In this document: in pieces, positions 1 through 32,000 of the stretch | How positions within the stretch are numbered: position 1 is the stretch's first letter | Layout of the letters: each line of letters opens with the position of its first letter | DNA from: Pyrodictium delaneyi | Lineage (GTDB): Archaea; Thermoproteota; Thermoprotei_A; Sulfolobales; Pyrodictiaceae | NCBI RefSeq assembly: GCF_001412615.1 | Contig: NZ_CP013011.1 | Location: forward strand, 1,380,001-1,412,000 | Reading direction: 5' to 3' | Length of the DNA: 32,000 nt | Made by a program: the position numbers and the translations under genes | Notes under the pieces: generated by a model | Seen by the model: only the letters and a program-made list of their open reading frames with translations | Told to the model about the DNA's origin: nothing | Databases searched by the model: none

Positions 1-1
1 A

Positions 2-541
2 GTGCTCAGCCGCGGGACCACCAACGACCCTGTGCTCGGCGACGCTGACGTGCTCTCGAAGCTCGGGCTCCGGGGCCTCGCCGAGTTCGTGGCGAAGTGG
101 ACGGCCCGGGGCAGCGACCTCGTAGGCATGCTGGTCGAGGGGCTCCCCCGGGAGTTGACAGTAGCCCGTAACGTGGATCAGTACCTCTGCACCATGGCCG
201 CCAAGGAACTAGCCCAGCCCCTCGCCAGGGAGACCCTGGAGGTATACAAGAGGCTCCTGGAGGAGGCTGAGGAGGCGCTAGGCCTAGGCCTAAGGCTCGT
301 AGAGGAGAGCATCGAGGGAGTCATCGCGGTCTTCGTTACGCTGGATCGCTGCCCCAATTGCCTCCGCGGAGGGCTGGAGAAGCGGCTAGAGCCCCGCCGC
401 GGACGAGTATGCCGGGGCTACAAGCTTGTACACCGTTGCCCCAGCTGCGGCTGGGTTGCCTCCGGTGGCGTGTGCCTCCCGAGGAGGCAGTGCAGTGGCC
501 TCGGGAGCTCTAGGAGCTTGTGTCCGAGCTGCCAAGACTAG
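2..541 (+). CDS. hypothetical protein (5' end outside window) with C-terminal zinc-ribbon-like Cys pairs
   Basis: The frame is open to the left window edge. A helical Leu/Glu-rich body is followed by CPNC...CPSC and a later C...CPSC. No family was recognised by eye. Confidence 0.5.
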   Translation: MLSRGTTNDPVLGDADVLSKLGLRGLAEFVAKWTARGSDLVGMLVEGLPRELTVARNVDQYLCTMAAKELAQPLARETLEVYKRLLEEAEEALGLGLRLVEESIEGVIAVFVTLDRCPNCLRGGLEKRLEPRRGRVCRGYKLVHRCPSCGWVASGGVCLPRRQCSGLGSSRSLCPSCQD

Positions 542-621
542 GGAAGGGGCAAGGACTATCCGCGCGTAGCAGAACGTATCAGTCCCTGGCACTCTAGGAG
601 TCTCCGGGGGTTTCCGGCCTC

Positions 622-1296
622 TTGGCCAAGGAGTGTATTGTCCACATCATAGGCGTGAAGGACGGGACTGTCCTGGATGAACAACGCATAGTAGAGGGAG
701 CCTCTACTGCTGGCGAGCTTCTCGAACGACTCGGCCTAGGCGACGCCACGGTATACGCTAGCGGCAAGAGGCTAGAGCCCGGCGACACACTACCCGGGGG
801 CTGCCAGGGCGTCACTGTGCTGGCTCCGCCGCCCGGTGTACTACTCGCCAAGGTGACCGGACCCGGGGAGAAGGTAGACCTCGACCAGCTCTCCAGGCTC
901 ATGGCCCGGCGTGCCACTGTCCTCGGAGGCGGCGCCCTCGTAGCCTTCATGGGGTTCGTGAAGGGCCGGGTAGGCGGCGCCCAGGTGACGAGGCTGGAGT
1001 ATGAGGCTCTGGAGCCGCTCGCTACACAGAAGCTCCGGGAGCTTGCCGAGAAATACGCAAGGATCCCCGGCGTGATAGACGTCGCCGCTATACACTACCA
1101 CGGGGGCCTAGAGCCCGGCGACCCAACGATATACATCCTCGTCACAGCTGTGACACGGAACATCGCATTCCACGCTGCTGCGCTACTGCTGGAGGAGATC
1201 AAGCACAGCGTCCCCATATACAAGCTCGAACGCCGCAGCGACGGCGACTACTGGATACTAGGCGACGGCACCAGGATACCCCGCAGAGCCAAGTGA
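622..1296 (+). CDS. moaE: molybdopterin synthase catalytic subunit MoaE fused to an N-terminal MoaD/ThiS-like beta-grasp domain
   Basis: The C-terminal ~140 aa follow the MoaE pattern (GALVAFMGFVKG...LEYEA...AAIHYHGGLEPGDPTIYILVTAVTRNIAFHAA...IKHSVPIYKLE). The N-terminal ~75 aa resemble MoaD/ThiS (..ASGKRLEPGDTLPGG..VLAPPPG). TTG start as in the ORF track. Confidence 0.8.
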   Translation: MAKECIVHIIGVKDGTVLDEQRIVEGASTAGELLERLGLGDATVYASGKRLEPGDTLPGGCQGVTVLAPPPGVLLAKVTGPGEKVDLDQLSRLMARRATVLGGGALVAFMGFVKGRVGGAQVTRLEYEALEPLATQKLRELAEKYARIPGVIDVAAIHYHGGLEPGDPTIYILVTAVTRNIAFHAAALLLEEIKHSVPIYKLERRSDGDYWILGDGTRIPRRAK

Positions 1297-1468
1297 CAAC
1301 ACTTTCTCGTGCTATAGGCCTAAACCTGGTGTTTCGGTCACTCTTCCTCATATCATCCAAGCGGCTACGGGTCTCGGCCTAGCCTAGGCTATAGTGAACA
1401 GTGTCGCCGTTTCAGCGACTGCCCTACGCCATGTAATATGGCTTGGGCCTACATCCTGCCTGTCATGA

Positions 1469-1486
1469 TGTGGAGCCGGCTCCACA
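1469..1486. promoter_or_regulatory. perfect 18-bp palindrome TGTGGAGCCGGCTCCACA, candidate operator upstream of the ArsR-like gene
   Basis: Read directly from the sequence. The half-site GGCTCCACA recurs at 1503-1511. It lies 80-100 nt upstream of the TTG start at 1566. Confidence 0.4.
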
Positions 1487-1565
1487 CTTGTATTCAGCAG
1501 TAGGCTCCACAGAGCCGCTATAGGTGTAGACGCCTATTCTTAGCTTAAAGACGGAGGGTTCTCCT

Positions 1566-2975
1566 TTGCCAGATGCCAGGGAGAGCATAGAGAATGGTGA
1601 TATCGACGCTGTGCTTCAGGCGCTTGGGCATCCACTACGCCGCCGCATAGTAGAGGCTCTGGCCGAGAGCGGCGAGATGAGCTACGCTGAGCTCATGAGG
1701 AGAGTGGGGATCGACGACTCGGGGACCTTCGCTTTCCATCTCCGGAGGCTCCGTGGACTTGTGGAGAAAGACGAGAAGCGCGGTGTCTACCGGCTCACCC
1801 AGCTAGGGCTACGGGCCTATCAAGCACTCCAGCTGGTCAAGACGGGGGTCGCTGAGGATGTAAGGACTAACGAGTCAAGGGCTACAGACGAGCATGCAGA
1901 GAGTAGGCGGCCCTCACGGGAGGAGATTAGGCGGCCACATGGCAAGAAAGCGCTCTGGGTCATCAGCGACCGTACCAGTTTCCGGCTTACAAGAGAGCAT
2001 CTGGAGAGAGCACTCAGGCGTGGCAAGAAGATACTACTAACTGACATAGCTACACTCGTCGTAGAGCCGGTCCCCGAGGAACTGTTCGAGGAAGCTGTCC
2101 ACGCTGTTGTGGACGTTGCGCGTGTCTACGCCCCGGAGTACCTGCGAGCAGTCCTAGACGAAAAAATGCACGATGTACTCACGGTAAAATACTACGACCC
2201 GTCAGAGGGTGTGCCGCAGCCAGGTCTACTCGAGACACTCATTGAGGCGCTTAGCTCCCTCATCTCTAAGGCGGTCGAGGCAGCAGCCATAGCTAGGGGT
2301 ATGGGCAAGCAGCCAGTAGAGGTGGATAGGGTCTTCAGCCAGCACGGCGAGGAGCTGAGGCTCCGCACGGAGGCTTGTTCCCTCCGGGTCTTGCCCGGAA
2401 ATAGCAGCGTTATACGTCTCCACGGCCGCTCTCGCGGGGAACCTTTTGTAGAGGCTATAGAAGCCGAGAATGGACTAGCCGTCTCTATACGTGGTTCGCG
2501 CGAGACTAAGCTACAGCTAGACCTGCCGCCTAAATGGCCCCGCCGCCTAGCACTAGAAGCCCGGGCGGCCGGCGTCAAGGCCACGGACCTGGAGCTGGAG
2601 AAGCTGAGCATCAAGGCCAGCGCGTCGGCCCTGATGATAGCGGCTAGGCTTGTAGGCGATAACCCCGCCGCGGATATAGCGTGCAGCACAGGCGCCCTCC
2701 AGATAGACTTCAAGGGAGACTGGCGTGGCGAAGCCCTAGTCTCGCTAAGGCTAGGCGCCTCCTCCGCCAAGCTGGAGCTAGTAGTTCCCCGGGATGTACG
2801 CGTAGCCGTCGAGACCCAGTTGTCCGCATCATCTGCTAGTATCATGGTTGACGGAAAGCGGGTCCACGGGGGCTTCCAGGAGCCCGGCTACGAGGAAGCC
2901 AAGCAGAAGCTCCGGATAATAGTAGAAGGCACTGCAAGCTCAGCCAAGGTAAACATTAGAAGACTTGAGGACTAG
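1566..2975 (+). CDS. ArsR-family winged-HTH regulator fused to a long C-terminal beta-strand-repeat domain (DUF4097 / putative-adhesin-like)
   Basis: The N-terminus LGHPLRRRIVEALAESGEMSYAELMRRVGIDDSGTFAFHLRRL..YRLTQLG is a typical ArsR/HTH_20 fold. The C-terminal 200 aa are short alternating strands (LRLRTEACSLRVLPG, LSIKASASALMIAARL, LRLGASSAKLELVVP, LRIIVEGTASSAKVNI). A GGAGGG Shine-Dalgarno-like motif lies 9 nt before the TTG. Confidence 0.75.
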   Translation: MPDARESIENGDIDAVLQALGHPLRRRIVEALAESGEMSYAELMRRVGIDDSGTFAFHLRRLRGLVEKDEKRGVYRLTQLGLRAYQALQLVKTGVAEDVRTNESRATDEHAESRRPSREEIRRPHGKKALWVISDRTSFRLTREHLERALRRGKKILLTDIATLVVEPVPEELFEEAVHAVVDVARVYAPEYLRAVLDEKMHDVLTVKYYDPSEGVPQPGLLETLIEALSSLISKAVEAAAIARGMGKQPVEVDRVFSQHGEELRLRTEACSLRVLPGNSSVIRLHGRSRGEPFVEAIEAENGLAVSIRGSRETKLQLDLPPKWPRRLALEARAAGVKATDLELEKLSIKASASALMIAARLVGDNPAADIACSTGALQIDFKGDWRGEALVSLRLGASSAKLELVVPRDVRVAVETQLSASSASIMVDGKRVHGGFQEPGYEEAKQKLRIIVEGTASSAKVNIRRLED

Positions 2976-3133
2976 CAACAGTAGGGGCAACAACCAGGCC
3001 CAGCTCGTTACAAGGGTCTAGCCAGGGATCCTAGTAACACTAGAGGCCCGATCCGTGGTAATCGATAAATGCTGATTACGGCAGCTGCTTACCCGCCACA
3101 GTTACTCTGCTGCCACACGGGTGCCCCAGCGCC

Positions 3134-4030
3134 TTGAGGCGGCTTGTGGCGTTCCTACTGGCTGCATCTGCCCCGCTAGCCTGGGCTACTAACGTGGTGG
3201 CCTCCCGCGTCCTAGTGACGAGCGGGGTCAACCCGTTCGCCCTAACCGCGGTGAGATGGGCCCTCGCAGCTCTGCTCATGGTTGTCTACTCGCTCGCCAG
3301 GGGCCTGGGAGTGCCTGTTGGGCGCCGCCTATTGCTCGCCGGGCTCCTCGGGATAACCATGTTCAACAACTTGCTCTACTTGGCTCTAGGCTACGCCCCA
3401 GCTGCGCTAGTTGGCCTTGTGTTCGGCCTGCTCCCGGCCGTAACTATGCTCATGGCCCGCGCCCTAGGGGTTGAGCGGGGCGACAAGGTGCTAGCAGTAG
3501 CGGCGGTCGTGGGCCTCGCGGGCGTCGCACTTCTCGAGGCAGAGGGGCTCCGGAGCCCCGGCACTATGGAGTGGCTGGGAGTACTCCTGGCGCTCGCCGA
3601 CGTCGCTGTATGGGCTCTCTACACTATCGAGTCCCGTAGACTTACCCAAGGACTGCACCCCCTAGCAGCGCTGACCGGCAGCACAGTGCTCAGCACACCA
3701 TTCAACACAGTTGCCGCCTTGCCCTGGCTCGGCCAGAGCATAGCCGCGCTAGGAGACCCTCTGCTCCTATCACTGCTCCTCTACATAGCGGCTGTGCCAG
3801 GCTTCCTCGCCTACCTAGCCTGGTTCCACGCCGTCAAGGAGCTAGGCCCGACCACTACGAGTCTCTTCGTAGACCTCCTGCCTCCAGCGACCCTCCTACT
3901 GGCGGTCGTGACGCTTGGCGAGAAGCCGCGCGGGCTGCAGCTGGCAGGCACCGTGATGATACTGCTGAGCCTAGCACTAGCGGCGCGGAGACAGCTACAG
4001 CTAGCATCACAGAGAGCTGGGGCTGAGTAG
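3134..4030 (+). CDS. EamA/DMT-superfamily permease
   Basis: About 10 hydrophobic helices in two halves with the typical EamA layout (..VNPFALTAVRWALAALLMV.., ..LFVDLLPPATLLLAVVTLGEKP..). Confidence 0.8.
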   Translation: MRRLVAFLLAASAPLAWATNVVASRVLVTSGVNPFALTAVRWALAALLMVVYSLARGLGVPVGRRLLLAGLLGITMFNNLLYLALGYAPAALVGLVFGLLPAVTMLMARALGVERGDKVLAVAAVVGLAGVALLEAEGLRSPGTMEWLGVLLALADVAVWALYTIESRRLTQGLHPLAALTGSTVLSTPFNTVAALPWLGQSIAALGDPLLLSLLLYIAAVPGFLAYLAWFHAVKELGPTTTSLFVDLLPPATLLLAVVTLGEKPRGLQLAGTVMILLSLALAARRQLQLASQRAGAE

Positions 4031-4124
4031 TACCAATCAATGCATAAAAGCGTCTAAAGGTGGTTCACGGGGACGCCATAGCGTCCTTGAGGATCTCGGC
4101 CCTATTGTCAGTTACCGTTGTCTC

Positions 4125-4394
4125 TTAGGCTGGTGGGCCGGGATCCTCGTACTCTACTATGATCCATGTGTAGTCCTTCTCTTCCTGTAGCACTGGCGCT
4201 AAGAGGACTGTAGGTGCTAGGCGGCCTAGTTGTGGATTCCTGCTAGCAGTCAGTGTGTAGGGCGCCGCCTCCACAGTGTATGGTGGGCTGTAGGCCCTCG
4301 GCTCCGGGGCGGGGCAGGCTTGAGCCTCTAGTAGGAGTAGCTCGGAGTCCCTCTCCGCTCTTGCTAGGAGATAGGCGCCCGGCGGTTTTGCCAT
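4125..4394 (-). CDS. hypothetical protein; possibly the 3' part of a longer, start-less (decayed) gene
   Basis: 89-aa ORF. The same frame stays open for 71 further codons upstream (to the in-frame TGA at 4608-4610) with no ATG, GTG or TTG in between. Confidence 0.35.
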   Translation of the reverse strand: MAKPPGAYLLARAERDSELLLLEAQACPAPEPRAYSPPYTVEAAPYTLTASRNPQLGRLAPTVLLAPVLQEEKDYTWIIVEYEDPGPPA

Positions 4395-4682
4395 TAATGA
4401 GCCCTGGCGGAGTCTGACAGAGCCCGCCGGGGTTTCAGCTGCTACGTTACCCCGGAGGACGAGGAGGACGATGCAGCCTGCTTCTCCAAGGACTAGGGTT
4501 GAGCCTCCCTTTAGCCTCTCTAGTCTAGGGCTTTCAGTATGTCCGGGACGGGTTTCTACACGCGGCTGGAGGGATAATACGCGGCCACCTCCGTTCCCTG
4601 GGTTGTATCAGGATGGTTTGTGCCAGTGCTAGCCCACCCGCGTGGGGCTAGTTAAACTGTTCGCCCCACACCATGTAGTCGG

Positions 4683-5495
4683 GTGTTAAAAAGAGCTGAG
4701 TCGAAGAGACCGTGGAGGGGTGCACCGGGACTGGTCGAGCGTAGAAGACTACAGCTGCTAGCCCTGCTAGCGGGAGCACTAGTCGCGCCAGGACTTCTGG
4801 AGCCGCCTCTAGCCGGCGCCGAACTCACCCGGGTGCAGCTGGGGCTAGGGCGCCGAGTACTGCTCCTAGCCGACATGCATATCCACGGCAAACCCAACCA
4901 CCTGGCCATAGAGGCCGCCAAGGCTACAAGACCCGACATCGTGGTGGTCGCCGGGGATACCTGGGACGAGCATAGCCCAGGCCTGGTCGCTGTCGAGGAG
5001 ACCCTCAGAGAGATCCGGAGGTATACGTGCTGTGGAGTTGCAGTACTGGGCAACCACGAGGAATGGACTCGGGATAAGATAAGCATTGAAGAGGGGATAC
5101 GTGTCCTCGAGGATACGGGCTATACAGTGCTCATTGACGCAGACGCCGAGATACTTGGTATCCGCATCGCCGGACTCCGATGGAGAGATAATCCAAGACA
5201 CTACGAGGAGCCCCTCCACAAGCTAGCCCCAAAAGCCGACATAATTGTCTCCCATAGCCCCGACGCGTTCAACCACCTCCCAGGCTACACGAGGAGGCTC
5301 ATCATGCTCTCGGGGCATACTCACGGGGGACAATGGTGCCTCCCAGGCGGCTACGCCCCCTTCACTAACAGCATCTACGGCTACCGGTGGGGCCTCTACC
5401 GCCGCGGCGAGGCAACACTGTACGTGAGCCGGGGCCTGGGCGAGATGATTCCGCCCAGGCTCTACTGCCGCTACCAGGCCGTGCTCCTCGAGTAA
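4683..5495 (+). CDS. calcineurin-like metallophosphoesterase with N-terminal twin-arginine/TM segment
   Basis: Motifs DMHIHG, GDTWDE, GNHE and SGHTHGGQ appear in the canonical order. The N-terminus ERRRLQLLALLAGALVAPG is signal-like. Confidence 0.85.
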   Translation: MLKRAESKRPWRGAPGLVERRRLQLLALLAGALVAPGLLEPPLAGAELTRVQLGLGRRVLLLADMHIHGKPNHLAIEAAKATRPDIVVVAGDTWDEHSPGLVAVEETLREIRRYTCCGVAVLGNHEEWTRDKISIEEGIRVLEDTGYTVLIDADAEILGIRIAGLRWRDNPRHYEEPLHKLAPKADIIVSHSPDAFNHLPGYTRRLIMLSGHTHGGQWCLPGGYAPFTNSIYGYRWGLYRRGEATLYVSRGLGEMIPPRLYCRYQAVLLE

Positions 5496-5541
5496 CACCA
5501 GAGAGATTACTATGGCTCCATGAGCTAGGCCCGGGGCCTAG

Positions 5542-6483
5542 ATGCAGGTGTTACCAACCCTCCCGGGGCTGGGGACCAGGGTATTGGCTGCTAGAGGCCA
5601 GGGCTTCACTGTGGAGGCCCAGCTGGGCCTAGTCCGGGTGCTCGCGCCGGGCGGTACCGTAGAGCCCGCTGTGGTCTACCGAGGCCGGGTCTACCCCCTA
5701 GGGGCTTGGGGTTACCGCGACGTACGGGAAGTCATGCTCGAGACCCAGCCGGAGGAGTTCGAGCGCCTAGCCCGCAGCGTCGCGTCCAGCGACCGGGGGC
5801 TCCCACTACACGGGGTACGGCTCGCAGCACCCGTGGACAAGCCGGGTAAGCTCGTGCTCGTGGGGCTCAACTACATGGACCACGCCCGCGAGGTAGGCAT
5901 GAAGCCGCCTAGGGTTCCCGACCTCTTCACCAAGACCAGCAACGCTGTCATAGGGCCCGGCGACCCGATAATCCTCCACGACCCGGGGCTCCGGGTAGAC
6001 GCCGAAGCCGAGCTAGCAGCCGTCATAGGGCTACCAGGCCGCAGCCTAGAGCCCGAAGAGGCGCTCGACGTCGTATGGGGGTACACATGCCTCAATGACG
6101 TCTCGGCGAGGACAGAGCAGCTCCTATCCGGCGCCACACAGTGGTGGAGAGGCAAGAGCCGTGACACCTACGCGCCGATAGGCCCCGTGATAGTGCCCAG
6201 GAGCCTCCTAGACCCGGTGCAGGGGCTCCGCCTAAGGCTAGTCATCTCCGGCGAAACCCTCCAAGACGGCACCACCCGGGACATGATCCACAGCGTCGCC
6301 GTGCTAGTCTCCTACACGAGCAGGGGTACCCTCCTAGAACCCGGCGACGTAATAGCCACCGGCACCCCCGCCGGAGTAGGCCACGCCCGCAGCCCGCCAC
6401 GCTACCTAAAACCCGGCGACACAGTCACTGTGTGCGTCGAGTCCATAGGCTGTATAGAAAACCCCGTAGTAGCCGACACGTAA
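5542..6483 (+). CDS. fumarylacetoacetate hydrolase (FAH) family protein
   Basis: The FAH C-terminal domain pattern is present: LVGLNYMDHA...LFTKTSNAVIGPGDPI...EAELAAVIG...GYTCLNDVSAR...WWRGKS.DTYAPIGP...GDVIATGTPAGVG. Confidence 0.9.
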   Translation: MQVLPTLPGLGTRVLAARGQGFTVEAQLGLVRVLAPGGTVEPAVVYRGRVYPLGAWGYRDVREVMLETQPEEFERLARSVASSDRGLPLHGVRLAAPVDKPGKLVLVGLNYMDHAREVGMKPPRVPDLFTKTSNAVIGPGDPIILHDPGLRVDAEAELAAVIGLPGRSLEPEEALDVVWGYTCLNDVSARTEQLLSGATQWWRGKSRDTYAPIGPVIVPRSLLDPVQGLRLRLVISGETLQDGTTRDMIHSVAVLVSYTSRGTLLEPGDVIATGTPAGVGHARSPPRYLKPGDTVTVCVESIGCIENPVVADT

Positions 6484-6516
6484 ACAGTATGGAGTCGATG
6501 TCTAAACTCTTTCATT

Positions 6517-6535
6517 GGTCCCGGTTTTCCGGACC
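6517..6535. terminator. GC hairpin with T4 loop (GGTCCCGG-TTTT-CCGGACC) between convergent genes
   Basis: Read directly from the sequence. It lies in the 205-nt gap between the FAH gene (+) and the polyferredoxin gene (-). Confidence 0.3.
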
Positions 6536-6688
6536 ATCTGTCATCTCAACAGGGGGTTCTTCTCAACTATAAGATACTGCTGAGCAGCGTCTTACGTAGC
6601 CTACGATGGAGAATGGATGAGAGTTCCGGAGCAGGCCCCGGACGCGGTCGTAGAGATAGGATCCGGGTTACAGCCTATCAGTCCGGCG

Positions 6689-8152
6689 CTATTCTTGCTC
6701 GTTGCGGAGGCTTATCAGACCTAAGGCTGCCTTCTGCTTACACTCTGTACATAGGTAGAGCTTGTCTATAGCCGCTTGTGGGGCTCCTGCAGCGCGTAGC
6801 CGGGCTTCCACGGTCTTTATCATCCGTAGTGGGCCTACTGGCTTGCCGCATACCCGGCAGCGAGCTACTTCCTCCCGGTGCAGGATTATACCGTCTCTGG
6901 CTAGTATGCCGGGGTCTACAGTGTAGCTTACTGTGATGGCGTCCTCGGGACAGGCTTCGACGCATAGCATGCAGGGCGCGCAGCGGTCCGGGTAGAAGAC
7001 AAGCCTAGAGCCTTCCTCGTCCTCGACGAGGCCTAAAGCTGCTGTGGGGCAGGTATTCGCACAGGCGCCGCAAAGAGTACACCGGTCTGGATCCACGGTG
7101 GCGAGGCCGAGTAGTGGCGTAGACGTCTCGACCCGAGTCTCCGGTAGCCGGGCCTTGAGGGCCTCGACAGCTGCTCTCCAGACAGCACGGCTCTCAACAG
7201 ATACGGATCCTAGATGAGGCTCCGCCTGGAGGGCCTTGAGGAGTTCGCCTGACCCGGGGGCGAAGACGGGTTTCACCCGAGTGAGCCGGGCGTAGTCCGC
7301 CACCACGGTCTCCAGGTACTTCTCAAACGCTTCTACGCCGCAGCTCTTCACAGCGCCGCTGCTGCAAGCGTAGACCGGCGTTAAGCCAGCACCCCATGCC
7401 GCTAGGAGGAGACGCAGACCGGCCTGCCCAGGACATGTAAGCGGGAGGAACACTGTACGCGGGAGTCCATCGACGCTCCTCAGCGCATCGAGCATCCCGG
7501 CCGCGTCGTTGCGGCATAGGAGGACGAGGTAGCCGGGGCCCTGGGCTCCTAGCAGCCCTATGTATCTCCACGCGGGGTCATCGCCTGCAGCAGCGTGCTC
7601 GAGTATGCCAACAGGGCAGAAGCTTGTGCAGAGCCCGCAGCCCGTGCACCGGTATGGGTCGGCACGCGGCGGCTTACCGTCGAGCGCGTTGTATGGGCAG
7701 GCCTCAAGGCATAGCCTGCAGTTCCCGAGCCTACTGCAGGCCTCCGGCTCGGTGACGATGGGCGTGTCTACGGCCTGGAAGACGGCGACAGGGCCGCTGC
7801 GTAGCAGATCGCGCCTAGCCAGCTTCTTGCCGGTGGAGGCGCGTAGCCCGGCCTCGCCTGGCCGTAGCCACTCGATGAGCGATACACGGGCTGCCACGGC
7901 AGCTTCTAGCGTGACGCCCGCCAGCCGGGCTTCTAGCGTGTCGAGGCCCCATACGAGGAGGCTATTGCCGCCGCCCCTGTCGAGAATCCTCCAGGCCTCC
8001 TCTGCTGCCCGCCAGGCACCCTCACCCACTATGAGTACTTTCCTGCCCTCCTCTGCCGCCTGGGCCGCCTTCTCAGCTGCGTCGTCCAAGCTGCTAGAGC
8101 TTGTTGCGCCAGCCACATGAACTCCGGGAAGCGACACGACTAACGTAGCCAA
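6689..8152 (-). CDS. polyferredoxin-type Fe-S protein (four [4Fe-4S] motifs) with central MvhD/FlpD-like module and C-terminal Cys4 ribbon
   Basis: Cluster motifs are C-x5-CRLCLEACP, CTGCGLCTSFCP, CTLCGACANTCP and CAPCMLCVEACP. The middle LVLLCRN...LPLTCPGQ...GAGLTPVYACSSG..C resembles the hydrogenase delta-subunit domain. The tail carries CRVCG...CTEC. TTG start is uncertain. Confidence 0.8.
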   Translation of the reverse strand: MATLVVSLPGVHVAGATSSSSLDDAAEKAAQAAEEGRKVLIVGEGAWRAAEEAWRILDRGGGNSLLVWGLDTLEARLAGVTLEAAVAARVSLIEWLRPGEAGLRASTGKKLARRDLLRSGPVAVFQAVDTPIVTEPEACSRLGNCRLCLEACPYNALDGKPPRADPYRCTGCGLCTSFCPVGILEHAAAGDDPAWRYIGLLGAQGPGYLVLLCRNDAAGMLDALRSVDGLPRTVFLPLTCPGQAGLRLLLAAWGAGLTPVYACSSGAVKSCGVEAFEKYLETVVADYARLTRVKPVFAPGSGELLKALQAEPHLGSVSVESRAVWRAAVEALKARLPETRVETSTPLLGLATVDPDRCTLCGACANTCPTAALGLVEDEEGSRLVFYPDRCAPCMLCVEACPEDAITVSYTVDPGILARDGIILHREEVARCRVCGKPVGPLRMIKTVEARLRAAGAPQAAIDKLYLCTECKQKAALGLISLRNEQE

Positions 8153-8415
8153 GGGACTTGCTCTCCTCCCTAGCGTCTCCTGGGGCCCTCCGCTAGATAT
8201 AGGCTGGCTAAGAGCCTGCTAGGGGGTTATAACCGAGGCTGCGGCACGGCTCCCTCAAGCACTCCCGGACAATGTATACATGGTGTCTCTTTGGTGCGGA
8301 GTAAGCCTTAACTATAGCATTCATTATTCCAATAATTATTGAGAGTGATCGAGAGTTAGAAATAAATCCACTTGCATACTAATCTTCAAAAATCCTCCAT
8401 GGGGATTGGTTCGTC

Positions 8416-8988
8416 TTGAGTCTCGAGGCAGGCGCAAAAACCACTTATGATATCAAAGTATTAACCGAGAACGCTATACTGATAGACCGTGACGTCATTG
8501 TCGACATATACACCGGTTTTGAGAAAGTCTTACGGTTCGTTGGTGGCCTCCTCTACACAGCTTCAAAGAGAGCCGGCAAGTTAACTGCTGAGAGACTGGA
8601 AAAGAAGGGGATCCTCAATAGGGAGAATGCTCTAGATCTACTCTTTTGGAGCTTTACTGCAGCTGGCTATGCTGACCGGGTTGAGATAGTAGACGTTAAG
8701 ATGGGTAAGAAGGATACTGAGGTGGAGCTCCGGCTTATAGGCACGCTGCTCGGGTCTAGATTGAAGGGCCGGAAGAGGCCGGTTGACCAGCCCCTAGCGG
8801 GCTATATAGCTGGTTGGCTCGAACATGTCTACGGTCATAGAGTTGATGCACGTGAAACTAAGTGTGCAGCTAAGGGCGACGACAGTTGTATCTTTAACGT
8901 AAAGATACACGGGAGAGTTGGCGAGCTAGCGAAAGCTGTTGGCCGGATATACAAACGAACCGAGCATACACATTCCCTTATAGGTTGA
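8416..8988 (+). CDS. V4R (4-vinyl reductase-like) small-molecule-binding domain protein
   Basis: The C-terminal half ..PLAGYIAGWLEHVYGHRVDARETKCAAKGDDSCIFNVKI matches the V4R hallmark (G-hydrophobic-G...E..C...G...C.F). It is preceded by a markedly AT-rich promoter region (8300-8400). Confidence 0.7.
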   Translation: MSLEAGAKTTYDIKVLTENAILIDRDVIVDIYTGFEKVLRFVGGLLYTASKRAGKLTAERLEKKGILNRENALDLLFWSFTAAGYADRVEIVDVKMGKKDTEVELRLIGTLLGSRLKGRKRPVDQPLAGYIAGWLEHVYGHRVDARETKCAAKGDDSCIFNVKIHGRVGELAKAVGRIYKRTEHTHSLIG

Positions 8989-9739
8989 TGCCTAGTCCAT
9001 CGACGGGGATTATGACTCTTCGGGGGAGTTTCTTTCCTCTCGCCTTTTCCTGGAGCTCCTGAAGGCTTTCGCGGGACAGATGCATTGTTACGAGTATGGC
9101 ATCACTCTTCATGATGCTTCTGTAGGCTAGCGTTTGCTCCACGGTGTGGTGCCCAGACTCTCGCGCAACCTCGGCTAGGTTGCTCGGTATCGTGGTCTCC
9201 ACAGCTGCGAGCGCTACCCGTTTCACAGCCTCCTCTACAGCCTTAGTTGGCGCTGTGTCACCGCTGTAGTAGAGCAGTGGCTTCCCGTCCTCGTAGACTA
9301 TAGCGCCATAGCTGGTGATCGAGTGTTGGCCCTCCACGGGCTCTATCTCCAGCGTAGCGCCGGGGCTCCACCTTCCCCTGGGTTCTACCCCGATTAGGCT
9401 GCTACACGACTCGCGGTAGACGCGGGGAAGCCTAGGGAGGAGAGTGCCTAGAGCCTCGCCTGCTACCGGTGATGCTGCTACAATGCGTGGTGGCTTGCAC
9501 TGCTCCGCCGCAGCGTAGACTGCTATGTCAAATAGTCCGCTCCAGTGGTCGATGTGTAGGTGCGTTATGTAGACGTAGTCGATCTCGCAGACACTGTACC
9601 CGGCCTCCTGGAGCTTCTGGCCGCAGCCGGGTCCCGCGTCAAGTAGTATCCGGACTTCACCATTGTCTACTAGGATACAGTTCTCAGCCCTCCCTGGTGG
9701 CGCCCCCGAGCCACCCGTGCCGAGGAAGACGATGTACAT
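8978..9739 (-). CDS. MBL-fold metallo-hydrolase (RNase Z-like)
   Basis: LGTGGSGAPPGR..ILLDAGPG at the N-terminus, then HLHIDHWSG (HxHxDH). Confidence 0.85.
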   Translation of the reverse strand: MYIVFLGTGGSGAPPGRAENCILVDNGEVRILLDAGPGCGQKLQEAGYSVCEIDYVYITHLHIDHWSGLFDIAVYAAAEQCKPPRIVAASPVAGEALGTLLPRLPRVYRESCSSLIGVEPRGRWSPGATLEIEPVEGQHSITSYGAIVYEDGKPLLYYSGDTAPTKAVEEAVKRVALAAVETTIPSNLAEVARESGHHTVEQTLAYRSIMKSDAILVTMHLSRESLQELQEKARGKKLPRRVIIPVDGLGINL

Positions 9740-9881
9740 GGCGCTGGCGACCCAAGGCCCTAGGAGCCTGGGGCTCTAGGCTATTTAGTATGCCCCTATC
9801 CTGACTCTCAGCGCTTTTAACCCCCGTTTACGGTAGACATGTAGCTCGACGGGATACCAGTATAGCGCCACGGGCACAAGC

Positions 9882-10685
9882 GTGGTGGAATCCTTGGCAC
9901 CGCCAAGCCTGCTGGGTCTGCAGCAGCTAGGCCCCGTAGAAGCCGCGCTCGCTATGAGCCTACTCGCCGCCGTTGCAACTACTGTGGGCGGGCTCGCTGC
10001 TCTCCCCCTGGGAGGGCGGAGGCTCGACCCACGGATACTAGACGCTGGTCTCGGGTTCAGCAGCGGCGTGATGACTGTAGCTAGCTTTACGAGCCTACTC
10101 CTCCCCGCTATAGAGTCTGCTGGACAGCCGTGGACTCCTCTTCTCGGCTTCGTAGCTGGTGCTGCCGTTATCGCTGTTGTCCATCGGCTCTTACCGCACG
10201 AGCACGTACTGCTCGACCGCTACGAGGGCCCGGAGTGGGGCCGGAGGAAGCTCCGCGCAGCATGGCTTGTAGCAGTAGCGATACTCATCCATAACCTGCC
10301 AGAGGGCATGGCTATAGGCGCTGCCTCGGCGTACAGTGTCGAGAAGGGCATAGCTACCGGGCTCGCTATAGCCCTGCAAGACGTGCCCGAGGGGCTCGCA
10401 GTAGCTATGCCGGTCCTCCTCGCTACTGGGAACATGCTCGCCGCCTTGGGGCTCAGTGCTCTCAGCGGCCTCTGCGAGGTAGCCACCGCCGTACCCACGG
10501 CCCTACTCGGCGAGGCCGCAGCCACCCATTTGCCCGTGATACTGGGCTTCGGGGCCGGTGCCATGGTCTACGTGGTCAGCCACGAGGCGCTTCCAGAGAG
10601 CCACCGTAGCGGACACGAGGACGTGGCTACCCTGGGCTACTTCCTAGGATTCATAGTTATGCTGATACTGGACACCACGATCTAG
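9882..10685 (+). CDS. ZIP-family divalent metal transporter (ZupT-like)
   Basis: Multi-TM protein carrying HNLPEGMAIG and LQDVPEGLAVA, the two ZIP signature helices. GTG start. Confidence 0.85.
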   Translation: MVESLAPPSLLGLQQLGPVEAALAMSLLAAVATTVGGLAALPLGGRRLDPRILDAGLGFSSGVMTVASFTSLLLPAIESAGQPWTPLLGFVAGAAVIAVVHRLLPHEHVLLDRYEGPEWGRRKLRAAWLVAVAILIHNLPEGMAIGAASAYSVEKGIATGLAIALQDVPEGLAVAMPVLLATGNMLAALGLSALSGLCEVATAVPTALLGEAAATHLPVILGFGAGAMVYVVSHEALPESHRSGHEDVATLGYFLGFIVMLILDTTI

Positions 10686-10825
10686 CCCTAGGGCTGGGGA
10701 GGTCAGTCTAGAGCCTGGCCGGGATGCAGGACGCCCCATCACGGCTGCACGGATGAAGCCATCAGGGATATCGGGTTACAGTCCGAACATACCATTCCAA
10801 AACAGAATACTCTAACACATGCAAA

Positions 10826-10841
10826 GGCTCTTCTAAGAGCC
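10826..10841. promoter_or_regulatory. 7-2-7 inverted repeat GGCTCTT-CT-AAGAGCC upstream of the HTH-PRTase gene
   Basis: Read directly from the sequence. It lies 63 nt upstream of the GTG at 10904, in the only AT-rich part of this intergenic region. Confidence 0.3.
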
Positions 10842-10903
10842 AAGGGATCCGACATTCTTAATTCGCCGTCCGCGAGCCCGGCTGCATGCCCTCCTGGGAG
10901 TAG

Positions 10904-11620
10904 GTGCCAGAGTTGAACCGGGTCGACGAGCTGCGGCTGCGCCTCGAGGCTGTCGAACTGCTCCGGCTGCTTCGCCGCTGGTGGAGTCTCAGGGAGCTAG
11001 AGGAGATAACGGGGCTTCCACGCGGGGTCCTCGCCCACTACGTCTCTGGAAACCGTGTGCCAAGCGAAGGCCAGGCCCAGCTGATAGTCGAGCGTGTTCT
11101 CGAGAGGCTCCCGCCTAGTAGGCTTCTAGGCGAGAAGGTACGCGGCCAACAAGAGATGCTGGACCTCCAGGAGCTCGTACTGGACCCGCTTGTGCTGCGA
11201 CTCGCCTCACTCTGGGCATCCAGGCGCTACCGGGGCCGCGTCACCAAGGTCCTCGCCGCCGAGACAGCTGGTGTACCCCTGGCTACGGCTATAGCACTCA
11301 GCCTCAACGCAGACCTCGTGCTCGCCCGGAGAAGCCGGGAGAATCCCTACCGGGACTACCTCCGCGGCGAGGCGGGAGAGCCCCCGTTCAACGTCAAGGT
11401 GTTCTACGTGACTGCGGGGAGCCTCGAGAGAGGCGACCACGTCCTCCTTGTAGACGATCTCGCCCGGAGTGGCGCGACCCTAGAGGCTCTCGCCAAGATA
11501 GTACATGCCGCCGGTGCTGAGCCCGTAGCCGCGATGGTGCTTATCGCTCTTGGCAGGGAGTGGCGCCGCCGCCTAGCCGCGCTGGTACCCGAGGCTGTGG
11601 CGCTACTGGAGCTAGGCTAG
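10904..11620 (+). CDS. HTH domain fused to a type-I phosphoribosyltransferase domain (PurR/GfcR-like putative regulator)
   Basis: The N-terminus SLRELEEITGLPRGVLAHYVSGNRVPS is HTH-like. The C-terminus has the PRPP loop VLLVDDLARSGATL. Confidence 0.75.
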   Translation: MPELNRVDELRLRLEAVELLRLLRRWWSLRELEEITGLPRGVLAHYVSGNRVPSEGQAQLIVERVLERLPPSRLLGEKVRGQQEMLDLQELVLDPLVLRLASLWASRRYRGRVTKVLAAETAGVPLATAIALSLNADLVLARRSRENPYRDYLRGEAGEPPFNVKVFYVTAGSLERGDHVLLVDDLARSGATLEALAKIVHAAGAEPVAAMVLIALGREWRRRLAALVPEAVALLELG

Positions 11621-12010
11621 CCCCGTGAGCCGCCCCTGGGCCGCCTCAGCTCCGCTAGCCACTCGGGGGGCCTCAGCAGCCAACACCACTAGGAGCACAG
11701 CCGCCAGGGCCGCCCTCACCCAGCCGGCGAGCGGGCACACCCCTACGAGGCTGCAGGCCGGAAGGGTCCACGCGGCGAGGAGCCAGTAGACGAGGCTCCG
11801 CCAGGCCCCGCTACACCCCTCACACACCCGGGCAGCACCGCCACGAGAGCCGCGCCCACGACGAGCAGGCTGGCAGCCCTAGAGCCGGGCACAGCCCACA
11901 CCCCCTCGGGGGCGCTGGACCGGTTGCCCGGGGACCCAGCACAGGAAGCTGCCCACCACAGCCAAGGTGTAGCTCTGCTCCGCCAGGGCCTCTCAACCGT
12001 GTGATTGTCT

Positions 12011-12045
12011 ATGAACCCCGCCGCGCCGGTGACCAGGGACCATCA
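12011..12045 (+). repeat. copy 1 of a ~35-nt paralogous segment (ATGAACCCCGCCGCGCC...CCATCA)
   Basis: The 17-mer ATGAACCCCGCCGCGCC is identical to 13260-13276. Similarity continues to CCATCA with one indel. Confidence 0.6.
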
Positions 12046-12212
12046 GGGCGGCGTGCCGCTGACTTGCTCTACTGGGTCCCCCTCTACGCCCCTGGTTCTC
12101 TCAGGGCTGCCCCGGGCTACCGCCGCTAACGGAGTTACGTAGCCCGTAGGCCCTGGCTCTCCGGGGGCAGCAGGCCGGAGGCAACGGGGGCTGATGACCC
12201 CTCTTCCCCCGG

Positions 12213-12659
12213 TCATGTGTGGGCGTGGCCCCTGTGCCGGGTGGTGCCCGTTCTCCGGGGTTTCTGTTGTTCCTCTGCTGGCTGCTTGGTGCTGCCTGGT
12301 TCTCCGAGTAGTGTCCCCTTGACGTGTTCTAGGAATGCTTCTAGGCTAGGGTCTTCTAGGGGTCTTACCTCTCCTCCTACGTGCCGGTGGTGCGGGTAGG
12401 TCTCCACCTCTGGGTGGTGCGGGGCGTTATCCCATCCCTCTATGGTTTCTCCGCTCTGGCTGAGCCAGTAGTAGCTGTAGGCTATCACCTTGTCGCCCCG
12501 GCGGATCTGGCGTAGGTGGAGCTTTGAGCCGTCTACTAGTGCTGCTGTGGCCTTTTCCACTACTATGTCTCCCCTTACGGTGAGTTCAAGCCTCTCTAGC
12601 CTCGCTACTATGCCCCGGTACCTCTCCAAGAGCTTTTCTAAGTAGCTGGCGTAGCTCAC
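12213..12659 (-). CDS. TumE-family (DUF6516-like) putative toxin
   Basis: The core ..YSYYWLSQSGETIEGWDNAPHHPEVETYPHHRHVGGE..PSLEAFLEHV fits the remembered DUF6516/TumE signature (hydrophobic-DN-PHH....PHH(K/R)H). A GAGGAGGAG motif sits 5 nt before the GTG start. Confidence 0.6.
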   Translation of the reverse strand: MSYASYLEKLLERYRGIVARLERLELTVRGDIVVEKATAALVDGSKLHLRQIRRGDKVIAYSYYWLSQSGETIEGWDNAPHHPEVETYPHHRHVGGEVRPLEDPSLEAFLEHVKGTLLGEPGSTKQPAEEQQKPRRTGTTRHRGHAHT

Positions 12660-12927
12660 CTATCTCCTCCTCTAGGCTCTTCTTGGCCTCGTGGAGGAAC
12701 CTCCACTCGATCCAGGCCTCGTGCGCCTCAAGGCTATCATCCATGGCTTTCTCGAACTCCTCCAGGTCTGTGCCGTACCTCCTGCGTAGCTTTTCCAGCT
12801 CGGCTTCGACCTCGCGTAGCTCCCTCTCGGCCTCGGCTAGGCGCCTCCGGATAGCCTCGACCAGTGATGAGCGTAGGAGGCCCGGGTACCTCCGCTGCAG
12901 CTCCTCGGCAACAGCGCCTAGAGACAC
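12586..12927 (-). CDS. coiled-coil small protein, putative partner/antitoxin of the TumE-like gene
   Basis: Charged heptad-like sequence (RRLAEAERELREVEAELEKLRRRYG). It overlaps the downstream gene by 74 nt in another frame. GTG start with an AT-rich promoter upstream. Confidence 0.5.
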   Translation of the reverse strand: MSLGAVAEELQRRYPGLLRSSLVEAIRRRLAEAERELREVEAELEKLRRRYGTDLEEFEKAMDDSLEAHEAWIEWRFLHEAKKSLEEEIGELRQLLRKALGEVPGHSSEAREA

Positions 12928-12970
12928 GGTGTCTGCCCCCGGGTACCTGGATGGGGATACGCGCCCTACT

Positions 12971-13011
12971 GTATATATATAGTATATAGTTAGTATAACC
13001 TTCGTATAACC
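12971..13011 (-). promoter_or_regulatory. AT-rich TATA region with direct repeats GTATAACC (12993-13000, 13004-13011)
   Basis: GTATATATATAGTATATAGTTAGTATAACCTTCGTATAACC is the only AT-rich stretch here. It lies 44-85 nt upstream of the GTG at 12927 on the minus strand. Confidence 0.5.
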
Positions 13012-13259
13012 ACGCAGCCCTGCACTGTTCTAGGCAGGCCTCTGTCTTCTAGGTGAAGGCTTCGACGCGTTCATCTGCTATCCTGTGGACCATCTGTGCA
13101 AACTCGTCTTCGTGTATCCCGGTTTCGTCCACGTGTAGCCTCCAGCCCCCGGGCCCCGAAAGCAGCTGAAAGGTTCTCGAAGCAGCCCGCGGAGAGGTTA
13201 CCAATGCCGACCATTGTGTTGCCTTGTTCTAGCAGCCTGCCGGCCAAGCCGGTTGCCTG

Positions 13260-13293
13260 ATGAACCCCGCCGCGCCAGCGGCCACGGCCATCA
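13260..13293 (+). repeat. copy 2 of the ~35-nt paralogous segment
   Basis: See copy 1. Same orientation, 1249 nt downstream. Confidence 0.6.
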
Positions 13294-13375
13294 AAGGGGC
13301 CGGGGCTCTGTACCCGCCCTAGGGGTCTCCTCCCCATCAGGCTTCTCCGCGGCGCATGGCCACGGGGCGGGGCTC

Positions 13376-13740
13376 CTAGAGTAGGCCCCTCTCCCGCTTC
13401 CTCCTCAGCTCCTGCCCCCGCCAGGCCAGCAGCCCAATGCTGGCGTACAGCATCACCACGCCAACGAAGGCCAGCACCCGAGGTGTGTACGGGAGCAAGC
13501 CCCGCTCGACGAGATACCTATACACCCTTGTGCACGATGGTAACCCCGAGGAAGTACATCACACTGCAGTGTACGCGGCTACCCCTCCTACACTTCCTGA
13601 ACGCGTCATACTAGCCAACAAGGGAAAACACTGTCAAAACTACATAGCTAATGTGGCTATCGATGGAGAGCGCTACGGAGGCATAGAGTCCGGCGCCGGG
13701 CCACTCCGCGACACCACCCGTGAATAAAGCCGCGCACTGT
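13376..13740 (-). pseudogene. string of short hydrophobic reading-frame fragments (decayed membrane-protein gene or tiny membrane ORFs)
   Basis: Manual translation of the minus strand gives ..FTGGVAEWPGAGLYASVALSIDSHISYVVLTVFSLVG*, ..VMYFLGVTIVHKGV* and (GTG)YRYLVERGLLPYTPRVLAFVGVVMLYASIGLLAWRGQELRRKRERGLL*. The three fragments lie in different frames. Confidence 0.25.
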
Positions 13741-13802
13741 GAACCAGCTCTCTACGCATCTCTGCGGCAAGCATCTAGCACCCGTCTATATGGCCTACAC
13801 AG

Positions 13803-14000
13803 CTATTGTACAGGACCCAGGGCCCGCGGCTGCAGCCTACGAGCCGCGCCCTCCACGGCCTGCCGGCAAAGCCTCGCAGCCTCGCGCACAACATAGACGA
13901 ATACGGCGCCGCCGAGAATAAGCAGCGCGAGCCCCACGGCAACAGCCCTGCCGTCGGAGCCGGCGCCGCCGGCCAGCACGGTGAATAACCCAACGATCAT
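13803..14000 (-). CDS. small hydrophobic protein (uncertain)
   Basis: 65-aa ORF with one or two TM-like segments (AVAVGLALLILGGAVFVYVV). Same strand as its neighbours. Confidence 0.3.
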   Translation of the reverse strand: MIVGLFTVLAGGAGSDGRAVAVGLALLILGGAVFVYVVREAARLCRQAVEGAARRLQPRALGPVQ

Positions 14001-14072
14001 GGCTGCGCCGCCAAGCCCCCAGAGGAAGGCGTGCCGGACGGGCTTCCTCCTCTCGTACCTGCAGGCTAGCAG

Positions 14073-14342
14073 CTACTCGAAACCGACCCCGTAAGCCCTC
14101 GCGCTATAGACCATAGACGCAGCAGCGAGCCCCAAGACAGCGGCGGGCGTAAGGGCCGCGAAGAGCCCCACTGAGACCGTTCTCGGCGCCCAGAGCAGCG
14201 GAGCAAACAAGACAGCCAGGACACCAGCCAGCCACAGCGCCCTCACCAGCCTACTCCCGCGCCACACGCCGGAGGCAAACACTCTGACAAGCGCCTCAAC
14301 AAGCAAGACAACCACAAGTACCACACCAGCGTAATCCACCAC
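14073..14342 (-). CDS. small membrane protein, three predicted TM helices
   Basis: VVLVVVLLVEALV, LWLAGVLAVLFAPLLW and GLFAALTPAAVLGLAAASMV. GTG start. Confidence 0.45.
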   Translation of the reverse strand: MVDYAGVVLVVVLLVEALVRVFASGVWRGSRLVRALWLAGVLAVLFAPLLWAPRTVSVGLFAALTPAAVLGLAAASMVYSARAYGVGFE

Positions 14343-14638
14343 CGCCTAGCCACCCCCATCATGTCTTCAAAGCCTTGTACAACATGTAGACAAAGACGCC
14401 GTCAATGCACAGAGATTACGACCGGGCCCTAGGGTACCAGACCGTAGTCGATGCTAGCAGCCCTGCAGGCAGAGAGCACCGCAAACGCCCCGTCACTCCC
14501 CGCAGGTAGCATGCCCGCCTACCGCCACCGCGGCACTCCCGATGGAAGAGCACTACTGCAACAAGCCATAGCAGTGCGTGAACGAGGTCGGAGGATATGC
14601 CACATTCATCTATGAAACCACCTCCGATGAACTACATG

Positions 14639-15064
14639 CTAGCCGCTGTGCGGCTTTTGCGTCTGCGATTCTACTCTTGGCCTCCTCACGCGTATCCTGC
14701 ACTCCTCTATGTCTCTCATCAGCAGCTTATAGGCTGCAGAGGAGCCTCCAGCGACAAGCAGCAGCGAGGCCACGGTCAGCAGGATGTAGTCCCTGGCCTC
14801 CAGGGCTGGGCGTTTTAGATACACTATGGGCGGGATCAGCGCGCCGCCCACCGCCAGCGTAGACGCGGACACCACCGCTACGAGCCTCAGGAAGGCCCTA
14901 ATGTCTAGAGCCGAGCACGCTACCAGCTCCTCGAAGCTGAGCCCCCTCCTAGCCGAGAGCCACAAGTAGACCCCCAGGACAGCGAACCCCGTCATGGAGC
15001 CCACAGCGGGGAAGACAGCCTCGGGGGGCCCCAGCCCTGGCGCTGAAGAGCAGCGAAGATCCAC
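14639..15064 (-). CDS. membrane protein, probable downstream part of a frame-split gene
   Basis: TM-rich ORF that overlaps 14992..15198 by 73 nt. The two frames can be joined at the G6C4 run at 15023-15032. Confidence 0.45.
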   Translation of the reverse strand: MDLRCSSAPGLGPPEAVFPAVGSMTGFAVLGVYLWLSARRGLSFEELVACSALDIRAFLRLVAVVSASTLAVGGALIPPIVYLKRPALEARDYILLTVASLLLVAGGSSAAYKLLMRDIEECRIRVRRPRVESQTQKPHSG

Positions 15065-15198
15065 GCAGCAGAACTAGCGGCAAGGCCAGCAAGCCCCACG
15101 AGATACCAGACCCTCGCCCTCCGCTCAATCCCTAAAACAATAAGCAAGCTAAACAAAACACTAAAGACTATCAGCACAAATCTAGTAGCCGAAAGCAT
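14992..15198 (-). CDS. membrane protein, probable upstream part of the same frame-split gene
   Basis: ATG start with an AT-rich upstream region. Two TM segments (FVLIVFSVLFSLLIVLGI, LVGLAGLAASSAAWIFAAL), after which the frame runs into non-hydrophobic read-through. Confidence 0.4.
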   Translation of the reverse strand: MLSATRFVLIVFSVLFSLLIVLGIERRARVWYLVGLAGLAASSAAWIFAALQRQGWGPPRLSSPLWAP

Positions 15199-15334
15199 AG
15201 GTTAACACCCTAGACACTATCACTTTGGAATTCTAAACATTATGAAGCAAATAAAAGAGTCTATCTAGCTGCACTTGTCCTTCCGATTCAAGGTTCATAA
15301 TATTCCTGGAGCCGGGTCTTGCAAGGCTCCTCCC

Positions 15335-15658
15335 TTAGGGCCTCCAGCGGGCTCTAGCTACTTTCAACAGCTCAGACACTCCAAGCACGACTCCAATGGC
15401 AAGAAATATCCCCGAGAGTTTAGTCAAGGGAACGCAACAAGACAGCCCGAAGACTCCAAGAAGTACTAATACAACAGCCCTGATAATCCTGATATACATA
15501 TATCTCTCTACAATATTTTTAGGCATAAACATTAGCGCAAGGAACGTGAAAAGGATGAATGATTTAATGTTATATGACCACAAACTGTAAAGAGCACCAG
15601 TTGCGGCTACCATAAACAGCATACATGAAAGCACTCTCTGAAATCTGTATGAGTGCAT
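15335..15658 (-). CDS. small multi-pass membrane protein (low-GC island)
   Basis: 107 aa with 3-4 TM helices. ATG preceded by GGGGGT 8 nt upstream. Duplicated TATA-like box upstream. Confidence 0.55.
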   Translation of the reverse strand: MHSYRFQRVLSCMLFMVAATGALYSLWSYNIKSFILFTFLALMFMPKNIVERYMYIRIIRAVVLVLLGVFGLSCCVPLTKLSGIFLAIGVVLGVSELLKVARARWRP

Positions 15659-15689
15659 ATTATGAACCCCCTTGATGACCGTAGTTAAT

Positions 15690-15707
15690 CCTTATATTCC
15701 TTATATT
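15690..15707 (-). promoter_or_regulatory. tandem 9-bp duplication CCTTATATT x2 (TATA-like on the minus strand: AATATAAGG)
   Basis: Read directly from the sequence. It lies 32-50 nt upstream of the ATG at 15658. Confidence 0.4.
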
Positions 15708-15756
15708 CACCGTTAACTATAGAGTTACTTAAATTCAATTCAATTTATTATAAGAT

Positions 15757-15762
15757 AAAAAA
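15757..15762 (-). terminator. T6 run on the minus strand just downstream of the 328-aa gene
   Basis: A6 on the plus strand lies 26-31 nt after the TAG stop (15788-15790). Oligo-T tracts are the usual archaeal termination signal. Confidence 0.4.
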
Positions 15763-15787
15763 TGTCGTATCGTGCTATGCATGATTA

Positions 15788-16774
15788 CTAGAGATCACAA
15801 CATGACTGATAACCTATGCAGCAACAACATTCTACACATGCAAATATAACGCCAGCACCGCTGTATAACGCTGCAAGTACTGCCTCACTAGACACTCCAA
15901 ATACCTCTGCAAGGCATGCTATAAGACCTGCACCAGCAGTTACTATTGCACAGCCGATGACAGCGCCTAGCGCAGCTCCACATAGTATACAGTAGAGTAT
16001 GCATGATAGATCCCCATCAAGTACTATTGCTAGTCCGGCTGCGGACTTATTGTATGCCTTTAGCTTCTTTTCTACTAGTTTTGCAAGGGTGTCTAGCTCC
16101 TTAGCTATTTTATTCCACAACCATTTTGTCTCCTTAGTATCGCTAGCGGCCACCTTCTTCAGAGTCTTTGCCAGTATGGCATAGTGCTGCGAGAGCGTTG
16201 TCTCGTTCGCTATGAATACCATGTCTGCTATTGGCTGGGTCTTTTCCGGTATGGGTGCTATGTTTGCTGCCGTCATGAAGAGCTTATATTCGCCTGTCTC
16301 GGGGTCCGTTATAATCTTTGTAGCAATTGTCACGTTGTAGCTGTCGTGTTCCGCCCTGTATAGCAGCAGGTAGTACTGGTAGCTAAAGGTCTCATTGTAT
16401 AGGGTTACCTCTATGAGCTTGAGATCTCTGCTAGTTGTATTGTACTCGTAGAGCGTCTCAAAGGCTACGCTGAGGTTAGCTGACTGCAGTGGACATGTTG
16501 TGGTGGACTCGGTACAGCTTGTACAAGGTGTTATGTTTGTTAGGTCGATGTAGTTGTTTATCTCTGTTATGTTTAGTTGTAGCCTGTTGCGGTTGTCTAG
16601 CCATGCTAGTATGGCTCTTTTTACGAGGAGTTGGCTTGTGTCTGGGGTTAGAGCGTGTGCTGCTGGGGCTAGTGCGGGGGGTAGCTGTGGTAGTAGGAGT
16701 AGCGGTATGAGCAGCACTAGTGCTGTCTTCTTGAGGGTGCTGTTATTGGTATTCTGGATGGAGTGCCCCGTCAC
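15788..16774 (-). CDS. secreted/anchored sequon-rich protein with C-terminal polycysteine membrane region (low-GC island)
   Basis: Signal-like N-terminus (TALVLLIPLLLLPQLPPALAPAAHA). Eight N-x-S/T sequons in the ectodomain. The last ~75 aa hold two Gly/Ala-rich TM helices and 12 Cys (..ACVECCCCIGYQSCCDL). GGAGGTG lies 9 nt before the GTG start. Confidence 0.65.
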   Translation of the reverse strand: MTGHSIQNTNNSTLKKTALVLLIPLLLLPQLPPALAPAAHALTPDTSQLLVKRAILAWLDNRNRLQLNITEINNYIDLTNITPCTSCTESTTTCPLQSANLSVAFETLYEYNTTSRDLKLIEVTLYNETFSYQYYLLLYRAEHDSYNVTIATKIITDPETGEYKLFMTAANIAPIPEKTQPIADMVFIANETTLSQHYAILAKTLKKVAASDTKETKWLWNKIAKELDTLAKLVEKKLKAYNKSAAGLAIVLDGDLSCILYCILCGAALGAVIGCAIVTAGAGLIACLAEVFGVSSEAVLAALYSGAGVIFACVECCCCIGYQSCCDL

Positions 16775-16989
16775 TCCAGGGGCACCTCCTTCTTCTCTGG
16801 CAGGCTGCTAGTAGTTGCTGCACTCCTTATTGTACAAGACTGACCGTTGAGGAATATATCCATGTAGCGTAGGGGCTATAACATGTATCGAGATATAGAC
16901 CGGGGATCAATTTATATTATGCATGGTCTATAGCTTTTCAGCATGTATTAACGTTACACTGCTTCTCCGGGGCTTAGGCCTAATAGGCT

Positions 16990-18015
16990 TTGGCCCCCGG
17001 CGGCCTCCCGGGGGATGGTGTAGGCGCCTTGCCGAGGATTGTCGAGGAGCAGGCGGCCCGCGTAGCGGTGGCCATAATGCGGGCTGTGGGCAGCTACAGG
17101 CCCGATGCGTTTACGGACCCGCGCTACTACCCCGACGTGGGCAGCGACCCGGAGACTGTGGCGCGGTATTTCCTCGTCATGGTGGCTATGGATCACCGTC
17201 TCTCGAGGCCTGGCCGCCCCTACGAGGCGGTGGTTGAGGGGGAGAGGTTCCACGGCGCTGATCTCCTCTACAGGCTTGGCCGACTGATGCTAGACCGCGA
17301 CCCGGGCTTCTATAGCCCCGAGAGGCTAGCACGAGTGACCGTCGAGGATGTGAAGCGCTGGTTATGCGTGGGCAACGTTTGCCCGCCGGACCCCGAGGCG
17401 AGGACAGCGCTACTCCGTGACCTGGGCTCTAAGCTCCAGAGGCTCTACGGGGGCAGCGCCACCAGGCTCCTAGAGGAGAGTAGAGGGATGCTCCACACCT
17501 GGGACCCCGCAGGCCCGGGGCTAGTGGAGAGGCTAAGGGTCTTCGAGGCCTACGGTGACCCGGTGGAGAAGAAGCCGATGCTGCTCGCCAAGTTCCTGGA
17601 GAGGCGGGGGCTGCTAGAGATACGTGACCCGTGGAACAAGAGGGTCCCCGTGGACAATCATCTCACCCGTATAGCTCTCCGTCTGGGCCTAGTGGAGCTC
17701 GAGCCCAGCCTACAGAGAAAGGTCGAGGAGCAGACGGATACGACGCCCTGGGAGGACGTACTAATCCGCACAGCGGTACGGGAGGCCTGGCATCTAGTAG
17801 CCCGGTACGCAGGCGTAGACGAGTTTATCCTCGACGACCTCCTCTGGACCATGGGGAGGAAGCTCTGCATACACGACAGGCCGCGCTGCACAGGCTGCCA
17901 GGGCCACGAAATGTGTAGCCAGGGCGAGTGTATCTTCCGCAATGTGTGCCCTACAGGGCTGGGTCTGAGGAGACCATTGGAGGAGCATAGGTTCCTAAAC
18001 ACCTGGTGGTACTAG
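16990..18015 (+). CDS. HhH-GPD-superfamily-like protein with endonuclease III-type [4Fe-4S] cluster loop (putative DNA/nucleoside glycosylase)
   Basis: VPVDNHLTRIALRLGLV resembles the VDTH..R...R.G helix of Nth/MutY. The C-terminal CIHDRPRCTGCQGHEMC is exactly C-x6-C-x2-C-x5-C. The start is uncertain (TTG 16990, TTG 17029 or ATG 17077). Confidence 0.65.
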   Translation: MAPGGLPGDGVGALPRIVEEQAARVAVAIMRAVGSYRPDAFTDPRYYPDVGSDPETVARYFLVMVAMDHRLSRPGRPYEAVVEGERFHGADLLYRLGRLMLDRDPGFYSPERLARVTVEDVKRWLCVGNVCPPDPEARTALLRDLGSKLQRLYGGSATRLLEESRGMLHTWDPAGPGLVERLRVFEAYGDPVEKKPMLLAKFLERRGLLEIRDPWNKRVPVDNHLTRIALRLGLVELEPSLQRKVEEQTDTTPWEDVLIRTAVREAWHLVARYAGVDEFILDDLLWTMGRKLCIHDRPRCTGCQGHEMCSQGECIFRNVCPTGLGLRRPLEEHRFLNTWWY

Positions 18016-18186
18016 CCCCTACGGGGCCGGTGAGGACCAGCTCTTTGGCTACCACTGTAGCCCTGCGACCCCGGGCGATGACGAGTCCTGGCCTTACCGA
18101 GGCCCACAGTATATACCCCATGCTCGTATTGCATGTGGTGTGTCAGCTTCATGATGCACTGCACCAAGAAGGGTGTAAGCTAGGGT

Positions 18187-18651
18187 TTACCATGCTATTG
18201 TTATTCCCAGCTTTGAGGCCACGTAGGCTAGGTCCCTATCACCCGTGGCTATAGGCGCTCTATGCTTCTGCGCTAGCACTATCACTGTTGAGTCTACTAT
18301 GCTTAGCCTCCTTCTCTTCAGACCAGGGTCCTCCGCATCACGGAGTAGACTGTCCCCCTTATGCTTTATCTCGGCCGCTTTCACCCAGTCGATTAGGTCC
18401 AGGTTCTCTACCCTGAAGTACCGGGTTAGGAAGGTCACGACCTCCTCTAGCGACGTAAGGACGGGTATCCTGCCTCTACGCCAGTGGACGATATACTCGT
18501 AAGCCACTGTCACCGGTAGCAGCCCCACTATACGTCCTCTCCTAACGTCTTGGAGTAGCTGTGACGCTTTTTCGCCCAACTCCCCGAAAGCCATTGCTAG
18601 GAGCACGTAGGTGTCTACTATGACCTTTCTAGGCTTCTCTTCCTCCACCAC
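18187..18651 (-). CDS. vapC: PIN-domain ribonuclease toxin VapC
   Basis: KVIVDTYVLL.. near the N-terminus and ..IVDSTVIVLAQ...IATGDRDL carry the acidic PIN residues. It overlaps the upstream AbrB gene by 34 nt. A GGAGGAGG motif precedes the GTG. Confidence 0.85.
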   Translation of the reverse strand: MVEEEKPRKVIVDTYVLLAMAFGELGEKASQLLQDVRRGRIVGLLPVTVAYEYIVHWRRGRIPVLTSLEEVVTFLTRYFRVENLDLIDWVKAAEIKHKGDSLLRDAEDPGLKRRRLSIVDSTVIVLAQKHRAPIATGDRDLAYVASKLGITIAW

Positions 18652-18875
18652 GCCTCCTCCTCTCCATCGAGTTCCTCCTCGGCTGCTTCTGCCGAGCCTC
18701 TGCAGCAGCCCCAGACACGCTCCCAGAGATCTAGGGGCCGGAGCACTATCTCTCCATCCCTGGTCTCCACTTCTAGTAAAGAGCCCTCCACGAGGTGTAG
18801 GGCCTCCCGTACCGCCTTAGGCAGCACTATGACCCCTTTCCTGCCTACGCGGACAACTAGGCCCACTGGTCGCAC
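18618..18875 (-). CDS. vapB: AbrB/SpoVT-family antitoxin VapB
   Basis: VRVGRKGVIVLPKAVREALHLVEGSLLEVETRDGEIVLRP is a swapped-hairpin AbrB/MazE fold signature. Confidence 0.8.
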   Translation of the reverse strand: MRPVGLVVRVGRKGVIVLPKAVREALHLVEGSLLEVETRDGEIVLRPLDLWERVWGCCRGSAEAAEEELDGEEEAWWRKRSLERS

Positions 18876-18899
18876 CGATAGGTTAGACTATAGGGTCCT

Positions 18900-18911
18900 C
18901 CATATAGGTTT
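18900..18911 (-). promoter_or_regulatory. TATA-like box (minus strand AAACCTATATGG) for vapBC
   Basis: Lies 25-36 nt upstream of the GTG at 18875, consistent with a short-leader or leaderless archaeal transcript. Confidence 0.4.
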
Positions 18912-19073
18912 GACCCGGGGAGCTCCACGGCCCCAGCTAGGGGCACCAGGTACCGCTATGCCGCACTTGGCGTGAGTCCTTTGTGCCGTATCGCGTGTCT
19001 TCGTTGCGACAATATCGTCCCCTGGCGCTGATGCCCTCTGGAGTCCGCTACACACCAGTATCTGTACCCAGGC

Positions 19074-20033
19074 TTGCCAGGAGGCTGGGCTACTGCCTCC
19101 AATGGTATGCCGAAGCAGGAGTGTTGCCCCGGCTCTAGGCCTCCCCGCAGGCTGCATAAAGTGCTGACACGGGTGCTGCTACGGCTGGTGCTCTGGGGGT
19201 TGGCTCCGCGAGGCCGCGGGCTGGTAGTCTACATGAGTGATTTTGGGTGGCGTGATCCCTACGTGGGGATAGTCAAGGGTGTAATAGAGTCGATCGGCAT
19301 GGGGAGGATAAGAGTAATTGATCTAACACACGATATTGCCGTGTTTAGCGTGATCTCGGGGGCCTACGTGCTCTATACGAGCTACCGGTACTACCCGCCC
19401 GGCACCGTGTTCCTAGCCGTGGTAGACCCGGGCGTGGGGACCGAGAGGAAGCCGGTCGCAATAGAGACTCGGAACTACTACTTCGTTGGCCCAGATAACG
19501 GGCTCCTCTACCCAGCCGCAGCTGAGGACGGGATACTCCGCGTCCACGTGCTCGACAACGAGGCCGTTTACCGGAAGCCCGTCTCCATGAGCTTCCACGG
19601 CCGCGACATCTTCTCCCCTGCTGCTGCGCTGCTAGCTCTCGGAGTCGGGATAGAGGCCCTAGGGAGCCCCATGGAGCCCGGGGAGCTGGTGAAGCTCAGC
19701 CTCCGCAAGCAATGCAGTGGGACCGAGGAGGAAATAGAGGCTGAGGTGGTCTACATAGACCGGTTCGGGAACGCAGCGCTCGGCCTGGAACGGGGCTGCC
19801 TCAACACGCTCTGCCGCTGGGGCGAGGTAGAGGTTGTATCGGGGAAGAGGAAGAGAAGAGCCCGCTGCCTACCAGTCTTCAGCCACGCTGAACCCGGCGA
19901 GCTAGTATTCTACATGAACAGCCTCGGGTTCCCGGAGCTAGCAGTAAACCTGGGCAGCGCCGCGGAGGAGCTTGGGCTCCAGGTGGGCAGCCGGGTGGTA
20001 ATGCGCCCAGTCCAGGCCAAGGAGAAGCCTTAG
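19074..20033 (+). CDS. S-adenosyl-L-methionine hydroxide adenosyltransferase (DUF62 / SAM hydrolase family)
   Basis: YMSDFGWRDPYVGIVKGVI, AVVDPGVGTERKP, FVGPDNGLL, SFHGRDIFSPAAA and VVYIDRFGNA are the family blocks. The conserved core begins near residue 50, so the real start is probably internal (GTG ~19187 or ATG 19233). Confidence 0.85.
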   Translation: MPGGWATASNGMPKQECCPGSRPPRRLHKVLTRVLLRLVLWGLAPRGRGLVVYMSDFGWRDPYVGIVKGVIESIGMGRIRVIDLTHDIAVFSVISGAYVLYTSYRYYPPGTVFLAVVDPGVGTERKPVAIETRNYYFVGPDNGLLYPAAAEDGILRVHVLDNEAVYRKPVSMSFHGRDIFSPAAALLALGVGIEALGSPMEPGELVKLSLRKQCSGTEEEIEAEVVYIDRFGNAALGLERGCLNTLCRWGEVEVVSGKRKRRARCLPVFSHAEPGELVFYMNSLGFPELAVNLGSAAEELGLQVGSRVVMRPVQAKEKP

Positions 20034-20084
20034 AGCCCAGCAAACCCCCGGGTACCGGGGCGGGGACAGCCGAGGCGAGGAGAC

Positions 20085-20324
20085 GTGGCAGGCAGTATAG
20101 ACGGCCTCCTGGAGAAGCTCCGGGGCCTCGGGCTAGAAGCTGCACCAGAGGATGGCCGGCTACGTATACGCGGCGGGCGGGGCTTCAGCCTAGCAGACCT
20201 ACCCCGGGAACTCCTAGAGGAGCTAAAGACCTTCGAGGAGATAGTCGTGGAGGCGCCGGAGGGCTACTACTTCTACTTCAGAAGAAAGGATGTCGAGAAG
20301 CTGCTCGAGATAAAGAATGGCTAG
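20085..20324 (+). CDS. small hypothetical protein
   Basis: 79-aa ORF with protein-like composition. GAGGAG lies just upstream of the GTG. Its TAG stop shares the tetranucleotide CTAG with the stop of the convergent chelatase gene. Confidence 0.5.
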   Translation: MAGSIDGLLEKLRGLGLEAAPEDGRLRIRGGRGFSLADLPRELLEELKTFEEIVVEAPEGYYFYFRRKDVEKLLEIKNG

Positions 20325-22324
20325 CCGGCGGAGACTACGCGGGCTTTTAGCAGCCTTGCTAGCAGGCCCGTATAGTCTAGCAGCCTCATGCTCTTAGCAC
20401 TCTTCGTGTCGTATATGACTGCTTCTACCCCTAGCCGGCGTAGCTCTGCCGCAAGGGCCACAAGGTCGTCCTCGATGCTATCCGATAGGGGTACGTTGGC
20501 CCTGCCATCGGTGACCAGGTGGAGCACGATACGTGCACCCGGCCTCTTTAGCCGGAATAGCCGAGCCAGCCTGGCCGCCTCTAGTAGTGCCGCGGGGAGC
20601 GGAGTAGAACCCCCTACAGCTATGCCGTCTATAGCTTCTATGAGTCTTCTATAGCTGCGTGTAGGCTGTACTATCGTCTGGGCGCTGCTGCCCTGGAAGG
20701 CTATGAGGGCTGGCCAGGCTCGCTCAACGTAGCTGCTACGGGCTAGTCCCTCGGCTATAGCCTTCGCCGCAGCGAGCCGATTCTCAGCGTACATGCTGCC
20801 ACTGGCATCTAGCAGGATTATGTGTAGGCTCTGAGGCTTCTCACGCCGCAGCCTAACCCGGACATCCCAGTGAGTCGGTTTTGCAGCTCCGCGCTGTAGT
20901 GCCGCACGGAGAGTCGCATAGAGGTCTACATCCCATGCTTCTAGCCCGCGGAGGGGCGGCATAGAGTCTACAGGGTATCCTTGTGCACCGGGGCGTAGCC
21001 GGTAGCTGCGCCTTCCATGCCCTAGGCTTCGCCGTTTGCCTCCCAGTCTGCTCGGCGGAGACATCGGGAACAATGAGGCCTGGGGCTCGGCATTAACGTC
21101 GCCGAGCCGGGCTAGAGGCCTCATGCTGGACGATGCTCCCCCACCACCTATCTCAGCGCCCCCGCCTGGCTCTCCGCCGCTATTGCCGCCTCCCCCTGTG
21201 CCGCTGGCAGCCACTTGCTCGCCGCCGTGCTGTGCCCCTGCCTCGGCGCTTCTACTGCCCTGGGGCTCTGGCTTGTCTTCCACATGGAGCTGGTCTAGTT
21301 GTTGGAGGAGCTTCTGCAGCTTTTGCTCAGGGTTCTCGAAGGGGTGTGAACGTAGCCTATGCGGCAGCGCTAGCTCCATAGCCCTCTTGACGTCGTCGAG
21401 CGATACTCTCTCGCGGCCGTCTAGTGCTGCTAGAGCCCTGGCCGTGCGTACGACTGTTATCTCGGCCCTATGGGTTCTTATCCCGAGCTTGACCACGGTC
21501 TCTGCTATGAGGCGTAGGAGGCTCCGCGGCATCTCAACCCTCGACAGTAGCTCGCGAGCCCGGATTATCCTCTGGCGTAGCTTCTCCTCGCTCTCCTCGA
21601 ACCGCTTCATAAAGCCTATCGGGTCACGGTGGAACTCCTCGACCCTCTCTACTATCAGCATCCTCTCCTCCGGGTCCTGGGAGGCCATGACCTCTACGTA
21701 GAGGCCGAAACGGTCTAGGAGCTGAGGCCTTAGCTCGCCCTCTTCCGGGTTCATGCTGCCGACTAGTATGAAGCGAGCTGGGTGCCGGACCGAGAACCCT
21801 TCCCTCTCCACGGTGTTCCAGCCGGTGGCCGCGGCGTCCAGTATAATGTCGGCTATGTAGTCGTCGAGGAGGTTAACCTCGTCTATGTAGAGTATATTCC
21901 GGTTAGCCTCTGCCAGCAGCCCAGGCTTGAAGACGACGCGGCCCTCTCGCAGCGCGGCCTCGACATCGATGCTCCCGACGAGCCTATCAACGCTTATGCT
22001 TAGTGGCAGGTCTATGACCCTCATAGGCCTCCATTCTATCTCCGGCTTCTCACCACGTAGCCAGGCCTCGTAGTGGGTGTCGCACATCTCCCTGGGATCG
22101 AAGGGGTTGCAGCCGTAGGGGCACCCCTTGACAACAGGTATCTCCGGCAAGACCTGGGCTAGGCTGCGGACGAGCGTGGTCTTCCCCGTGCCCTTATCGC
22201 CTACTAGCAGTACGCCGCCTATACCGGGGTCTACTGCTGCTGCTAGTAGCGCCGTCTTAGCCTTCTCCATCCCGACTATAGCGGTGAACGGGAAGTATAT
22301 CCTCCTAGCCCGCCTAGCGTCCAT
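20321..22324 (-). CDS. fused ChlI/ChlD-type chelatase subunit: AAA+ ATPase, Gly/Pro-rich linker, vWA (MIDAS) domain
   Basis: Walker A is GDKGTGKTT and Walker B is LYIDEVNLL. BchI-like Cys insert CPYGCNPFDPREMC. Linker GGGNSGGEPGGGAEIGGGGASS. vWA with LLDASGSM. The start overlaps the end of cobN by 11 nt. Confidence 0.9.
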   Translation of the reverse strand: MDARRARRIYFPFTAIVGMEKAKTALLAAAVDPGIGGVLLVGDKGTGKTTLVRSLAQVLPEIPVVKGCPYGCNPFDPREMCDTHYEAWLRGEKPEIEWRPMRVIDLPLSISVDRLVGSIDVEAALREGRVVFKPGLLAEANRNILYIDEVNLLDDYIADIILDAAATGWNTVEREGFSVRHPARFILVGSMNPEEGELRPQLLDRFGLYVEVMASQDPEERMLIVERVEEFHRDPIGFMKRFEESEEKLRQRIIRARELLSRVEMPRSLLRLIAETVVKLGIRTHRAEITVVRTARALAALDGRERVSLDDVKRAMELALPHRLRSHPFENPEQKLQKLLQQLDQLHVEDKPEPQGSRSAEAGAQHGGEQVAASGTGGGGNSGGEPGGGAEIGGGGASSSMRPLARLGDVNAEPQASLFPMSPPSRLGGKRRSLGHGRRSYRLRPGAQGYPVDSMPPLRGLEAWDVDLYATLRAALQRGAAKPTHWDVRVRLRREKPQSLHIILLDASGSMYAENRLAAAKAIAEGLARSSYVERAWPALIAFQGSSAQTIVQPTRSYRRLIEAIDGIAVGGSTPLPAALLEAARLARLFRLKRPGARIVLHLVTDGRANVPLSDSIEDDLVALAAELRRLGVEAVIYDTKSAKSMRLLDYTGLLARLLKARVVSAG

Positions 22325-23948
22325 GCGTTCCGCTCACCTTCCGGGCTAGCTTGAGTGATGTGCGTATCCACTTGAGTGCCTCTCCGGCTGCCCGGCTAGC
22401 CTCCGTCCAGGCGGGGACGTCGCTGCTCGTGTAGACCCAAACCTCACCGGCCTGGGCCATACCGGAGGAGAACTCGCCCTCCAGGAGCGACTCGACCTCG
22501 ATCCGCGCCCTCTGGAGCACCCTGAGGGCCTCGGGGCTGGGCCTCCATAGCCCTCTCTCGGCCGCCTCGAGGAGGCGGCGGGTTATCTCCTCGAGCGCAT
22601 AGGGGTTGTTCTCCCTCAACCACCTCCGGTTATCCTCGTCGCCCAGGTACGTCAGTGTTATCTGGTCCCATACCTTGTCCGGGACCGCTCGGGTCGTCGC
22701 GTGCCACCCGTAGAGGTTCTGTATCTTCTTCATAGCCTCGGCTGCGCCGCGATAGCCATGCCTCTTCATGGCCTCGATCCAGCGGGGGTTCAGAATCTTG
22801 GCGTAGGCGACCCGCAATAGCTCGTCCCGCATCTCCCGGAGCCGGGGGCGGAGGGGCTCGCGGGTATCCATGACGAAGTTTAGCGGGTCACGTCCCCTAA
22901 CAGTCTTGACGAGGACGTGCATACCGCCCTGGTAGGCAAAGTAACAGCAGCAATTGATGGGATCATGCTCATCGCTCATATGGTTCCTAGCTACTACGTC
23001 TATCCTAGAGGCTTGGAGAACCAGCGCCCTAGCCGCCGCGGGCGAAGTCTCTCCTCGTAGCCTCCGGGTATAGGGGTGGGCGCTCCACTGGAGCCACGTC
23101 CTAGCCAGGTCCTCCTCGCTACGCCACGCAGATGCGAATATCGCGTAGTTCACCCCGGCACCATAGGCGCCCGGCGGGGCGCTCCACACACGTACACGTG
23201 CTAGCTCCCTTGCCTCGTCCTCTGTTGCGCCACTCTCGCGGAGCTTCTCGAGGAACTCGAGGTAGTGGCGGCGCGGATAGTTCAGCTCAGGAGGCTCATC
23301 CAGCGCTACAACCTTCTCCACTGCCTCGTCTATCAGGCTTATGTAGTTGGGCAGTGTGTCACGGACAATACCGCTTATACGCACAGTCACGTCTATCCTT
23401 GGCCGCCCCAGCTCCCGGAGCGGTATGACCTCTACGCCTCTCACCCTGCCACTAGCATCCCAGACTGGCCGGACACCAAGCAGGTAGAGTATTCGGGCAA
23501 GCTGCTCACCGTCAGCCTTATAGGCGTCTATACTCCAGAGAACCTCCCCCACAGTCTCCGGATAGCGGCCTAGCCTCCTCCGGGCCTCTTCGAGGAGTTG
23601 CCTAGCAGTCTCGACTCCGAGCCTCCAGGCCGCCCGGGTCGGGACACCAGTAGGGTCCACTGCGTAGAAGTTCCGGCCCGTCGGGAGCACGTCTATCTTG
23701 CCGCGGGTCAGCGAGCCTGAGGGACCTGGCTCGACGTAGCCGCCCGAGAGGCCAGTAAGCAACCCCTCCATTTCGTGGCGGCCGCTACTTCTATAGAGCC
23801 TTGCGAGTACAAGCGCCTTCCTGAAAGCCTCTAGAGTCTCTGGCTTCAAGGCCTTATGCCCCCTCCCGCGCAGAATCAACAACAATGCCTTGCAGGAGCT
23901 CGGGCGTGAGTTTCTCGGGCTCAACTCCCATGGATATGAGCTTCTCAA
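22314..23948 (-). CDS. cobN: cobaltochelatase-type large subunit CobN, C-terminal portion (frame-split)
   Basis: LLTGLSGGYVEPGPSGSLTRGKIDVLPTGRNFYAVDP and the downstream CobN blocks are present. Homology only begins about 30 codons after the nominal start, i.e. in the region overlapping the upstream fragment. Confidence 0.85.
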   Translation of the reverse strand: MRSSYPWELSPRNSRPSSCKALLLILRGRGHKALKPETLEAFRKALVLARLYRSSGRHEMEGLLTGLSGGYVEPGPSGSLTRGKIDVLPTGRNFYAVDPTGVPTRAAWRLGVETARQLLEEARRRLGRYPETVGEVLWSIDAYKADGEQLARILYLLGVRPVWDASGRVRGVEVIPLRELGRPRIDVTVRISGIVRDTLPNYISLIDEAVEKVVALDEPPELNYPRRHYLEFLEKLRESGATEDEARELARVRVWSAPPGAYGAGVNYAIFASAWRSEEDLARTWLQWSAHPYTRRLRGETSPAAARALVLQASRIDVVARNHMSDEHDPINCCCYFAYQGGMHVLVKTVRGRDPLNFVMDTREPLRPRLREMRDELLRVAYAKILNPRWIEAMKRHGYRGAAEAMKKIQNLYGWHATTRAVPDKVWDQITLTYLGDEDNRRWLRENNPYALEEITRRLLEAAERGLWRPSPEALRVLQRARIEVESLLEGEFSSGMAQAGEVWVYTSSDVPAWTEASRAAGEALKWIRTSLKLARKVSGTHGR

Positions 23949-26244
23949 GCGTCTTAACGGCTATTCGGTGGAGTACTTCCCGGGCCTTCCTGTTGCTGAC
24001 GCCGAGCCTCTTGCAGAACCCGCTTGGTTCTACTAGGATGCTGTCATAGTCTACGCCTAGTATGTCAGCTACAGCCCTCTCTATCGACACCCACTCACCC
24101 GTATCAGAAGCCATTACCGCTGCTACATGCTCTGCGAGCTTCCTAGGCTCACTAGGGGTCTCACCGAAGACGTGGAGCCCGTTCTCGACAGCGCTAGCCC
24201 GTACAGCCGTGAGGAGATCGTGGAGCCGGTCAACGGTCCTCTCGGGGCTCCCCTGCCCCACGTCGAGGCCGCGTTTACGCGCCTCCTCGAGTATCTGCTC
24301 GTACACTATCTTTGCACGCGCCTCCTCGCCGAGGCTCCTGGCTCGGCTATACTCCTCGAGTAGCCTATCGAGCTCCTCGAGAGCAGCATCAGCCTTCATG
24401 AAGGGCGGGTGGACGTGATCCACTATGACGCTGTAGCCCCTCCTCTTAGCTATAACACCCTCCATGGGGTTCGACACGACGTAGATGTAGAGGAAGGGAA
24501 CATCGTCTATACTTATTTCGGGCCAGCAGCTTGGCGACAGCCCCACGCCCTTGCCGGGCCGGAACTCGAGGGTTCCATGGGTCCCGACGTGTAGTATGAG
24601 GTCGGCGCGGAAGACCCGGGTTACCCACCTGTATGCGGCTAGCCACTGGTGGGGAGGCGGTATACGCGGGTTATGGAGTATCTTACAGACCCTCCCGTCG
24701 CATGCTGCGCCGGCGCAGCCGAACTTGGGCTGGGGCATCACGACTACGTTGCCGAAGCGTAGCCCGGGTATGACGAACTTGCCGTCGTAGACTGCGCCGG
24801 CGAATATGCGCTGGACCTTGCCGGACAGTATGTCGCGGGGGTCACCCCACCACTTTAGCATCTCACGACGAGCCTGCTCCGGGAGCTCCATGAACCATTC
24901 CATGTAAGTCTCTAGGTCCACCATGCCTACGTAGCCGCCTCGCCGGACGATCTCCTCTACTGGTGTCCAGCGAAACTCGCTCGTAGCCCTCTTCTGGAGC
25001 ATGAGCTCTACGAGCTCCTGGCCGTTAGTGGGGAGCCTGTCGCTGCCGAGATCGTAGCCTAGGCTGCGGAGCCGGACTAGGAGCCGGGCCACACTCTCTG
25101 GCGCGTCTAGCCCAAGGCCCATCCCTATGGAGGCCTCGACTTGCCGGCACGGCGGGTTGTTGAGCACTATGGCTACTCGTCGCTCGCCCGGCTTCTTCCT
25201 GCGGAGGGCTACCCAGCGCTTCACCCTCCTAGCTACGAGCCTCATATGGGGGTGGTAGGGCTTGTAGAGCTTGTAGTCCTCAACCCTAACAGAGGTACTA
25301 GCCAGTATGGGCTCTATTGCGCCATCAACCTCAGGCATCACGACCTCGTATACCTGCGTGAGGTAGCTAACGCCTTGAGGATTCGACAGCCACTCGTTCT
25401 CGTCCTGGTAGAACTCGCGGATAGGCTTGAACACGGGGACTCCTAGGCGCTGGAGCAGCTCGACCCCATGAGCCACCCTAAACCTGTCGTTGACGCTCAT
25501 GCGACTATATCTTCCGTGGTCTAGGAGGAAGAAGCTAAGCATGTCTATGAGCGCGTCTATCCGGGGCCCCCAAGGCCCGAGGAAGAAACGACGTATAGTG
25601 TCCTCGGCGCTCGGCTCACCGGTCAACTCGTTCCTATAACCTGTCGTGAAGACCGGGATTACACCCAGCCCCTCCGCTTCCAGCGCCTCTATGAGCGCTT
25701 CGAGGGGCTTACGGTTGCCGTACAACCATAGGCTGCGGTAGTAGAGTATACCAACGAGAGGGCGGCCGGCCATGCCGTAGCTGCGTAGATATTCGTCTAC
25801 GTCCTCGTATACTCCGAGCCTTGGGTGCCATACACCGTGCCAGGGTAGCTCCTCTGGGGGCGGAGGCTCCTCTTCGACTATGCCTGCCAGGTATAAGAGG
25901 TAGAGGAGGAGACTGTGGATGTTCTCTTCGCCTCCTGCCTTGAAGTACATTATGACCGTGGATGCTGCTTCTTGGCTCCCGCGGGCTAGGTGTGCGTAGT
26001 TCTCCGATGCAGACACTATGAGCTGTGCACTGGACTCGGCTATAGCCTTCTCAACTTCTTCTGGGAGCGTATGAGTGTAAAGGAATACCACCTTGGACCT
26101 ACGTATCGCCTCTACGTAGCTTGGCGCTGTATCGGGGGAGAGTATCTGAACGAACTGGCCAGCGCCGCCTAGCCTTGACTTGAGCTTACGTAGCAGAGCT
26201 ATTACCGGGCTATGGTAGCCGATTATCAGCGTTACAAGCGTCAA
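23854..26244 (-). CDS. cobN: cobaltochelatase-type large subunit CobN, N-terminal portion (frame-split)
   Basis: 796 aa including ILHVGTHGTLEFRPGKGVGLS (the CobN/ChlH HxGxHG..E.LPGK block). It ends at TAA 23854-23856, directly after a G5 run (C5 at 23859-23863 on the plus strand). TTG start. Confidence 0.85.
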   Translation of the reverse strand: MTLVTLIIGYHSPVIALLRKLKSRLGGAGQFVQILSPDTAPSYVEAIRRSKVVFLYTHTLPEEVEKAIAESSAQLIVSASENYAHLARGSQEAASTVIMYFKAGGEENIHSLLLYLLYLAGIVEEEPPPPEELPWHGVWHPRLGVYEDVDEYLRSYGMAGRPLVGILYYRSLWLYGNRKPLEALIEALEAEGLGVIPVFTTGYRNELTGEPSAEDTIRRFFLGPWGPRIDALIDMLSFFLLDHGRYSRMSVNDRFRVAHGVELLQRLGVPVFKPIREFYQDENEWLSNPQGVSYLTQVYEVVMPEVDGAIEPILASTSVRVEDYKLYKPYHPHMRLVARRVKRWVALRRKKPGERRVAIVLNNPPCRQVEASIGMGLGLDAPESVARLLVRLRSLGYDLGSDRLPTNGQELVELMLQKRATSEFRWTPVEEIVRRGGYVGMVDLETYMEWFMELPEQARREMLKWWGDPRDILSGKVQRIFAGAVYDGKFVIPGLRFGNVVVMPQPKFGCAGAACDGRVCKILHNPRIPPPHQWLAAYRWVTRVFRADLILHVGTHGTLEFRPGKGVGLSPSCWPEISIDDVPFLYIYVVSNPMEGVIAKRRGYSVIVDHVHPPFMKADAALEELDRLLEEYSRARSLGEEARAKIVYEQILEEARKRGLDVGQGSPERTVDRLHDLLTAVRASAVENGLHVFGETPSEPRKLAEHVAAVMASDTGEWVSIERAVADILGVDYDSILVEPSGFCKRLGVSNRKAREVLHRIAVKTLEKLISMGVEPEKLTPELLQGIVVDSAREGA

Positions 26245-26263
26245 CCAGTGCGCCCTCCTCTTG

Positions 26264-26302
26264 GTGCACCGTACACTTCCGGAAAGTGCACACGTTTAAA
26301 TA
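26264..26302. promoter_or_regulatory. divergent promoter elements: GTGCAC (26264-69), TTCCGGAA (26277-84), GTGCAC (26286-91), TTTAAATA (26295-302)
   Basis: Read directly from the 97-bp cobN / propeller intergenic region. The TATA-like box is 40 nt from ATG 26342 and about 50 nt from TTG 26244. Confidence 0.4.
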
Positions 26303-26341
26303 CTTGCAGCGTAGCCGCCTCGGGTACACCTGGGAGACACC

Positions 26342-27991
26342 ATGGAGGCCCCGAAGCTTGCCACAATACTGGTCATCGTACTCGCTGTAGGCGTAGCTAT
26401 GGGCTACGTAGTGGCCAACACTTCCAGGGCTGGAGTACCCTCAACTAGTACAGCTGGGACGGTCACTGTAACGAGTACTGTCACCGAGACAAAGGCAGTA
26501 ACGGAAACAGTCACCTCGATCCGAGAAGTCGTAAAGACGCGCCTATTCCGGCCCGAACTCGTAGCGGACATACTGGTGGCTGACAGAAGCTCACTCCCAC
26601 CCAGCAGCTTCGTACAAGTAGATACGTGGAGGAGCCATGCACCATACACTCTGGTAGTCTTCTCCCCCGACTCTAGCATGTTCGCCGTAACCGTCACGAG
26701 GTACGTGGAGGACAAACCCGTTAGCGAAGTCCGCGTCTACACGATTTACGGCGAGGAGCTGTGGAGGTTTGAGACAGGGAGTGGTTACATCCGTTCACTA
26801 GCCTGGAGTAGCGACGGCAAGATACTCTTCGTTGGAGAGAACAGCATCGAAGGCACCCTGGTAGCCCTCGACGCCTCTACCGGCGAGCAGCTCTGGAGCT
26901 ACAAGACTAGCAGCGAGCTCGGCACCAGCGACCCCAGCCAGCCGAGGTACTACTGGCCCACGATCTACAGTATAGAGTACAGCGACGGTAAAGTATACGC
27001 CTCTGCTTGCCGGACTGTGAAGAAGCCGAAGTACGGGAAGATATGTGCCATATACTGCTTTGACGCTAGGGATGGGAGCCTCGTCTGGAGGTACCCCAGG
27101 GAAGGCTTCATAGACACAATGGTGCCCGAGATAAAGCTGAGCCCCGACGGCCACTACCTCGCCGCAGCCACATGGTACTACAAGGGGGAGCAGTGGAAGG
27201 GCGGTGTCCTCCTTCTACTAGATACTACATCCGGCAGCCTTGTCGCCAGCTTTGACCCAGGTACCCGTAGCCCCTTCCGCTGGGCTGGTAGCTGGAGCGG
27301 CGTAGACTGGCTCGACGAGAAGCACATAGCCTACGTCCTAGACGATGGTAGGCTCTATGTGCTAGAGGCACCGAGCCTCAATACGGTAGAAGAGGTCGAC
27401 GTGACATCCCCGCTGCCCGCGCTCGTGCTCCCCAGGAAGGCTAACACCACCGAGGAGGGCTATGTCTACGCCTTTAGCGGCTACAACAGGGTAGTAAAGA
27501 CGCCTACCGGTCACACATTGCTGCTCGTGAGGACTAGCAATACATACGGAGTAACGGCTGCCGGTAAGAGCGCTAAACCAACCATCAATCATCCTGACGC
27601 GAACTCGATATTCATATACGAGTGGCGCGACGGAGGACTAGCATTCATCGCAAAGTACCCCTTGAGGGGCAAGCCGAGCTACGAGAACTGGGCCAGCTAC
27701 TCCCCAGAGCATGGTCTACTCGCAGTCCCTGTAGGCCACGACTACGTAGCTAGAAGCACAATCTACACGGGCATCTACATACTGAACCTCACAGACATCA
27801 ACGCTGTGAGGAGCGGCGAAGCGCTAGCGCTGACCATCAAACCTCCTGCTGATAGCGGCGTCGTCATCGGCGGCGGTATAAGCCCAGACGGCGCCAGAGT
27901 AGTAGCCATAACATACCCAGTTAACGCCGGTACTGCTGACAGTCCCGTATTCATCGGCGACTACCGTATCCTCATCTACGGGATAGACTAG
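26342..27991 (+). CDS. membrane-anchored extracellular beta-propeller protein (PQQ/BamB-like repeats) with Thr/Val-rich stalk
   Basis: N-terminal TM LATILVIVLAVGVAMGYVV, then TSTAGTVTVTSTVTETKAVTETVTS. Repeated ..DG..(L/V)(V/A)..(D)..(G)..LW(R/S)(F/Y).. units (LVALDASTGEQLWSYKT, CFDARDGSLVWRYP). Confidence 0.8.
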   Translation: MEAPKLATILVIVLAVGVAMGYVVANTSRAGVPSTSTAGTVTVTSTVTETKAVTETVTSIREVVKTRLFRPELVADILVADRSSLPPSSFVQVDTWRSHAPYTLVVFSPDSSMFAVTVTRYVEDKPVSEVRVYTIYGEELWRFETGSGYIRSLAWSSDGKILFVGENSIEGTLVALDASTGEQLWSYKTSSELGTSDPSQPRYYWPTIYSIEYSDGKVYASACRTVKKPKYGKICAIYCFDARDGSLVWRYPREGFIDTMVPEIKLSPDGHYLAAATWYYKGEQWKGGVLLLLDTTSGSLVASFDPGTRSPFRWAGSWSGVDWLDEKHIAYVLDDGRLYVLEAPSLNTVEEVDVTSPLPALVLPRKANTTEEGYVYAFSGYNRVVKTPTGHTLLLVRTSNTYGVTAAGKSAKPTINHPDANSIFIYEWRDGGLAFIAKYPLRGKPSYENWASYSPEHGLLAVPVGHDYVARSTIYTGIYILNLTDINAVRSGEALALTIKPPADSGVVIGGGISPDGARVVAITYPVNAGTADSPVFIGDYRILIYGID

Positions 27992-28023
27992 AATCAGGCC
28001 ATTTTCCTGGGGATGAGGACGGC

Positions 28024-29520
28024 TTGGCCCAGTCCACTCGCGTCACAGTATTTTTGCTAGTACTTCTCGCCACCTCCATTATCCCGGTCCCTGTATACGC
28101 CCATGCCCACAGCTGTAGCCCCCAAGTCGACATAGCCGTCGAGCTTCCACTGGGTCAGCAGCATCGGTACAACAGCTCCCTCGAGCTCCCTCTTCCGGGC
28201 CGCTACCTCTTCTGGCTGATCGTAGAGTCGAAAACGGGTAAGCCCGTTGAGTACCAGATTAGCATCGTGGTTGACGGCGATGCTCGCCTCGAGAGCCTCT
28301 CTGGCCCGCTTCAAGGCGTGCTATCTGGCTATGGCGACCGGAGCATAGCCTATGGCATCGTTAACGCTGGGCCGCAGGGGTTCAAGCTAATAGCTATGCT
28401 TGAGGCTGAGGGCTGCACCCGGTCTATCGTACTCAGTGTAGCCGAGTCGGGGATCGAGGCCCAGTTTAGCCGCGTCCATCTACCTGTAGACCATCTTGGT
28501 AACGAGGATCCGCGTAGGGAGCCCTTCACCCTCGTCGAGTCTTATCCATCGCTCCTCGGCCGCCTCCTAGGCGCGAGCAATAGCCGTGTGCTTCTCGGCT
28601 ACATGCTTGTCTGCATAGAGTCTAGCCAGCCCTTTGACTTCCTAGTAGTTGGCGGGCTCTACGATGCTGGGGGCCGTCCGGCCCCGCTAGCAAGCACCGT
28701 ACTCGAGCCCGGTACCGGAACCTCATACCTTAGGACTACGATATCGACAACCAGTTGTGCAAAAAGCAAGTGTAGTGGCTGTGCAATCATACCTCTATGG
28801 CTACTAGAGGATATAGCTCCACCTGGCGTCTATAGGCTGGTACTGAACCTCTACATACCCGGCTCGGATCGGCCAATCGCTGTATACGAGCACAACGTCT
28901 ACATAAGGCTGTTGAGCTACGGCGACATAGGCGTCGCCGCTATTGTTGCAGGTCTTGGTGTTCTCGTGCTACCGCTTCTTGCGAGGATAAGTGATAGTAA
29001 GAGATTAGCGTATATGGCCCTCACTGGGGCCTCGCTTACGGCGCTCTCTAGGCTTATAGGCGGCGTAGTATTCCGCTTATCGAGCGTCCTAGGTCCCTTT
29101 GACTGGATAGTCTACGGGCCTATAACTAGCGGCCTCTACTACGGGCTCCTGGCTGCATGCCTAGCTGCAACCGGCGAGCCCATGGTCGCTGCGGGCGCCG
29201 TGCTTGTAGAGTGGCTTCTCTCGAGCCTCATCCTGGGTTCTGGTAACCTTGTGTTATCAGCGTTCTGGGCGTTTACCACCCTCTTCGTTGTGGCTGCTGC
29301 CACTTATGCAGCTAGGGTTACGGATCTGAGGCTTCTGCCGGTCTATTTCGCGGCTGCGAAGGCTCTGGACAGCTATGTAGATATTAACATCTACGCGTAC
29401 GCCTATCGACTATACTATGCAGGCTGGTATATAGCTGTCTATAGTGCTGGTATGGCCCTCTATGCGCTCCTCGGCTCAGCAGCCGTGACAAGAATGGTGT
29501 CTAGCCGTGCTAGAAGCTAA
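28024..29520 (+). CDS. membrane protein: signal peptide, ~270-aa extracytoplasmic domain, 6-7 C-terminal TM helices (candidate ECF S-component-like module)
   Basis: N-terminus VTVFLLVLLATSIIPVPVYAHA. The hydrophobic C-terminal ~200 aa are rich in Tyr, Ala and Gly. The stop overlaps the ATPase start by 14 nt. Confidence 0.7.
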   Translation: MAQSTRVTVFLLVLLATSIIPVPVYAHAHSCSPQVDIAVELPLGQQHRYNSSLELPLPGRYLFWLIVESKTGKPVEYQISIVVDGDARLESLSGPLQGVLSGYGDRSIAYGIVNAGPQGFKLIAMLEAEGCTRSIVLSVAESGIEAQFSRVHLPVDHLGNEDPRREPFTLVESYPSLLGRLLGASNSRVLLGYMLVCIESSQPFDFLVVGGLYDAGGRPAPLASTVLEPGTGTSYLRTTISTTSCAKSKCSGCAIIPLWLLEDIAPPGVYRLVLNLYIPGSDRPIAVYEHNVYIRLLSYGDIGVAAIVAGLGVLVLPLLARISDSKRLAYMALTGASLTALSRLIGGVVFRLSSVLGPFDWIVYGPITSGLYYGLLAACLAATGEPMVAAGAVLVEWLLSSLILGSGNLVLSAFWAFTTLFVVAAATYAARVTDLRLLPVYFAAAKALDSYVDINIYAYAYRLYYAGWYIAVYSAGMALYALLGSAAVTRMVSSRARS

Positions 29521-30853
29521 GATAGAGCGTGTAGCATACCCTAGGGGCAGAATCGGTCTCGAGAACGTAGAACTGAAGCTGGAGCCGGGCACAGTACTGC
29601 TCGTAGCCGGGCCTAGCGGCTCGGGGAAGAGTACACTCCTCAAGACACTCGCCGGGGTCGTACCATTCATAGAGGAGGCGAGCGTCGAGGCCGAGATACG
29701 GGTTAGAGGCGAGAGGTTAGACCAGCTGCCGCCGGGGCGTAGACCCATAGCATACTTGCCACAGGATCCAGGAGAACTGGCCCTAGGCGAGTACGGCGCC
29801 GAAGTCCTCCTATTCTACGGGGCTAAGCCCCGCCTACCTCTCGCCAATCTACTCGATAGGAGGATTTACGAGATGAGTAGTGGGCAGCTCCAGCGCCTAG
29901 TATTGTCAGCCGTCACGGGGCGAGATAGAGACATCGTACTTCTAGATGAGCCCCTTGCGAACCTCGATGCAGAGTCCTCGTCTCAGGCATACAATACTAT
30001 CCGGGAGCTTATCCGCAACGGTGTCTCAGTAGTTATCGCTGAGCACCGTCTCTCACGGGTCGCGGGCCTCGCCTCAGAGATGCTCGTACTGAGTAGAGGC
30101 AGGCTGGTGTTCCGCGGAAGCCCCGAGGAGGGGCTCGAGGTGGCTGAGCGTGTTGGCGCACGCCCTGTACGTGTCAGCGGTGTCTCGCTCGAGAAGCCAT
30201 GTAGCTGTGTTGAAGGCGAGCCCGTAGCTGGGCTCAACAAGGTCTACGTGGGATATAGTGGCAGGCTTGTCCTCCAGGGACTGGACTTTGTTTGCCCTCG
30301 TGGCTCGCTGATGGCAGTCGTTGGGCCTAACGGCTCTGGGAAGACTACTCTGTTGAAGTTGTTAGCCGGGCTCATGAGGCCTTGGAGGGGCCGCGTGTGG
30401 TACAGCTGGGGCCGCTGGGACTGGAGAATGATAGGCTATGTTCCATCGTCGCCGTGGCTGTCGTTCCTCGAAGAGTCGGTGCTCGACGAAGTAGCCTCGG
30501 TGGCACACCGTGCTGGCAGCACTACGCCCGTAGAGGATGCTATCGAGGCATTGGAGCTTCTCGGGCTAAGGGGCTATGAGGGCGAGAAGCCCTGGAGGCT
30601 TAGCGGCGGCGAGATGGCTAGGCTAGCCGTGGCCCGGGCTATCGTGAAGAAGCCTAGGCTTCTCCTCCTGGACGAGCCTCTACGGGGCCAGGATAGACGT
30701 AGTGCGGAGGCGGTTCTGGAGGCTGCCCGGCTTGTCGCCCGGCTTGGCGGCTGCTCGGTGGTTGTGACGCACGATCTCGAGTTCCTCTCGAAGTTTGACG
30801 CTGTGTTTAGACTTGACAAGGGGTGCTACCTGGATTGGCCGAGCAGCTCGTGA
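29507..30853 (+). CDS. tandem (A-A fused) ECF/CbiO-type ABC ATPase
   Basis: Two complete cassettes are present. The first has GPSGSGKST / SSGQLQR / VLLDEP and the second has GPNGSGKTT / LSGGEMAR / LLLDEP. Confidence 0.9.
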   Translation: MLEAKIERVAYPRGRIGLENVELKLEPGTVLLVAGPSGSGKSTLLKTLAGVVPFIEEASVEAEIRVRGERLDQLPPGRRPIAYLPQDPGELALGEYGAEVLLFYGAKPRLPLANLLDRRIYEMSSGQLQRLVLSAVTGRDRDIVLLDEPLANLDAESSSQAYNTIRELIRNGVSVVIAEHRLSRVAGLASEMLVLSRGRLVFRGSPEEGLEVAERVGARPVRVSGVSLEKPCSCVEGEPVAGLNKVYVGYSGRLVLQGLDFVCPRGSLMAVVGPNGSGKTTLLKLLAGLMRPWRGRVWYSWGRWDWRMIGYVPSSPWLSFLEESVLDEVASVAHRAGSTTPVEDAIEALELLGLRGYEGEKPWRLSGGEMARLAVARAIVKKPRLLLLDEPLRGQDRRSAEAVLEAARLVARLGGCSVVVTHDLEFLSKFDAVFRLDKGCYLDWPSSS

Positions 30854-31677
30854 GGCTATCCCGTAGCTATGTAGCGCGTAGCCGGGGACCCTTAGCGAGG
30901 CTGAGACCCGGCACGAGGTTAGCCTATGCTTTGCTCGTATCTGTGTCCAGTATAGTGTTTGGCCGTATAGAAGCTCTCGCCCTGCTAGCTGTTGCTGGTG
31001 TAGCGTTCTTCGCGGCATCGAGGCCGGGGCCGCGTAAAGTCGCCTCTGTGGCCCTCCTCGCCTCTATAGTAGTGTGGAGCATCATGGTCAGCCAGGCGCT
31101 GTTCTACCAGGGGACGCCGAGGACCCCAATAGCGGTCATAGTGCCCTCCAACACGCCTGTCATAGGCGCGCTAACGGGCGGCGTATACGTCTACTATGAA
31201 GGTGTCCTCTATGGTCTACGGCAGAGCCTCCGGGCACTAGCCTGCCTCTTTACGGGCGCGGGGCTCGCCGCATCTATGAGCGTACTAGACATCTATACAC
31301 TACTGGCCGGACACCGTAAGCTACTCGTCGTGCTCCTTGCCGCCCTCCGTGGACTCGAGAAGCTCCTAAGAGAATTAGAAGAGAGCTTAGCCTCAGCACG
31401 GCTCTCGGGGGCCCGACTAGGGCTCTCTAGGCTCCACCGGCTGGTACCACTAGTAGCAAGACGCATAGAATCCATGTCCGTGTCTGTCGCCCTAGCCATG
31501 GAGTACTCGACCCCGGTACGTGTGTACAGCGCGTGGAGCACGGTGGCTGTGCTGCTACTAGCAGCCACCATAGCACTTGCTCTGCTATACACTATCTACA
31601 TGCTATACTCGGTTGGCATCGTGCATGACTCATGGCTGCATCGGCTCTACGAGATATTGAGGCTCTGGATGGCATAG
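30823..31677 (+). CDS. EcfT/CbiQ-like transmembrane coupling component
   Basis: 5-6 TM helices plus a cytoplasmic ..LEESLASARLSGARLG.. segment resembling the Ala-Arg-Gly coupling helix. A more likely start is GTG 30850, forming a GTGA overlap with the ATPase stop. Confidence 0.7.
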   Translation: MLPGLAEQLVRLSRSYVARSRGPLARLRPGTRLAYALLVSVSSIVFGRIEALALLAVAGVAFFAASRPGPRKVASVALLASIVVWSIMVSQALFYQGTPRTPIAVIVPSNTPVIGALTGGVYVYYEGVLYGLRQSLRALACLFTGAGLAASMSVLDIYTLLAGHRKLLVVLLAALRGLEKLLRELEESLASARLSGARLGLSRLHRLVPLVARRIESMSVSVALAMEYSTPVRVYSAWSTVAVLLLAATIALALLYTIYMLYSVGIVHDSWLHRLYEILRLWMA

Positions 31678-31712
31678 GGGGACCTACCTGGAGGGGCCTT
31701 GAGGAGGGACAT

Positions 31713-32000
31713 TTATCCGCCGAAAACCTTGTTTATTCTGTCCTCTGTCTCCGCTATCTTCTCGACGAGAGGTTCCCTATGCTTAACCCTAGTGCTGAGC
31801 TCCTTTGCCTCGTGTAGCGCCTTTAGCGCTCCCTCTCTGTCCCCCTTCGCTAGGAGTATGCGTGACTCTAGCAGCTTGCTCCAGGCGTAAGTCTGCAAGT
31901 AGGGCTCCTTATCGCCCTTCATGAGTACAACCTGGGCCTTGGCTAGACTCTCGCAAGCCTTATCCAGTTCCCCCATGTTGTAGTAGATTGCTGCCTCTAC
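31713..32000 (-). CDS. TPR-like repeat protein, N-terminus outside window
   Basis: ..VEAAIYYNMGELDKACESLAKA...LLAKGDREGALKALHEAKEL is typical of TPR helices. The frame is still open at the right edge. Confidence 0.6.
   Translation of the reverse strand, partial: VEAAIYYNMGELDKACESLAKAQVVLMKGDKEPYLQTYAWSKLLESRILLAKGDREGALKALHEAKELSTRVKHREPLVEKIAETEDRINKVFGG

What the first reader, a model, noticed from the sequence alone, without database searches (positions are those of the whole stretch)
20321..31677. CobN + fused ChlI/ChlD chelatase back-to-back with an atypical ECF-type transporter operon
On the minus strand, cobN overlaps by 11 nt a single 667-aa protein that combines an intact AAA+ motor with a vWA/MIDAS domain. 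Starting 97 bp away on the plus strand are four tightly packed or overlapping genes: an anchored beta-propeller, a 498-aa membrane protein, a tandem ABC ATPase and an EcfT/CbiQ-like protein. No other cbi/cob or tetrapyrrole gene is visible in the 32 kb. Established knowledge: CbiMNQO/NikMNQO ECF importers are often linked to cobalamin genes, and class-I chelatases need a large subunit plus AAA+/vWA subunits. Inference: this is one co-regulated capture-import-insertion module for a metal or tetrapyrrole. Its extracellular parts are non-canonical and its substrate is unassigned.
Basis: partly seen in the sequence, partly recalled or inferred. Interest (0 to 1): 0.72.

Follow-up and report, generated by a model that had tools for sequence, protein, structure and literature searches.

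The report
Split CobN chelatase with novel ECF importer
In this Pyrodictium genome a two-piece CobN-type metal chelatase sits back-to-back with an undescribed ECF-type importer, and the same pairing recurs across archaea and bacteria, often under vitamin-B12 riboswitches, so it is most likely a cobalt or corrinoid acquisition system.

Summary
The gene layout is real, with one correction. "cobN" is two genes, an N-half of 796 aa and a C-half of 511 aa. The split is natural: relatives keep it, and one locus has the halves in swapped order. The "fused ChlI/ChlD" protein is an ordinary D-type subunit.

The 498-aa protein has a signal peptide, two Ig-like ectodomains, a linker helix and a six-helix core. 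The core matches only an ECF S-component structure (TM 0.60). With the tandem ABC ATPase, the EcfT-like protein and the anchored propeller it forms a four-gene module. No curated family covers the S-component.

I found the module in 80 further genomes from Thermoproteota and many bacteria. Class I chelatase genes lie within 10 kb in 22 of these, in several gene orders. In Negativicutes and one Desulfobulbaceae genome the module follows cobalamin riboswitches. In some loci it lies among cbi genes or next to a secreted CbiK.

The linked CobN clade has an almost invariant Cys-Cys-Cys where ChlH and HmuS have the catalytic His and solved CobNs have Asp.

Best reading: a B12-regulon cobalt uptake-and-insertion unit (0.45). 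Main rival: corrinoid salvage (0.3). The substrate is not determined.

The parts
20321..22324 (-). D-type (ChlD/BchD/CobT-like) chelatase subunit, 667 aa. It has an N-terminal AAA+ module, a Gly/Pro-rich linker and a C-terminal vWA domain with a MIDAS motif. No separate ChlI gene is present.
   Evidence: Pfam AAA_lid_2, Mg_chelatase, AAA_5, VWA_2. TIGR02442 aligns over residues 11-664 at 622 bits, below the 779 cutoff. Walker A GDKGTGKT at 42, Walker B ILYIDE at 144, MIDAS DASGS at 506.
22314..23849 (-). CobN C-terminal half, 511 aa with a TTG start (domains V-VI of the large chelatase subunit). It carries the clade-specific EHDPINCCCYFAYQGGM motif.
   Evidence: Pfam CobN-Mg_chel positions 676-1089. 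Aligns to Mtb CobN 7c6o residues 805-1229 and to ChlH 924-1349. Called as a separate 511-aa gene in the source assembly. The CCC motif is conserved in about 126-137 of 145 aligned sequences.
23854..26244 (-). CobN N-terminal half, 796 aa (head, neck and domains III-IV), with the superfamily HxGTHG motif (HVGTHG at residues 552-557).
   Evidence: Pfam CobN-Mg_chel positions 3-661. Aligns to 7c6o residues 185-716 and 4zhj residues 210-832. Motif found. TAA stop at 23854-23856, then 4 nt before the C-half start.
26245..26341 (.). 97-bp divergent promoter region. It holds GGTGCACC (26263-26270) and GTGCAC (26286-26291), followed by the TATA-like TTTAAATA (26295-26302). This is a candidate shared operator.
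   Evidence: Sequence. The paired GTGCAC-N(10-30)-GTGCAC motif recurs in the orthologous P. occultum divergent promoter and upstream of its second CobN gene, and in only one other of the 92 loci held. The single octamer alone is not significant in the window: 2 found, and 9 of 100 shuffles give 2 or more.
26342..27991 (+). Membrane-anchored extracellular beta-propeller, 549 aa. It has an N-terminal TM helix, a Thr/Ser/Val-rich stalk and a propeller. It is the conserved partner of the S-component.
   Evidence: Pfam PQQ_2 E=1.7e-14. Homologues are present in 66 of 80 related loci. Full-length BLASTP match to the Sporomusa operon protein, E=3e-20. Family-invariant R337, H417 and P418.
28024..29520 (+). 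New-family ECF S-component, 498 aa. Order of parts: signal peptide, two Ig-like beta-sandwich ectodomains, one linker TM helix, then a six-helix S-component core with the invariant YRLYYAxWY motif.
   Evidence: No Pfam or NCBIfam hit. AF2 pLDDT 84.8 for the whole protein and 89.2 for the TM domain. The ectodomain matches Ig-like tandem domains. The TM core matches only 5edl, 'S-component of ECF transporter', at TM 0.60/0.62 and rmsd 4.1 A over 180 columns. 303 cluster representatives among 1.84 billion. The NCBI gene call of 400 aa is N-terminally truncated compared with homologues.
29507..30853 (+). Tandem ABC ATPase, 448 aa (EcfA-EcfA' equivalent). Both nucleotide-binding domains are intact.
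   Evidence: Two ABC_tran stretches. ECF_ATPase_2 at 173 bits and cbiO at 152 bits, both below cutoff. From the sequence: Walker A GPSGSGKST and GPNGSGKTT, signatures MSSGQ and LSGGE, Walker B LLDEP in both.
30823..31677 (+). EcfT/CbiQ-like transmembrane coupling component, 284 aa (280 aa as called in the assembly).
   Evidence: TIGR02454 ECF_T_CbiQ E=4e-7, 30 bits, below the 111.8 cutoff. BLASTP E=4e-20 to the Sporomusa protein that RefSeq names EcfT and that scores 92 bits on Pfam CbiQ. The P. occultum and L006 orthologues hit Pfam CbiQ weakly.

Best explanation
The locus encodes a B12-related metal acquisition-and-insertion unit made of two divergently transcribed operons.

The + strand operon is a dedicated (group-I-like) ECF-type importer. 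Its S-component carries two Ig-like ectodomains in front of a canonical six-helix S core. The other parts are a fused double ATPase, an EcfT-like coupling protein and an anchored extracellular beta-propeller that presumably captures or presents the substrate. I propose that the substrate is cobalt, either free Co2+ or cobalt in a small complex.

The - strand operon encodes an ATP-driven class I chelatase. Its large subunit is made as two polypeptides (CobN-N and CobN-C). Its single D-type subunit supplies both the AAA+ motor and the vWA/MIDAS bridge. I propose that this enzyme inserts the imported cobalt into a tetrapyrrole. The active site of this anaerobe-restricted CobN clade is lined by a Cys-Cys-Cys triad instead of the His or Asp of studied enzymes.

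Shown: the gene structure, the natural split, the S-component fold, conservation of the module and of its linkage to chelatases, riboswitch control in bacteria, and the CCC motif.

Inferred: the direction of transport, cobalt as substrate, co-regulation through the shared promoter, and the identity of the tetrapyrrole.
For: (1) Linkage. The four-gene module is conserved. In the 80 genome loci, Prop is present in 66, EcfT in 51 and ABC2 next to the S-component in most. CobN and/or ChlD/ChlI genes lie within 10 kb in 22 of the 80. The same holds in P. occultum and three other Pyrodictiaceae-like assemblies. Arrangements are divergent, convergent or one co-directional operon, for example Prop-Memb-ABC2-EcfT-CobN-ChlD in L009, L012, L020, L022 and L050.

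(2) B12 regulon. Rfam cobalamin riboswitches (76-122 bits) lie on the same strand upstream of the module in L027, L060, L071, L064, L059, L073, L044 and L077. A second riboswitch lies directly before the linked CobN in L027.

(3) The module sits among de novo anaerobic cbi genes. These are CbiD, CbiG and TP_methylases in Negativicutes. In the Thermoproteales MAG L010 the order is CbiET-like, methylase, CbiG, methylase, then Prop-Memb-ABC2-EcfT. L016 has CobQ/CbiA-like and CobA genes nearby. Published comparative-genomic predictions of cobalt transporters used this same kind of context (PMC545781).

(4) The module partners with two unrelated classes of cobaltochelatase: CobN/ChlD, and CbiK in 8 loci. 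The substrate these enzymes share is cobalt, not the macrocycle.

(5) ECF identity. The TM core has an S-component fold, there are two intact NBDs, and the T component has EcfT homology.

(6) The halves score best against solved CobNs: 336 bits, against 262 for ChlH and 246 for HmuS.

(7) Paired GTGCAC operator-like motifs next to the TATA box are shared with the P. occultum promoter and with its second CobN gene.
Against: No extracytoplasmic component has a conserved multi-His or multi-Cys metal site. The family-invariant residues are Tyr, Arg, Trp, Gly and Pro in the S-component, and one His, one Arg and several Trp in the propeller. That pattern fits an organic ligand at least as well as a bare ion.

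In Pyrobaculum neutrophilum and Archaeoglobus veneficus the same split CobN is paired with BtuFCD/FecCD-type importers that have Peripla_BP_2 binding proteins. These normally carry chelates such as B12, haem or siderophores.

A Gate-domain membrane protein lies beside the module in 8 loci. It may correspond to the published cobalt-transporter candidate CbtX. If so, a second cobalt importer would be redundant.

The only Pyrodictiaceae genome in a published survey, Hyperthermus butylicus, lacks B12 biosynthesis but has BtuFCD homologues and a B12-dependent RNR (PMC2667541, supplementary file 2). If P. delaneyi is the same, cobalt import for de novo synthesis makes little sense.

No riboswitch was found in the archaeal loci or in 7 of the bacterial CobN-linked loci tested. 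All curated CobN, ChlD, EcfA and EcfT equivalog cutoffs are missed.
Confidence: 0.45

Rival explanations
1. Corrinoid (or other tetrapyrrole) salvage. The ECF module imports a cobamide, an incomplete or metal-free corrinoid, or an oxidised precursor. The propeller and Ig-like domains capture it, in the way BtuG and BtuH do in Bacteroides. The CobN/ChlD machine then acts on the imported macrocycle, by metalation, re-metalation or ATP-driven handling.
For: BtuFCD-type importers with Peripla_BP_2 proteins occupy the same position next to split CobN in P. neutrophilum and A. veneficus. The large extracytoplasmic capture apparatus has no conserved metal-ligand cluster. TonB-dependent receptors occur in 30 loci and BtuF-like proteins in 9 loci near the module in diderm bacteria. 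A CobA/BtuR adenosyltransferase follows the module in the Anaerospora operon. A secreted CbiK (with signal peptide) is the first gene of the riboswitch-controlled operon in Negativicutes. H. butylicus, several Pyrobaculum species and the Thermococcales use B12 but lack its synthesis, yet the stand-alone CobN C-half is widespread in these orders. Salvage has been proposed for haloarchaeal CobN/ChlID (PMC8305020). The function of archaeal CobN homologues is stated to be unclear (PMC12583661). Nitrogenase-like tetrapyrrole-reductase homologues lie in or beside the module operon in L027 and L010.
Against: Imported cobamides already carry cobalt, so a chelatase has no obvious job, and metal-free corrinoids are rare in nature (my own knowledge). 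The module lies inside de novo cbi operons, where cobalt transporters are typical. Separate BtuB/BtuF operons with their own riboswitches sit beside the module in Anaerospora and Sporomusa. The module pairs with either CbiK or CobN, and these enzymes have different macrocycle substrates.
Confidence: 0.3
2. The unit handles a different metal or works in reverse. The Cys-lined CobN clade could be a nickel or iron chelatase, for example for sirohaem or haem by the alternative pathway. Alternatively it could be an HmuS-like dechelatase that harvests metal from an imported metallo-tetrapyrrole, with the transporter supplying that substrate.
For: The CCC triad replaces the His or Asp ligand at the position of ChlH H1174 and HmuS H1209, which points to a thiophilic metal. 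HmuS shows that the superfamily can run in reverse alongside an importer (PMC12583661). A second, unsplit CobN paralogue with the HmuS-type DLDHYYEFLGG motif lies in the same locus in P. neutrophilum and L021, and an additional unsplit CobN gene, whose motif region lies outside the fetched DNA, lies beyond EcfT in P. occultum. CobN-like proteins of methanogens were once proposed as nickel chelatases (PMC3087415). P. delaneyi is an iron reducer (my own knowledge).
Against: Riboswitch control and cbi-operon context in bacterial and Thermoproteales homologues point to cobalamin, not haem or nickel. The window's halves score higher to CobN than to HmuS or ChlH. The HmuS family motif LSLDHxxEFMGG is absent from the window protein. 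The presence of an ATP-driven D subunit fits insertion. Published HmuS activity depended on NADH and the membrane fraction (PMC12583661).
Confidence: 0.12
3. The two operons are merely neighbours. The propeller and 498-aa protein would be cell-surface proteins unrelated to the chelatase, and the ABC/EcfT genes would form a generic transporter.
For: About 18 Poribacteria loci have the S-component-like gene and the propeller without ABC, EcfT or chelatase genes nearby. 58 of the 80 loci show no chelatase gene within 10 kb.
Against: Linkage is retained through rearrangements in two domains of life and includes single-operon forms. Chance adjacency of a gene family with 1-3 copies per genome within 10 kb would be about 1%, against 27% observed. 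The divergent promoter and the second CobN gene of P. occultum share a paired promoter motif.
Confidence: 0.03

Closest known systems
CbiMNQO / NikMNQO / NikKMLQO cobalt and nickel ECF transporters
   Same: Dedicated (group I) ECF organisation with its own T (CbiQ-like) and ATPase (CbiO-like) genes. Genomic linkage to cobalamin genes and chelatases, and B12-riboswitch control in bacteria. Extra extracytoplasmic or small membrane accessory components have precedents in CbiN, NikN, NikK and NikL (my own knowledge of Rodionov et al. 2006).
   Different: There is no CbiM/NikM or CbiN. The S-component is an unrelated family with two Ig-like ectodomains and a linker helix. The ATPase is a fused tandem. 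The conserved accessory protein is a roughly 550-aa beta-propeller. No N-terminal metal-binding motif of the CbiM type is possible, because the N-terminus is a signal peptide.
ECF-CbrT and BtuG/BtuH cobamide capture-and-uptake systems
   Same: CbrT is a B12-regulon ECF importer. In Bacteroides, cell-surface beta-propeller (BtuG) and Ig-like/globular (BtuH, PMC8941943) proteins capture corrinoids ahead of a transporter.
   Different: No detectable sequence similarity to CbrT (profile search against the PDB gave nothing). The propeller hits only generic PQQ/WD40 models. Here the capture-like domains are fused to, or encoded with, an ECF transporter rather than a TonB-dependent one. Binding of corrinoids is untested.
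Class I ATP-dependent chelatases (CobNST, ChlHID/BchHID)
   Same: The large subunit is homologous over its full length and has the superfamily HxGTHG motif. The D-type subunit has AAA+, linker and vWA/MIDAS parts. The CobN-plus-ChlD-only genotype is known in prokaryotes (PMC9227772).
   Different: The large subunit is two polypeptides, split between domains IV and V. A CCC triad occupies the place of the domain V metal ligand. There is no separate I/S motor subunit. [quoted passage not shown] All curated equivalog cutoffs are missed.
HmuS haem dechelatase of the Bacteroidota hmu operon, and BtuS1/BtuS2 of B. fragilis
   Same: A CobN-superfamily protein encoded with an uptake system for its substrate. 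The precedent shows that such pairings serve acquisition rather than de novo biosynthesis.
   Different: The window protein lacks the HmuS LSLDHxxEFMGG motif and scores lower to HmuS than to CobN. It is encoded with an ATP-driven D subunit. The HmuS-type motif is found instead in a second paralogue in related archaeal loci (L090, L021).
Desulfovibrio periplasmic CbiK(P) with btuCDF under a B12 element, and the P. gingivalis IhtABCDE system
   Same: A secreted class II chelatase is co-transcribed with an importer under a B12 riboswitch (PMC545781). The Negativicutes members of this module have the same logic: riboswitch, then signal-peptide CbiK, then the importer.
   Different: The importer here is the new ECF module rather than BtuCDF. 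The P. delaneyi locus has no CbiK and uses cytoplasmic CobN/ChlD instead.

Membership tests
ECF-type ABC transporter | EcfT/CbiQ-family transmembrane coupling component | tested here: met
   The direct signal is weak: TIGR02454 E=4e-7, 30 bits against a cutoff of 111.8, and no Pfam hit. BLASTP gives E=4e-20 to the Sporomusa orthologue, which scores 92 bits on Pfam CbiQ and is named EcfT in RefSeq.
ECF-type ABC transporter | Two cytoplasmic ABC ATPase domains (EcfA/EcfA') | tested here: met
   Two ABC_tran domains in one 448-aa protein with intact Walker A, signature and Walker B motifs. The ECF_ATPase_1/2 and cbiO models score 152-173 bits, below their cutoffs.
ECF-type ABC transporter | Small integral-membrane S-component with the six-helix S-component fold | tested here: met
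   The AF2 model of residues 296-498 has pLDDT 89.2. The only structurally meaningful PDB match is 5edl, 'S-component of ECF transporter': TM 0.60/0.62, rmsd 4.1 A, 180 columns, probability 1.00, but E=0.07. This rests on a predicted structure. There is no sequence-family membership.
ECF-type ABC transporter | No extracytoplasmic substrate-binding protein | tested here: inconclusive
   A conserved anchored or periplasmic beta-propeller is encoded with the module in 66 of 80 loci, and the S-component itself bears two ectodomains. Whether either binds substrate is unknown.
CbiMNQO/NikMNQO metal ECF transporters | CbiM/NikM S-component, with its N-terminal metal-binding residues, plus CbiN/NikN | tested here: not met
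   No CbiM or CbiN hit was found for any ORF of the window that was scanned. The S-component N-terminus is a signal peptide followed by Ig-like domains.
Class I chelatase large subunit (CobN/ChlH) | Full-length CobN-Mg_chel homology with the HxG(T/A)HG motif of domain III | tested here: met
   Pfam positions 3-661 and 676-1089 are covered by the two halves. HVGTHG is at N-half residues 552-557. The protein is encoded as two genes, which is not part of the family definition.
Class I chelatase large subunit (CobN/ChlH) | Domain V metal-ligand residue: His in ChlH (H1174) and HmuS (H1209), acidic DSDD stretch in solved CobNs | tested here: not met
   The aligned position is the third Cys of an almost invariant CCC triad. 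The HmuS motif is taken from PMC12583661. The ChlH residue number is from my own memory of Adams et al. 2020 and is consistent with the 20-residue tag offset seen.
CobN cobaltochelatase (NCBIfam equivalogs) | Score above the curated equivalog cutoff | tested here: not met
   The best model, NF004646, scores 659 bits (N-half) plus 539 bits (C-half) against a cutoff of 1468. TIGR02257 scores 357 plus 425 against 822.
Class I chelatase motor/bridge subunits (ChlI+ChlD or CobS+CobT) | A D/T subunit with a vWA-MIDAS domain and a separate AAA+ I/S subunit | tested here: inconclusive
   The D subunit is present with the MIDAS motif DASGS and intact Walker A and B. No separate I/S gene is present in the window or in archaeal relatives, whereas bacterial loci carry ChlI of about 347 aa plus ChlD. 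ChlD-only genotypes are known (PMC9227772). TIGR02442 scores 622 bits against a cutoff of 779.
HmuS haem dechelatase | LSLDHxxEFMGG motif of domain V | tested here: not met
   The window has INCCCYFAYQGGM at that position. The HmuS-type motif occurs in a different paralogue in L090 and L021.
Cobalamin regulon (riboswitch-controlled genes) | RF00174 aptamer upstream on the same strand | tested here: not met
   None was found in the window or in the two archaeal loci tested. The feature is met for bacterial homologues of the module in 8 loci.
Any of the above | Transported substrate and inserted metal | not testable with these tools
   This needs uptake assays, binding assays and enzyme reconstitution.

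The most novel reading that the evidence does not exclude
The module and its Cys-lined, split CobN may form a previously unrecognised salvage route present in both archaea and bacteria. In this reading a new ECF importer, with Ig-like S-component ectodomains and a propeller, takes up an external corrinoid or other tetrapyrrole and hands it to an ATP-driven class I chelatase. The chelatase then metalates, re-metalates or de-metalates it. This would explain why strict anaerobes and B12 auxotrophs keep 'aerobic-type' CobN genes, and why a secreted CbiK, nitrogenase-like reductases or an HmuS-like paralogue join the cluster in some lineages.
Probability: 0.25. Interest if true: 0.85.

Novelty: new variant of a known kind. 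Interest (0 to 1): 0.62.

Why it matters
What CobN-type chelatases do in archaea and other anaerobes that lack the late-cobalt-insertion pathway is an acknowledged open question (PMC12583661; PMC8305020). This locus gives that question a concrete, testable form in four ways.

- The anaerobe-type CobN is a distinct clade, marked by a CCC active-site triad and often made as two polypeptides.
- It is genetically coupled to importers. One is a new ECF family whose S-component and propeller have no curated annotation. In other archaea the importer is of the BtuFCD type.
- The importer belongs to the B12 regulon in bacteria.
- A candidate operator links the two operons.

If the substrate is cobalt, this adds a widespread missing cobalt transporter to B12 pathway reconstructions in Thermoproteota, Negativicutes and Deltaproteobacteria. 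If it is a corrinoid or precursor, it defines a new salvage chemistry. Either way, about 300 protein clusters now called 'hypothetical' would gain a functional context.

Tried and rejected
1. Frameshift or pseudogene explanation for the two cobN ORFs. I rejected it. The split is conserved in L003, L004, L088, L090 and L091 with coupling-type junctions. In L006 and L011 the C-half precedes the N-half. The 120 best database hits to the C-half are almost all 485-527 aa.

2. Sequence link of the 498-aa protein to known S-components. Pfam, NCBIfam and a profile search of the PDB gave nothing. Only the fold comparison of the isolated TM domain worked. The whole-protein fold search was dominated by Ig-like domains.

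3. The first word-indexed homologue search suggested a tiny Pyrodictium-only family of 8 proteins. That was a sensitivity artefact. The pattern-based genome scan and the exhaustive HMM search found the wider family.

4. Riboswitch in the window or in archaeal loci: none.

5. Whether P. delaneyi has a cob/cbi pathway or CbiMNQO elsewhere. This could not be tested. Exact-protein look-ups reach only +/-10 kb. A CbiC search returned only the query itself. Literature searches found nothing specific.

6. Literature on the module: no paper combines the relevant terms. Rodionov et al. 2003 is not held, so prior mention there cannot be excluded.

7. Prophage or mobile-element reading of the low-GC island at 12.2-16.8 kb: no PHROG hits, no flanking repeats and no tRNA.

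8. MoxR-vWA-propeller conflict system. There is only a faint bpMoxR hit (E=0.0035). I rejected it because the AAA+/vWA protein is a full-length ChlD encoded beside CobN.

Full report
SOURCE AND ANATOMY

The window is Pyrodictium delaneyi. The ChlD-type protein is found exactly in assembly GCA_002194565.1, contig NCQP01000003.1. A 100%-identical homologue of the membrane protein is named P. delaneyi.

- a 667-aa ORF at 20321-22324 (-), which overlaps the next ORF by 11 nt;
- a 97-bp gap between 26244 and 26342;
- four packed + strand genes at 26342-27991, 28024-29520, 29507-30853 and 30823-31677.

Pfam and NCBIfam give CobN-Mg_chel, the AAA+/AAA_lid_2/VWA architecture, a PQQ_2-type propeller, two ABC_tran domains and a weak CbiQ/EcfT signal. 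The 498-aa protein has no hit at all.

The rest of the window has no tetrapyrrole gene. It encodes MoaE, an HTH protein, EamA, a phosphoesterase, an FAA hydrolase, an Fe-S protein, V4R, a metallo-beta-lactamase, a ZIP permease, a phosphoribosyltransferase, a block of hypothetical genes, AGOG, a PIN/MazE pair and a SAM hydroxide adenosyltransferase.

CORRECTION 1: cobN IS TWO GENES, AND NATURALLY SO

The CobN homology is carried by two ORFs. The N-half is 796 aa and covers Pfam positions 3-661. The C-half is 511 aa from a TTG start and covers Pfam positions 676-1089. A TAA stop and 4 nt separate them, and a GGGAGGGGG stretch lies just upstream of the second start. The source assembly calls them as two genes.

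The same split occurs in many relatives:
- three Pyrodictiaceae-like assemblies (L003, L004, L006);
- P. occultum (L088);
- Pyrobaculum neutrophilum (L090);
- Archaeoglobus veneficus (L091).

The junctions there are 1-11 nt overlaps or gaps, typical of translational coupling. In L006 and L011 the C-half gene lies upstream of the N-half gene. A sequencing frameshift cannot produce that order.

The 120 best of 3451 database hits to the C-half are almost all 485-527 aa. They come from Pyrodictium, Ignisphaera, Pyrobaculum, Archaeoglobus, Desulfurococcaceae, Nitrososphaerales and Thermococcus.

Against solved structures the break falls between residues ~716 and ~805 of Mtb CobN, and between ~832 and ~924 of ChlH. 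This is between the N-terminal part (head, neck, domains III-IV) and domains V-VI. Unsplit members of the same clade exist: L009, L012 and most bacterial loci, at 1190-1324 aa.

CORRECTION 2: THE 'FUSED ChlI/ChlD' IS A NORMAL D SUBUNIT

The protein aligns end to end with TIGR02442 and TIGR02031. It has Walker A, Walker B and MIDAS motifs. What is notable is the lack of a separate I/S subunit in the archaeal loci. Bacterial loci carry both ChlI (~347 aa) and ChlD. ChlD-only genotypes have been described (PMC9227772).

THE TRANSPORTER

An AlphaFold model of the 498-aa protein (pLDDT 84.8) shows a signal peptide, two beta-sandwich domains and seven helices. The ectodomain matches tandem Ig-like domains of S-layer and adhesin proteins.

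The helical part was modelled alone (pLDDT 89.2, pTM 0.86). It has a single structurally meaningful PDB match, 5edl, an ECF S-component, with TM 0.60/0.62 and rmsd 4.1 A over 180 columns. One extra helix after the ectodomain restores the N-in topology of a six-helix S core.

The T component is homologous to a protein that scores 92 bits on Pfam CbiQ and that RefSeq names EcfT (E=4e-20). The ATPase has two intact domains.

The S-component belongs to a family without any curated model, and RefSeq calls the Sporomusa member 'hypothetical protein'. An exhaustive profile search finds 303 cluster representatives among 1.84 billion proteins, 161 of them at E<=1e-10. The family hallmark is an invariant YRLYYAxWY in the last helix.

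CONSERVATION OF THE MODULE AND OF ITS LINK TO CHELATASES

A pattern-based scan of one genome per species returned 80 loci. They come from Thermoproteota and from bacteria including Negativicutes, Deltaproteobacteria/Desulfobulbaceae, Poribacteria, Hydrogenedentota and others.

tblastn with the seven window proteins shows the propeller in 66 of the 80 loci, EcfT in 51, and the tandem ATPase next to the S-component in most.

CobN is within 10 kb in 16 loci, and ChlD/ChlI alone in 6 more. The layouts vary:
- divergent (window, L003, L088);
- transporter followed by an opposed chelatase operon (L004);
- a single co-directional run, for example Prop-Memb-ABC2-EcfT-CobN-ChlD in L009, L012, L020, L022 and L050, and ChlD-Memb-ABC2-EcfT-Prop-CobN_C-CobN_N in L006.

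Retention of linkage through rearrangement in two domains of life is strong evidence for a functional connection.

LINK TO COBALAMIN

Rfam finds cobalamin riboswitches at 76-122 bits, on the same strand and upstream of the module, in eight bacterial loci.
- In L027 one lies 67 nt before the first gene of the module operon. A second lies before the linked, unsplit CobN.
- In Sporomusa (L071) the order is riboswitch, signal-peptide CbiK, S-component, ATPase, EcfT, propeller.
- In Anaerospora (L060) a CobA/BtuR gene follows the propeller.

Negativicutes loci also carry CbiD, CbiG and tetrapyrrole methylases.

In archaea there are no riboswitches, but the context agrees. In the Thermoproteales MAG L010 the module directly continues a run of CbiET-like, methylase, CbiG and methylase genes. 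L016 has CobQ/CbiA-like and CobA genes nearby.

A Gate-domain membrane protein accompanies the module in 8 loci and lies beside the BtuFCD-type importer in P. neutrophilum. It may correspond to the published cobalt-transporter candidate CbtX (COG3366, PMC545781), but I did not verify that identity.

A DISTINCT CobN CLADE

In the C-half the motif DE[HY]D..[NG]CCC[YH][FY]..GG is nearly invariant among the archaeal stand-alone halves and the bacterial full-length CobNs that sit next to the module. The third Cys aligns with two known residues. One is the domain V His that coordinates the active-site cation in HmuS (H1209, motif LSLDHxxEFMGG, PMC12583661). The other is the His of ChlH that I recall as H1174. 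The two solved CobNs have DSDD at this position. The domain III HxGTHG motif is retained.

A second, unsplit paralogue with the HmuS-type DLDHYYEFLGG motif lies in the same locus in P. neutrophilum and L021. P. occultum also has a second, unsplit CobN next to the module, but its motif region lies outside the fetched DNA.

The window's halves are closest to CobN: 336 bits, against 262 for ChlH and 246 for HmuS. They miss every NCBIfam equivalog cutoff.

POSSIBLE CO-REGULATION

The 97-bp intergenic region holds GGTGCACC and GTGCAC about 17 nt apart, just upstream of a TTTAAATA box. The P. occultum divergent promoter has two GGTGCACC copies embedded in a long palindrome with TATA-like arms. The same paired motif lies directly upstream of its second CobN gene. 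Only one other of the 92 loci held shows the paired pattern. The sample is small and the single octamer alone is not significant, so this is a lead, not a finding.

WHAT IT MOST LIKELY DOES

Two readings fit.

Cobalt uptake plus insertion (0.45) is favoured by four points:
- the classical comparative-genomic signature, namely riboswitch control and embedding in de novo cbi operons;
- the group-I ECF organisation that the module shares with CbiMNQO and NikMNQO;
- the precedents for accessory extracytoplasmic parts in metal ECF systems;
- the fact that the module partners with either CbiK or CobN/ChlD, enzymes that share cobalt but not their macrocycle substrate.

Corrinoid or tetrapyrrole salvage (0.3) is favoured by these points:
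- no conserved His/Cys metal site in the propeller, ectodomain or S core;
- the large capture apparatus, reminiscent of BtuG and BtuH;
- replacement of the module by BtuFCD-type importers next to the same split CobN in Pyrobaculum and Archaeoglobus;
- a secreted CbiK and nearby TonB-dependent receptors in diderms;
- published data that Hyperthermus butylicus (Pyrodictiaceae), several Pyrobaculum species and the Thermococcales use B12 without making it, although stand-alone CobN halves are common in these orders.

A different metal, or a dechelatase role, remains possible because of the Cys triad and the HmuS precedent (0.12). Mere neighbourhood is very unlikely (0.03).

I could not inspect the rest of the P. 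delaneyi genome. That is the single most informative missing computation.

COMPARISON WITH WHAT IS KNOWN, AND NOVELTY

The parts belong to known superfamilies (ECF transporters, class I chelatases), so this is not categorically new. Four things appear undescribed in the literature I could search:
- the S-component family with Ig-like ectodomains and its obligate propeller partner;
- the systematic coupling of this importer, or of BtuFCD-type importers, to an anaerobe-type CobN;
- the natural two-gene form of CobN, with permuted gene order in some genomes;
- the CCC triad at the active-site position.

Recent papers state that the role of archaeal CobN homologues is unclear (PMC12583661) or speculate on salvage (PMC8305020).

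I rate this a new variant of a known kind, with interest 0.62.

Noticed in passing
window 22314-26244; loci L006, L011, L088, L090, L091: CobN is encoded as two polypeptides (~800 aa and ~505 aa) in many archaea and in two MAGs labelled bacterial (L020, L022). The gene order of the halves is swapped in L006 and L011. Databases annotate each half simply as 'cobaltochelatase subunit CobN'.
   Followed up: yes
window 22920-22970 (C-half residues 294-310, EHDPINCCCYFAYQGGM): A nearly invariant Cys-Cys-Cys triad occupies the position of the catalytic or metal-ligand His of ChlH and HmuS, and of DSDD in solved CobNs. It defines a separate, anaerobe-associated CobN clade.
   Followed up: partly
L090 13422-16985 (P. 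neutrophilum); L021 158-2314; L088 1-1421 (P. occultum): A second, unsplit CobN paralogue carrying the HmuS-type DLDHYYEFLGG motif sits in the same locus as the split CCC-type CobN and a single ChlD in L090 and L021. This hints at paired enzymes with different roles. The P. occultum copy in L088 is cut by the locus end, so its motif could not be read. No such paralogue lies within 10 kb in P. delaneyi.
   Followed up: partly
L027 12075-15648; L010 1659-3870: Nitrogenase-like genes (a NifH-NifD fusion plus a NifD/K-like gene in L027; NifH-like plus NifD-like in L010) lie in or beside the module operon, in one bacterial and one archaeal locus. The NifD-like proteins of the two loci cluster together. 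In L027 they are under a cobalamin riboswitch. They may be an uncharacterised NFL tetrapyrrole reductase linked to B12 metabolism.
   Followed up: partly
L071 8362-9393; L066, L069, L077, L084, L086: The CbiK encoded first in the riboswitch-controlled module operon of Negativicutes has a clear N-terminal signal peptide, so it is a periplasmic class II chelatase. Some of the same loci also have a cytoplasmic CbiK (L060 15684-16538, L077 2004-2807).
   Followed up: partly
L004 11196-12170; L010, L014-L016, L018, L021, L055; L090 2669-3565: A ~320-aa polytopic membrane protein with a weak Gate (nucleoside-recognition) domain accompanies the module or the chelatase operon in 8 loci, and the BtuFCD-type importer in P. 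neutrophilum. It may be the CbtX cobalt-transporter candidate of Rodionov et al. 2004. It is absent from the window (tblastn).
   Followed up: partly
window 26263-26302; L088 7511-7539 and 1422-1449: Paired GGTGCACC/GTGCAC palindromic hexamers lie next to a TATA-like box in the divergent promoter. The motif is shared with P. occultum and with the promoter of its second CobN gene. It is a candidate operator for an unknown regulator.
   Followed up: partly
window 28024-28317 and 28057-28314 (-): The public annotation starts the S-component gene about 98 codons too late (400 aa) and calls an 85-aa gene on the opposite strand over the missing part. Homologues of 483-509 aa support the 498-aa TTG start with its signal peptide.
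   Followed up: yes
About 18 Poribacteria loci, e.g. L023, L033, L034, L087: Poribacteria keep only the S-component-like gene (660-716 aa) and the propeller. These sit next to an ECF sigma factor, a BNR/Ycf48-like protein and a dockerin-tagged protein, without ABC, EcfT or chelatase genes nearby. The pair may use a shared ECF module elsewhere or have another role there.
   Followed up: no
window 12200-17000: A block of small hypothetical genes, including a TumE-domain protein, shows a drop in G+C to 0.44-0.48 at 15-17 kb. There are no PHROG hits, no tRNA and no flanking repeats, so its origin is unexplained.
   Followed up: partly
window 18187-18865 (-): A PIN-domain toxin and MazE-like antitoxin pair lies between the AGOG-like gene and the SAM hydroxide adenosyltransferase gene.
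   Followed up: no
L060 597-6537: In Anaerospora a cobalamin riboswitch precedes a methylmalonyl-CoA mutase/MeaB operon, that is, a B12-dependent enzyme. An SbmA/BacA-type ABC transporter gene lies just upstream of the module on the opposite strand.
   Followed up: no
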